In this document: positions 1 to 64,000 of the stretch, piece by piece
Position numbering within the stretch: position 1 is the first letter of the stretch
Layout of the letters: each line of letters opens with the position of its first letter
The notes under the pieces: generated by a model
What the model saw: only the letters and a program-made list of their open reading frames with translations
Databases searched by the model: none
What the model was told of the DNA's origin: nothing
NCBI GenBank assembly: GCA_032718475.1
Contig: JAUCBJ010004144.1
Coordinates: 124,001-188,000 of the forward strand
From: Nemertoderma westbladi
Lineage: Eukaryota > Animalia > Xenacoelomorpha
Length of the DNA: 64,000 nt
Direction: 5' to 3'
Translations under genes and position numbers: made by a program

Positions 1-1874
1 GCTAAGGTAATAATTAGAGTACCGTAAACTATTCACGCTGAGTGGTTATTTGAATTAGCGGGCAATAAGCTAGATCGCAGTATTCAGTACGCAAAACGCA
101 TTAGTAATTTGCTGGCCTAAAGCCAGCCGCAGACAAGTTTAGTCCCACTATAGGTATTAGCCCAAATAAACACTGTACCGATTTGATTATTTAAATATTC
201 TCGCATTCACACATTCCGTTAGGGAAACCCAGTATTCGCGATTAGAAAGGACGTAGGCATTGGCGTACTTTAACAGTAAGATTAGGCCATAAGAATATAC
301 TCTGAGTGTAAGACCTCTCACACTCGTCTTAAGTCAGCTTAGGGAGTCAATTCGGGTTTGTTGTTTTGGTTATTCCCGCGTGGCTCATATATTCGAACAG
401 TTAGCTCTCTATCGAGTAATTGGTAGAGAAAGGAACAAGAAATTAGCAGGAGCCATAGAAAATTAGTAAAACATATTAGCGGACGGTAGGCGAGCGCCAT
501 CCAACGGTAAGTAGCGGTTTTGTATTTAGCAACCCCTTACATTAGCAATAATACGCTCCTGATTGCCCTGTCTAATAAATAGAGCAGTTTTGTGTCTTTA
601 TTGGTTAGGCCGGGGTAGTTTGTTTAACAGTATATGTGTACAAGCTGATCATTTCTACTTAGTTACCATAGTCTATATTTCTATTTATATTATATATTAT
701 ATTATATATTCAGTATATTTGTGCTTGCTGTACTCTAGTTAATTGACTTGTGCAGAAATGAAATTGAATTTTTGGGTTCAGTCGACAGGAAATTGAGCAG
801 ATATTAAACTTTTTGTTTAACGAATAATTCAATTTGATATGTAATAATGTATTTAATATGTTTAATGTTAAACAAAAAATTTAATGTGATTTATACTTTA
901 TAGTGCTGTTTTAGAATTTGTAAATTTTGGTTCGTAAATCTGATTACTTTTGTGATTTTTCCTCTTTTTCTTTAATTGAAATTGTGCTGTGATTGATTGC
1001 AGGTAATATAAATCATTATTGTCGTTTATTTTTGGTCCAAAATAGATATACATTTACTTATTTATTACATAATAACTATATAAAATCCTACATTATATTA
1101 TTGTGCTATTTATGTCTGTCTAACTGTACGTGCATAATTATTTCTTATTCACTGTACGATAATAACAATAATAATAGACTTACCGTATTTTAGTAATTTA
1201 GTATTTTTGTATTACTGTATGTGCATTTGTAATCCTCTTCACTGTAGATAGTGACAGCGGTGGAATTCCATTGTCTTTATATGTGAACATGGAGGAGGGT
1301 AGTACCCTTATGTATCACATAGGAGCGGGATTGAGTGTACAGTAGGAATTGAATTCCACTTGGAACCCACAAGTGAGACAATTTTTAAAAAATTATTAGA
1401 CAAATCCATTTAGTTGGATTTAAATTTAAGAAAAATGATTCTCCAGTGAATGCGAATTCTAGAATACAGCTAGTTAAAAATTAAAATTGGGGAAGACAAG
1501 AGCGGATGGAAGGCTTGCGAGCCTACCGATAAATTTTTTTGGAAAAAGAAAATCGGCCTTGTTCTACGTAGTCGTGTCTACTATTATTTAGACCGAATTA
1601 ATTCTCGACTGAATTATTTTTATTGGGAAAGTAGTTTGGGAAATTAAAAGGTGAGTATTTTAGACTCGCGGCTAGTTTACCCGGAATTCGTTTTTTATCG
1701 GCACAATTATTTGGATTAGGAGCCAGTGCGAAATCACGCGAACCCGAAGTCATTAGGCAAATGGGTTTGGGTTTTAGAGCAAAGTTGAGCCAAAAGCCGA
1801 CAAACTCTAAGTCACCTCACATCTAACCTCTGTTTGTGCTTCCTCTAGTAGAAACACTACATATACAGGGATTC

Positions 1875-2591
1875 ACGCAGGAACAGGAGCACCAGGCACC
1901 GTTTAATCGTTATGGAGCCAAAACTTTAACGTGTTTGGAGTGGAGAGTATGGCTAGGAGTACAGCCAAGCTCGCTAAATCCAAGACGGATCCAAACATCA
2001 CGCGACAGCGATTGGACGCTTATAACAAAAGAGCGGAGGAGTTACGTGCGGAGTTCAAAGCGTTGTACCCCTACGATGCGTTATGCGACGCCAGTGAAAT
2101 TTGCGAGGATCCAGACACGGAGATACGCCGATTATATCATACGCTGCAATTTTTGACGGAAAACGAACCCTTGCCTGCAGCCAGGGATGAATATGAAGGA
2201 ATACGAGAAAGGCGAGATCGAGGAGTTCGGCGGAAGGCTCGCGAGCCTACCATTTTACTGGATATCCCACGATCAAACCAAACCTAAGTAGATGACACCC
2301 ATGCTCTTCGATAGTATCACCTTTGCTCAGCGTTTGTCGCAGAGACTACAGATACCTCATGTCGAGATGACGCAAGAACCTCGGCCCCATCCTACTAAAG
2401 CGGTAGTACCAGTCGCGAGACCAACCAGATATTTATATTTGGATATTATATTTGGGTATTTATATTTGGATATTATATTTGGGTATTTATATTTGGATAT
2501 TATATTTGGTTATTTATATTGGACGTTACGTTTGGACGTTGGTTTTGGAGGAGCGAGATATAGAAAGGAAGGCTTGCGAGCCTACCGTTAG
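1875..2591 (+). pseudogene. Deleted/frameshifted copy of accessory ORF3
   Basis: MARSTAKLAKSK..EIRRLYHTLQFLT..PLPAARDEYEG and AQRLSQRLQIPHVEMT match ORF 43034-44080. Two large internal deletions correspond to ~43288-43660 and ~43886-44305. Confidence 0.9.
2430..2522 (+). repeat. 24-bp tandem repeat (YLYLDIIFG x3) at a deletion junction
   Basis: tatttatatttggatattatatttgg repeated three times; single copy in the intact element near 44308-44333. Confidence 0.85.
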
Positions 2592-2948
2592 CAATTGGTG
2601 CTCAGGAGAAGATATCCAGACCAGCAGGACGAACTTTAGCTCGTCAGGAGGACACTTTAAAACTTATTTGAAAGTTATTAGCGCGTTATGTTTATTTTAT
2701 ATTTGAACTGATTTAATTTGGTGGAAGTTTATTATGTATATTTACAATATATAAAGATTTATCGAAGGAAATTTTGAAATTATTTGTTTGATTTGTTCTA
2801 ATTTGTTTTGATTTAATTTGTTTAATTTGTTTATCTTGATAACCGAAAGCTTTTTTTCGTATTTTATGTACTAAAGTTAATTGGTAAATTTGTGTTTTGT
2901 ATGTATGATCGATTGTATTTACGCCGTACCTGCAATATTAAGTATGCA

Positions 2949-3242
2949 TTGCATACTTTCCTACATCCAAAAATATTTTGCATGTACCTCTTTGATACTA
3001 ATGGCTAAGGTTCTGTCATTCAGCCAACTTATATTTTCATAGTTTTATTAATCTGGTTATATTTGTCACTGGGACACAAAATACCAAAATTCTGAAAATT
3101 AAATTGGTTGGGGGCAGGTGTTACCCTTAATGTAATTCAAAAATATTTTGCAAGGGACGTTTTTATACTAATGGTCAACTTTCCCACACATAGCCAAGTG
3201 CGATTTCAACAATTTGATTTTTTCACTCCGGCCTAGTATGCA
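2949..3242. mobile_element. ~290-bp MITE-like insertion in the 3' UTR of the deleted element
   Basis: Absent from the intact copy (aagtatgcaataattag, ~44739). Flanked by agtatgca at 2941-2948 and 3235-3242; begins ttgcatact, the inverted form of agtatgcaa. Contains an internal ~45-bp duplication. Confidence 0.55.
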
Positions 3243-3360
3243 ATAATTAGATAGCGATTATTTTATATTTTAGGCCCCACCAGTAGATTTAGAAGTAGTT
3301 TGTAAATATTTTGTATTTCGATTGGTGAAAACAGTCTTACTTACTGTTTTCATGGAGCGG

Positions 3361-5530
3361 TGGTGAATTATTTCACTATAAGATAGCATTTGTAGTTTAA
3401 CTTTAAGTTACAGTAATGTAATATGCCTATTCATATTTGTACACGTAAAACCCCTAGTTACTCTCGTGGTGTAGTGGTCAGATGGTTAAGGCGTTGGTTT
3501 CATTACAGATAGGTTACGAGTTCGAATCCTGGTCAGGAAATTTGCTTTTTGGGGCAATTTATTTTCATTTGGTACAAATTGATAGGCCAATGAGGTGCGT
3601 ACAACGTTTCGAACGATGAGTTGGGCCAATCATAGGGCATAGAACATCTTATTGCTCCAATGTGAGGCCATGGAATACTCTAGAAGATTCTAGTGGATTC
3701 TATGTTCCAGATTTAGTATATAAAGGGCTGGTTTCCCTTCGGTTATCACTTATCACAACTTGTATTAACACTCTTGCACAACTTACTTCTTGCTTAGTTA
3801 TTCGTTTCTTGTTGAAACTATTTGTAATTCTGTTTGATAAATCTTTGCTAAACTGTAAATACACTGCAAACTCCTGAACATGTTTTTCTTTGGTCCAACT
3901 TTGGGACAACCAAACATCGGGAAGATGGCAGCCTAGACTGTTAGGCCGTCAGCAACGCAGGGAGAAGATGTCCACAACACGCTAGCGCCCACATTAGATT
4001 AGACCGCGCACCCCCTTCGCCCTACGAAATACTCCACTTGCCATGCAGCGCCCGACTTCCGAGGAAGGTAAGACTTTGTTCGACGCCCTTGCCCGACGTA
4101 AGACCTATAGATCAGGGCAAGCGTGACGCCGTCCTGGGACGCCGCAAAATTTAGGATCAAATAATTATATTTTAGCCAGAAACCCCCTTTGTCAGTCCTG
4201 CGAATCCCTGGTTTACCTGTATACCTCACAGGTAGAAGCGAGCTATTGCCATCCGTCAGTACACGAGTACATATTAGGTACAGACAGCATATGTTCCATA
4301 ATTTAGTAATTCGCAAACTGACTGTTTGGTACCGGTTCGCTTTGTAGAGTATACATTAGTACACCCCCCCCCCCCTGCCTGAAGTTAGTTATTTGATCAG
4401 GCAAGGAGTATTTCTGCTACCGGCACACCGCTTGGCCTAGGGAGGTTTTATTAATATCCTACCGCGCCTTGCCACATACTGATAGGTATTTGCTGCTAAC
4501 TACCGCGGCAACAAAGTTCTAGAATCAAATTTGTATACCAGATCAGCTAACGTATGGTAGCAATTAACCCCTATTTCTTATCTTACAACCAGAATCTGGT
4601 ATTAGTGCCGATCACGGGTGTAGTTACAACACCGTGGTTGCCCAGTGAGTTGTGGATAGGAAGGAGAGAGCTTTGACGTCATTTGTAAGTATAAAGTTCT
4701 ACAAAACGCGACTAGCTTATTTTAGTAGCTAGCGCACGGTATTATTTTGGTCAGAGAATTACTAAAACCTAGTAAAATGGTATACACCAAAATTGTTTTA
4801 TTGTAACACACCCACACACACACGCCCTAAAACATATTTACCCTTAGAGTTCTACTAGTTATAGCGCACTTTAGATTACTTTTAGGCAGAATTTATCTGT
4901 AATTTACTATTCGTATTTGTAGAATTAGGATCTGATATTTAGTTACGGCAAAAAGGGAGTATTTTATTTTCGTTATTAAACTGTTGTTTTCTGCTCAGCA
5001 GTATTGTTACATTAGGCACGACCCTCTTTAGACTGATTTAGTACTGAATCAGTATTGTTACGCTAGGGCCGTAAACCACCTAGCTCGTATATAAACCATA
5101 TAAATCACACCACGACAAGTTACGGTATTTAGGACTGTCAGCAATAGTTAGGATTCGCTACGCGGGGATTGTTTTCCCGTGAGTTTGGTCTGTTACTGTA
5201 ACTGTACATCTGCCATACCGGTTAGAGGACAGGTATCCTTTTGTCTAGTTCGTAGGCATTAGACCCGCTCACGTTCATAGAATAGACACCAGGCTCTGCT
5301 CCTCGCCAGTAGTAGTTTGTGTATTGTATCTGTTTGTTTAGATATCCTGGACTGGGATTTGTTGTCAGATACTGTATGAGCCCGTTTCATTACTAGAGTA
5401 TCACAGTAAGATACATCGTTACTAGGATCTGGTAAGCGGTATACTACTGGACTTTACGGTTAGAGATATTCTATAGCTTCGTATTAGTAGATTTGTAGGC
5501 CGTAGGATAGTCCCTACCGTAGAGGACACA
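3361..5530 (+). repeat. Diverged 3' LTR (sister subfamily)
   Basis: Starts TG directly after catggagcgg, as at 44868. Colinear with 30047-32340 but has only one copy of the duplicated CCAAT module and a different 3' end. Confidence 0.85.
3461..3540 (+). other. tRNA-like (A-box/B-box) segment in LTR U3
   Basis: tggtgtagtgg A-box, gagttcgaatcc B-box; no convincing full cloverleaf. Confidence 0.6.
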
Positions 5531-8500
5531 AGAAGGGGAAAGACGAAGCAAAGAACAGCTGATTACATTACGTTCATGAAATAGCTGAGATACTTGAGGT
5601 GAATTGTTGCATTATATATGAACTTCAGCTCCAGTCTCTTTGGCAATACGATGAAACTATAATAAATATTCTAGAACACAATAATATTAACAGGGAGATA
5701 GGCTACTTATCTCTTCACTGTGTTACCAGTGTTACCTGTTCTTTTGACTTTCATTTTAGATTCTCTATCTCATGGAGTGGGTTAGAAGTTATAAATATGA
5801 AAATCGATGTGGTTTTTGAAAAAAATCAGAGGATATTTTGATAAATTATTGCTGAAAAACCCCTAGGATTTTGACATGGCTTTAATACTCATTATATTCA
5901 TGAAATAGCTAAAAAAGTTGAGGTGAATTATTGTATCACATATTAACTTCGGCTCCAGCCGCTTTGGCAACACGATGAAACTATAATTAATATTATAGAA
6001 CACAACAATATTAACAGGGAGATATGCTACTTATCTCTTCACTCTGAGAGCCTCAAAAAGGGGGTGTTCTGACACAATCAAAATGCATCCATCTCCAGGG
6101 GAAAGACGAAGCAAAGAACAGCTGATTACTTCTATAAATGTAAGTGTTACCTGCTCTTTTGACTTTCATTTAAGATTGTCTATCTCTTGGAGTGGGTTAG
6201 AAGTCATGAATATGAAAATCGATGTCGTTTTTTGCAAAAAATCAGAGGAGATTTTAATAAATTAATGCTGAAAAACACCAAGGATTTTGACATGGCTTTA
6301 ATACTCATTATATTCATGAAATAGCTGAGAAATTTGAGGTGAATTATTGTATCACATATTAACTTCGGCTCCAGCCGCTTTGGCAATACGATGAAACTAT
6401 AATAAATATTCTAGAACACAACAATATTAACAGGGAGATAGGCTACTTATATCTTCACTCTGAGAGCCTCAAAAAGGGGGTCTTCCGACGCAATCAAAAT
6501 TCATCCATCTCCAGGGGAAAGACGAAGCAAAGAACAGCTGATTACTTCTATAAATGTAAGTGTTACCTGCTTTTTTGACTTTCATTTAAGATTGTCTATC
6601 TCTTGGAGTGGGTTAGAAGTCATGAATATGAAAATCGATGTTGTTTTTTGAAAAAAATCAGAGGAGATTTTAATAAATTATTGCTGAAAAACACCAAGGA
6701 TTTTGACATGGCTTTAATACTCATTATATTCATGAAATAGCTGAGAAATTTGAAGTGAATTATTGTATCACATATTAAGTTCGGCTCCAGCCGCTTTGGC
6801 AATACGATGAAACTATAATACATATTCTAGAACAAAACAATATTAACAGGGAGATAGGCTACTTATATCTTCACTCTGAGAGCCTAAAAAAGGGGGTGTT
6901 CCGACGCAATCAAAATTCATCCAACTCCAGGGGAAAGACGAAGCAAAGAACAGCTGATTACTTCTATAAATGTAAGTGTTACCTGCTCTTTTGACTTTCA
7001 TTTAAGATTGTCTATCTCTTGGAGTGGATTAGAAGTCATGAATATGAAAATCGATGTGGTTTTTTGTAAAAAATCAGAGGAGATTTTAATAAATTATTGC
7101 TGAAAAACACCAAGGATTTTATACTCATTATATTCATGAACTATTTGAGATATTTAATACGATGAAACTATAATAAATATTCTAGAACATAACAATATTA
7201 ACAGGGAGATAGGCTACTTATATCTTCACTCTGAGAGCCACAGATAGGGGGTGTTCCGACGCAATCAAAATTAATCCATCTCCTGGAGAAAGACGAAGCA
7301 AATAACAGCAGATTACTTCTATAAATGTAAGTGTTACCTGTTCTTATGACTTTCGTTTAAGATTCTCTATCTCGTGGAGTGGGTTAGAAGTTATAAATAT
7401 GAAAATCGATGTCGTTTTTTGTAAAAAATCAGAGGAGATTTTAATAAATTAATGCTGAAAAACACCAAGGATTTTGACATGGCTTTAATACTCATTATAT
7501 TCATGAAATAGCTGAGAAATTTGAGGTGAATTATTGTATCACATATTAACTTCGGCTCCAGCCGCTTTGGCAATACGATGAAACTATATTAAATATTCTA
7601 GAACACAACAATATTAACAGGGAGATAGGCTACTTATATCTTCACTCTGAGAGCCTCAAAAAGGGGGTGTTCCGACGCAATCAAATTCATCCATCCCCAG
7701 GGGAAAGACGAAGCCAAGAACAGCTGATTACTTCTATAAATGTAAGTGTTACCTGCTCTTTTGACTTTCATTTAAGATTCTATATCTTCACTCTGAGAGC
7801 CTCAAAAAGGGGGTGTTCCGACGCAATCAAATTCATCCATCTCCAGGGGAAAGACGAAGCCAAGAACAGCTGATTACTTCTATAAATGTAAGTGTTACCT
7901 GCTCTTTTGACTTTCATTTAAGATTCTCTATCTCATGGAGTGGGTTAGAAGTTATAAATATGAAAATCGAGGTGGTTTTTGAAAAAAATCAGAGGATATT
8001 TTGATAAATTATTGCTGAAAAACCCCTAGGATTTTGACATGGCTGTAATACTCATTATATTCATGAAATAGCTGAGAAATTTGAGGTGAATTATTGTATC
8101 ACATATTAACTTCAGCTCCAGCCGCTTTGGCAATACGATGAAACTATAATAAATATTCTAGAACACAACAAAATTAACAGGGAGATAGGCTACTTATCTC
8201 TTCACTCTGAGATCCTCAAGAAGGGGGTGTTCCGACGCAATCAAATTCATCCATCTCCAGGGGAAAGATGAAGCAAAGAACAGCTGATTAATTCTATAAA
8301 TTTAAGTGTTACCTGCTCTTTTGACTTTCATTTAAGATTGTCTATCTCTTGGAGTGGGTTAGAAGTCATGAATATGAAAATCGATGTCGTTTTTTGTAAA
8401 TAATTAGAGGAGATTTTACTAAATTAATGCTGAAAAACACCAAGGATTTTGACATGGCTTTAATACTCATTATATTCATGAAATAGCTGAGAAATTTGAG

Positions 8501-10867
8501 GTGAATTATTGTATCACATATTAACTTCGGCTCCAGCCGCTTTGGCAATACGATGAAACTATAATAAATATTCTAGAACACAACAATATTAACAGGGAGA
8601 TAGGCTACTTATATATTCACTCTGAGAGCCTCAAAAAGGGGGTGTTCCGACGCAATCAAAATTCATCCATCTCCAGGGGAAAGACGAAGCAAAGAACAGC
8701 TGATTACTTCTATAAATGTAAGTGTTACCTGCTGTTTTGACTTTCATTTAAGTTTGTCTATCTCTTGGAGTGGGTTAGAAGTCATGAATATGAAAATCGA
8801 TGTCGTTTTTTGAAAAAAATTAGAGGAGATTTTAATAAATTATTGCTGAAAAACACCAAGGATTTTGACATGGCCTTAATACTCATTATATTCATGAAAT
8901 AGCTGAGAAATTTGAGGTGAATTATTGTATCACATATTAAGTTCGGCTCCAGCCGCTTTGGCAATACGATGAAACTATAATACATATTCTAGAAGACAAC
9001 AATATTAACAGGGAGATAGGCTACTTATATCTTCCCTCTGAGAGCCTAAAAAAGGGGGTGTTCCGACGCAATCAAAATTCATCCATCTCCAGGGGAAAGA
9101 CGAAGCAAAGAACAGCTGATTACTTCTATAAATGTAAGTGTTACCTGCTCTTTTGACTTTCATTTAATATTGTCTATCTCTTGGAGTGGATTAGAAGTCA
9201 TGTATATGAAAATCGATGTCGTTTTTTGTAAAAAATCAGAGGAGATTTTAATAAATTAATGCTGAAAAACACCAAGGATTTCTATACTCATTATATTCAT
9301 GAACTATTTGAGATATTTAATACGATGAAACTATAATAAATATTCTAGAACACAATAATATTAACAGGGAGATAGGCTACTTATCTCTTCACTGTGTTAC
9401 CAGTGTTACCTGTTCTTTTGACTTTCATTTAGGATTATCTATCTCATGGAGTGGGTTAGAAGTTATAAATATGAAAATCGACGTGGTTTTTGAAAAAAAT
9501 CAGAGGATATTTTGATAAATTATTGCTGAAAAACCCCTAGGATTTTGACATGGCTTTAATACTCATTATATTAATGAAATAGCTGAAAAATTTGAGGTGA
9601 ATTATTGTATCACATATTAACTTCGGCTCCAGCCGCTTGGGCAACACGATGAAACTATAATTAATATTATAGAACACAACAATATTAACAGGGAGATATG
9701 CTACTTATCTCTTCACTCTGAGAGCCTCAAAAAGGGGGTGTTCTGACACAATCAAAATGCATCCATCTCCAGGGGAAAGACGAAGCAAAGAACAGCTGAT
9801 TACTTCTATAAATGTAAGTGTTACCTGCTCTTTTGACTTCCATTTAAGATTGTCTATCTCTTGGAGTGGCTTAGAAGTCATGAATATGAAAATCGATGTC
9901 GTTTTTTGAAAAAAATCAGAGGAGATTTTAATAAATTATTGCTGAAAAACACCAAGGATTTTGACATGGCTTTAATACTCATTATATTCATGAAATAGCT
10001 GAGAAATTTGAGGTAAATTATTGTATCACATATTAACTTCGGCTCCAGCCGCTTTGGCAATACGATGAAACTATATTAAATATTCTAGAACACAACAATA
10101 TTAACAGGGAGTTAGGCTACTTATATATTCACTCTGAGAGCCTCAAAAAGGGGGTGTTTCGACGCAATCAAATTCATCCATCTCCAGGGGAAAGACGAAG
10201 CAAAGAACAGCTGATTACTTCTATAAATGTAAGTGTTACCTGCTCTTTTGACTTTCATTTAAGATTGTCTATCTCTTGGAGTGGGTTAGAAGTCATGAAT
10301 ATGAAAATCAATGTCGTTTTTTGAAAAAAATCAGAGGAGATTTTAATAAATTATTGCTGAAAAAAACCAAGGATTTTGACATGGCTTTAATACTCATTAT
10401 ATTCAAGAAATAGCTGAGAAATTTGAGGTGAATTATTGTATTACATAATAACTTTGGCTCCAGCCGCTTTGGCAATACGATGAAACTATAATAAATATTC
10501 TAGAACACAACAATATTAACAGGAAGATAGGCTACTTATCTCTCCACTCTGAGAGCCTCAGAAAGGGGGTGTTCCGACGCAATCAAAATTCATCCATCTC
10601 CTGGGGAAAGACGAAGAAAATTACAGCTGATTACTTCTATTAATGTAAGTGTTACCTGTTCTAATGACTTTCGTTTAAGATTATCTATCTCGTGGAGTGG
10701 GTTAGAAGTTATAAATATGAAAATCGATGTGGTTTTTGAAAAAAATCAGAGGATATTTTGATAAATTATTGCTGAAAAACCCCAAGGATTTTGACATGGC
10801 TTTAATACTTCATTATGTTCATGAAATAGCTGAGATACTTGAGGTGAATTATTGCATTATATATTAA
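5531..10867 (+). repeat. ~416-bp satellite array, block 1 (irregular variants)
   Basis: Monomer landmarks (gaggtgaattattg, ggctccagccgctttggcaa, gggaaagacgaagcaaagaacagctg) recur every 415-416 bp. Includes ~355- and ~325-bp deletion monomers and a 146-bp internal duplication near 7640-7925. Confidence 0.97.
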
Positions 10868-12283
10868 CCCTATTACCACTGGGGTGTTTTGACCATTAGC
10901 ACCACTGGGGGGGGGGCCGATTCGGCCCACCCACTATATTTTTGTAGTCGTCCAATGAAATCCTACAAAATTTGGGCTGTTGGTGAAACAACTATAGATG
11001 AACACTACCAAACCTTAAAAAATTAAAATTTCATAAGCAGGGTCTCATAATTTTGATGAAAAATAAAAGTAGTCCCAGGACAAAATTACAAAATTTTTCG
11101 TTTTCTAAAAACTAATAGTGTGGCAGTGTTGGCTAGATTTAGTAGGTTTTTCAAGACGCTGAATCGAATGTGATTATATTCCACTTCCAAAAATTGAAGT
11201 GGATGCTATTTTTCGTGCACCTAAGAAGTGGGCGTGGCACTTCAAATTTTGAAAAATTAGATATTCAGAAAATGCCCCTAATTTTTTTATTTCAACGCAT
11301 CTTTATGGGTTTTCTGGGCCGCTGAATCGATTGAAAGTAATATAGAAGCCTGAAGACTGAGTGGTTCGCCATTTTTGGTGCACCAAAATTAGGGCGTGGC
11401 ACTTCAAATTTTGAAAAATACGAGATTCGGAAAATAAACCAAAATTGAAATTTTAACGAATTTATATAGGTTTTCCAGACCGCTGAATCGATTGAAAGTA
11501 ATATAGAAGCCTGAAGACTTAGAAGTTAGCCATTTTTTGAAATCAAAACTTTAGTGTTTTTTCCGAAAAAAGTAATTTTGAAAATTTGAAGTGCCACGCC
11601 CTAATTTTGGTGCACCGAAAATTACGTACACAAAGGATTTGAGGCTTCTATATTACTTTCAATCGATTCAGCGCTCCAGAAAACCTATAAAATTAATTTG
11701 AAATCAAAACTTTAGTGAATTTTCCGAATCTCGTATTTTTCAAAATTTGAAGTGCCACGCCCTAATTTTGGTGCACCAAAAATGGCGAACCACTAAGTTT
11801 TCAGGCTTCTATATTACTTTCAATCGATTCAGCGCTCCAGAAAACCTATAAAAATGCTTTGCAAATCAAAACTTTAGTGTATTTTCCGAATCTCGTATTT
11901 TTCAAAATTTGAAGTGCCACGCCCTAATTTTGGTGCACCAAAAATGGCGAAACACTACACTTACATACGTGTATAGAACATTAGAGTGATCCAAACCAAT
12001 AAAAATAAATAAAAATAGCCCAAACATAAATAATTACTAAATCACGAATGACTTTGTAAAATTCGAAAATTTCAAAAAATTTGGTGCTGGAGACCAAATT
12101 TTGAGGTGGCACCCACATCGAAAAGTAGAAATCCAATTGCAACGGCGTTTTTTGCAAAAGATGCGGCATTAAATTTGGCTAATTCTCACAAAAAATTGGG
12201 CCGGTACGTAATGTGGTTGCATAGTTACAGCAACTAAAAACTAGGAAGGGGCCGATTCGGCCCCCCCCCCAGTGCTAATAGGG
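10868..12283. mobile_element. Non-autonomous piggyBac-type DNA transposon (1,416 bp)
   Basis: TTAA TSD at 10864-10867 and 12284-12287. TIRs ccctattaccactgggg / ccccagtgctaataggg; subterminal gggccgattcggccc at both ends; no transposase ORF. Satellite resumes in register. Confidence 0.9.
11140..11950. repeat. Internal ~122-bp repeats arranged as a fold-back (about 3 forward, 3 inverted)
   Basis: gggcgtggcacttcaaattttgaaaaat / gctgaatcgattgaaagtaatatagaagcc on the left; their reverse complements at ~11580-11950. Confidence 0.85.
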
Positions 12284-15200
12284 TTAACTTCAGCTCCAGT
12301 CTCTTTGGCAATACGATGAAACTATAATAAATATTCTAGAACACAATAATATTAACAGGGAGATAGGCTACTTATCTCTTCACTGTGTTACATGTGTTAC
12401 CTGTTCTTTTGTCTTTCATTTAGGATTATCTATCTCATGGAGTGGGTTAGAAGTTATAAATATGAAAATCGACGTGGTTTTTGAAAAAAATCAGAGGATA
12501 TTTTGATAAATTATTGCTGAAAAACCCCTAGGATTTTGACATGGCTTTAATACTCATTATATTCATGAAATAGCTGAAAAATTTGAGGTGAATTATTGTA
12601 TCACATATTAACTTCGGCTCCAGCCGCTTTGGCAACACGATGAAACTATAATTAATATTATAGAACACAACAATATTAACAGGGAGATATGCTACTTATC
12701 TCTTCACTCTGAGAGCCTCAAAAAGGGGGTGTTCTGACACAATCAAAATGCATCCATCTCCAGGGGAAAGACGAAGCAAAGAACAGCTGATTACTTCTAT
12801 AAATGTAAGTGTTACCTGCTCTTTTGACTTCCATTTAAGATTGTCTATCTCTTGGAGTGGCTTAGAAGTCATGAATATGAAAATCGATGTCGTTTTTTGT
12901 AAAAAATCAGAGGAGATTTTAATAAATTAATGCTGAAAAACACCAAGGACTTTGACATGGCTTTAATACTCATTATATTCATGAAATAGCTGAGAAATTT
13001 GAGGTGAATTATTGTATCACATATTAAGTTCGGCTCCAGCCGCTTTGGAAATACGATGAAACTATAATACATATTCTAGAACACAACAATATTAACAGGG
13101 AGATAGGCTACTTATATCTTCACTCTGAGAGCCTCAAAAAGGGGGTGTTCCGACGCAATCAAAATTCATCCATCTCCAGGGGAAAGACGAAGCAAAGAAC
13201 AGCTGATTACTTCTATAAATGTAAGTGTTACCTGCTCTTTTGACTTTCATTTAAGATTGTCTATCTCTTGGAGTGGGTTAGAAGTCATGAATATGAAAAT
13301 CGATGTCGTTTTTTGTAAAAAATCAGAGGAGATTTTAATAAATTAATGCTGAAAAACACCAAGGATTTTGACATGGCTTTAATACTCATTATATTCATGA
13401 AATAGCTGAGAAATTTGAGGTGATTTATTGTATCACATATTAACTTCGGCTCCAGCCGCTATGGCAATACGATGAAACTATAATAAATATTCTAGAACAC
13501 AACAATATTAACAGGGAGATAGGCTACTTATCTCTTCACTCTGAGAGCCTCAAAAAGGGAGTGTTCTGACACAATCAAAATTCATCCATCTCCAGGGGAA
13601 AGACGAAGCAAAAAACAGCTGATTACTTCTATAAATGTAAGTATTACCTGCTCTTTTGACTTTCATTTAAGATTGTCTATCTCTTGGAGTGGGTTAGAAG
13701 TCATGAATATAAAAATCGATGTCGTTTTTTGTAAAAAATCAGAGGAGATTTTAATACATTAATGCTGAAAAATACCAATGATTTTGACATGGCTTTAATA
13801 CTCATTATATTCATGAAATAGCTGAGAAATTTGAGGTGAATTATTGTATCACAAATTAACTTCGGCTCCAGCCGCTTTGGCAATACGATGAAACTATAAT
13901 AAATATTCTAGAACACAACAATATTAACAGGGAGATAGGCTACTTATATCTTCACTCTGAGAGCCTCAAAAAGGGGGTGTTCCGAAGCAATCAAAATTCA
14001 TCCATCTCCAGGGGAAAGACGAAGCAAAGAACAGCTGATTACTTCTATAAATGTAAGTGTTACCTGCTCTTTTGACTTTCATTTAATATTGTCTATCTCT
14101 TGGAGTGGATTAGAAGTCATGTATATGAAAATCGATGTCGTTTTTTGTAAAAAATCAGAGGAGATTTTAATAAATTATTGCTGAAAAACACCAAGGATTC
14201 AATACTCATTATATTCATGAACTATTTGAGATATTTAATACGATGAAACTATAATAAATATTCTAGAACACAACAATATTAACAGGGAGATAGGCTACTT
14301 ATATCTTCACTCTGAGAGCCACAGATAGGGGGTGTTCCGACGCAATCAAAATTAATCCATCTCCTGGAGAAAGACGAAGCAAATAACAGCTGATTACTTC
14401 TATAAATGTTGGTGTTACCTGTTCTTATGACTTTCGTTTAAGATTCTCTATCTCGTGGAGTTGGTTAGAAGATATAAATATGAAAATCGATGTCGTTTTT
14501 TGTAAAAAATCAGAGGAGATTTTAATAAATTAATGCTGAAAAACACCAAGGATTTTGACATGGCTTAAAAATACTCATTATATTCATGAAATAGCAGAGA
14601 AATTTGAGGTGAATTATTGTATCACATATTAACTTCGGCTCCAGCCGCTTTGGCAATACGATGAAACTATAATAAATATTCTATAACACAACAATATTAA
14701 CAGGGAGATAGGCTACTTATATCTTCACTCTGAGAGCCTCAAAAAGGGGGTGTTCCGACGCAATCAAATTCATCCATCTCCAGGGGAAAGACGAAGCAAA
14801 GAACAGCTGATTACTTCTATAAATGTAAGTGTTACCTGCTCTTTTGACTTTCATTTAAGATTGTCTATCTCTTGGAGTGGGTTAGAAGACATGAATATGA
14901 AAATCGATGCCGTTTTTTGAAAAAAATCAGAGGAGATTTTAATAAATTATTGCTGAAAAACACCAAGGATTTTGACATGGCTTTAATACTCATTATATTC
15001 ATGAAATAGCTGAGAAATTTGAGGTGAATTATTGTATCACATATTAACTTCGGCTCCAGCCGCTTTGGCAATACGATGAAACTATATTAAATATTCTAGA
15101 ACACAACAATATTAACAGGGAGATAGGCTACTTATATATTCACTCTGAGAGCCTCAAAAAGGGGGTGTTTCGACGCAATCAAATTCATCCATCTCCAGGG

Positions 15201-18200
15201 GAAAGACGAAGCAAAGAACAGCTGATTACTTCTATAAATGTAAGTGTTACCTGCTCTTTTGACTTTCATTTAAGATTGTCTATCTCTTGGAGTGGGTTAG
15301 AAGTCATGAATATGAAAATCGATGTCGTTTTTTGAAAAAAGTCAGAGGAGATTTTAACAAATTATTGCTGAAAAACACCAAGGATTTTGACATGGCTTTA
15401 ATACTCATTATATTCATGAAATAGCTGAGAAATTTGAGGTGAATTATTGTATTACATAATAACTTTGGCTCCAGCCGCTTTGGCAATACGATGAAACTAT
15501 AATAAATATTCTAGAACACAACAATATTAACAGGAAGATAGGCTACTTATCTCTCCACTCTGAGAGCCTCAGAAAGGGGGTGTCCCGACGCAATCAAAAT
15601 TCATCCATCTCCTGGGGAAAGACGAAGCAAATTACAGCTGATTACTTCTATAAATGTAAGTGTTACCTGTTCTAATGACTTTCGTTTAAGATTGTCTATC
15701 TCTTGGAGTGGATTAGAAGTCATGAATATGAAAATCGATGTCGTTTTTTGTAAAAAATCAGAGGAGATTTTAATAAATTATTGCTGAAAAACACCAAGGA
15801 TTTTGACATGGCTTTAATACTTCATTTTGTTTATGAAATAGCTGAGATACTTGAGGTGAATTGTTGTATCACATATTAACTTCGGCTCCAGCCGCTTTGG
15901 CAACACGATGAAACTATAATAAATATTCTAGAACACAACAATATTAACAGGGAGATAGGCTACTTATCTCTTCACTCTGAGAGCCTCAAAAAGGGGGTGT
16001 TCCGACGCAATCAAAATTCATCCATCTCCAGGGGAAAGACGAAGCAAAGAACAGCTGATTACTTCTATAAATGTAAGTGTTACCTGCTCTTTTGACTTTC
16101 ATTTAAGATTGTCTATCTCTTGGAGTGGGTTAGAAGTCATAAATATGAAAATCGATGTCGTTTTTTGAAAAAAATCAGAGGAGATTTTAATAAATTATTG
16201 CTGAAAAACACCAAGGATTTTGACATGGCTTTAATACTCATTATATTCATGAAATAGCTGAGAAATTTGAGGTGAATTATTGTATCACATATTAAGTTCG
16301 GCTCCAGCCGCTTTGGCAATACGATGAAACTATAATACATATTCTATAACAAAACAATATTAACAGGGAGATAGGCTACTTATATCTTCACTCTGAGAGC
16401 CTAAAAAAGGGGGTGTTCCGACGCAATCAAAATTCATCCAACTCCAGTGGAAAGACGAAGCAAAGAACAGCTGATTACTTCTATAAATGTAAGTGTTACC
16501 TGCTCTTTTGACTTTCATTTAAGATTGTCTATCTCTTGGAGTGGATTAGAAGTCATGAATATGAAAATCGATGTCGTTTTTTGTAAAAAATCAGAGGAGA
16601 TTTTAATAAATTATTGCTGAAAAACACCAAGGATTTTATACTCATTATATTCATGAACTATTTGAGATATTTAATACGATGAAACTATAATAAATATTCT
16701 AGAACATAACAATATTAACAGGGAGATAGGCTACTTATATCTTCACTCTGAGAGCCACAGATAGGGGGTGTTCCGACGCAATCAAAATTAATCCATCTCC
16801 TGGAGAAAGACGAAGCAAATAACAGCTGATTACTTCTATAAATGTAAGTGTTACCTGTTCTTATGACTTTCGTTTAAGATTCTCTATCTCGTGGAGTGGG
16901 TTAGAAGTTATAAATATGAAAATCGATGTCGTTTTTTGTAAAAAATCAGAGGAGATTTTAATAAATTAATGCTGAAAAACACCAAGGATTTTGACATGGC
17001 TTTAATACTCATTATATTCATGAAATAGCTGAGAAATTTGAGGTGAATTATTGTATCACATATTAACTTCGGCTCCAGCCGCTTTGGCAATACGATGAAA
17101 CTATATTAAATATTCTAGAACACAACAATATTAACAGGGAGATAGGCTACTTATATCTTCACTCTGAGAGCCTCAAAAAGGGGGTGTTCCGACGCAATCA
17201 AATTCATCCATCTCCAGGGGAAAGACGAAGCAAAGAACAGCTTATTACTTCTATAAATGTAAGTGTTACCTGCTCTTTTGACTTTCATTTAAGATTCTCT
17301 ATCTCATGGAGTGGGTTAGAAGTTATAAATATGAAAATCGAGGTGGTTTTTGAAAAAAATCAGAGGATATTTTGATAAATTATTGCTGAAAAACCCCTAG
17401 GATTTTGACATGGCTTTAATACTCATTATATTCATAAAATAGCTGAAAAATTTGAGGTGAATTATTGTATCACATATTAACTTCGGCTCCAGCCGCTTTG
17501 GCAACACGATGAAACTATAATTAATATTATAGAACACAACAATATTAACAGGGAGATATGCTACTTATCTCTTCATTCTGAGAGCCTCAAAAAGGGGGTG
17601 TTCTGACACAATCAAAATGCATCCATCTCCAGGGGAAAGACGAAGCAAAGAACAGCTGATTACTTCTATAAATGTAAGTGTTACCTGCTCTTTTGACTTT
17701 CATTTAATATTGTCTATCTCTTGGAGTGGGTTAGAAGTCATGAATATGAAAATCGATGTCGTTTTTTGTAAAAAATCAGAGGAGATTTTAATAAATTAAT
17801 GCTGAAAAACACCAAGGATTTTGACATGGCTTTAATACTCATTATATTCATGAAATAGCTGAGAAATTTGAGGTGAATTATTGTATCACATATTAACTTC
17901 AGCTCCAGCCGCTTTGGCAATACGATGAAACTATAATAAATATTCTAGAACACAACAAAATTAACAGGGAGATAGGCTACTTATCTCTTCACTCTGAGAG
18001 CCTCAAGAAGGGGGTGTTCTGACACAATCAAAATTCATCCATCTCCAGGGGAAAGACGAAGCAAAGAACAGCTGATTACTTCTATAAATGTAAGTGTTAC
18101 CTGCTCTTTTGACTTTCATTTAAGATTGTCTATCTCTTGGAGTGGGTTAGAAGACATGAATATGAAAATCGATGCCGTTTTTTGAAAAAAATCAGAGGAG

Positions 18201-21200
18201 ATTTTAATAAATTATTGCTGAAAAACACCAAGGATTTTGACATGGCTTTAATACTCATTATATTCATGAAATAGCTGAGAAATTTGAGGTGAATTATTGT
18301 ATCACATATTAACTTCGGCTCCAGCCGCTTTGGCAATACGATGAAACTATATTAAATATTCTAGAACACAACAATATTAACAGGGAGATAGGCTACTTAT
18401 ATATTCACTCTGAGAGCCTCAAAAAGGGGGTGTTTCGACGCAATCAAATTCATCCATCTCCAGGGGAAAGACGAAGCAAAGAACAGCTGATTACTTCTAT
18501 AAATGTAAGTGTTACCTGCTCTTTTGACTTTCATTTAAGATTGTCTATCTCTTGGAGTGGGTTAGAAGTCATGAATATGAAAATCGATGTCGTTTTTTGA
18601 AAAAAATCAGAGGAGATTTTAATAAATTATTGCTGAAAAACACCAAGGATTTTGACATGGCTTTAATACTCATTATATTCATGAAATAGCTGAGAAATTT
18701 GAGGTGAATTATTGTATTACATAATAACTTTGGCTCCAGCCGCTTTGGCAATACGATGAAACTATAATAAATATTCTAGAACACAACAATATTAACAGGA
18801 AGATAGGCTACTTATCTCTCCACTCTGAGAGCCTCAGAAAGGGTGTGTCCCGACGCAATCAAAATTCATCCATCTCCTGGGGAAAGACGAAGCAAATTAC
18901 AGCTGATTACTTCTATAAATGTAAGTGTTACCTGTTCTAATGACTTTCGTTTAAGATTGTCTATCTCTTGGAGTGGATTAGAAGTCATGAATATGAAAAT
19001 CGATGTCGTTTTTTGTAAAAAATCAGAGGAGATTTTAATAAATTATTGCTGAAAAACACCAAGGATTTTGACATGGCTTTAATACTTCATTATGTTCATG
19101 AAATAGCTGAGATACTTGAGGTGAATTGTTGTATCACATATTAACTTCGGCTCCAGCCGCTTTGGCAACACGATGAAACTATAATTAATATTATAGAACA
19201 CAACAATATTAACAGGGAGATATGCTACTTATCTCTTCACTCTGAGAGCCTCAAAAAGGGGGTGTTCTGACACAATCAAAATGCAACCATCTCCAGGGGA
19301 AAGACGAAGCAAAGAACAGCTGATTACTTCTATAAATGTAAGTGTTACCTGCTCTTTTGACTTCCATTTAAGATTGTCTATCTCTTGGAGTGGCTTAGAA
19401 GTCATGAATATGAAAATCGATGTCGTTTTTTGTAAAAAATCAGAGGAGATTTTAATAAATTAATGCTGAAAAACACCAAGGACTTTGACATGGCTTTAAT
19501 ACTCATTATATTCATGAAATAGCTGAGAAATTTGAGGTGAATTATTGTATCACATATTAACTTCGGCTCCAGCCGCTTTGGCAATACGATGAAACTATAA
19601 TAAATATTCTAGAACACAACAATATTAACAGGGAGATAGGCTACTTATCTCTTCACTCTGAGAGCCTCAAAAAGGGGGTGTTCCGACGCAATCAAAATTC
19701 ATCCATCTCCAGGGGAAAGACGAAGCAAAGAAGAGCTGATTACTTCTATAAATGTAAGTGTTACCTGCTCTTTTGACTTTCATTTAAGATTGTCTATCTC
19801 TTGGAGTGGGTTAGAAGTCATAAATATGAAAATCGATGTCGTTTTTTGAAAAAAATCAGAGGAGATTTTAATAAATTATTGCTGAAAAACACCAAGGATT
19901 TTGACATGGCTTTAATACTCATTATATTCATGAAATAGCTGAGAAATTTGAGGTGAATTATTGTATCACATATTAAGTTCGGCTCCAGCCGCTTTGGCAA
20001 TACGATGAAACTATAATACATATTCTAGAACACAACAATATTAACAGGGAGATAGGCTACTTATATCTTCACTCTGAGAGCCTCAAAAAGGGGGTGTTCC
20101 GACGCAATCAAATTCATCCATCTCCAGGGGAAAGACGAAGCAAAGAACAGCTGATTACTTCTATAAATGTAAGTGTTACCTGCTCTTTTGACTTTCATTT
20201 AATATTGTCTATCTCTTGGAGTGGGTTAGAAGTCATGAATATGAAAATCGATGTCGTTTTTTGTAAAAAATCAGAGGAGATTTTAATAAATTATTGCTGA
20301 AAAACACCAAGGATTTTATACTCATTATATTCATGAACTATTTGAGATATTTAATACGATGAAACTATAATAAATATTCTAGAACATAACAATATTAACA
20401 GGGAGATAGGCTACTTATATCTTCACTCTGAGAGCCACAGATAGGGGGTGTTCCGACGCAATCAAAATTAATCCATCTCCTGGAGAAAGACGAAGCAAAT
20501 AACAGCTGATTACTTCTATAAATGTAAGTGTTACCTGTTCTTATGACTTTCGTTTAAGATTCTCTATCTCGTGGAGTGGGTTAGAAGTTATAAATATGAA
20601 AATCGATGTCGTTTTTTGTAAAAAATCAGAGGAGATTTTAATAAATTAATGCTGAAAAACACCAAGGATTTTGACATGGCTTTAATACTCATTATATTCA
20701 TGAAATAGCTGAGAAATTTGAGGTGAATTATTGTATCACATATTAACTTCGGCTCCAGCCGCTTTGGCAATACGATGAAACTATATTAAATATTCTAGAA
20801 CACAACAATATTAACAGGGAGATAGGCTACTTATATCTTCACTCTGAGAGCCTCAAAAAGGGGGTGTTCCGACGCAATCAAATTCATCCATCTCCAGGGG
20901 AAAGACGAAGCAAAGAACAGCTTATTACTTCTATAAATGTAAGTGTTACCTGCTCTTTTGACTTTCATTTAAGATTCTCTATCTCATGGAGTGGGTTAGA
21001 AGTTATAAATATGAAAATCGAGGTGGTTTTTGAAAAAAATCAGAGGATATTTTGATAAATTATTGCTGAAAAACCCCTAGGATTTTGACATGGCTTTAAT
21101 ACTCATTATATTCATAAAATAGCTGAAAAATTTGAGGTGAATTATTGTATCACATATTAACTTCGGCTCCAGCCGCTTTGGCAACACGATGAAACTATAA

Positions 21201-24200
21201 TTAATATTATAGAACACAACAATATTAACAGGGAGATATGCTACTTATCTCTTCATTCTGAGAGCCTCAAAAAGGGGGTGTTCTGACACAATCAAAATGC
21301 ATCCATCTCCAGGGGAAAGACGAAGCAAAGAACAGCTGATTACTTCTATAAATGTAAGTGTTACCTGCTCTTTTGACTTTCATTTAATATTGTCTATCTC
21401 TTGGAGTGGGTTAGAAGTCATGAATATGAAAATCGATGTCGTTTTTTGTAAAAAATCAGAGGAGATTTTAATAAATTAATGCTGAAAAACACCAAGGATT
21501 TTGACATGGCTTTAATACTCATTATATTCATGAAATAGCTGAGAAATTTGAGGTGAATTATTGTATCACATATTAACTTCAGCTCCAGCCGCTTTGGCAA
21601 TACGATGAAACTATAATAAATATTCTAGAACACAACAAAATTAACAGGGAGATAGGCTACTTATCTCTTCACTCTGAGAGCCTCAAGAAGGGGGTGTTCT
21701 GACACAATCAAAATTCATCCATCTCCAGGGGAAAGACGAAGCAAAGAACAGCTGATTACTTCTATAAATGTAAGTGTTACCTGCTCTTTTGACTTTCATT
21801 TAAGATTGTCTATCTCTTGGAGTGGGTTAGAAGACATGAATATGAAAATCGATGCCGTTTTTTGAAAAAAATCAGAGGAGATTTTAATAAATTATTGCTG
21901 AAAAACACCAAGGATTTTGACATGGCTTTAATACTCATTATATTCATGAAATAGCTGAGAAATTTGAGGTGAATTATTGTATCACATATTAACTTCGGCT
22001 CCAGCCGCTTTGGCAATACGATGAAACTATATTAAATATTCTAGAACACAACAATATTAACAGGGAGATAGGCTACTTATATATTCACTCTGAGAGCCTC
22101 AAAAAGGGGGTGTTTCGACGCAATCAAATTCATCCATCTCCAGGGGAAAGACGAAGCAAAGAACAGCTGATTACTTCTATAAATGTAAGTGTTACCTGCT
22201 CTTTTGACTTTCATTTAAGATTGTCTATCTCTTGGAGTGGGTTAGAAGTCATGAATATGAAAATCGATGTCGTTTTTTGAAAAAAATCAGAGGAGATTTT
22301 AATAAATTATTGCTGAAAAACACCAAGGATTTTGACATGGCTTTAATACTCATTATATTCATGAAATAGCTGAGAAATTTGAGGTGAATTATTGTATTAC
22401 ATAATAACTTTGGCTCCAGCCGCTTTGGCAATACGATGAAACTATAATAAATATTCTAGAACACAACAATATTAACAGGAAGATAGGCTACTTATCTCTC
22501 CACTCTGAGAGCCTCAGAAAGGGTGTGTCCCGACGCAATCAAAATTCATCCATCTCCTGGGGAAAGACGAAGCAAATTACAGCTGATTACTTCTATAAAT
22601 GTAAGTGTTACCTGTTCTAATGACTTTCGTTTAAGATTGTCTATCTCTTGGAGTGGATTAGAAGTCATGAATATGAAAATCGATGTCGTTTTTTGTAAAA
22701 AATCAGAGGAGATTTTAATAAATTATTGCTGAAAAACACCAAGGATTTTGACATGGCTTTAATACTTCATTATGTTCATGAAATAGCTGAGATACTTGAG
22801 GTGAATTGTTGTATCACATATTAACTTCGGCTCCAGCCGCTTTGGCAACACGATGAAACTATAATTAATATTATAGAACACAACAATATTAACAGGGAGA
22901 TATGCTACTTATCTCTTCACTCTGAGAGCCTCAAAAAGGGGGTGTTCTGACACAATCAAAATGCAACCATCTCCAGGGGAAAGACGAAGCAAAGAACAGC
23001 TGATTACTTCTATAAATGTAAGTGTTACCTGCTCTTTTGACTTCCATTTAAGATTGTCTATCTCTTGGAGTGGCTTAGAAGTCATGAATATGAAAATCGA
23101 TGTCGTTTTTTGTAAAAAATCAGAGGAGATTTTAATAAATTAATGCTGAAAAACACCAAGGACTTTGACATGGCTTTAATACTCATTATATTCATGAAAT
23201 AGCTGAGAAATTTGAGGTGAATTATTGTATCACATATTAACTTCGGCTCCAGCCGCTTTGGCAATACGATGAAACTATAATAAATGTTCTAGAACACAAC
23301 AATATTAACAGGGAGATAGGCTACTTATCTCTTCACTCTGAGAGCCTCAAAAAGGGGGTGTTCCGACGCAATCAAAATTCATCCATCTCCAGGGGAAAGA
23401 CGAAGCAAAGAAGAGCTGATTACTTCTATAAATGTAAGTGTTACCTGCTCTTTTGACTTTCATTTAAGATTGTCTATCTCTTGGAGTGGGTTAGAAGTCA
23501 TAAATATGAAAATCGATGTCGTTTTTTGAAAAAAATCAGAGGAGATTTTAATAAATTATTGCTGAAAAACACCAAGGATTTTGACATGGCTTTAATACTC
23601 ATTATATTCATGAAATAGCTGAGAAATTTGAGGTGAATTATTGTATCACATATTAAGTTCGGCTCCAGCCGCTTTGGCAATACGATGAAACTATAATACA
23701 TATTCTAGAACACAACAATATTAACAGGGAGATAGGCTACTTATATCTTCACTCTGAGAGCCTCAAAAAGGGGGTGTTCCGACGCAATCAAATTCATCCA
23801 TCTCCAGGGGAAAGACGAAGCAAAGAACAGCTGATTACTTCTATAAATGTAAGTGTTACCTGCTCTTTTGACTTTCATTTAATATTGTCTATCTCTTGGA
23901 GTGGGTTAGAAGTCATGAATATGAAAATCGATGTCGTTTTTTGTAAAAAATCAGAGGAGATTTTAATAAATTATTGCTGAAAAACACCAAGGATTTTATA
24001 CTCATTATATTCATGAACTATTTGAGATATTTAATACGATGAAACTATAATAAATATTCTAGAACATAACAATATTAACAGGGAGATAGGCTACTTATAT
24101 CTTCACTCTGAGAGCCACAGATAGGGGGTGTTCCGACGCAATCAAAATTAATCCATCTCCTGGAGAAAGACGAAGCAAATAACAGCTGATTACTTCTATA

Positions 24201-27200
24201 AATGTAAGTGTTACCTGTTCTTATGACTTTCGTTTAAGATTCTCTATCTCGTGGAGTGGGTTAGAAGTTATAAATATGAAAATCGATGTCGTTTTTTGTA
24301 AAAAATCAGAGGAGATTTTAATAAATTAATGCTGAAAAACACCAAGGATTTTGACATGGCTTTAATACTCATTATATTCATGAAATAGCTGAAAAATTTG
24401 AGGTGAATTATTGTATCACATATTAACTTCGGCTCCAGCCGCTTTGGCAACACGATGAAACTATAATTAATATTATAGAACACAACAATATTAACAGGGA
24501 GATATGCTACTTATCTCTTCATTCTGAGAGCCTCAAAAAGGGGGTGTTCTGACACAATCAAAATGCATCCATCTCCAGGGGAAAGACGAAGCAAAGAACA
24601 GCTGATTACTTCTATAAATGTAAGTGTTACCTGCTCTTTTGACTTTCATTTAATATTGTCTATCTCTTGGAGTGGGTTAGAAGTCATGAATATGAAAATC
24701 GATGTCGTTTTTTGTAAAAAATCAGAGGAGATTTTAATAAATTAATGCTGAAAAACACCAAGGATTTTGACATGGCTTTAATACTCATTATATTCATGAA
24801 ATAGCTGAGAAATTTGAGGTGAATTATTGTATCACATATTAACTTCAGCTCCAGCCGCTTTGGCAATACGATGAAACTATAATAAATATTCTAGAACACA
24901 ACAAAATTAACAGGGAGATAGGCTACTTATCTCTTCACTCTGAGAGCCTCAAGAAGGGGGTGTTCTGACACAATCAAAATTCATCCATCTCCAGGGAAAA
25001 GACAAAGCAAAGAACAGCTGATTAATTCTATAAATTTAAGTGTTACCTGCTCTTTTGACTTTCATTTAAGATTGTCTATCTCTTGGAGTGGATTAGAAGT
25101 CATGAATATGAAAATCGATGTCGTTTTTTGTAAAAAATCAGAGGAGATTTTAATAAATTATTGCTGAAAAACACCAAGGATTTTATACTCATTATATTCA
25201 TGAACTATTTGAGATATTTAATACGATGAAACTATAATAAATATTCTAGAACATAACAATATTAACAGGGAGATAGGCTACTTATATCTTTACTCTGAGA
25301 GCCACAGATAGGGGGTGTTCCGACGCAATCAAAATTAATCCATCTCCTGGAGAAAGACGAAGCAAATAACAGCTGATTACTTCTATAAATGTAAGTGTTA
25401 CCTGTTCTTATGACTTTCGTTTAAGATTCTCTATCTCGTGGAGTGGGTTAGAAGTTATAAATATGAAAATCGATGTCGTTTTTTGTAAAAAATCAGAGGA
25501 GATTTTAATAAATTATTGCTGAAAAACACCAAGGATTTTGACATGGCTTTAATACTCATTATATTCATGAAATAGCTGAGAAATTTGAGGTGAATTATTG
25601 TATCACATATTAACTTCGGCTCCAGCCGCTTTGGCAATACGATGAAACTATATTAAATATTCTAGAACACAACAATATTAACAGGGAGATAGGCTACTTA
25701 TATATTCACTCTGAGAGCCTCAAAAAGGGGGTGTTTCGACGCAATCAAATTCATCCATCTCCAGGGGAAAGACGAAGCAAAGAACAGCTGATTACTTCTA
25801 TAAATGTAAGTGTTACCTGCTCTTTTGACTTTCATTTAAGATTGTCTATCTCTTGGAGTGGGTTAGAAGTCATGAATATGAAAATCGATGTCGTTTTTTG
25901 AAAAAAATCAGAGGAGATTTTAATAAATTATTGCTGAAAAACACCAAGGATTTTGACATGGCTTTAATACTCATTATATTCATGAAATAGCTGAGAAATT
26001 TGAGGTGAATTATTGTATTACATAATAACTTTGGCTCCAGCCGCTTTGGCAATACGATGAAACTATAATAAATATTCTAGAACACAACAATATTAACAGG
26101 AAGATAGGCTACTTATCTCTCCACTCTGAGAGCCTCAGAAAGGGGGTGTCCCGACGCAATCAAAATTCATCCATCTCCTGGGGAAAGACGAAGCAAATTA
26201 CAGCTGATTACTTCTATAAATGTAAGTGTTACCTGTTCTAATGACTTTCGTTTAAGATTGTCTATCTCTTGGAGTGGATTAGAAGTCATGAATATGAAAA
26301 TCGATGTCGTTTTTTGTAAAAAATCAGAGGAGATTTTAATAAATTATTGCTGAAAAACACCAAGGATTTTGACATGGCTTTAATACTTCATTATGTTCAT
26401 GAAATAGCTGAGATACTTGAGGTGAATTGTTGTATCACATATTAACTTCGGCTCCAGCCGCTTTGGCAACACGATGAAACTATAATTAATATTATAGAAC
26501 ACAACAATATTAACAGGGAGATATGCTACTTATCTCTTCACTCTGAGAGCCTCAAAAAGGGGGTGTTCTGACACAATCAAAATGCAACCATCTCCAGGGG
26601 AAAGACGAAGCAAAGAACAGCTGATTACTTCTATAAATGTAAGTGTTACCTGCTCTTTTGACTTCCATTTAAGATTGTCTATCTCTTGGAGTGGCTTAGA
26701 AGTCATGAATATGAAAATCGATGTCGTTTTTTGTAAAAAATCAGAGGAGATTTTAATAAATTAATGCTGAAAAACACCAAGGACTTTGACATGGCTTTAA
26801 TACTCATTATATTCATGAAATAGCTGAGAAATTTGAGGTGAATTATTGTATCACATATTAACTTCGGCTCCAGCCGCTTTGGCAATACGATGAAACTATA
26901 ATAAATATTCTAGAACACAACAATATTAACAGGGAGATAGGCTACTTATCTCTTCACTCTGAGAGCCTCAAAAAGGGGGTGTTCCGACGCAATCAAAATT
27001 CATCCATCTCCAGGGGAAAGACGAAGCAAAGAACAGCTGATTACTTCTATAAATGTAAGTGTTACCTGCTCTTTTGACTTTCATTTAAGATTGTCTATCT
27101 CTTGGAGTGGGTTAGAAGTCATAAATATGAAAATCGATGTCGTTTTTTGAAAAAAATCAGAGGAGATTTTAATAAATTATTGCTGAAAAACACCAAGGAT

Positions 27201-30046
27201 TTTGACATGGCTTTAATACTCATTATATTCATGAAATAGCTGAGAAATTTGAGGTGAATTATTGTATCACATATTAAGTTCGGCTCCAGCCGCTTTGGCA
27301 ATACGATGAAACTATAATACATATTCTAGAACACAACAATATTAACAGGGAGATAGGCTACTTATATCTTCACTCTGAGAGCCTCAAAAAGGGGGTGTTC
27401 CGACGCAATCAAATTCATCCATCTCCAGGGGAAAGACGAAGCAAAGAACAGCTGATTACTTCTATAAATGTAAGTGTTACCTGCTCTTTTGACTTTCATT
27501 TAATATTGTCTATCTCTTGGAGTGGGTTAGAAGTCATGAATATGAAAATCGATGTCGTTTTTTGTAAAAAATCAGAGGAGATTTTAATAAATTATTGCTG
27601 AAAAACACCAAGGATTTTATACTCATTATATTCATGAACTATTTGAGATATTTAATACGATGAAACTATAATAAATATTCTAGAACATAACAATATTAAC
27701 AGGGAGATAGGCTACTTATATCTTCACTCTGAGAGCCACAGATAGGGGGTGTTCCGACGCAATCAAAATTAATCCATCTCCTGGAGAAAGACGAAGCAAA
27801 TAACAGCTGATTACTTCTATAAATGTAAGTGTTACCTGTTCTTATGACTTTCGTTTAAGATTCTCTATCTCGTGGAGTGGGTTAGAAGTTATAAATATGA
27901 AAATCGATGTCGTTTTTTGTAAAAAATCAGAGGAGATTTTAATAAATTAATGCTGAAAAACACCAAGGATTTTGACATGGCTTTAATACTCATTATATTC
28001 ATGAAATAGCTGAGAAATTTGAGGTGAATTATTGTATCACATATTAACTTCGGCTCCAGCCCCTTTGGCAATACGATGAAACTATATTAAATATTCTAGA
28101 ACACAACAATATTAACAGGGAGATAGGCTACTTATATCTTCACTCTGAGAGCCTCAAAAAGGGGGTGTTCCGACGCAATCAAATTCATCCATCTCCAGGG
28201 GAAAGACGAAGCAAAGAACAGCTTATTACTTCTATAAATGTAAGTGTTACCTGCTCTTTTGACTTTCATTTAAGATTCTCTATCTCATGGAGTGGGTTAG
28301 AAGTTATAAATATGAAAATCGAGGTGGTTTTTGAAAAAAATCAGAGGATATTTTGATAAATTATTGCTGAAAAACCCCTAGGATTTTGACATGGCTTTAA
28401 TACTCATTATATTCATGCAATAGCTGAAAAATTTGAGGTGAATTATTGTATCACATATTAACTTCGGCTCCAGCCGCTTTGGCAACACGATGAAACTATA
28501 ATTAATATTATAGAACACAACAATATTAACAGGGAGATATGCTACTTATCTCTTCATTCTGAGAGCCTCAAAAAGGGGGTGTTCTGACACAATCAAAATG
28601 CATCCATCTCCAGGGGAAAGACGAAGCAAAGAACAGCTGATTACTTCTATAAATGTAAGTGTTACCTGCTCTTTTGACTTTCATTTAATATTGTCTATCT
28701 CTTGGAGTGGGTTAGAAGTCATGAATATGAAAATCGATGTCGTTTTTTGTAAAAAATCAGAGGAGATTTTAATAAATTAATGCTGAAAAACACCAAGGAT
28801 TTTGACATGGCTTTAATACTCATTATATTCATGAAATAGCTGAGAAATTTGAGGTGAATTATTGCATTACATATTAACTTCAGCTCCAGCCGCTTTGGCA
28901 ATACGATGAAACTATAATAAATATTCTAGAACACAACAAAATTAACAGGGAGATAGGCTACTTATCTCTTCACTCTGAGAGCCTCAAGAAGGGGGTGTTC
29001 TGACACAATCAAAATTCATCCATCTCCAGGGGAAAGACAAAGCAAAGAACAGCTGATTAATTCTATAAATTTAAGTGTTACCTGCTCTTTTGACTTTCAT
29101 TTAAGATTGTCTATCTCTTGGAGTGGGTTAGAAGTCATGAATATGATAATCGATGTCGTTTTTTGAAAAAAATCAGATGAGATTTTAATAAATTATTGCT
29201 GAAAAACACCAAGGATTTTGACAGGATTTTATACTCATTATATTCATGAACTAGCTGAGATATTTGAGGTGAATTATTGCATTACATATTATCTTTGGCT
29301 CCAGCCGCTTTGGCAATACGATGAAACTATAATAAATATTCTAGAACACAACAAAATTAACAGGGAGATAGGCTACTTATCTCTTCACTCTGAGAGCCTC
29401 AAGAAGGGGGTGTTCTGACACAATCAAAATTCATCCATCTCCAGGGGAAAGACAAAGCAAAGAACAGCTGATTAATTCTATAAATTTAAGTGTTACCTGC
29501 TCTTTTGACTTTCATTTAAGATTGTCTATCTCTTGGAGTGGATTAGAAGTCATGAATATGAAAATCGATGTCGTTTTTTGTAAAAAATCAGAGGAGATTT
29601 TAATAAATTATTGCTGAAAAACACCAAGGATTTTATACTCATTATATTCATGAACTATTTGAGATATTTAATACGATGAAACTATAATAAATATTCTAGA
29701 ACATAACAATATTAACAGGGAGATAGGCTACTTATATCTTCACTCTGAGAGCCACAGATAGGGGGTGTTCCGACGCAATCAAAATTAATCCATCTCCTGG
29801 AGAAAGACGAAGCAAATAACAGCTGATTACTTCTATAAATGTAAGTGTTACCTGTTCTTATGACTTTCGTTTAAGATTCTCTATCTCGTGGAGTGGGTTA
29901 GAAGTTATAAATATGAAAATCGATGTCGTTTTTTGTAAAAAATCAGAGGAGATTTTAATAAATTATTGCTGAAAAACCCCTAGGATTTTGACATGGCTTT
30001 AATACTCATTATATTCATGAAATAGCTGAAAAATTTGAGGTGAATT
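12284..30046 (+). repeat. ~416-bp satellite array, block 2, with 3,680-bp higher-order repeat
   Basis: Diagnostic variants recur at +3680 (16908/20588/24268; 18843/22523; 19281/22961), i.e. eight ~416-bp monomers plus one 355-bp monomer. Confidence 0.97.
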
Positions 30047-30183
30047 TGATAAATTATTTCACTATAAGGTATCATTTGTAGTTTAACTTTAACGTAAAAA
30101 CTTTTGAAAATCCGACGTATTTTGAGTAAGTTATAGTAATGTAATATTGCCTATTCATATTGTACACATAAAACCCTTAGGTA

Positions 30184-30263
30184 CTCTCGTGGCGTAGAGG
30201 TCAGATGGTTAAGGCGTTGGTTACATTACAGATAGGTTACGAGTTCGAATCCCGGTCGGGAAA
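30184..30263 (+). other. tRNA-like Pol III A/B-box module in U3 (also ~45005-45084)
   Basis: tggcgtagagg..ggttaaggcg..gagttcgaatcccggtcgggaa; the 3' part resembles the eukaryotic tRNA-Glu end (GGTTCGATTCCCGGTCAGGGAA). Confidence 0.6.
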
Positions 30264-30308
30264 TTTGTATTTTGAGGCCATTTATTTTCGTTTGGTGCTA
30301 ATTAGTGG

Positions 30309-30556
30309 ACCAATGAGAAGCGTACAACGTAGCGAATAATGAGCCAGGCCAATCATAGGGCATAAATTATCTTATTGCTCAAATGTGAGGCAGTGGAAAA
30401 TTCTGCTAGGATTCCATGTCCCAGATTAGTGTAAGGGCCGGATTACGTTGAACGATGAGCTGGGCCAATCATAGGGCACAAAGCACTTTATTGCTCAAAT
30501 ACGAAGCTGTGGAAAATTCTGTTTAGTTTCCATGTGCGATATTTAGTATAAAAAGG
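30309..30556 (+). promoter_or_regulatory. Putative LTR Pol II promoter: CCAAT boxes in a duplicated ~115-bp module plus TATA
   Basis: accaat ~30309; ggccaatcataggg at ~30347 and ~30463; gtataaaaagg ~30547. The sister LTR has gtatataaagg at ~3716. Confidence 0.65.
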
Positions 30557-33311
30557 CCGGTTTGCCTTCGGTTATTATTCTTCTACACACCCTTAATGTT
30601 AGATTCAGATTCTCTTAGTAATTGTGATCTCTCTCTCTCTGTTAGTTTATTTCGGTTTCTTGTTGAAACTTTGTTTGATAAATCATTTTGTAAAACTGTA
30701 AATATACTGCAAATTCCTGAACGTGTTTTTTCTTTGGTCCAACTTGGGACAGCCAAACATCAGGAGGATGGCAGCCTAGACCGTTAGGCCGTAAGCAACG
30801 CAGGGAAGAGATGTCCACAACACGCTAGCGCCCACATTGGATTGACCGCGCACCCCCCTTTGCCCTTCGAAATACTCGACTTGCCATGCAGCGCCGCTTT
30901 GTGAGAAAAGTAAGACTTTGTTCGACGCCCTTGCCTGCCGTAAGACCTATAGATCAGGGTAAGCGTGACGCCGTCCTGGACGCCGCAAATTTAGGATCAA
31001 ATAATTATATTCAGACAGAAACACCCCCCCCCCCTTTGTCATGTCCTACGAACCCCTGGGTTAACCTGTACTTCCTACAGGTAGGCTACGAACTATTGCC
31101 ATTCGTCAGTACGCGAGTACATATTAGGTACGGACAGCATATGTTCCATAATTTAGTGATTCGTAGTACTGACTGTTTGGTACCGGTTCGCTTTGTAGAA
31201 CGTACATTAGTACCCCCCCCCCCCCCCCCTGTCTGGAGTTAGCTATTTGATCAGGCAAGGAGTATTTCTGCTACCGGCACACTGCTTGGCCTAGGGAGGT
31301 TTATTAATATCCTACCGCGCCTTGCCACGTACTGATAGGTATTGCTGCTAACTACCGCAGCAACAAAATTCTAGAATTAAATTAGTATACCAGATCAGCT
31401 AACGTACGGTAGCGATTAACCCCTATTTCTTATCTTACAACCAGAATCTGGTATTAGTGCCGATCACGGGTGTAGTTACTAACACCGTGGTTGCCCATTG
31501 GGTTGTGGATAGGAAGGAGAGAGCTTTGACGTCATTTGTGAGTATAAAGTTCTACAAAACGCGACTAGTTTATTTTAGTAGCTAGCGCACGGTATCATTT
31601 TAGTCAGAAAATCACTAAAACCTAGTAAAGGAATTACACGAAATTGTTTTATTTGTAACACACCCACACACACACGCCCTAAAACATACTGCCCTTAGAG
31701 TTCTACTAGCTATAGCGCACTATACATTATTTTAGGTAGAAGTTATCTGTATTTGTAAAATTAGGATCTGATATTTAGTTGCGGCAATAAGGAGTATTTC
31801 ACTTTCGTTATTAAACTGTTGTTTTCTGTCCAGCAGTATTGTTACATTTAGGCCTGACCCTTTAGACTGATTTCGTACAGGGGGATCAGTTATTGTTACA
31901 TTTAGGCACGACCCCTTTTCGACTGATTTAGGACAGTCAGTGTTGTTACGCTAGGTCTGTTAACCCACTAGCTCGTATATAAACCATATAAATCACACCG
32001 CGGCAAGTTACTGTATTTAGGACTGTCAGTGATAGTTAGGATTCGCTGCGCGGGGATTGTTTTCCCGTGAGTTTGGTCTGTTACTGTAACTGTACATCTG
32101 CCTCACCGGTTAGAGGACAGGTATCCTTTTGTCTAGTACGTAGGCATTAGACTCGCTCACGTACATAGAATAGATACTAGGCTCTGTTCCTCGCCAGTAG
32201 TCGTTTGTGTACTGTATCTGTTCATTTAGATATCCTGGACTGGGATTTGTTATCAGATACTGTACGAGCCCGTATACATTACTAGAGTCTCATAGTAAGA
32301 TACATCGTTACTAGGATCTGGTAAGCGGTATACTACTGGACCCTTACAGTAGGAAGTATTTATTAAATATCTCAACCGAAAGTGCGTGCGCATTTAAAGT
32401 GAGATATAGATAAATATCTGTTAGCTATTGTAAGTAGGAGATATTTAAAAATTAAGGTTAGTAAATTTAGTAATTTAGAACGTCCCCTGCTTCAGTAGGC
32501 TTTTAGGGTAGCTAGTACTTTCGTATTTAATATTTGACTAGCTAACAGTTAGTTTGTAGCACTTTGTTTTACGCCGTGTGTGTGCGGTGTTACCTTTCGG
32601 TACTTGAAAAGGTACATAGGGTTTAAAGACCAATTTGTATCGGTACCTAGGAAGATTTTTCGTAAGCGTAGAAGTAAAACTCTCACATTCGACCTTTTCA
32701 GGACTCAAGGACTCATTTCTGGACCGCTTCGAGGATTAGACCGCTTTTCGCAAAGTTTGGGAGACAATAAATTCGGCCGCGCCGCCGAAAACGGAAAGAC
32801 CCACGTCCGGTTTGTATTTGGGAATTTGTACGACTGGAAGATTAAAGGAACGTAAGTTTTACGACTCGCGTCGTTCAAACTTAAGAAAGCACAGTAGTAC
32901 TCAAAATTTGTGGGTTTCACTGTCTATTAGTAGTGATGTTGGTTCTTATTTTCCCGTTAGACGTTGCTGTTTAGCCTATTATTTGTATTGTTGATCTATA
33001 TTTTGGTAACGTATACCGTTATCTCATTTATTCGTACAAATTTAGCCGGTAGGCTAGATTACTACTTATTTTATTGTATACCTTTGTTAGTTTTATTCGT
33101 ACCGGTTAGGGTATATATATGATATATATATATATCAAGGTAAGTTTGACATTTGTACATTTCGACATTTTGACATTTCGACATTCTGACTTGTTGATTT
33201 ATTTGTACCGGTTAGGGTATATATATACTATATATACCAAGGTAAGTTTGACACTTCAACATTCAGACACTTTGACATTTTATTACCCGTACTTGACGTA
33301 TATAATAAGAC

Positions 33312-36300
33312 ATGAGTGACACACCCCATTCGACGAGATACCCACCTACCGACTATGACTCGTGCGACCCGGACAGATCGACAGTAGACGAACCAAGAAG
33401 GAGAACCCGAGATTCCACCGATGTCACACCGCTTGCGTCGCCTGTACCCCGAATGGAAATACCGGAAGCCGCAACGCGTGGCGACGGCAGAATCGAAGAT
33501 TTCCTTACCGTCCCGCAGACTAGATCGCGGGAACCGGACATGGTAAGTTCGACTGGAAGCCAGGAGAACGTTATTAGAAGTATAGGAGGACACATGGCCC
33601 AGATTACTCGGAACCTCAGAGAAGGTTTTCGCGTTTTACGCGAGTTAACCGCCCCGATGTCGAGATACGAGTTCTACACCTTACAGGTAAGGATAGAAGG
33701 TAGGGTACATGCCTCCGTTGATAAACTTAAAGGTTTACACGAACTTGCAGAGTTGCGTGGCGACAACTTTACGCAGGTAAAGATAGTAGACAAATTGGTA
33801 AGTGCGAGAGAAAGCATTATCCAGTTTAAGTCGGTGATAAGATTGGCTCAACAGGAGCAGTTCGACCAACTGCTAGGTGAGTCAGTTTCGGACGCGTTGT
33901 TACAACCCGAAGAGGAAGAAGAACTCTACTGCTTGGACGGAAGGTTGGAAACGCTCACCAATTTTCTTCGTAGATGCGGCGTACCGATCGACGAACCAGA
34001 AGTCGAACCGCGAGGGACGACGGAAGTTCTCACTACAGAAGGCTCGCGAGCCTACCAGCATCCACCTCTGGATAGATCGTTCGTTAGCGTACGGAGCGAC
34101 GTTGGCAATGTTGGCGACGTTAGTAGAACAGCGTCTGGAATTACTCGACAACAACAGGAGGTCGCACGCCGACAACAAGTCGCTGAGGAAGAAACACAAC
34201 GACAATTGGCGCAGATTGCCATCAAAGGAGAAAGACAGCGTAGAGAAGACGTAGCGAAACTTGCGAAACTTCAAGCGCAGGCTGAGTTCGAAGCATCAGA
34301 AATGTGGAGACTGGAGGAGGACTTAGCGCGAGAAGCGGCCGCGGCGGCAGCAGCCGACGAGTTAGCCTGACAGGCGGCAGCTGACGAGTTAGCATGACAG
34401 GCAGCAGCCGACGAGCTAGCACGAGTTGCGGCGGTAAACGCAGCTGAGTTAGCACGGAAGAAGGCAGCATCCGACGCTCGCGCCAACTTGGAGGCGCGAC
34501 AAATAAACGCTCGTTTAGCTATACAGGAAGCGGAGTTAGCGGCACAACAACAAGTAGCGGATCGACGCGAAAGAGAGATGCAACTACAGTTCGAACTGAA
34601 TCGTAGATCGCGCGAGGCAGCGAACGCGCAAGCGGACCTCGAACTCGACGCGAGAGATAGATCTATAAGATCGCGAACTGGACACGACTTGTCTGCCCTG
34701 GATCGCATGGAGACTCGATATCGCGGAATACAGAAGCGAATCGAGGAAGGAAGTGTGGGAGCGATAGATCGAGGAGAGGAGTTCGTCGAGGATTACTGTA
34801 AACGTTTTCCCCAAGTTATTCCTATGCTCAAACCCACGACTCCGATAAAACCGGTCTTTGTTACGAAACCTAAGGAAATAACGCCTGTGCGTTCGACGCA
34901 AGGCAACAGGTTTGTTGTGACGGAAATACCGCAACCTAGGGCGACTTCATTGCCAATTTTAGCAGGTAACATAACTAGTCCACCTACAGTAAGTCGTAGT
35001 TTACTTGTGGAGAGAGACGAACCTGCGTTTATGACAGTAAAACAGGTGAGTAAACCATTACAAGTTGAACCTGTAACGCGCTGCGCGAACCCAGTCATTT
35101 ATAAACCTACAGTAGAGCTTAACTCCGATGTTTTTACTAGACCTCTCACCCAATGTTTAACGAGACCTACGACTTCGTGGAAGGCTTGCGAGCCTGCCGA
35201 ACAATGGAGAGCCGTAGATCTCAGACCACAACGAACTCGACCAAGAATAATACGCCGGACGCGAACCCGCCAACCACCTTATCCGGACGACAGCGATTCA
35301 TCCAGTGACTCGGAGTCGACGGAACGGGAAATATTCCGTACTGGAGCGGCAGCGGCAGCGGATTACAAACGGGAGGAACGATCGACGAACCCCTATATCG
35401 ATAATCCTCCACGAGAAACACCCCAACAGAAACCCACGTTGCAACCAGCGGAAGCGATCAGCACCAACAGACTCGCCAAAATAATGCGACCTGTAACGGA
35501 CCGACTAGCTCAACTCGAAGAACGACTTGAAGAGCAACCGTCGGATCGATCTCGAACCAGCGTGGAGTTGGAACAACCTAGACAACATCGACCACCGAGG
35601 AGAGAACAGGAGACTAGACGGACTCCGACACATCAAGAAGAAGATCCCGTTAATAATTCCTACCGACGAACAACGCGCGGAAGGGAGCGACTGGACGACG
35701 CCACCGAACAGGGACGCGGACAGTTGGATTTGGTTAGCGAGATTGCGAAATTCGCGGCTAGACACGGATTACCGGCACAGCAACCGCCAAAGTTCTCTGG
35801 CAACGCGAAACACTGGCGCACACTGGTAGACTACGTAGAGTCCCAGATCGCTAAGTGTGCTTTCACCTCGACGGAGAAGTTTAATTACTTGCTCCTAGTC
35901 CTGTCTGGTGAGCCGAATCGATTAGCGGAAACCTTTATTGGTGTTCCCGATGCCTTCGAGTTGGCTTACGACCGTTTGTATTCGATTTACGGCGGTAACG
36001 TAGCCATGGCTAAATCCATCATTGAAGACCTCTGCAGAGGAGGCAACATTTCGAAACCGATCGACCTTTTACGACTCGCGGACGAAATCAAGAACGCTAT
36101 AGGGACTTTACGATCCATTGGACAACTAGAGTATGCTAACGCACCGACGGTTCTCATTCGAATAATCGGTCGACTTCACCATCGACTACGAAGAGAATGG
36201 CGACGCATCGAGTACCAACGCGAAGAGGCCGGAGGGTTATTAAAACTCACCGATGTCTATCAACTGATTTCACGGGAGGCCGTGATCGAGACTCGATCGA

Positions 36301-39300
36301 ACTATACCGATCACCATATCGCGGCGGAAGGGATAGCTATTTCTGCGCCGAATCGGACTAAACCGTTTCCGGCGAACGCGAAAGCCGTTACTTACACCAC
36401 CCCTACTGAGACTTCTAAAGTTCTGACGCCTATCGGCACCACGCAGCCACGACAACAGTTGCCGGCGGACTTTATGGGATGTTCATACTGCGAGCGGAAC
36501 GGCAGAAACCATAGCGGACATAAACTACGTGGATGTCGCGCTTTTAATGAGTTAGGAATCGAGGAGAGGAGACTCCAAATCCGATCTCTAGATTCCTGTT
36601 GGAGATGTATGAAGCCAGGACACATCCGGAAGGATTGCCCGAGCGACGATACATGTTCTCTGTGTGGACGTAACCATGACGCGTTGCTTCACACAACCAG
36701 TCATACTCCGACCAGATGCTTTCGACGAGAGCATCCAGATAAAGCGGCTAGATGCGACGCGCTTTATAAGGAGCGTGCGCCGCGCGAGATCCGTACCTTT
36801 TATACCGACTGTATGGATCAGTCAGGATCATCGGACGAGGACGAGGAGGAAGACGACACTTTCTACGTGCATGCAGGTGAGGAACAGCCATTGATAACGC
36901 TCCTCACACAGAACCAACTGAAAGGGTTTAGCGTGATTCCTATAAAGATTACCGGAACCCGAGGGAGCAAGCGTATATACGCCATCTTAGACTCTGCGTC
37001 ATCGCATAGTTATGTCGACGAACAAGTAGCCGACGTAGTTACGGACATGAGTCAAGGTAAGACTGCTCAGTATACTGTAAGCAGCATGCATGGTAAGAGA
37101 GCGATCCCTGTGACGAGAGTAAAACTAACTTTAGACACTCTTCTTTCCAAAGCGGAACACAGCAAGGAGGAGCGCTCATTACTTCCGGTAAGAAATTTGA
37201 CCTTTGCAGCTACGAAGAACTTTAGCAACTTGCTCGGCCCTGTGCCAGAGCAATCACCGGAAGATCGTAAGTATTTCCGACACCTTGGAATACCAGAATG
37301 TCCTGTTAATTATCGTTCCATTGCGATGTTAATTGGGACAGACCAGTTTAACTTATATCAGGTATGGGAGACATGCCCATCTGTTATTACAGCGGGCAAC
37401 CCCTATGCATGTAGAACTCCCATAGGTTGGTATACTAGAGCACCAATACGTTCACTAGAGGTAAGTGACCAGGAGGACGACGTTTTGAGTACGTGTAGTT
37501 TATTGACTAACACGATAGATAATTCTCCTTCACACTCCTGTGGTCCAATTGTACGGACGGCACTACGACAGACTTGCGTCACTAATGCAGACGCCACCGA
37601 TACTGACGTAACCGATCTGGACACGACCATACGGACCTCTGACTTACAACTACTTGCAGTAGACCAGGTTGTATTGACTACTGAAGACCAAAGGGTTGTT
37701 GCCGTGGATGACTCGATGAACGAGGATTTTGGAAGGCTTGCGAGCCTACCGAAAAATCCGAAGGTCATTGACCCCACCCACCAGGCTTCGACACCGGTCG
37801 TTGATCTTGGAAGGCTTGCGAGCCTACCGATAGATCAAGAAGTTGTCAAACCGCCGCACGACGATTCAACGCCGACTAGTGACACCGGAAGGCTTGCGAG
37901 CCTACCAGACACATTGACACTAGCCACCGCAGCGGACGAAGACGTGGACGAGGACCATGGCGCAGTGCAAGCAGCGCTTGACCAACTGCTGACTGAACGG
38001 ACCATACAATGGTTGGAACAGGACTCAGCAGAACCCGGTAGTTACGAGACTGCTATGTCAGAACAGGAAAAACGGTCATTAAATATTATGAGAGATACCA
38101 TTCGCCAGACCGCGAATGGCCACTATGAGGTTGGTATGTTGTGGCGCAATGGACAACCTAAACTCGTTAACAATTACCCGCTTGCTTTGAGGCGACTCAA
38201 ATCAATAAGGCAGCGATTGTTGCGAGACGAGACAGCCCATATGCAATACAATGCACAACTTCAGACGTATCTCCAAAAGGGATACGCCATTAGGATGTTA
38301 AATCCCGAGGTAACCACAGACCAGACATATTACCTGCCACATCATTTTGTTCGACACCCGGACAAACCTGGCAAGGTGCGTGTAGTCAACGACTGCGCTG
38401 CGCTTTACCAAGGGATGTCTATGAACAGCGAACTGATGGACGGGCCGAATATGAATAATTACCTCATGGGAGTCCTAATGCGTTTTAGACAACGCAAAGT
38501 GGCTTTCACCTGTGACGTAGAGGCCATGTTTCACCAGGTTAAGGCTTTGGAGCGGGACAGGGACAGTTTGAGGTTTCTTTGGTATCCGGACGGAAACTTA
38601 CAACTTCCGCCAAAAACTTACCAAATGAAGGTAAGAGTATTCGGAGCCAGGGACAGCCCCAACTGCACCATGTACGCATTAAAGAAGACCGCATTGGACA
38701 GACGAGACCAATTAGACCCAGAAGTAGTTCGGACCGTGGAACGAGATTTCTACGTGGATGACGGCCTCAAGAGTTGTGACACCTTGGAGCGCGCTACAAC
38801 CGTAGCACACCAACTCCAGAATTGTCTCGCTGAGGGCGAATTTCACCTGACGAAGTTCGCTTACAACGAACCCGAACTGGTGAACTCATTTGACCCGACG
38901 GATCGCAGTGGAGGTGACTTAGACTTAGACCTAGAACCTCTGCCGACGACCAAAGTATTAGGACTTAGTTGGGACCCTAACACCGACAATTTTAGGGTAC
39001 GTGTAAGGTCCAATGACCAGACTAGACCTCTCACTAAGAGGACTTGCTTATCGACTATGAGTCGATTGTATGACCCATTGTGTTTCATTAGTCCAGTGAT
39101 CCTACACGCTAGGATCATACTCCGCAGCATTTGGCAAGCCGGACTGGAATGGGACGATCCCATCCCAGAAAAGTTAGCTGAGCGATGGAGGGACTGGGAA
39201 GCCCAACTGACATTCCTACAAGACTATACCATACCAAGGGTATACTTTCCTTTGCAAACCACCTTTCCTGCCGATTTAGAGCTTCACAGCTTTAGTGACG

Positions 39301-42182
39301 CTAGCAAGGATGGATTGGGGGTTACTTTATACCTTAGACGACAAGTGACATCGGACAGCTACGATGTATCTCTCGTTACTTCAAGGGCTAGAACAATGCC
39401 ATTGAAGTATATGACTGTACCTCGTGGGGAGCTGCAAGCCGGGACGATATCCACCGATATTGTCAGTCTAGTTCAACGCGAGCTGGAGGCTAACTTGAAG
39501 GTCACATATTGGACGGATGCGACGTTGGTACTTTGGTACATAAACAACGAAGCATTTGAGTTCAAGACTTTCGTAGCCAACAGACGGGCTGAAATATTAG
39601 ACCGGTCGCTCAAACAAGATTGGCGTCACTGTCTAGGGAAGCTGAACCCAGCTGACATCGCGTCACGGGGTATGCAACCGCTTGACTTTTGTAAACCGGA
39701 CAATAAATCCTTTTGGTTTAGAGGACCTGATTTCCTACAGCGACCATCAGACGAATGGCCACCGTTATTCGACGCGACAACCAACACCATACCAGAGGGT
39801 GCCGAGATAAAACTCGACAAGGTTGTCAAGTCTAAAGCGAAAGCCAACGCCAAGGTCAAGAGGAAAAAAGGACGGACGAAATCTGATGACCTGGACGCCA
39901 GACCTGACATTACGCCAGACGTCTCGCCAGACACTCGACCAGACGCTTGTACGAATCCTTCGCCGGATGTTCCGCGGGAGATTTCACCAGACGTTTCGCC
40001 GGATTGTTCACCAGATTACTCGCCAGACTATTCACCAGAAGAGACACCAGATTGTTCTCCGGATTGTTCGCCAGATTGTTTGATGGAACTCTCGACGGAA
40101 TGTCTACCGGACGTCTCACCAGACTTTCCACCAGACATCTCGACAGACTGTCCACCAGACTTTAGACCAGACTTTGAACCAGACTTTCTGACAGAAGTTA
40201 CGCTAGACAGACTTTGGGACCGACGACAGGACATTTCGCTGGAAGTTCCGCGCTATGTCTCACCAGACGTCTCACCAGACTGTTCACCAGACGCTTCACC
40301 AGACTGTCTACTAGACACTCCATTAGAAGAACCATTGGAGCGGACCTTTAGAGACTTACCAAATTTGACTTCTTTGGACGACGAAGGTGTGGCCACAGGG
40401 ATTACACTCCACTCGAAGAAGGTACTTGACTTACCTACAGGTAAACGTGTGACTAAGGTTAGGAAGCTTACAGGCTCACAGGAACACACTGGCACTGTAG
40501 AGTTGAAACCGTTACTGCCAGTCGACACATTAGGTGCGGACGGTAAAGGTAAGACCGTAGAGATTGACGTACTTGGGGACTCAGACAAACCTACCGGAAG
40601 GCCCGTGGGCCTACCAAGTCCAGACAAGTATCTACCCTACGACTACACCTTACCCGATGACGTCACCAACACTTACGTTGACAGGATAGTGAACCTAACT
40701 AGATCATGGACTGACGCGTGCCGCAAGTTAGCATGGCTCAAACGTTTGAGACAATATGCCAGAGGCAAACGCGACTTTCCTAGAAGACTTACCTTAAAGG
40801 AAATTGGCCACTGTGAAGTTGATATCATTCGTCATTATCAATTGCGATATTTCGCACGAGAGTTCACAGCGATCAAACAAGGTAAACAGATTAAGTCTTC
40901 ACCGATTTTGAGTTGGAGTCCGATTATTTACCGGGGCTTACTTTGTCACAAGTCCAGACTCCAAAACATCGACTTTGCACTTGACTTTAGGTATCCTATC
41001 ATCATACTGCAACACCATGAGTTACAGCGCGCTATGATACTGGACGCACATGTACAACTCAAACACGTAGGTAGACACCACTGTCTATCACACTTACGCT
41101 CGAGGTTTGTACTGATTAGACCTAGTAAGGCACTGAGTTCGGTAACACGGAACTGTATTATTTGTAAGAAGGTGCACGCGAGGATAGGACACCAAGAAAT
41201 GAGTGAACTACCACTAGCTAGATTACAGGCGTTTAGACCCCCTTTCACTGAGACAGGGATAGACTGTTTTGGACCCATAATCGCGAAACGCGGAAGGGTA
41301 CAGGTAAAACGTTGGGGATTGATCTTCACTTGCATGGCCAGCAGAGCTGTCCATATAGAGCGAGTGACAGACTTTACCACCAATGCCTTTATCCTAGCCT
41401 TACGGCGATTTATCGCTAGACATGGATTGGTCAAATCCATATACTGCGACCAAGGGACAAACTTTGTGGGTGCACGGAACGAAATAACCAGAGCTTTGAG
41501 AAAATTGGACCAAAACCAGATTTCCGAGGAACTACGTCCTCACCGTATTGTTTGGTTTTTCAATACTCCAGACAGTCCGTGGAGAGGCGGCGTTTGGGAA
41601 AGGCTGATTGGCTCAATAAAGACAGCTATGGCTAAAGTCGTACCGACGCAACACATCTTGACAGACGACCAATTGACGACGTTACTAATAGAAATCGAAG
41701 CAATCTTAAATACTAGACCGATCGCTTTGATCCCAGACAATAACGACGTACAGTTTGCCTTGACACCAGCGCACCTGCTTATGCAGGCGCCGACGACACT
41801 GTTGCCCATTTCGGTACCCGTTGATAGTGACGGATACGGCAACAAGGCTTGGAAAATCACTCAATTACTTGCAAATAAATTCTGGGAAATATGGCAGAAA
41901 TATTATTTGCCCTCTATTTCGACCAGAACTTCTTGGTATCTAAATACCCGATGTTTAAGACGTGGTGACCATGTTTTATTAGCTGAAGCTAATCTGAAAA
42001 GACGGTTTTGGCTGACTGGAGTCATTTTGACCACGCACCCTACATCTGGTGTAGTGAGGACAGTTACTGTAAGAACTATCGACGGACGTACCGTAGATAG
42101 GCCTGTACAACGTCTCGTACTTCTTGAGGAGACTAGAAACGAGACGGGAGACTACAAATCTCCACCCAATATTAGTAAATAG
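33312..42182 (+). CDS. gag-pol: BEL/Pao Gag-Pol polyprotein (2,956 codons in one frame, interrupted by TGA at 34368-34370 and 34395-34397)
   Basis: ORFs 33312-34370 and 34488-42182 share a frame. Gag core KFSGN ~35790; Cys-His knuckles CSYC/CWRC/CSLC 36480-36692; protease ILDSAS ~36984; RT YLPHH ~38331 and YVDD 38751; RNase H FSDAS 39291 and NPAD 39645; integrase H..H..CxxC, DCFGP 41262, DQGTNF, GGVWE. Confidence 0.95.
34344..34427 (+). repeat. 27-bp tandem repeat x3 (AAADELA*/R) carrying the two gag stops
   Basis: gcagccgacgagttagcc-TGA-cag / gcagctgacgagttagca-TGA-cag / gcagccgacgagctagca-CGA-gtt. Confidence 0.9.
37731..37906 (+). repeat. 78-bp (26-aa) periodic repeat in the PR-RT linker, each unit starting with the 20-nt hairpin (GRLASLP)
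   Basis: ggaaggcttgcgagcctacc at 37731, 37809 and 37887. Confidence 0.9.
39898..40316 (+). repeat. 12-bp coding minisatellite encoding xSPD tetrapeptides between RNase H and integrase
   Basis: Repeated tcgccagac/tcaccagac: ISPDVSPDCSPDYSPDYSPEETPDCSPDCSPDC..VSPDVSPDCSPDASPDC. Confidence 0.9.
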
Positions 42183-42679
42183 ATGTGGGACCTTAATTGG
42201 CCGCCACATAGACCTACTGTATTTTAGTTATTTGTATTTGTTTAACTGTACGTGCATTTGTAATCCTCTTCACTGTAGATAGAGACAGCGGTGGAATTCC
42301 ATTGTCTTTATACGTGAACATGGAGGGTAGTACCCTTATGTATCACATAGGAGCGGGATTGTGTGTACAGTAGGAATGGAATTCCACTTGGAACCCACAA
42401 GTGAGACAATTTTTCAAAAATTATTAGACAAATCCATTTATTTGGATTTAAATTTAAGAAAACGATTCTCCAGTGAAAGCAAATTCTAGAATACAGCTAG
42501 ATAAAAATTAAAATTGGGGAGGACAAGAGCGGATGGAAGGCTTGCGAGCCTACCGATAAAATTTTTTTTGGAAAAAGAAAATCGGCCTTGTTCTACGTAG
42601 TTGTGTCTACTATTATTTAAACCAATTAATTCTCGACTGCACTATTTTTCTTGGGAAATGTAGTTTGGGAAATTAAAAG

Positions 42680-42877
42680 GTAAGTATTTTAGACTCGCGG
42701 CTAGTTTACCCGGAATTCGTTTTTTATCGGCACATTTTTTGGATTAGGAGCCAGTGCGAAATCACGCGAACCCGAAATCATTAGGCAAAATGGGTTGGGG
42801 TTTAGAGCAGAGTTGAGCCAAAAGCCGACAAACTCTAAGTCACCTCACATCTAACCTCTATTTTGTGCTTCATCTAG
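42680..42877 (+). other. Candidate spliceosomal intron upstream of ORF3
   Basis: AAG|GTAAGT donor, CTAAC branch point 42851, pyrimidine tract, CTAG| acceptor. The sister copy keeps AAG|GTGAGT (1651), ctaac and tcctctag (1848). Confidence 0.55.
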
Positions 42878-42919
42878 TAGAAACGTAATGATATGTAACC
42901 ACATATATATTCGTATACG

Positions 42920-44408
42920 ATGGCGGAGAAGATGTATAAAGAGTTACGTCAAGGGTTTACGCAAGAACAAGAGCACCAGGCGCCATTCAATCGTTATGGA
43001 GCTAAAAACTTTAGTGTGTTTGGAGTTTAGAGTATGGCTAGGAGTACGGCCAAGCTCGCTAAATCCAAGGCGGACCCAAATGTTACGCGACAGCGGTTGG
43101 ACGCATACAACAAAAGAACGGAGGAATTACGCGCGGAGTTCAATGCGTTATATCCCTACGATGCGTTATGCGACGCTAGCAACATTTGCGAGGATCCAGA
43201 CACCGAAATACGCCGATTGTATCATACGCTGCAATATTTGACGGTAAACGAACCCTTACCTGCAGCTAGAGACGAATTTGAAGGAATGCATCTTTATAGA
43301 CGCGCTCGAGGAGCGGATCCAGAGACCAAGGACGCGTTCTCCATATACAAACTGTTTTATAAATGTGGAGCGTGTATGCGCGAGCAAGACAACGCGATTC
43401 CTATGCGGTTGAACTCGGAGAACCCCGAGCCAATATTAGCGCGATGTTCATACCACCAAAGTCTACGTTACCAAGAAGGCGGATACCCTTTAACAAATCC
43501 GTATCATTCATTTAAAATGAGTGGACCGAACGCGGGTGAGATCGTTATTTACGAACCCAAATTAGTCGAACCAGACGTCTACAGCATGGTAGTGGACGAG
43601 TCTAATAAGTCGACACAAGAGAAACGGGAAGCTTTGAGCCTCTACAGGGCGTACAAGGCGTACGAGAAAGGCGAGATCGAGGAGTTCGGAGGAAGGCTCG
43701 CGAGCCTACCATTCTATTGGATATCCCACGATCAAACCGAACCCAATGAGATGACACCCGAGCTCTTCGATAGTATCACCTCTGCTCAGCGTTTGTCGCA
43801 GAGACTACAGATACCTCATGTCGAGATGACGCGAGAACCTCAGCCCCATTCTACTGGAGCGATAGTACCGGTTGCGAGACCAACTAGTTTTCCTATTAGT
43901 ATACCGACCCGGAAGGAGACAACTTACGAGATCCCTATAGTTGAACACCCGGAGATCATCTCGAACCTGGATTTCCTCCCATCGGTTACCTTCGGTGATG
44001 TGTTAGAGTCAACCGAGTTGCGTAAAGTAATAGTTCAAAAAAATCGTACGCAACGTGCCTCCCCATATCACGGACTTTAAGGAAGTGGATCGCGCGGGGA
44101 CGGATATCGCACCTTGTATCTTGCGAGGATATCTGACGAAAACGATTCGATTATGGATCGGAGTTGGAACGTTTGAAACCGACACCGATATCGCGACCAA
44201 TTGGACCGGTAAACCTATTAGTTTCGATGATGAGAAGTCGATTGGGAGAATTTGGAACCCAGCCGACGATTTACTCGACGATTGGGACGTGACTAGCCGA
44301 TCTCTGAATATTATATTTGGGTATTTATATTGGACATTATGTTTGAATGTTGGGTTTGGAGGAGCGAGATATGGAAGGAAGGCTTGCGAGCCTACCGTTA
44401 GCAATTAG
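42920..44408 (+). CDS. Accessory ORF3, unknown function, putative CxxC..CxxH zinc-binding protein (reconstructed ~495 aa; intact segment 43034-44080)
   Basis: 348-aa ORF. In-frame upstream extension MAEKMYKELRQG.. is blocked by TAG 43028-43030 (GAG in the sister copy). Removing one A from the A7 run 44037-44043 fuses it to 44055-44408. Homologue at 62060-63642 on the minus strand. Confidence 0.75.
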
Positions 44409-44860
44409 TGCTCAGGAGAAGATATCCAGACCAGCAGGACGAACTATTTATATCGTCAGGAGGACATTATTTGGAAGTTATTAGCGCATTATGTTTATAT
44501 TATATTTGAACTGATTTAATTTGGTGAAGGTTTATTATGTATATTTACAAAATATAAAGATTTATTGAAAGAGTTACAATTATTTGTTCGATTTGTTTTG
44601 ATTTATTTGTTCTAATTTGTTTAATTTGCTTACCTTGATAACCGAAAGCCTTTTTTTCGTATTTTAGGCACTAAAGTTAATTCGTAAATTTGTATTTGTA
44701 TGTACGATCGATTGTATTTACGTCGTATCTGCAATATTAAGTATGCAATAATTAGATAGTGATTATATTTTATATTTTAGGCCCCACCAGTAGATTTAGA
44801 AGTAGTTTGTAAATATTTTATATTTCGATTGGTGAAAACAGTCTTACTTACTGTTTTCAT

Positions 44861-44867
44861 GGAGCGG
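44861..44867 (+). promoter_or_regulatory. Short PPT-position motif GGAGCGG
   Basis: Directly precedes the 3' LTR TG; same motif at 3354-3360 and, on the minus strand, 62034-62040. Confidence 0.7.
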
Positions 44868-47160
44868 TGATGAATTATTTCACTATAAGGTAGCATTTGT
44901 AGTTTAACTTTAACGTAAAAACTTTTGAAAATCCGACGTATTTTGAGTAAGTTATAGTAATGTAATATTGCCTATTCATATTGTACACATAAAACCCTTA
45001 GGTACTCTCGTGGCGTAGAGGTCAGATGGTTAAGGCGTTGGTTACATTACAGATAGGTTACGAGTTCGAATCCCGGTCGGGAAATTTGTATTTTGAGGCC
45101 ATTTATTTTCGTTTGGTGCTAATTAGTGGACCAATGAGAAGCGTACAACGTAGCGAATAATGAGCCAGGCCAATCATAGGGCATAAATTATCTTATTGCT
45201 CAAATGTGAGGCAGTGGAAAATTCTGCTAGGATTCCATGTCCCAGATTAGTGTAAGGGCCGGATTACGTTGAACGATGAGCTGGGCCAATCATAGGGCAC
45301 AAAGCACTTTATTGCTCAAATACGAAGCTGTGGAAAATTCTGTTTAGTTTCCATGTGCGATATTTAGTATAAAAAGGCCGGTTTGCCTTCGGTTATTATT
45401 CTTCTACACACACTTAATGTTAGATTCAGATTCTCTTAGTAATTGTGATCTCTCTCTCTCTGTTAGTTTATTTCGGTTTCTTGTTGAAACTTTGTTTGAT
45501 AAATCATTTTGTAAAACTGTAAATATACTGCAAATTCCTGAACGTGTTTTTTCTTTGGTCCAACTTGGGACAGCCAAACATCAGGAGGATGGCAGCCTAG
45601 ACCGTTAGGCCGTAAGCAACGCAGGGAAGAGATGTCCACAACACGCTAGCGCCCACATTGGATAGACCGCGCACCCCCCTTTGCCCTTCGAAATACTCGA
45701 CTTGCCATGCAGCGCCGCTTTGTGAGAAAGGTAAGACTTTGTTCGACGCCCTTGCCCGCCGTAAGACCTATAGATCAGGGTAAGCGTGACGCCGTCCTGG
45801 ACGCCGCAAATTTAGGATCAAATAATTATATTCAGACAGAAACACCCCCCCCCCCCCTTTGTCATGTCCTACGAACCCCTGGGTTAACCTGTACTTCCTA
45901 CAGGTAGGCTACGAACTATTGCCATTCGTCAGTATGCGAGTACATATTAGGTACGGACAGCATATGTTCCATAATTTAGTGATTCGTAGTACTGACTGTT
46001 TGGTACCGGTTCGCTTTGTAGAACGTACATTAGTACCCCCCCCCCCCTGTCTGGAGTTAGCTATTTGATCAGGCAAGGAGTATTTCTGCTACCGGCACAC
46101 TGCTTGGCCTAGGGAGGTTTATTAATATCCTACCGCGCCTTGCCACGTACTGATAGGTATTGCTGCTAACTACCGCAGCAACAAAATTCTAGAATTAAAT
46201 TAGTATACCAGATCAGCTAACGTACGGTAGCGATTAACCCCTATTTCTTATCTTACAACCAGAATCTGGTATTAGTGCCGATCACGGGTGTAGTTACTAA
46301 CACCTTGGTTGCCCATTGGGTTGTGGATAGGAAGGAGAGAGCTTTGACGTCATTTGTGAGTATAAAGTTCTACAAAACGCGACTAGTTTATTTTAGTAGC
46401 TAGCGCACGGTATCATTTTAGTCAGAAAATCACTAAAACCTAGTAAAGGAATTACACGAAATTGTTTTATTTGTAACACACCCACACGCCCTAAAACATA
46501 CTGCCCTTAGAGTTCTACTAGCTATAGCGCACTATACATTATTTTAGGTAGAAGTTATCTGTATTTGTAAAATTAGGATCTGATATTTAGTTGCGGCAAT
46601 AAGGAGTATTTCACTTTCGTTATTAAACTGTTGTTTTCTGTCCAGCAGTATTGTTACATTTAGGCCTGACCCTTTAGACTGATTTCGTACAGGGGGATCA
46701 GTTATTGTTACATTTAGGCACGACCCCTTTTCGACTGATTTAGGACAGTCAGTGTTGTTACGCTAGGTCTGTTAACCCACTAGCTCGTATATAAACCATA
46801 TAAATCACACCGCGGCAAGTTACTGTATTTAGGACTGTCAGTGATAGTTAGGATTCGCTGCACGGGGATTGTTTTCCCGTGAGTTTGGTCTGTTACTGTA
46901 ACTGTACATCTGCCTCACCGGTTAGAGGACAGGTATCCTTTTGTCTAGTACGTAGGCATTAGACTCGCTCACGTACATAGAATAGATACTAGGCTCTGTT
47001 CCTCGCCAGTAGTCGTTTGTGTACTGTATCTGTTCATTTAGATATCCTGGACTGGGATTTGTTATCAGATACTGTACGAGCCCGTATACATTACTAGAGT
47101 CTCATAGTAAGATACATCGTTACTAGGATCTGGTAAGCGGTATACTACTGGACCCTTACA
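44868..47160 (+). repeat. 3' LTR (2,293 bp)
   Basis: tgatgaattatttcac..ggacccttaca followed by TSD gaatt. Confidence 0.96.
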
Positions 47161-50100
47161 GAATTATTGTATCACATATTAACTTCGGCTCCAGCCGCTT
47201 TGGCAACACGATGAAACTATAATTAATATTATAGAACACAACAATATTAACAGGGAGATATGCTACTTATCTCTTCATTCTGAGAGCCTCAAAAAGGGGG
47301 TGTTCTGACACAATCAAAATGCATCCATCTCCAGGGGAAAGACGAAGCAAAGAACAGCTGATTACTTCTATAAATGTAAGTGTTACCTGCTCTTTTGACT
47401 TTCATTTAATATTGTCTATCTCTTGGAGTGGGTTAGAAGTCATGAATATGAAAATCGATGTCGTTTTTTGTAAAAAATCAGAGGAGATTTTAATAAATTA
47501 ATGCTGAAAAACACCAAGGATTTTGACATGGCTTTAATACTCATTATATTCATGAAATAGCTGAGAAATTTGAGGTGAATTATTGTATCACATATTAACT
47601 TCAGCTCCAGCCGCTTTGGCAATACGATGAAACTATAATAAATATTCTAGAACACAACAATATTAACAGGGAGATAGGCTACTTATATCTTCACTCTGAG
47701 AGCCTCAAAAAGGGGGTGTTCCGACGCAATCAAAATGCATCCATCTCCAGGGGAAAGACGAAGCAAAGAACAGCTGATTACTTCTATAAATGTAAGTGTT
47801 ACCTGCTCTTTTGACTTCCATTTAAGATTGTCTATCTCTTGGAGTGGGTTAGAAGTCATGAATATGAAAATCGATGTCGTTTTTTGAAAAAAATCAGAGG
47901 AGATTTTAATAAATTATTGCTGAAAAACACCAAGGATTTTGACATGGCTTTAATACTCATTATATTCATGAAATAGCTGAGAAATTTGAGGTGAATTATT
48001 GTATCACATATTAAGTTCGGCTCCAGCCGCTTTGGCAATACGATGAAACTATAATACATATTCTAGAACACAACAATATTAACAGGGAGATAGGCTACTT
48101 ATATCTTCACTCTGAGAGCCTCAAAAAGGGGGTGTTCCGACGCAATCAAAATTCATCCATCTCCAGGGGAAAGACGAAGCAAAGAACAGCTGATTACTTC
48201 TATAAATGTAAGTGTTACCTGCTCTTTTGACTTTCATTTAAGATTGTCTATCTCTTGGAGTGGATTAGAAGTCATGAATATGAAAATCGATGTCGTTTTT
48301 TGTAAAAAATCAGAGGAGATTTTAATAAATTATTGCTGAAAAACACCAAGGATTTTATACTCATTATATTCATGAACTATTTGAGATATTTAATACGATG
48401 AAACTATAATAAATATTCTAGAACATAACAATATTAACAGGGAGATAGGCTACTTATATCTTCACTCTGAGAGCCACAGATAGGGGGTGTTCCGACGCAA
48501 TCAAAATTAATCCATCTCCTGGAGAAAGACGAAGCAAATAACAGCTGATTACTTCTATAAATGTAAGTGTTACCTGTTCTTATGACTTTCGTTTAAGATT
48601 CTCTATCTCGTGGAGTGGGTTAGAAGTTATAAATATGAAAATCGATGTCGTTTTTTGTAAAAAATCAGAGGAGATTTTAATAAATTAATGCTGAAAAACA
48701 CCAAGGATTTTGACATGGCTTTAATACTCATTATATTCATGAAATAGCTGAGAAATTTGAGGTGAATTATTGTATCACATATTAACTTCGGCTCCAGCCG
48801 CTTTGGCAATACGATGAAACTATATTAAATATTCTAGAACACAACAATATTAACAGGGAGATAGGCTACTTATATCTTCACTCTGAGAGCCTCAAAAAGG
48901 GGGTGTTCCGACGCAATCAAATTCATCCATCTCCAGGGGAAAGACGAAGCAAAGAACAGCTTATTACTTCTATAAATGTAAGTGTTACCTGCTCTTTTGA
49001 CTTTCATTTAAGATTCTCTATCTCATGGAGTGGGTTAGAAGTTATAAATATGAAAATCGAGGTGGTTTTTGAAAAAAATCAGAGGATATTTTGATAAATT
49101 ATTGCTGAAAAACCCCTAGGATTTTGACATGGCTTTAATACTCATTATATTCATGAAATAGCTGAAAAATTTGAGGTGAATTATTGTATCACATATTAAC
49201 TTCGGCTCCAGCCGCTTTGGCAACACGATGAAACTATAATTAATATTATAGAACACAACAATATTAACAGGGAGATATGCTACTTATCTCTTCACTCTGA
49301 GAGCCTCAAAAAGGGGGTGTTCTGACACAATCAAAATTCATCCATCTCCAGGGGAAAGACGAAGCAAAGAACAGCTGATTACTTCTATAAATGTAAGTGT
49401 TACCTGCTCTTTTGACTTTCATTTAAGATTGTCTATCTCTTGGAGTGGGTTAGAAGTCATGAATATGAAAATCGATGTCGTTTTTTGTAAAAAATCAGAG
49501 GAGATTTTAATAAATTAATGCTGAAAAACACCAAGGATTTTGACATGGCTTTAATACTCATTATATTCATGAAATAGCTGAGAAATTTGAGGTGAATTAT
49601 TGTATCACATATTAACTTCGGCTCCAGCCGCTTTGGCAATACGATGAAACTATAATAAATATTCTAGAACACAACAATATTAACAGGGAGATAGGCTACT
49701 TATATCTTCACTCTGAGAGCCTCAAAAAGGGGGTGTTCCGACGCAATCAAAATGCATCCATCTCCAGGGGAAAGACGAAGCAAAGAACAGCTGATTACTT
49801 CTATAAATGTAAGTGTTACCTGCTCTTTTGACTTTCATTTAAGATTGTCTATCTCTTGGAGTGGGTTAGAAGTCATGAATATGAAAATCGATGTCGTTTT
49901 TTGAAAAAAATCAGAGGAGATTTTAATAAATTATTGCTGAAAAACACCAAGGATTTTGACATGGCTTTAATACTCATTATATTCATGAAATAGCTGAGAA
50001 ATTTGAGGTGAATTATTGTATCACATATTAACTTCGGCTCCAGCCGCTTTGGCAATACGATGAAACTATAATACATATTCTAGAACACAACAATATTAAC

Positions 50101-53100
50101 AGGGAGATAGGCTACTTATATCTTCACTCTGAGAGCCTCAAAAAGGGGGTGTTCCGACGCAATCAAAATTCATCCATCTCCAGGGGAAAGACGAAGCAAA
50201 GAACAGCTGATTACTTCTATAAATGTAAGTGTTACCTGCTCTTTTGACTTTCATTTAAGATTGTCTATCTCTTGGAGTGGATTAGAAGTCATGAATATGA
50301 AAATCGATGTCGTTTTTTGTAAAAAATCAGAGGAGATTTTAATAAATTATTGCTGAAAAACACCAAGGATTTTATACTCATTATATTCATGAACTATTTG
50401 AGATATTTAATACGATGAAACTATAATAAATATTCTAGAACACAACAATATTAACAGGGAGATAGGCTACTTATATCTTCACTCTGAGAGCCACAGATAG
50501 GGGGTGTTCCGACGCAATCAAAATTAATCCATCTCCTGGAGAAAGACGAAGCAAATAACAGCTGATTACTTCTATAAATGTAAGTGTTACCTGTTCTTAT
50601 GACTTTCGTTTAAGATTCTCTATCTCGTGGAGTGGGTTAGAAGTTATAAATATGAAAATCGATGTCGTTTTTTGTAAAAAATCAGAGGAGATTTTAATAA
50701 ATTAATGCTGAAAAACACCAAGGATTTTGACATGGCTTTAATACTCATTATATTCATGAAATAGCTGAGAAATTTGAGGTGAATTATTGTATCACATATT
50801 AACTTCGGCTCCAGCCGCTTTGGCAATACGATGAAACTATAATAAATATTCTAGAACACAACAATATTAACAGGGAGATAGGCTACTTATATATTCACTC
50901 TGAGAGCCTCAAAAAGGGGGTGTTTCGACGCAATCAAATTCATCCATCTCCAGGGGAAAGACGAAGCAAAGAACAGCTGATTACTTCTATAAATGTAAGT
51001 GTTACCTGCTCTTTTGACTTTCATTTAAGATTGTCTATCTCTTGGAGTGGGTTAGAAGTCATGAATATGAAAATCGATGTCGTTTTTTGAAAAAAATCAG
51101 AGGAGATTTTAATAAATTATTGCTGAAAAACACCAAGGATTTTGACATGGCTTTAATACTCATTATATTCATGAAATAGCTGAGAAATTTGAGGTGAATT
51201 ATTGTATTACATAATAACTTTGGCTCCAGCCGCTTTGGCAATACGATGAAACTATAATAAATATTCTAGAACACAACAATATTAACAGGAAGATAGGCTA
51301 CTTATCTCTCCACTCTGAGAGCCTCAGAAAGGGGGTGTTCCGACGCAATCAAAATTCATCCATCTCCTGGGGAAAGACGAAGCAAATTACAGCTGATTAC
51401 TTCTATAAATGTAAGTGTTACCTGTTCTAATGACTTTCGTTTAAGATTGTCTATCTCTTGGAGTGGGTTAGAAGTCATGAATATGAAAATCGATGTCGTT
51501 TTTTGTAAAAAATCAGAGGAGATTTTAATAAATTATTGCTGAAAAACACCAAGGATTTTGACATGGCTTTAATACTTCATTATGTTCATGAAATAGCTGA
51601 GATACTTGAGGTGAATTGTTGCATTATATATTAACTTCAGCTCCAGTCTCTTTGGCAATACGATGAAACTATAATAAATATTCTAGAACACAATAATATT
51701 AACAGGGAGATAGGCTACTTATCTCTTCACTGTGTTACCAGTGTTACCTGTTCTTTTGACTTTCATTTAGGATTATCTATCTCCATGGAGTGGGTTAGAA
51801 GTTATAAATATGAAAATCGACGTGGTTTTTGAAAAAAATCAGAGGATATTTTGATAAATTATTGCTGAAAAACCCCTAGGATTTTGACATGGCTTTAATA
51901 CTCATTATATTCATGAAATAGCTGAAAAATTTGAGGTGAATTATTGTATCACATATTAACTTCGGCTCCAGCCGCTTTGGCAACACGATGAAACTATAAT
52001 TAATATTATAGAACACAACAATATTAACAGGGAGATATGCTACTTATCTCTTCACTCTGAGAGCCTCAAAAAGGGGGTGTTCTGACACAATCAAAATTCA
52101 TCCATCTCCAGGGGAAAGACGAAGCAAAGAACAGCTGATTACTTCTATAAATGTAAGTGTTACCTGCTCTTTTGACTTCCATTTAAGATTGTCTATCTCT
52201 TGGAGTGGCTTAGAAGTCATGAATATGAAAATCGATGTCGTTTTTTGAAAAAAATCAGAGGAGATTTTAATAAATTATTGCTGAAAAACACCAAGGATTT
52301 TGACATGGCTTTAATACTCATTATATTCATGAAATAGCTGAGAAATTTGAGGTGAATTATTGTATCACATATTAACTTCGGCTCCAGCCGCTTTGGCAAT
52401 ACGATGAAACTATAATAAATATTCTAGAACACAACAATATTAACAGGGAGATAGGCTACTTATATCTTCACTCTGAGAGCCTCAAAAAGGGGGTGTTCCG
52501 ACGCAATCAAATTCATCCATCTCCAGGGGAAAGACGAAGCAAAGAACAGCTGATTACTTCTATAAATGTAAGTGTTACCTGCTCTTTTGACTTTCATTTA
52601 AGATTGTCTATCTCTTGGAGTGGGTTAGAAGTCATGAATATGAAAATCGATGTCGTTTTTTGAAAAAAATCAGAGGAGATTTTAATAAATTATTGCTGAA
52701 AAACACCAAGGATTTTGACATGGCTTTAATACTCATTATATTCATGAAATAGCTGAGAAATTTGAGGTGAATTATTGTATTACATAATAACTTTGGCTCC
52801 AGCCGCTTTGGCAATACGATGAAACTATAATAAATATTCTAGAACACAACAATATTAACAGGGAGATAGGCTACTTATATCTTCACTCTGAGAGCCTCAG
52901 AAAGGGGGTGTTCCGACGCAATCAAAATTCATCCATCTCCTGGGGAAAGACGAAGCAAATAACAGCTGATTACTTCTATAAATGTAAGTGTTACCTGTTC
53001 TTATGACTTTCGTTTAAGATTCTCTATCTCGTGGAGTGGGTTAGAAGTTATAAATATGAAAATCGATGTCGTTTTTTGTAAAAAATCAGAGGAGATTTTA

Positions 53101-53970
53101 ATAAATTATTGCTGAAAAACACCAAGGATTTTGACATGGCTTTAATACTCATTATATTCATGAAATAGCTGAGATATTTGAGGTGAATTATTGTATCACA
53201 TATTAACTTCGGCTCCAGCCCCTTTGGCAATACGATGAAACTATATTAAATATTCTAGAACACAACAATATTAACAGGGAGATAGGCTACTTATATCTTC
53301 ACTCTGAGAGCCTCAAAAAGGGGGTGTTCCGACGCAATCAAATTCATCCATCTCCAGGGGAAAGACGAAGCAAAGAACAGCTTATTACTTCTATAAATGT
53401 AAGTGTTACCTGCTCTTTTGACTTTCATTTAAGATTCTCTATCTCATGGAGTGGGTTAGAAGTTATAAATATGAAAATCGAGGTGGTTTTTGAAAAAAAT
53501 CAGAGGATATTTTGATAAATTATTGCTGAAAAACCCCTAGGATTTTGACATGGCTTTAATACTCATTATATTCATGAAATAGCTGAAAAATTTGAGGTGA
53601 ATTATTGTATCACATATTAACTTCGGCTCCAGCCGCTTTGGCAACACGATGAAACTATAATTAATATTATAGAACACAACAATATTAACAGGGAGATATG
53701 CTACTTATCTCTTCATTCTGAGAGCCTCAAAAAGGGGGTGTTCTGACACAATCAAAATGCATCCATCTCCAGGGGAAAGACGAAGCAAAGAACAGCTGAT
53801 TACTTCTATAAATGTAAGTGTTACCTGCTCTTTTGACTTTCATTTAATATTGTCTATCTCTTGGAGTGGCTTAGAAGTCATGAATATGAAAATCGATGTC
53901 GTTTTTTGTAAAAAATCAGAGGAGATTTTAATAAATTAATGCTGAAAAACACCAAGGATTTTGACATGGG
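47161..53970 (+). repeat. ~416-bp satellite array, block 3
   Basis: Same monomer family and variants; local 2,017-bp period (48627/50644; 47856/49873). Confidence 0.96.
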
Positions 53971-55091
53971 TTTAAACGAAGTCATAAGAACAGGTAACAC
54001 TTACATTTATAGAAGTAATCAGCTGTTATTTGCATCGTCTTTCCCCAGGAGATGGATGAATTTTGATTGCGTCGGAACACCCCCTTTCTGAGGCTCTCAG
54101 AGTGGAGAGATAAGTAGCCTATCTCCCTGTTAATATTGTTGTGTTCTAGAATATTTATTATAGTTTCATCGTATTGCCAAAGCGGCTGGAGCCAAAGTTA
54201 ATATGTAATGCAATAATTCCCCTCAAATATCTCAGCTAGTTCATGAATATAATGAGTATAAAATCCTTGTCAAAATCCTTGGTGTTTTTCAGCAATAATT
54301 TATTAAAATCTCCTCTGATTTTTTACAAAAAACGACATCGATTTTCATATTCATGACTTCTAACCCACTCCAAGAGATAGACAATCTTAAACGAAAGTCA
54401 AAAGAACAGGTAACACTTACATTTATAGAAGTAATCAGCTATTCTTTGCTTCGCCTTTCCCCTGGAGATGGATGAATTTTTATGGCGTCGGAACACCCCC
54501 GTTTTGAGGCTCTCAGAGTGAAGATATAAGTAGCCTATCTCCCTGTTAATATTGTTGTGTTCTAGAATATTTATTATAGTTTCATCGTATTGCCAAAGCG
54601 GCTGGAGCCGAAGTTAATATGTGATACAATAATTCACCTCAAATTTCTCAGCTATTTCATGAATATAATGAAGTATTAAAGCCATGTCAAAATCCTTGGT
54701 GTTTTTCAGCAATAATTAATCATAATATCCTTTGATTTTTTTCAAAAACCACATCGATTTTCATATTCATGACTTCTATCCCAGTCCACAAGATAACGAA
54801 TCTTAAACGAAAGTCAAAAAACAGGTAACACTTACATTTATAGAAGTAATCAGCTGTTATTTGCTTCGTCTTTCCCCAGGAGATGGATGAATTTTTATTG
54901 CGTCGGAACACCCCCGTTTTGAGGCTCTCAGAGTGAAGATATAAGTAGCCTATCTCCCTGTTAATATTGTTGTGTTCTAGAATATTTATTATAGTTTCAT
55001 CGTATTGCCAAAGCGGCTGGAGCCGATGTTAATATGTGATACAATAATTCACCTCAAATTTCGTAGCTATTTCATGAATATAATGAGTATT
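53971..55091 (-). repeat. Inverted, more diverged block of the same satellite (~2.7 monomers)
   Basis: aacaggtaacacttacatttatagaagtaatcagctg is the reverse complement of the monomer; the switch occurs at ..gacatggg|tttaaacg. Confidence 0.93.
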
Positions 55092-55092
55092 A

Positions 55093-56068
55093 GGTATTAG
55101 TAGGTATTAGTATTATAATAATAGGTATTAGTACCGGGCTATAAAATGTTGTACAAATACCGGGAAGGGGCCATATTGACCCCCCCCCCCCCCTCTAAAA
55201 TCTACAAATAATTACGAAAAAACGTCTGATTTTTTGTTTGTACGTAGGTATCACTTGTCTGGATCCGACCAAAAAAAAAATTTCCGAAAAAATGTAGTGG
55301 GGTGGTTATATTGCAGCACCAAAATTACAAGTAGTGCACAATTTTCACAAAATTTGAAAGTTACATTTTAGGCTAATTATTTTTCAATACAGGTTTTCTA
55401 GGGTGCAAAATACATTGGAAAATATTTAAAAAATGATATGATTACTATAAATGGCTGTTTAGTCCTCTCTGCGTAAGAAAAAAATGAAAAAAACAAGTAA
55501 CCAGCACTTTTCAGATAGAACTCAAAATGTTTAATTCACTTATACGATGCTATAAGTTCACATTTTCAGGTTTTCGAGAGCGCTGATTCTAATGGAATAC
55601 ATTTCTAATATGCCAGATCATTGCTACTTGTATTTTTCGGCGTAATTTGGCAAATTTCGGTGCTAGCACCTAATTTCGTACCCATCACCAAAAAGTACAT
55701 GTTTGCGAAGTCCAGTGCTGTTTTTATTGATTCCATCGGATTCAGGACCCTCATAAACCCGTATAACGCAAGAAACAAGGTGATACTATCAACTTATCAA
55801 TTTGCATGTTTTCCAAAATTTGGTGCTGGCACAACAATTTTCACCCACCAGCGAAAAATACAAGTTTGAGAACTTTTATGAAATTTTTACTGATTCCATT
55901 GAATTCAGAACCATCACAAACCCGTATAACGCAAGAAACAAGGTGACACAATCAATTGATATATTTGATGGTTTTCAAAATTTGGTGCTAGCACCACATT
56001 TTGCACCCACATCCGAAAAATACAAGTTTGAGATGTCTAGTTCGATAATTATATTTTCCATTGAATCG
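55093..56068. mobile_element. Degenerate non-autonomous DNA-transposon remnant resembling 10868-12283
   Basis: ggaaggggcc..poly-C (55162-55193) resembles 12244-12270; ~110-160-bp internal repeats (aatttggtgctagcacc, cccgtataacgcaagaaacaaggtga) resemble 12078-12120. Ends not resolved. Confidence 0.5.
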
Positions 56069-57723
56069 CTTAAGGTGTCATTTCTATTCAAAATTCTAGG
56101 CGTAGTGACATTCCCAGGATTACATTTCACTGTATCTCTTAAAATGTTAATTAATTGTGCTTGGGCATCGAGCTGCTTTTCCATCTCATTAACCTTGGCA
56201 TTTATATCATGTGTATAATTAGGTTCACCGTTCGAATATTGAAGACCATTCCCTTCCTGGTGAACTTCAGTTCCTTTTGTGTTCATTGGTATTCTGGGCA
56301 TATTAAACCGCACTTCTTGAGTTCCCTTGGGCACAAAGCTCGCATTTACCTCGAGGGAATGTGCCCGAGGATCAGTTGGGTAAACTCTATGAGAGTCACC
56401 AAAAAGTCGATTTTCCTTAAGAGGTTGAGTCTGATAAAAATACTTTGGCCGAGTGGTGCGAGACCTGGTGGTATCATTCCAATCAGAACTTCCCAAAGGC
56501 ATCTTTGAAGCTTCATTGGTGGCAATCTCTGCCACATCTTTATGACTCCTGGTCTCCCTATCATCCTCTCTTACTGTAACTTCCACCTGATTAATAGAAA
56601 CTTGTGGACTCGCCACTTTCCATGGTGTAGAATCGACTACTGCAGTTACTGGTAATAAATCACCTAACCGGGTTGAAGCAAAGTTAGGGACAGCAGTTTT
56701 TAACTCTTGGGAGAGTCGCAGTTCTTGACTGGGTTGTTGAGCTAGTTTGTCTCTCACTCCTATTAATGTCCTTTCTGTGCTTTGTCTCCGCTTTCTAGGG
56801 GTTGACCCAACTGAGTTGGCGCTGGAACAATGACTAGATTGAACACAATATGATAGTGCAAGTTCCTTTTCTAATTTCAAGGAGTTTAACTTCTTCCGGG
56901 ATTCCAGCTCATCACGTTCCTCCTGCATACGACGCTCAATATCGGCTTGTCGCTTCCTTTCAATATTTTCTCGAAGTCTCTCCTCGCTTTCACGTTGCTC
57001 TATTTCCTGGGTGAGTGCCAATTTTTCTTTCTCATATCGTTTCCGAATAGCCTCGGCTTCGATTTCTGCTTCTATTTCCGCTTGTAATCGAGCAGCTTCC
57101 TTTAGCTGCTGTCTTTGTAAACGAGAAGCAGATGATACCATGGATCCATCACTTGATTCGATATTGTTAATGGGCGTTTGAATTCTTTCGCTCTCAAAAT
57201 GTGGTAACTCAGGTGGAGTAACTCCTGTTCGGCCAAGTATAGTGTTATAAACTGAATGTGTTCATTGTAACTGCCTTCTGACATGAGATCGTGCTTTATC
57301 AACCAAGGCTGGCAGTTCCATGTATTTGCCATACCGCTCAAAGAGTTGGACAGTACACAAAGCTCTATCGAACCTTGGTTGTATCGCCGCGTAAAGCCGT
57401 TTGCCTGTTTCTGGTGAGAGAGAGGTTGGCGAAGATGACAAGTTTACACTGTGTTGTTGGATGTAGCGTGTGTATGCTGCTGAATAACCGCCTAGTGAAC
57501 GAGTAATAGACTCAATATCTTTGTCTGGGTCGAATCCGGCGGCACGCATTTCAGACAGAATCACAGTAATTTCATCACGATAATGGGATGATAAATTGTC
57601 TAAAGAAGGCTGGACAGAGACAGGAGGGATTGTTTCAACAATTGTTGAATCATGGGGACCTAGCTGTTCATCCGCCTCAACCTCAATTTCACTAAAAGAA
57701 AGGCCAGATTCATTCGTGGCCAT
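56069..57723 (-). pseudogene. Frameshifted, truncated N-terminal gag of a second BEL-like family
   Basis: Overlapping ORFs 57262-57723, 57102-57341 and 55975-57141 in different frames. E/R/Q coiled-coil followed by a disordered region, as in 33312-35700. Capsid core absent, so identity is inferred from architecture and context. Confidence 0.6.
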
Positions 57724-59239
57724 TTTGTTTAATTACTGATTTATAAGGTTAAATTAGGTAAGGCCTATGTTAAATACAGTACCGGTAGTAACAGGCCTAA
57801 AATATTATGTATATACCAGTATATTGATATATAGTAGGCCTAGGCCTAAAGCAGTAAAGTACCAATACTAATAACTAAAATAGTACCGGTAGGCCCAAGG
57901 TACAAAGTTACCGGTACCGGTATGATCTGATATATATATATAGTATGCAGGCAGGCCTAATTAGAAGTACAGAACTACAGAAGTACCGGTAATCAAATGG
58001 AAGCTTAATTTAATATTATAATACCGGTAGTTTATTACTAGGCTCACAGATTTCAAATACCAGTAGCGCCACCAGCACAATTCTGCAATTTGCCGCCTGT
58101 TACAGTCGTACAGTGTTATACTTACCGGTAATATATTTAACTTTGAATTATTACCGGTATAAATAAATAAATTTTGTCACCCGATCAGAACTGACTCGGC
58201 AAAATGATTTAATAAATAGAACCCCACACACACTCCAGATAAACACATAAAATGTACCGGTATCGGTCTGCCGGTATGGTACAGAAACTGGAGAGCAAAA
58301 GCTGAAAGTGGGTCGCCCAACGCTGCAACGTATGTCAGTATGGCGTATGGCTAACTAGCACCATGTAGGCCTACAGCAGTAGGTATCCGGTACGGTACCA
58401 TATGTAACCTAGTGTCAGTATCAGTACACACACACGCAGGGCAGTTCTTTATTTATGGCAGGCTATAGAAGAACAGAAGAACTGCTAAATCAGAACTCCT
58501 TTGTTAATATAAGAATGGCCACCTGGGTTTGATCCGCAGGAAACACAAACTCGGGGGAGAGACGAAAGACTCTCCCTTTAAATCGGGATTTGGCTAACCC
58601 AAAATGGAAGGTTCCGTTAAACTCACGGGTTCTGGCTGTCTGATTTGGAACTTACCTCTTACCTGAAGAAAAAATGTCTGTATCTACTAATTCCGAAAGT
58701 ATGGTCGGTAACTGTTCAGACACAAGAGCTGAGGATACAAATAAACAACAGAAAAAGGTGTCTGGCTTCCGCTAACTCGTAGAGAGAACGGGGACAGAGC
58801 AAAAATGCACCTCAAAACCGAGACTGTAACCAGGTAACCGAGCACTTCAATAAACACTCCGCCAACGTCGTCACGTTATTGGCTAATTGGCGGAAGGGGA
58901 AAAACGTAAATAACAAACCAAAGATCAATGATAAGCTAGGCTTTATTCACTATTCAGTCAGTCAGTTATTATCAGATTATCAACGATAGACTGCAATTTA
59001 CAGAGTGCTTTAACGAAGGCCAAGCCTTGCACTGCAATTTACCCGTGAACACGTTAACAAAGGACTAGTTCCTCCCGACATCAATAACAACAATATTCCA
59101 AAATACTGAAACACCGGTAGTGTACTACCTACCACAGTATTGCTGTACTGAACAAACAAAGTCAGATAGTGCTTTTACGAAGGCCAAGCCTTACACTGCA
59201 ATACCGGTATCGGACATTTTGTCATCTAAGATACAGTAG

Positions 59240-60904
59240 AAAGTGGACGGATAGGCAGATATTTTCATATTGACGGTTCGGCTAAGTACCAAGGACAGTC
59301 CCTCAACTCTGAGCTATTACCCGGACCCAACTTGTTACAATCTTTGCCCAGGATACTGATACGCATGAGACAATACGCGTTTGCTTCGGACATAGAGGGT
59401 ATGTATCTGCAAGTGAAAGCCTTGGCCATTGACAGGGACAGCATGCACTTTTTGTGGTAGACAGAAGGTGACTTGAATTCCAATCCAGTTGAGTATCGTA
59501 TGACTATACAGGCGTTCGGTATCATCTCCAGCCCTTCTAACTCGTGCTCAGTGTTACACCGGACAGCTGATGATCATCGGGATGAGTTCCCACCATCCGT
59601 CGTAGATAATATCAAAAGAGATATTTACATGGACAATAACTTAAAATCAGCTCCGATGGTTAAGGAGGCCATAGACATTGCCCAAGGGACAGTCAACTGT
59701 CTGAAGCTTGGAGGATTCCGCCTGACGAAATTTACCAGTAATTGTCATGAATTCCTGAAGGCCATACCTCCCGCAGAGTGTGGCGATACAGAGCTCGACT
59801 TAAAAGAATCTGAAGAAACTGCCAGAAACTAAGACATTAGGGCTCCGTTGGTTGACTGAAAGTGACACTATGGTGTTTAAAGTTAAGCTAAGAAAGGGCG
59901 ACACTTGAACTAAGCGCATTTGCCTCAGCATACTCAGCACTTATTTCGACCCCCTCGGCTTTATTAGCCCAGTTATACTGCTGGCCCAAGACCTAGTTCA
60001 GCGTATGTGGAGGGAAAACGACAGTTGGGAAGACCCCCTGACAGGGACACTCCTAGAGGACTGGTGGAAATGGGAACGGTCCTTACCTGACCTAGAAAGG
60101 TTCTCCTTACCCAGGGCATACTTCCCAAATGTAGATTCCCTGCAGACTTATGAACTCCATGTGTTTGGTGACGCGAGCGACAAAGGTATCGGGATTGTAG
60201 CTTACTTTAGATGTGAAACCTTAGATGATGTCTCAGCATTGGTTGCCTCAAAGGCTTTGATAAGACCAATCGCCAAGACAAAAGACACCCTAACTATTCC
60301 CCGAGCCGAACTTAAGGCGGTCATATATGCCACTATCATCCCTAAGAATGTGTTAGCAGCACAGACAGACTATAAGGTAATAAGGACAGTTTACTGGACA
60401 GACTTCACTACTGGACAGGCTGCATTTAGAATATCTGACCAGCACGACATGCCAGTTCAGTGTATATGTGATGAACCGTGTGGCACGAATATTGAAAGAA
60501 ACAAGTGTCGATCAGTGGATGCACTGTCCAGGATTGCATCCACTGACATTGCGTCTCGCGGTGCCACCCCCCAGGAACTGCTAGATGCTAAGTGTTGGTT
60601 ACAGGGCCTTGTCTTTTTGCGAGGCCCTGAGAATAGTTGGCCCCCAAACTTAACACCTGCAGAAATAAGGCAACAAGCAAAGGGTGCGAAAATTGCTAAG
60701 TCTAAGAACAAAGCGTCTAAATCAAAACTATTCAGAAATATAGACATATCTTCACTGCATGTACATGAGAATATAAGCCAACAAAGCCCCCCAGACAGTG
60801 AAGCCCTTATTACCCTTTCAGTTCCAGATTTGGCTGGCGGCCTTTCACCGCTCATTAGCAAAGCCATGGACCATTACAGTTTGTTCGCGCTTTCAGACCT
60901 TTAG
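59240..60904 (+). pseudogene. pol: BEL/Pao RT-RNase H fragment (second family)
   Basis: SLNSELLPGPNL..FASDIEGMY..FLW*, YMDN, FDPLGFISPV, LHVFGDAS, TIPRAEL, YWTD, DIASRG; contains stops and frameshifts. Confidence 0.92.
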
Positions 60905-62033
60905 CAGTTTAACCTGCCAAATTGGGGTGTCTTCTAGATAATAGATCGTCTTTAGCCTATGACAAGTATTTGATACACTACATTAGCCGAAGCCAGTCTA
61001 TGCGCGATCATTCACCCGCTGGATATACCCGGGAGACTGGATTCGGAAGCCTAACCGTATTGCAGGGTAGGCCTACTGTATTATTCGACTGATCGTAATA
61101 TATATAATCTCTGACAAATATTATTCACTTTCGGGAAATATTAACAGTTCCTTTAGGACGTGGCGCTTTAAATATATAAACAGAGTTATGACTTAAACTA
61201 GACACAACGGGATGGCTATAGATTCACGTATATGGCGCATTCTTTAGGAGATGCTTTGTTATCAATCACAATCATACACAATACTGCACAATGCTGCACA
61301 CTAATCTGCCGACCTTCACTAATTTTAGTCACATATAAGGAGAACAACAGACAATACGTGTAGGGCCTATAAAATAGCATTAGATTCACTTCAAACCACT
61401 TAATGTAAGTCGCAATCGTTATATGTATCCGGTCTCTCTAACCTTTAGTATATCAAGAAGATTGGGGTGTCTGATTATTTATCAGTATTCCAAATATAAT
61501 ATTCCATCAACAAATATAATGAATAACCGACAGTAAATAGCAGTAAAATGTTAAGTTAAGTTATGTGAGTAATGATTGTTTTGTATGATAACAGATATAC
61601 GTTCTATAATTAAGCCTACTAATGTTGAGCTAAAGACTGAAACACGGAGGTTCCAAAGCCGGTGTTCTTAGGCTGTGGACAAATCACATACTCACTCAAC
61701 TCCACGAGTTTCTATATACCATCTCCAACACAGAGGCAAAAAACACTCTGATTGGTCGACCGAACAAAGAAGGAACAGAGAACAAAGAACAAGCTCCACG
61801 TGTACAGCTCAGCTGTTAGCCGTCGTCATGGTAGCTACACTGTTTCAAGAGGATCCAGCGTATTGCGTCATAAAATTGTTAATTATGTCCGCTAAAGTAC
61901 ACATACAGCAGAAATGGCTTTTATGTCCTCTAAAACAACAGTACAGTAAGGACACGGCCCTTTATGCCTGTTAAACCAACTACAGAGTACTTTACGGGGA
62001 AAATAACCAGCTAATTACGCAAAAGCCTTTACA
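60905..62033 (-). repeat. Probable LTR portion of the second family
   Basis: Minus strand gggagcgg|TGT at 62040-62031, CCAAT (~61750) and TATATA (~61714), downstream of the ORF3 homologue. Left boundary unknown; no partner LTR in the window. Confidence 0.55.
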
Positions 62034-62059
62034 CCGCTCCCAGAAAATGGGATTTAAGT

Positions 62060-63642
62060 CTATAAAATATAACAAATCACAGTTTCTAAAATATAAAAAT
62101 ACTCTAAACAGTTAGTCTTTCTTACGCGGACGGCGTTTACGCAGTTTTTTGAGGCTAGCAAGAGTCCTTTTCTCTTTGGGGCGAGCCACTTTACTAGGAG
62201 GGCTGTAACTCCTGGGTGAAGGGTGCAATACAATTGCATCAGAAGGTTTAGGATTACGATCGGTGTATCCGCCGTTTCGATATGCTTCTCCTCGAGCTGA
62301 TTTTCCTCCGCTCGTAGCTGGATACGTTCATCCAAAAACTCTCGCAGAGAATAGGGTCGTCCAAGTTCGATAACTTCTTAGAGATTCTGGATTTCCCGAT
62401 CGAACTGAGATAAAGTTACTTTGTTTACCGCTTGGACTTGCTAGTGCAATTTACGTTTATCTGAACAAGCGTAAGTTCCTTTTCTGATCTTTGTAGAATA
62501 GCGTCTAACTCATTTGGTACAACGCTCTCCGCCACTTTGGTGACAGGTTATATCGTGTTAAGCCGGGACGATGGTAAGGGTTAAGCGGCGATATTAAATG
62601 TCCGCGTCCCAATCCGGCTAGGTAGGATGGGCTAATATCTGGGAAGCCCACAACCGGGGTGTCACCGACTAATTGTTCAGGTAACACTAGATCTTTGAAC
62701 AGTGAGTACAGCTCGGGAGGATCCGTCATACTAATAGGATCAAGAGTCTGAGGTCTCACTAGGGAAAGAGGAGGTCTGATCGAGTATTCCGAAACCTGAT
62801 CATTGGTTTATTTAAGGATCGTCTGAGTCGAACGAGCGTAGGTGATACGTCAAACAAATTTTGCTCGAAACTCCCGCAAGTATAGCGAGTAAAACCGTGT
62901 TTAGTGCAACGTCTCTGCGGATGTTTAGGTCTTTCCGTTTGTTGGTTGGGTCTAGGACATTCATTGCAATAATACCAAAGACGCACGTCTTGTAGGGGAA
63001 ACGCGAGTGATCTTTCTCCAGCTTACAATATTCCTCCATCCGTTCGAAGCTATCCGGTACAACAGGTAGCGGTCAATCGGCGGTAAGATACATCATAGTG
63101 GAATAGAGCCGTTTGAGTTCTACCATGCAGTCATGATGTATACCTTGAGGATATCGAGTTTCTAGATTCTGTTGACTGGTAATATCGAGATAGGTTTCTC
63201 TCAAGAATTCCAGGTATTTGGTGAAGTTGCTGCGTTTATCCGGCTCTTCAACATCTGCACTTTCGAGTTGGTTTCGAATAGAATTTTTGTGTTCGAGTCT
63301 CAGTTTATCGTTCCGCCTCCGCTGGGTATGATATTTAAATAAAACCATTTCCCTTTTGCTGTCTATATCGTTCGTATCGTGTAGGTCGATAGGATGACCA
63401 GTAGTTAAGAAGTCCATATACGTACCATTACGATGCGTATAGCGAGCGGTGAATTTTCTACAGTCCAACCCACGCGCAAGTTGCTCCCGGGACATTGGCG
63501 GTTAGATATAACGACCATCGTCCTCCGTAGTAGTTGGACCAGCGTCGCCGCGTATCAAGCTATCAACAAACGTTTGTAAAGGTAGAGTATATTGCTCCCT
63601 GATACCAAGATCATCTTCTATCAACTCAATCATATCTGCCAT
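62060..63642 (-). pseudogene. Decayed distant homologue of ORF3
   Basis: MADMIELIEDD..RYI*PPMSRE..ELKRLYSTMMYLTAD*PLPVVPDSFERMEEY, then frameshifted RLWYYCNEC..RCTKHGFTRY. Aligns with ORF3 EIRRLYHTLQYLTVNEPLPAARDEFEGMHLY and KLFYKCGAC..RCSYHQSLRY. Confidence 0.8.
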
Positions 63643-64000
63643 ATAAGTTTATCCATATTATAATGAGTTTATATTTAGGCGAGCGGGCGTCGCTGCCTAC
63701 CCCTCTCTGCCCCCGGACAGTGCGAGATCCTCAGCGCTGGTGTACTTTCGCCGATGTGCCTATCGCCAACGTCGTAGCTGCACAACGACTACAACAACCA
63801 GCACGAGTCACTCCACCGTCCGTCCCAAAGGCTTAGATATACTTCAGGTTCTTACTGGAGAGTTAGGGCTACTTTCACAATTGCGACTCGCTACTGTAAA
63901 CACAGCTTAGTAGTAACATTCACCTACAAACGCACAAATTCCACGTAACTGTCACAAATGATACAAATTCTATCACACATTCGGGTCATTTGTCCGTTAG

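Follow-up and report, generated by a model that had tools for sequence, protein, structure and literature searches.

In Tf1 and Tf2, a self-primer located in R pairs with the primer-binding site and is cut free by the reverse transcriptase (RT), as described in the excerpted text of PMC5341516. Self-priming has been described for the Tf1/sushi group of Ty3/gypsy chromoviruses, and the Tf1 primer is the 5′ terminus of its mRNA, held in a structure of three duplexes (bioRxiv 2022.12.06.519325, in excerpt). A sequence rule predicts self-priming for Tcn1 and for TAR copia elements (Houba, Osr-1) as well (PMC6317226, in excerpt). As profiled by the ICTV, the Belpaoviridae are primed by tRNA-Arg or tRNA-Gly at an 18-nt site, their LTRs measure 0.2-1.2 kb and their genomes 4.2-10 kb, and the replication of BEL/Pao elements is poorly understood (PMC8742986); clade names and further background are found in excerpts of PMC8220671, PMC13524379, PMC6238403 and PMC3601003. 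No self-primed or splice-primed BEL/Pao element was found in the literature searched, main texts with few subscription papers among them, and the terms "PBS" and "tRNA" are not found in PMC554778, PMC3118150, PMC6238403 and PMC8556966.

The window, by which we mean the whole stretch of 64,000 nucleotides analyzed, consists largely of a 416-bp satellite, into which a 17.1-kb LTR retrotransposon is inserted (Table 1). By its Pol, its TG..CA LTR ends and its target duplication, the element is of BEL/Pao type. Profile search of gag-pol recovered DUF1759, Pao peptidase A17, integrase H2C2 and DUF5641 domains (PF05380 at E 1e-39, PF03564 and PF18701 above the cut-off, PF17921 below it), and the closest proteins are 40-45% identical over RT-RNase H, the named ones coming from echinoderms, hemichordates, molluscs, cnidarians and a brachiopod, which points to a marine invertebrate as the likely host. 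The two LTRs are 99% identical, with nine substitutions and a few indels between them. Gag-pol is unusually long: its N-terminus is extended, proline/aspartate repeats separate RNase H from integrase, and both of its in-frame stops sit in a short repeat. The extra open reading frame 3′ of pol had no match in Pfam or the Atlas; a deleted and broken homologue of it lies in the sister copy at about 1950-2430. Transcription of the element would start near 30578. Within the U3 part of the LTR, and likewise in the 3′ and sister LTRs, the segment corresponding to 30180-30260 is one that we take to be tRNA-like, with motifs resembling pol III A and B boxes; called neither by ARAGORN nor by Rfam, it is possibly a captured SINE head. 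The satellite array that hosts the insertion spans 5565-55090 and counts at least 74 copies, a block of which is inverted near 53979-55090; it is followed by fragments of decayed elements at 55975-57732 (minus strand), 59250-60904 (plus strand) and 62100-63650 (minus strand), which comprise one Pao RT-RNase H piece and two minus-strand regions that are putative gag N-termini. Viral contigs contained no relative, and the exact LTR-end pattern matched 0 metagenome contigs.

Table 1. Features of the retrotransposon and its sister LTR (window positions).
Feature	Position	Strand	Remarks
Sister LTR	3361..5468	+	About 84% alike; hairpin site 4220-4229; own slot 5459-5468
Left target-site duplication GAATT	30042..30046	+	In 416-bp satellite unit; repeated at 47161-47165
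5′ LTR	30047..32348	+	2302 nt, TG...CA
Likely promoter	30310..30553	+	CCAAT boxes 30310, 30349, 30465; TATA box 30547; all in sister LTR too
Hairpin holding primer sequence	31062..31082	+	Stem kept, loop changed in sister LTR
Predicted self-primer	31069..31078	+	Unbroken by intron; 3′ end 31078
Two ATTAAA hexamers, candidate poly(A) signals	31376..31815	+	At 31376 and 31810; 3′ of primer site
Primer-binding slot GTAGGAAGTA	32349..32358	+	Directly after 5′ LTR; starts GT; no TGG
Gag-pol, single frame of about 2950 codons	33312..42182	+	In-frame stops 34368, 34395
Extra open reading frame, 349 codons	43031..44080	+	3′ of pol; no family assigned
Short purine-rich tract, likely PPT	44861..44867	+	Directly before 3′ LTR
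3′ LTR	44868..47160	+	Second primer-sequence copy at 45892-45901

Several features of the primer-binding slot that had been noticed in the original prediction hold on closer analysis. The TGG expected of a tRNA-type site is absent: the nearest one, at 32337, still belongs to the LTR, and the one after it lies as far off as 32720. The slot is indeed the exact complement of 31069-31078, a match that occurs elsewhere in the window only in the 3′ LTR copy at 45892, and the 3′ end of the primer abuts the LTR end as proposed, with ten Watson-Crick pairs and one G-U pair starting from the first post-LTR base. The hairpin said to enclose this sequence is likewise recovered, with a predicted fold of -8.8 kcal/mol (-9.7 in the sister LTR), and it is less stable than the primer-slot duplex, for which we calculate -14.6 kcal/mol for the core and -21.0 with flanks. 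As a partner for the slot the 31069 site is the best in the LTR at -17.8 kcal/mol, against at best -10.7 elsewhere in it. The sequence rule of PMC6317226, in the excerpt available, asks for at least 10 nt of complementarity starting 0-5 nt after the LTR and selects the window element. When the LTR was shuffled with dinucleotides preserved, a 10-mer complement appeared in register in 17 of 3000 cases and with 0-3 nt of slack in 49 of 3000; in shuffles of the whole element the corresponding counts were 12 and 28 of 600, and an empirical count over 12511 internal 10-mers found 21 with an LTR complement. Contigs of other copies, drawn from two studies, retain the slot, and their divergence sets in only at 32359 (X3, one contig) or at 32361 (X1, three contigs, which may derive from the window's own source), while run X6 presents a second slot type resembling that of the window's sister copy; seven X4 contigs, whose identity as RNA is only guessed, were left out of the analysis. 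ARAGORN identified no tRNA encoded by the element, and Rfam no known ribozyme at gathering score. Taken alone the match between slot and LTR is suggestive, and it is the related elements described below that make the case strong.

The sister LTR allows a comparison within the family, and the slot that follows it (5459-5468), overlooked in the original prediction, makes covariation testable inside the window. The expectation that the sister slot would pair at all ten positions with its own hairpin site is borne out only in part: in this single sister copy seven of the ten pairs form, with agreement at two of the five predicted changes and disagreement at three. Compared with the main element, the sister slot differs at positions 3, 4, 7 and 8 and the hairpin site at positions 3, 4, 6, 7 and 8, and only positions 4 and 8 are compensatory. 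That all four slot changes coincide with changed loop positions hints at joint change. The resulting duplex has a predicted stability of -9.4 kcal/mol, and no spliced junction in the sister LTR pairs over more than 8 nt. This copy would not be expected to prime well, which counts against a clean self-priming story. It is a deleted copy in a tandem-like arrangement, with an LTR that terminates in CG; decay or recombination is a possible cause of the imperfect pairing. The region from 1174 to 5530 consists of 3′ internal sequence, the sister LTR, the slot and then about 70 nt of non-satellite DNA, in the manner of a tandem or recombinant.

Relatives of the element were collected through RT alignment as 91 loci, drawn from the best 80 of at least 577 confirmed ones and from 12 others. 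Eighteen of these entered the slot test, from which L063, L072 and L091 were then excluded for repeat ends that are not LTR-like, leaving 15 loci in which the LTR starts of L040 and L064 are estimates; L002/L078 and L081/L082 are sister pairs, so that the 15 amount to about 13 families. All 15 have GT at offsets 0-5 from the LTR, and 14 have no TGG there, the exception being L050 with TGG at offset 1. The best complement of the slot again lies in the element's own LTR, often over only 5-7 nt, and it stands right after a pyrimidine tract and AG. Joining this acceptor to an upstream GT completes the match: 12 of the 15 relatives reach 10-13 nt across a GT-AG junction, the introns that split the primer measuring 77-451 nt, and two more have an unbroken complement of 10-11 nt. 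Overall, then, an exact complement of 10-13 nt is present in the own LTR of 14 of the 15; L084 misses the exact rule (5 nt), and by eye a spliced primer with one mismatch fits it. Among controls, 10 nt was reached in 2 of 236 pairings with foreign LTRs and by 9 of 248 downstream GT slots. The best donors conform to GTRAG in 9 of 12 cases, versus 30 of 813 GT sites, even though the search required only GT. Between L081 and L082, two exon-1 bases before the shared donor differ and the slots change in step, a compensatory pattern.

A blind search of 56 further loci gave 18 matches, compared with 4 and 5 of 56 in the two nulls; L004, L006, L008, L076 and L079 belong to families already counted, and the match of L034 falls outside its own LTR and is likely false, leaving about 12 new families. 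The 38 misses include many contigs that have no LTR, where a tRNA site is possible. Two of the excluded loci, L063 and L072, match in the blind search and L091 does not. The single 10-nt blind match in the window's second BEL fragment, located in a palindrome-rich stretch, was not counted. Across 23 spliced-primer loci there is a G-rich position 9-11 nt before the donor, with G at -10 in 14 of the 23, and this position may take part in a second helix, pairing with bases beyond the slot. The loci L080-L091 are BEL/Pao elements on 12 contigs filed as bacterial MAGs, likely through host contamination.

These comparisons bear on two readings in which the match between slot and LTR would mean nothing for priming. 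The first, in which the primer site has decayed or been deleted and the match is a coincidence, draws on the shuffles that reach 10 nt with slack (28 of 600), on the two stops in gag-pol and on the imperfect pairing of the sister; it is opposed by the near-identity of the LTRs, by retention of the same slot in other copies and by the recurrence of the same geometry with different letters in 14 of 15 relatives, and we regard it as very unlikely. We give no better prospects to the second, in which the primer is a host RNA, a half-tRNA or some other small RNA, and the complementarity to the LTR is a side effect without meaning. Half-tRNA primers are known in some copia lineages (PMC6317226, in excerpt), but a mature tRNA requires the TGG that the slot does not have, and slots vary freely among related families yet track their own LTR, which a fixed host RNA would forbid. 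We return to priming by RNA from the LTR itself and to the form that such RNA might take.

The original prediction had connected splicing with priming, offering as primer either a cleaved LTR RNA or the tail of an excised intron. A bearing of splicing on priming is upheld by the relatives, in a geometry that is the reverse of the one proposed, since the primer spans an exon-exon junction in 12 of 15; the relatives support the cleaved LTR RNA and, their primers being exonic, go against the intron tail. On the intron-tail reading, the window element would excise an intron whose donor lies at 30910-30959 and whose acceptor is at 31080, and the trimmed 3′ tail of this intron would serve as primer. 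The site does read as a pyrimidine-rich acceptor at 31080, GTRAG donors are present at 30910, 30940 and 30959, and ACAGGT is kept in the sister; the donor-like site at 30910 is confirmed, reading AAA/GT in the 5′ LTR and AAG/GT in the 3′ LTR. The acceptor reading is weakened by the sister site, which fails the same filter, and intron-less relatives have no AG after the primer site (L064, the L074 3′ LTR, L028, L031 and L063). The last two bases of such an intron would oppose the LTR's CA with one mismatch and one pair, so that trimming would presumably be needed. No joint across 30910-31080 is present among the contig matches listed, from contigs that are mostly DNA. An intron tail as primer is in our estimation improbable, and the exonic, cleaved LTR RNA is the reading that we carry forward.

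If most relatives assemble their primer by splicing, the unbroken primer of the window element invites comparison with relatives that have no intron. The 3′ LTR of L074 matches the L079 LTR except that exactly 536 nt, bounded by the predicted splice sites, are missing from it, and one family is thus represented both with its intron and without. The difference is evidence, at the level of DNA, both for the splicing of an intron of this kind and for its capacity to be lost. The L074 contig itself combines an acceptor-bearing 5′ LTR with a precisely intron-less 3′ LTR (137-145 and 6915-6924; L079 137-672) and could reflect recombination or a chimeric assembly. In an RT tree, three of the intron-less loci L028, L031, L063 and L064 group together and L064 stands apart, which, in a tree that is unrooted, suggests repeated intron loss among the relatives. 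The window's RT, 39-44% identical to those of the relative loci, forms a long branch that adjoins spliced-primer loci with support of 0.90-0.93 (47 sequences, with neither named references nor an outgroup). The window family has probably arisen by loss of the intron; that the intron was lost, and not absent from the outset, is our interpretation of this outgroup-free tree. Spliced junctions in the window's LTR pair with the slot over at most 5 nt, and an intron-bearing form of the family was not seen among the sequences compared.

Taken together, these observations, all made on DNA, lead us to propose that the element's primer is probably a cut piece of its own LTR RNA, used in place of a tRNA as in Tf1. 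The transcript would start upstream and fold back, the hairpin opening as 31069-31078 pairs with 32349-32358. The element's RNase H would then cut after the final AC, just 3′ of 31078, and RT would extend the new 3′ end across the LTR end. Strong-stop DNA could jump to the 3′ end of the RNA by means of the stretch that separates the cut from the poly(A) site; an AATAAA-type hexamer lies 3′ of the primer site in 14 relatives (L040 has none), the arrangement that strand transfer would require. Where relatives carry an intron, the primer would be put together at the exon junction by host splicing. In new LTRs, the whole part upstream of the cut would have the RNA's 3′ end as its template, so that an intron would survive only if the 3′ copy is unspliced, and splicing of the 3′ copy would yield intron-less LTRs such as those of L074, L064, L028, L031, L063 and likely the window element. 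Against the mechanism stands the likely transcription start, which precedes the primer by about 490 nt, unlike in Tf1. Among the relatives no clear TATA peak was seen upstream of the primers. The primer site is also a hairpin arm followed by AG-GT, and other roles are thus possible. One of these would make the pairing structural, acting in packaging, dimerization or folding, with priming achieved otherwise, for instance by a second genome copy or a protein. A primer in a hairpin loop, far from the likely cap, suits loop-target pairing of this kind; however, in all resolved cases the start of the duplex falls 0-5 nt away from the LTR end, and its polarity is the one that copying of that end requires, and we hold a purely structural role to be extremely unlikely.

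With the cleaved LTR RNA as primer, the window element probably belongs, as a member without the intron, to a BEL/Pao group that primes itself and uses no tRNA, and the splice-built primer predicted in its relatives would be the more striking part of this variant of self-priming. More tentatively, at somewhat less than an even chance, we envisage a wide BEL/Pao group of marine invertebrates that dispenses with tRNA priming, in which the spliceosome assembles the primer at an LTR exon junction and the intron owes its persistence solely to splicing of the 5′ copy but not of the 3′ copy; the giant family of the window would have lost its intron, the hairpin loop replacing the splice gate as a subfamily-specific key. 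Were this correct, the two LTR copies should be spliced asymmetrically. BEL/Pao would be the third LTR superfamily with self-priming, after gypsy and, by prediction, one copia lineage, and a reverse-transcription primer would be made by splicing, a step for which the literature searched holds no parallel. Transposition would be tied to host splicing and presumably no longer subject to control through the supply of tRNAs or through tRNA fragments, and screens for tRNA primer sites would score such elements as having none.

Comparison with the known systems defines what is shared and what is distinct. With the Tf1/sushi group the window element has in common an LTR-derived primer that pairs over at least 10 nt with a site after the 5′ LTR, its release by RT being described there and predicted here. 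It carries Pao domains rather than the Pol of a Ty3/gypsy chromovirus and is not a member of that group. Its primer seems to lie well inside the RNA, in a hairpin, whereas that of Tf1 is the RNA 5′ end; most relatives have the primer split by an intron, and none is described for Tf1 in the excerpted sources. Compared with the Tf1 "pretzel", the window element shows one short extra helix towards the LTR end. TAR copia elements and Tcn1 are alike in that their self-primers are predicted by the same sequence rule, and differ in being plant copia or gypsy elements for which the excerpt of PMC6317226 describes no intron-split primer. From the Belpaoviridae as profiled by the ICTV the element departs in having no tRNA site, LTRs of 2.3 kb and a total length of 17.1 kb, and it resembles them in the domains of Gag-Pol and their order, in its LTR ends and in its metazoan relatives.

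What the first reader, a model, noticed from the sequence alone, without database searches (positions are those of the whole stretch)
34037..44396. 20-nt hairpin GGAAGGC-TYGCGA-GCCTACC dispersed 9 times along the element, independent of reading frame
Seen at 34037, 35179, 37731, 37809, 37887, 40596, 42535, 43691 and 44377, plus 1508, 2232 and 2567 in the deleted copy. Always on the sense strand; none noticed in the LTRs. It folds as GG/CC, an A.A mismatch, an AGGCT/AGCCT stem and a YGYG loop. It is read in all three frames (EGSRAY, WKACEP, GRLASLP) and also lies in non-coding DNA. Copy 40596 (AGGCC-CGTG-GGCCT) has a compensatory T-A to C-G swap. Gag-pol copies sit only in inter-domain linkers, and the deleted element retained all three post-pol copies. 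Inference: a multivalent cis RNA signal (distributed packaging/export sites, or kissing loops), possibly bound by Gag or ORF3.
Basis: partly seen in the sequence, partly recalled or inferred. Interest (0 to 1): 0.88.

Follow-up and report, generated by a model that had tools for sequence, protein, structure and literature searches.

The report
Retrotransposon stamped with nine identical hairpins
A jumping gene of the BEL/Pao kind carries the same 20-letter fold-back sequence nine times along its length, inside and outside its genes, unchanged while neighbouring letters drift; it likely marks the element's RNA for one of its own proteins, but neither the partner nor the job has been tested.

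Summary
Observation confirmed: 9 same-strand copies in a 17.1-kb BEL/Pao LTR retrotransposon and 3 in a deleted relative (chance 0.04). They are 7 independent sites, since three form an old 78-nt triplication. New evidence of selection on the 20 nt themselves: in the triplication the motifs are 20/20 identical but the spacers only 19-28/58; across family contigs 0 of 14 variable sites fall in the three motifs (P 0.008-0.03), while 9 of 14 flank changes alter amino acids; deleted versus full copy differ at 0/60 motif but 128/1743 flank sites (P 0.011). The motif is family-specific: 0 of 78 other BEL loci (58 families) carry it or any dispersed hairpin family. RNA over DNA is only favoured (one compensatory pair, wobble-tolerated variants, fixed purine mismatch, absence from LTRs); covariation is thin and expression unshown. 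Best reading (0.55): a repeated RNA tag bound by an element-encoded protein, likely the orphan ORF3 or Gag, for export or packaging of full-length RNA. Main rival: a VANC-like DNA site (0.23). No precedent in 10 literature searches. The scan noted a different hairpin array in a Perkinsus retroelement.

The parts
30047..32348 (+). 5' LTR (TG...CA), 99% identical to the 3' LTR; carries no hairpin copy
44868..47160 (+). 3' LTR; preceded by a purine tract; element flanked by a 5-bp target duplication GAATT (30042-30046, 47161-47165) within a 416-bp satellite
33309..42182 (+). BEL/Pao gag-pol frame (DUF1759, zinc knuckle, protease, RT, Peptidase_A17/RNase H, integrase, DUF5641); broken in this copy by in-frame stops at 34368-34370 and 34395-34397
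43031..44080 (+). ORF3, orphan protein with a CxxC...CxxH stretch; an in-frame stop lies just upstream (43028-43030) in this copy
34037..34056 (+). hairpin 1 (frame offset 2, EGSRAY; terminal pair lost; loop CGCG)
35179..35198 (+). hairpin 2 (offset 1, WKACEP; A.G instead of A.A mismatch)
37731..37750 (+). hairpin 3a, protease-RT linker, unit 1 of a 78-nt triplication
37809..37828 (+). hairpin 3b, unit 2
37887..37906 (+). hairpin 3c, unit 3
40596..40615 (+). hairpin 4, RNase H-integrase linker; compensatory C8-G13 pair, loop CGTG
42535..42554 (+). hairpin 5, non-coding spacer between pol and ORF3
43691..43710 (+). hairpin 6, inside ORF3 (loop CGCG)
44377..44396 (+). hairpin 7, non-coding 3' region; tandemly duplicated in at least one family contig
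   Evidence: table 5c
1508..1527 (+). counterpart of hairpin 5 in the internally deleted copy
2232..2251 (+). counterpart of hairpin 6 in the deleted copy, unchanged although ORF3 there is deleted and stopped
2567..2586 (+). counterpart of hairpin 7 in the deleted copy

Best explanation
The 20-nt motif is a conserved, family-specific signal placed at seven sites along a BEL/Pao retrotransposon, and it likely acts as an RNA hairpin that an element-encoded protein (most likely the orphan ORF3, otherwise the Gag zinc knuckles) would bind to mark full-length element RNA for nuclear export or packaging. Shown: position, copy number, strand, frame independence, linker placement, conservation above the flanks, restriction to this family. 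Inferred: that it folds and works as RNA; that copies spread by short copying events into tolerant linkers and were then held by selection; that repeated sites every 0.7-2.7 kb let many protein copies coat the 14-kb transcript cooperatively; that deleted copies keep the tag so as to be handled in trans; who binds it.
For: Conservation beyond protein: 20/20 identity among the three triplicated motifs against 19-28 of 58 in their spacers; 0 of 14 variable sites (at least 2% of depth, two DNA runs of two studies) in the 60 motif bases of a 281-nt stretch, P 0.008-0.03 by window choice, with 9 of 14 flank variants non-synonymous; 0/60 against 128/1743 between deleted and full copy, P 0.011; combined P 0.002. 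Identity stops sharply at the hairpin ends. For RNA: compensatory T8-A13 to C8-G13 at 40596; one diverged contig has G at 13 and T at 20, both G.U pairs on the sense strand and A.C on the antisense (table 7, one contig); the purine-purine mismatch is kept in 12 of 12 window copies, always in one orientation; the loops fit YNMG (11 of 12) or YNUG (1 of 12), the classes seen in the protein-bound enterovirus oriL domain d loop (PMC5633025 passages); none lies in the LTR promoter. For ORF3 as partner: both motif and ORF3 are absent from relatives (motif 0 of 78 BEL loci; ORF3 0 hits among 1.84 billion representatives); ORF3 has a CxxC...CxxH stretch; a Cys-rich accessory protein, CERV, exports Cer1 genomic RNA (PMC10309623 abstract and passages).
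Against: Covariation rests on one compensatory event; G1 to A at 34037 breaks a sense-strand pair; the loop variants TGCG and CGTG are also what CpG decay of CGCG gives, and the host appears to methylate (CpG o/e 0.60-0.63 in satellite and an old BEL fragment). Flanks do not extend the stem beyond chance on the sense strand (mean z +0.38). Same orientation is also expected from copying during reverse transcription and is seen for DNA-level VANC motifs (PMC5735166 passages). None lies in the 5' leader, where Ty1/Ty3 cis signals map and most internal sequence is dispensable (PMC4974528 passages); two sites lie in the part a spliced ORF3 mRNA would keep. The lay-reads table is depth-weighted, covers 3 of 9 motifs and one run may be the window's source sample.
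Confidence: 0.55

Rival explanations
1. The motif is a double-stranded DNA site (a near-palindrome with a central CpG core) for ORF3 or a host factor, spread along the gene body to keep the element transcribed inside satellite heterochromatin, in the manner of VANC anti-silencing.
For: Near-perfect 20-bp palindrome; family-specific, multi-copy, one orientation and partly amplified by tandem duplication, as for VANC motifs (PMC5735166 passages; triplication; duplicated 3' copy); both window copies abut or lie in satellite DNA; signs of CpG methylation; orphan ORF3 with a possible zinc site.
Against: None in or near the LTR promoter; 7 of 9 in coding sequence, whereas VANC motifs are mainly non-coding and 8-9 nt; symmetric T-A to C-G swap and wobble-type variants are predicted by strand pairing, not by base reading in duplex DNA; ORF3 has no Pfam hit.
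Confidence: 0.23
2. The hairpins are RNA-RNA contact points: each can pair with its twin on the second genome copy, zipping the two packaged RNAs in register for dimerisation and template switching, with no specific protein.
For: All three loop variants stay self-complementary on the sense strand (with G.U), and the predicted intermolecular duplex (-30.7 to -34.9) beats two hairpins (-12.0 to -19.2 kcal/mol); palindromes and GACG loops mediate retroviral and Ty1 dimerisation (PMC516450, PMC4974528 passages).
Against: Any hairpin gains energy as a duplex; pairing alone would not hold 20 bases invariant nor keep a destabilising A.A mismatch; identical sites would pair out of register and within one molecule; known dimer signals are few and 5'-proximal.
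Confidence: 0.12
3. Non-adaptive: a small palindrome that is copied and homogenised by template switching during reverse transcription, tolerated in linkers, or a tiny parasitic insertion.
For: Same orientation; sits where insertions are tolerated; some copying process must have spread it.
Against: Identity ends sharply at the hairpin ends with no shared flanks; the mismatch is not corrected to a perfect palindrome; no decayed copies; no consistent target duplication; loss of one 78-nt unit is rare (depth about 20-110 against tens of thousands); none of the 15 joints shown (133 not shown) runs motif to motif.
Confidence: 0.07

Closest known systems
Multiple dispersed packaging signals of ssRNA viruses (MS2, STNV, HBV pregenome; PMC6281560, passages)
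   Same: Many short stem-loops along coding and non-coding RNA sharing one recognition motif; cooperative protein binding is the proposed logic.
   Different: There the stem-loops share only aspects of a motif; here 20 nt are near-identical and evidently copied; host is an LTR retrotransposon; binding is untested.
CERV of Cer1 (PMC10309623, abstract and passages) and Rev/RRE-type export systems (recalled)
   Same: LTR element with an accessory Cys-containing protein beyond gag-pol that could act on unspliced RNA.
   Different: Cer1 is another element group; no RNA target element turned up in my term search of that paper; ORF3 has no detectable homologue; RRE is one large element, not nine small ones.
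VANC/VANDAL anti-silencing motifs (PMC5735166, passages)
   Same: Family-specific motif in many copies, one orientation, spread by tandem duplication, with an element-specific extra gene.
   Different: VANC motifs are 8-9 nt duplex-DNA sites mainly in non-coding DNA of a plant DNA transposon; this is a 20-nt fold-back, 7 of 9 in coding sequence.
Phage Mu Com-binding hairpin of mom mRNA (PMC6483171, parts 1 and 3 of 6 and passages)
   Same: By hand, motif positions 2-20 match the printed native 19-mer at 15 of 19 with one compensatory stem swap and the same layout; that RNA also folds as hairpin or duplex and is read by a small zinc finger.
   Different: A post-hoc resemblance, first recalled then checked; the Com core CC(N)2-3GAG is not met; no Com-family hit for ORF3; most likely convergence or chance.
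Retroviral dimer signals: palindromic DIS, GACG tetraloop hairpins (PMC516450, passages); Ty1 PAL (PMC4974528, passages)
   Same: Short hairpins with self-complementary loops in a dimeric-genome element.
   Different: Those are one to three sites in the 5' region; here none is in the leader and nine are spread along the body.

Membership tests
BEL/Pao LTR retrotransposon (host element) | Peptidase_A17, DUF1759, DUF5641, zinc knuckle; order PR-RT-RH-IN | tested here: met
   best homologues 38-44% identical, all with PF05380
BEL/Pao LTR retrotransposon (host element) | two LTRs TG...CA with a short target-site duplication | tested here: met
   99% identical 2.3-kb LTRs, 5-bp duplication
Dispersed packaging signals | multiple stem-loops with a shared motif dispersed along the genome RNA | tested here: met
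   (predicted folds only)
Dispersed packaging signals | specific binding by the capsid protein that promotes assembly | not testable with these tools
   needs EMSA/CLIP and assembly assays
Rev/RRE- or CERV-like export system | accessory protein from a spliced mRNA | tested here: inconclusive
   ORF3 lies after pol; donor-like sites at 33138 and 33240; no RNA holder on record
Rev/RRE- or CERV-like export system | export of unspliced RNA depends on protein and element | not testable with these tools
   needs cell assays
VANC-type anti-silencing motif | family-specific, multi-copy, one orientation | tested here: met
VANC-type anti-silencing motif | short (8-9 nt) motif mainly in non-coding DNA | tested here: not met
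   20 nt; 7 of 9 in ORFs
VANC-type anti-silencing motif | protein binding to duplex DNA with local loss of methylation | not testable with these tools
   needs ChIP and methylome
Retroviral DIS / GACG dimer hairpins | self-complementary loop | tested here: met
   prediction only
Retroviral DIS / GACG dimer hairpins | located in the 5' leader | tested here: not met
   first copy about 3.5 kb after the TATA-like box, inside gag
Mu Com-binding hairpin | CC(N)2-3GAG in the loop and a Com-family zinc finger | tested here: not met
   motif has C-T where Com needs C-C (by hand); no Pfam or PHROG support for ORF3
Any Rfam family | score at the gathering threshold | tested here: not met
   only sub-threshold chance matches

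The most novel reading that the evidence does not exclude
This BEL/Pao family has evolved a private protein-RNA barcode system: an orphan zinc-binding ORF3 protein recognises a 20-nt hairpin that the element has copied into every tolerant linker of its own genome, in any reading frame, so that full-length and non-autonomous RNAs are coated end to end and licensed for export or packaging. It would be the RNA counterpart of VANC motifs and a ready orthogonal hairpin-protein pair.
Probability: 0.3. Interest if true: 0.88.

Novelty: new variant of a known kind. Interest (0 to 1): 0.72.

Why it matters
How LTR retrotransposons pick their own RNA for export and packaging is unresolved; a review states that the cis signals are not clearly defined and that scattered sites may contribute (PMC4974528 passage). 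Here the scattered sites are visible as nine near-identical units with natural variants, which makes a distributed-signal model directly testable by binding and reporter assays. It also shows a cis signal overriding coding sequence in three frames.

Tried and rejected
No genome is held, so the genome-wide scan outside elements was not possible. Flank-extended stems: suggested by 37731 and 37809, not general (2 of 9 sites, equal on both strands): rejected. Deleted copy sparing all hairpins: P 0.15: not evidence. CpG sparing in motifs: 0 of 3 against 5 of 19 flank CpGs: too few. Mini-transposon footprint: no consistent flanking duplication. Motif peptides in 120 BEL homologues: none. Relatives of the protease-RT linker among shorter proteins: none. 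Viral contigs: 0 motif matches, no BEL relatives. Prokaryote genomes: 2 exact matches in 596 Gb against 2.2 expected: chance, not a REP-like repeat. ORF3: no hits in Pfam, PDB sequences or the two large protein searches; PHROG E 0.18 only; atlas scores under 0.9; single-sequence model pLDDT 35.6, too poor for a fold search. Expression: no RNA holder listed; run X5 is only guessed to be RNA; no evidence either way. SECIS, internal polypurine-tract and BANP/Kaiso/p53-site readings were considered from recalled consensus only and dropped for poor fit. Covariance modelling was not run: 12 near-identical copies give no power. No complex prediction was sent.

Full report
Observation. A degenerate 20-nt pattern with up to 3 mismatches finds 12 sites at exactly the stated coordinates, against 0.04 expected from 100 shuffles. 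Extending to 6 mismatches adds nothing, so there is no tail of decayed copies and none in the LTRs, the satellite or the other elements of the window. The minus-strand matches are the same sites, because the motif is a palindrome except for positions 3/18 and the centre. Seven of the nine copies of the full element are in ORFs, in all three frames. Three copies (37731, 37809, 37887) are one 78-nt triplication, leaving seven independent sites, spaced 0.7-2.7 kb apart.

Host element. Pfam places the long frame in the BEL/Pao group (Peptidase_A17 E 1e-39, DUF5641, DUF1759, zinc knuckle). The LTRs (30047-32348, 44868-47160) are 99% identical, with a 5-bp target duplication inside a 416-bp satellite. 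The gag-pol frame of this copy is broken by two stops near 34370-34397, and a third ORF follows pol. The best of 688 homologues are 44% identical in the RT region; the named ones come from echinoderms, corals, a hemichordate, a tunicate, a fish and an arachnid, so the host is not identified. No genome is held. The family is highly repeated and variable in DNA runs of one coded organism.

Placement. In an alignment with 24 homologues the five P0001 sites have identity 0.00-0.08 and occupancy 0.78, 0.42, 0, 0, 0. But 43% of that frame is equally unconserved, so linker placement is expected of any tolerated insertion and is modest evidence. Each long linker, the pol-ORF3 spacer, ORF3 and the 3' non-coding region holds a site; the leader and LTRs hold none.

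Conservation. (a) In the triplication the motifs are 20/20 identical, the spacers 28, 19 and 23 of 58. (b) Laying contigs of 2 of the 7 listed runs on 37680-37960 gave 14 variable positions at 2% of depth or more, none in the 60 motif bases; P 0.032 for the whole stretch, 0.008-0.016 without its poorly covered ends; 9 of the 14 change an amino acid, so the protein is not what holds the motif. Limits: depth-weighted contigs, three motifs only, one run may be the source sample. The whole-element lay with 4 runs showed 40 of about 1100 variant rows, none in a motif, which has no power. (c) Deleted versus full copy: 0 of 60 motif and 128 of 1743 aligned flank bases differ, P 0.011; (b) and (c) combine to P 0.002. 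(d) Identity falls to background at the hairpin ends. Loss of a triplication unit is rare, and one contig shows a duplicated 3' copy.

Specificity. Of 560 BEL-like stretches confirmed in metagenome contigs, the best 78 loci were kept; they form 58 families. None has the motif on the sense strand within 5 mismatches (three antisense matches at 4-5 mismatches, single per locus), and none has a dispersed 12-mer or hairpin family beyond what LTR or whole-element duplication gives: 47 loci have 1, 30 have 2, one tandem locus has 4, against 8 for the window element under the same filter. Many of these loci are partial and all are distant, so close sister families remain untested. No motif peptide occurs in the 120 listed homologues. 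Viral contigs give 0 matches and prokaryote genomes 2, as chance predicts. Rfam has no match.

RNA or DNA. The canonical form folds at -7.6 kcal/mol on either strand, so energy is neutral. For RNA: the compensatory pair at 40596; a single diverged contig with G13 and T20, both G.U on the sense strand; loop variants that stay self-complementary on the sense but not the antisense strand and fit the YNMG/YNUG tetraloop classes; a purine mismatch never corrected in 12 of 12; absence from the promoter. Against: G1 to A at 34037; the loop variants equal CpG decay products in a host that appears to methylate; flanks do not extend the stem; only 4 of 5 informative single changes favour the sense strand. 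RNA is therefore favoured, not shown. No RNA holder is on record, which says nothing on expression.

Partner. ORF3 is an orphan by every search run and its model is unusable; it has a CxxC...CxxH stretch visible in the sequence. That two family-specific novelties occur together suggests, by inference only, that ORF3 reads the hairpin. The Gag knuckles are the alternative reader.

Mechanism. Most likely (0.55) the element tags its full-length RNA with repeated hairpins that an element-encoded protein binds cooperatively for export or packaging; deleted copies keep the tag and are served in trans. Rivals: a duplex-DNA anti-silencing site (0.23), in-register RNA-RNA dimer contacts (0.12; predicted duplex energies), non-adaptive homogenisation (0.07).

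Comparison with the literature. Ten full-text searches found no report of near-identical hairpins dispersed through the ORFs of an LTR retrotransposon; the library lacks most subscription papers, and no supplements were read. Seen: passages of PMC5735166 (VANC), PMC5633025 (oriL tetraloops), PMC516450 (dimer linkages), PMC6281560 (dispersed packaging signals), PMC4974528 (Ty1/Ty3 packaging); abstract and passages of PMC10309623 (CERV); parts 1 and 3 of 6 and passages of PMC6483171 (Com). It works most like dispersed packaging signals or a CERV/Rev-type tag, but membership in any of these is not established: the binding tests cannot be run here, and it fails the VANC (non-coding, short), DIS (5' leader) and Com (CC core) features. 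The 15-of-19 match to the Mu Com hairpin is a post-hoc curiosity. An earlier scan note (e1-7243490; untested here) describes a tandem hairpin array in the non-coding part of a Perkinsus retroelement: a related idea on other DNA with a different layout.

Verdict. A real, non-random, selectively maintained and family-specific signal; new variant of a known kind; interest 0.72. The function is inferred, and the assay on a working element is left open.

Noticed in passing
window 30183-30262 and 45004-45083 (both LTRs; also about 3460-3540): tRNA-like stretch in the U3 part of the LTR with what look like RNA polymerase III A and B boxes (recalled consensus) and a TAC triplet in the anticodon position; ARAGORN and Rfam call nothing. 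It is followed by two 97-nt repeats with CCAAT boxes and a TATA-like box at 30547.
   Followed up: partly
window, bases flanking each hairpin: The base 3' of the motif is a purine in 9 of 9; the 5'/3' flanking pair is T/G four times and C/A three times, never Watson-Crick (Fisher P 0.029, post hoc). Could be an isosteric wobble closing pair or two copying lineages.
   Followed up: partly
window 34340-34430: Two in-frame TGA codons fall in a tandem AADELA repeat of gag, both followed by C; decay or programmed readthrough could not be told apart.
   Followed up: no
window 43028-43030: In-frame stop just upstream of ORF3; the contigs of three DNA runs read this codon differently, so it seems private to this copy and ORF3 is probably longer in others.
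   Followed up: partly
window 39890-40310: RNase H-integrase linker holds a low-complexity SPD/SPDC peptide repeat; both pol linkers are hundreds of residues longer than in 24 homologues.
   Followed up: partly
window 43287-43654: The ORF3-internal deletion of the deleted copy also appears as a joint in three runs (43286 to 43661), pointing to an amplified non-autonomous subfamily.
   Followed up: partly
window 5565-30046 and 47161-55070: 416-bp satellite array, with an orientation switch near 53975; the full element is inserted in it and the deleted copy abuts it, which may reflect targeting.
   Followed up: no
window 1-1170: The 5' part of the deleted copy has no BLAST similarity to the full element; origin unknown.
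   Followed up: no
window 55900-64000: A decayed second BEL element (Peptidase_A17 at 59909-60904) and further retroelement-like fragments; none carries the motif or a dispersed hairpin family.
   Followed up: partly

Follow-up and report, generated by a model that had tools for sequence, protein, structure and literature searches.

The BEL/Pao element and its accessory ORF

The window (the whole stretch of DNA analysed, 64,000 nucleotides) contains an LTR retrotransposon, element A, with gag-pol in a single frame and an accessory gene, ORF2, on the sense strand between the end of pol and the polypurine tract (PPT) that precedes the 3′ LTR. It also holds a deleted sister copy of the 3′ region of the same family and a degraded homologue of ORF2 from a second family, B (Table 1).

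Table 1. Positions of the features discussed in the text, numbered within the window
Feature	Position	Strand	Remarks
Element A, whole BEL/Pao LTR retrotransposon	30047–47160	+	17.1 kb, inside 416-bp satellite array
5′ LTR of element A	30047–32349	+	2.3 kb
Consensus donor-like sites CAAG/GTAAGT in leader	33140–33247 (at 33140, 33242)	+	Pattern match
gag-pol of element A	33312–42182	+	Single frame; two in-frame stops in this copy (34368, 34395)
Conserved non-coding spacer	42208–42880	+	Contains one hairpin
ORF2, accessory gene	42920–44408	+	Broken here: stop 43028–43030, frame change near 44037
Conserved block 1 (ExRRLYxTLxYLT..PLP...DxFE)	43184–43297	+	Common to A and B
Conserved block 2, C-x2-C-x23-C-x2-H	43349–43486	+	Putative zinc site
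PPT of element A, GGAGCGG	44861–44867	+	
3′ LTR of element A	44868–47160	+	TG at 44868
Nine copies of the 20-nt near-palindrome	34037, 35179, 37731, 37809, 37887, 40596, 42535, 43691, 44377	+	
Sister copy of family-A 3′ region	1174–3734	+	Deleted; ~87% DNA identity
Three 20-nt copies in sister copy	1508, 2232, 2567	+	
Degraded ORF2 homologue, family B	62060–63642	−	Stops, frameshifts
PPT/LTR boundary of element B, GGAGCGG/TG	62032–62040	−	

Element A is a young BEL/Pao element. Its LTRs are 99.0% identical over 2305 columns and end in TG...CA, a 5-bp target-site duplication (TSD), GAATT, flanks the insertion, and there are satellite units on both sides, up to 30046 and again from 47161; paired LTRs of this kind, a short TSD and a PPT 5′ of the 3′ LTR are features expected of BEL/Pao elements. 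The Pfam domains DUF1759, zf-CCHC, Peptidase_A17 (E 1e-39), Integrase_H2C2 and DUF5641 were found in gag-pol, and the Pol motifs LDSAS (aa 864), YVDD (aa 1452), DASK (aa 1634) and HHC/CIIC (aa 2227–2253) give the order PR-RT-RH-IN. The best database matches of pol are BEL pol sequences with ~41% identity; where a source is named, it is mostly a marine invertebrate. In a quick tree of the RNase H region, built from 57 rows (55 of the 113 fetched matches and two from the window), both window pols fall on long unsupported branches, and the BEL subclade is therefore left without assignment. With a genome of 17.1 kb and LTRs of 2.3 kb, the element is larger than the Belpaoviridae described by ICTV (genome 4.2–10 kb, LTR 0.2–1.2 kb), a range that is descriptive rather than defining (PMC8742986). 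Pro/Asp-rich short repeats (PDVS/PDCS-like) at 39900–40330, in the linker between RNase H and integrase, partly explain this size. No TGG of a canonical primer-binding site for tRNA-Arg or tRNA-Gly was found directly after the 5′ LTR end at 32349 (32350–32370), although the TSD shows clean integration. By eye, the LTR at 45005–45085, its 5′ LTR equivalent and the sister copy (3465–3535) contain a tRNA/SINE-head-like stretch with A- and B-box-like motifs, for which ARAGORN and Rfam gave no call.

The 416-bp satellite array occupies positions 5534–55092, with an orientation switch at ~53972 and two insertions, and a non-coding MITE-like insertion with terminal inverted repeats and internal sub-repeats lies in the satellite at 10868–12284. 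The position of element A inside the array, which is also flanked by two other copies, raises the idea that ORF2 tethers the pre-integration complex and so directs integration into satellite or heterochromatic DNA. We consider this improbable, as there is only one clean insertion and elements that are not purged from satellite DNA should accumulate there. The targeting modules known so far are usually fused to integrase.

The preliminary description of this DNA reported a sense ORF in the interval from pol to the 3′ LTR; it is present, but not as one open frame in this copy. From the ATG at 42920, the first frame reaches the stop at 43028–43030 and continues beyond it from 43031 to 44080, and a second frame covers 44034–44408, the frame change lying at an A-run near 44037. 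Position 43028 has another letter in all overlying contigs of three DNA runs (23, 12 and 5 contigs), the A-run differs in length in some contigs of three DNA runs (5, 1 and 2 contigs), and the sister copy (1866–2430) has no stop at the codon matching 43028. The breaks therefore look private or polymorphic, and with them set aside the ORF2 of the family would probably span ~495 codons. Runs X1 and X3 (17013 and 7831 contigs, where depth is not copy number) cover each of the 30 depth bins, those of ORF2 among them, which makes ORF2 a regular constituent of a family with many copies. The encoded protein is net acidic (44 K+R vs 54 D+E), has neither an arginine-rich motif nor a clear NLS, and contains only 8 Cys in ~495 aa.

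Selection on ORF2, and a degraded homologue in family B

The sister copy retains the spacer, remnants of ORF2 without the Cys/His block, three hairpins, the PPT and the start of the LTR, and allows 186 codons of ORF2 to be compared. These give a dN of 0.055, a dS of 0.381 and a dN/dS of 0.145 (Sd 38, Nd 23, Fisher p 1.5e-12), with 41 of 63 mismatches at third positions, and the shifted-frame controls gave 1.9 and 1.3. The 25 comparable codons upstream of the stop have a dN/dS of 0.021. Later parts are weaker, with 0.43 over 76 codons and, in the C-terminal piece, 0.29 over 32 codons (p 0.09 in both cases, not significant alone). All three further ORF2 variants among the listed rows of the run comparison fall at third positions of the proposed frames. 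The earlier proposal of a selected accessory gene is borne out by this purifying selection, as the ratio is well below 1, and we conclude that ORF2 is almost certainly a real selected gene.

Alignment also confirmed the motifs which the preliminary description had noticed in both ORF2 and the broken minus-strand ORF at 63642–62060. Block 1 (A 43184–43297 vs B 63141–63028) is 47% identical over 38 aa, with a tblastn E-value of 2.8e-5 within the window, a score of 37.4 bits vs 28.9 for the best of 200 shuffled queries, and a Smith–Waterman z of 9.9 (0/2000 shuffles). Block 2 (A 43349–43486 vs B 62983–62867) has a z of 5.0 (2/2000 shuffles); in B it follows block 1 immediately, past a frameshift, and the blocks of A and B are collinear. 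No DNA similarity was detected between the two ORFs (best blastn E 0.19), and both lie 5′ of GGAGCGG/TG (62040–62032 in B), again as first described. A third piece of B remained unmatched to A (z 0.4, 651/2000 shuffles), and one downstream frame piece of the B ORF contains a basic KKLRKRRPRKKD stretch. The two ORFs are very probably homologous, with a small conserved core common to both and unrelated C-terminal parts.

The Cys codons of block 2 in A are at 43364, 43373 and 43445 and the His codon is at 43454, and the spacing C-x2-C-x23-C-x2-H in A compares with C-x2-C-x16-C-x2-H in B. As the sister copy lacks this block, only two sequences display the Cys/His pattern, and from these it seems likely that ORF2 binds zinc. 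The THAP finger (C2CH) has the form C-x2-4-C-x35-50-C-x2-H with conserved P, W and F. The pattern of ORF2 does not fit this form: the spacers are 23 and 16 residues, and no THAP match was found at E up to 10.

The proposal of two divergent BEL/Pao families holds in part. It is correct for element A; for element B we infer BEL/Pao membership from the PPT in common with A, the place of the gene and the BEL-like fragments close by, because its own pol would be located past 64000 and so outside the window. On the strand opposite to the B ORF lies the BEL pol fragment at 59272–60694. The region it belongs to, 55975–60904, combines this plus-strand RT/RNase H fragment, 34–43% identical to the pol of A, with minus-strand gag-like coiled-coil ORFs at 57723–55975, downstream of the B ORF and on the same strand; neither Pfam nor BLAST gave support for the gag-like ORFs. 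We note in passing that this region appears to be a rearranged or nested second element.

Searches for relatives of ORF2 were blank. Pfam returned no match, only the sub-threshold Flp_N, HydF_tetramer, TMEM192 and DNA_ligase_A_N; a word-index search (5.8 billion) confirmed 0/372 candidates for the core and 0/115 for the C-terminal piece; the ESM Atlas gave no usable match in two attempts; there were no matches among PDB sequences at E 10; and 0/86 and 0/10 ORF2 pattern matches were confirmed in JGI metagenomes and IMG/VR. An HMMER profile of three rows, from which the Cys/His block of B was left out since MAFFT could not align it, produced one match among 1.84 billion representatives. This match, P0116, is a 6142-aa Corynebacterium repeat protein with a best domain of 11.9 bits and was rejected as a homologue. 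The sequence ‘A6’ had no other match in the six frames of the window. The AlphaFold2 models were unusable (pLDDT 35.2 and 44.1), and Foldseek, which found no match at E <= 0.001 with these models, is uninformative. The nearest pol relatives are only ~41–44% identical, indicating that the host lineage is poorly sampled; the blank searches therefore do not show that the family is narrow, and may reflect an unsampled host.

The position of ORF2 is that of env, and BEL elements have captured several unrelated glycoproteins, according to two accounts (PMC13524379, PMC8742986), so that ORF2 could be an unrecognized env or a cell-to-cell transmission factor. In a Kyte–Doolittle scan, the main frame peaked at a 19-residue hydropathy of 0.81 and the C-terminal piece at 1.33, in a mildly hydrophobic stretch, and there was no N-terminal hydrophobic core and no signal-like or transmembrane segment, in agreement with the earlier remark that no signal peptide is evident. 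No homology to viral F, gB or Gc ectodomains was found in Pfam or PDB sequences, and the protein has few Cys. ORF2 is also far longer than the sORF2/FAST fusogens, short (63–107 aa) single-pass membrane proteins in the available text of their description (PMC11952523), from which it differs in hydropathy as well. Env-like and sORF2/FAST-like proteins are therefore unlikely, and a hidden env or transmission factor is very improbable. The view that this is an old, non-env accessory gene of no recognized family is supported by the homology to B, the selection and the blank searches, which brought no env or host-gene match from Pfam, PDB or the 1.84 billion representatives. ORF2 is a genuine unexplained accessory gene, encoding a new protein family, in a known kind of element.

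Splice-like signals and a repeated 20-nt motif

The spacer between pol and ORF2 has two acceptor-like sites, one at 42278 and one, found by eye, near 42877, as well as a donor-like site at 42680 that keeps to GTRAG in the sister copy. The divergence of the spacer between A and the sister copy is 4.8% over 668 aligned positions, compared with an ORF2 dS of 0.38, and the putative exon 42279–42680 folds better than 100/100 shuffles (z −4.4). The simplest reading of these signals would be that ORF2 is made from a spliced subgenomic mRNA, the alternative being an internal promoter. Joints at the predicted splice sites were not seen among the listed rows of run X5 (35 contigs from another organism, RNA by guess), a result that weighs neither for nor against splicing. 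An origin of the spacer as a duplicated leader was not adopted, the similarity being marginal (7/300 shuffles). At 42347–42385 the spacer contains a PPT-like GGAGCGGGAT followed by TGTGTGTACAGTAGGAA, the last ten letters of which also span the 5′ LTR/leader junction at 32345–32356. This stretch, with which TGTGTTTACAGTAG upstream of the ORF of B may be compared, might represent either a central PPT or a relic junction, or else serve as an acceptor.

A feature absent from the preliminary description and new here is a repeated 20-nt near-palindrome, GGAAGGCTYGCGAGCCTACC, of which the window has nine copies in the internal region of A, three in the sister copy and none elsewhere. All copies are sense and none is in the LTRs; the expectation by chance is 0.01, and the count was reached in 0/100 window shuffles. 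Eight of the nine copies lie in coding frames, covering all three frames relative to the proteins and giving different translations (GRLASLP, KACEPT, GSRAYQ), so the constraint acts on the nucleic acid. The copies in Pol are interdomain (aa 261, 1112, 1138, 1164 and 2067), three of them in tandem and 78 nt apart. The consensus fold is GG-A-AGGCU-loop of 4-AGCCU-A-CC, with a constant purine–purine mismatch; one of its seven predicted pairs shows a two-sided change, U-A to C-G, in one of the nine copies (40596). The constant mismatch and the two-sided change are as an RNA hairpin would show. In a 40-nt context, 8/9 copies fold into this hairpin, but only 3/9 beat shuffles at z < −2. On the B side (55.1–64 kb), where little of element B is present, the 20-mer is absent within 3 mismatches; a shorter AAGGC-CAA-GCCTT occurs there twice, at 59017 and 59181, in rearranged non-coding DNA. 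A scan of viral contigs gave 0 matches, and two metagenome matches were set aside, both being isolated on GC-rich contigs without protein similarity to the window.

We tentatively favour ORF2 as a CERV/Rev-like regulator of the element's own RNA. Its mRNA would be spliced, joining a leader donor (33140 or 33242) to the spacer exon 42279–42680 and this to ORF2. The product, predicted to be soluble with a likely CCCH-type zinc site, would be nuclear and act on the full-length RNA of the element, possibly via the nine hairpins, whose recognition would lead to export, stabilization or packaging of the unspliced RNA. Selection, the two blocks common to B, low hydropathy, the splice-like sites, the conserved spacer and the sense-only hairpins in all frames were counted in support. 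Against it, ORF2 and the hairpins are linked only by the element they share, and three of the nine hairpins (42535, 43691 and 44377) would also be in the predicted spliced ORF2 mRNA, unlike an intron-confined RRE. The motif is missing on the B side, ORF2 is acidic without an arginine-rich motif, covariation is seen in 1/9 copies and shuffles are beaten by 3/9, and the Cys/His pattern comes from two sequences. That a BEL/Pao lineage has evolved a Rev/RRE-like system of its own, in which a new CCCH zinc-finger family with a spliced subgenomic mRNA recognizes the ninefold hairpin in the linker-coding regions of the genomic RNA, protein and hairpin co-diverging between families, is unlikely.

The same 20-mer could instead be read as DNA. 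A VANC-like anti-silencer, probably a dimer, would bind the near-palindrome in dsDNA and keep the chromatin of the element open; dimeric binding would go well with a near-palindrome, and DNA is a frequent target of small Cys/His zinc modules. The motif is family-specific, dense, in one orientation and partly in tandem, resembling VANC targets as the available text presents them (PMC5735166), and since VANC motifs too occur in one orientation there, orientation alone is no proof of RNA. This reading is nevertheless quite unlikely, as 8/9 copies are coding and none is in the LTR promoter while VANC sites lie mostly in non-coding DNA, the two half-sites of the copy at 40596 have changed in concert, and element A has no CpG depletion (o/e 1.15–1.41).

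The hairpins might equally serve Gag in packaging or be recognized by host factors. In a further reading, ORF2 would possibly, though doubtfully, counter host small-RNA or protein defences or serve as a capsid or replication cofactor via protein contacts, with the hairpins as independent Gag packaging signals. Protein contacts would suit an acidic protein that diverges fast, A and B being alike in a small core but not in their C-terminal parts. Hairpins along the whole genomic RNA fit multi-site packaging signals, and Gag has its own CCHC knuckles; on the other hand, we found no partner, fold or motif indicating a specific host pathway.

Comparison with known systems

BEL/Pao replication has been called poorly understood (PMC8742986), and the extra BEL/Pao genes in the available literature are env-like glycoproteins. 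No non-env Cys/His accessory ORF or repeated hairpin in BEL/Pao was found by full-text literature searches. That a selected non-env gene is common to two very distant elements suggests a further class of accessory gene. Little is settled about the way in which simple LTR elements export and select genomic RNA that contains introns, and CERV is one of the rare proteins to offer an example; here a single element combines a candidate trans factor with a candidate 20-nt cis element, which makes the idea testable.

Among Belpaoviridae, the env-like ORFs (roo F-like, Tas/gB-like, mosquito Chuviridae-like and Atlas phlebovirus-like) belong to the same superfamily and occupy the same slot as ORF2, but they are membrane glycoproteins of viral origin in the portions available of their descriptions, whereas ORF2 lacks signal-like and transmembrane segments as well as any homologue among viruses and is, for these reasons, not env-like (PMC13524379, PMC8742986, PMC9094657). 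The captured ORF3s of bdelloid LTR elements (PMC5408684) and the additional ORFs of plants (PMC7264820) are, in what is available of these papers, non-env, located in the stretch from pol to the 3′ LTR and often of unknown function. However, the bdelloid ORF3s are recognizable there as DEDDy, GDSL, transmembrane or F proteins (PMC5408684) and many of the plant ORFs are antisense (PMC7264820), while ORF2 is sense and matches none of either group by Pfam. VANC of Arabidopsis VANDAL is likewise an accessory protein encoded by a transposable element with a family-specific motif in one orientation; as far as the accessible text describes it, the element is a plant DNA transposon and the motif a 9-bp non-coding one, in contrast to the 20-nt near-palindrome mostly in coding linkers found here (PMC5735166).

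Retroviral Rev/RRE and constitutive transport elements follow the logic proposed for ORF2, in which an accessory protein and a structured cis RNA would export the unspliced RNA. Rev has an arginine-rich motif, which is lacking from the ORF2 of A, and the candidate cis element is scattered over nine sites, of which the predicted intron would leave out three. The remaining comparison is with CERV, encoded by Cer1 of C. elegans, which we take to be a Ty3/gypsy and not a BEL/Pao element. The premise that extra ORFs in this slot are env-like is incomplete in this respect, as CERV is a non-env Cys-finger protein (PMC10309623, from the part available). [quoted passage not shown] According to the accessible sections, some exons are common to CERV and gag and its finger is of the C4 type, compared with the CCCH pattern of ORF2, and a repeated RNA hairpin is not described for Cer1 in them (PMC10309623). 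In the same sections, CERV is, like ORF2, encoded in the interval from pol to the 3′ LTR and is needed for export of the genomic RNA, and it is the precedent for the CERV/Rev-like reading of ORF2 (PMC10309623).
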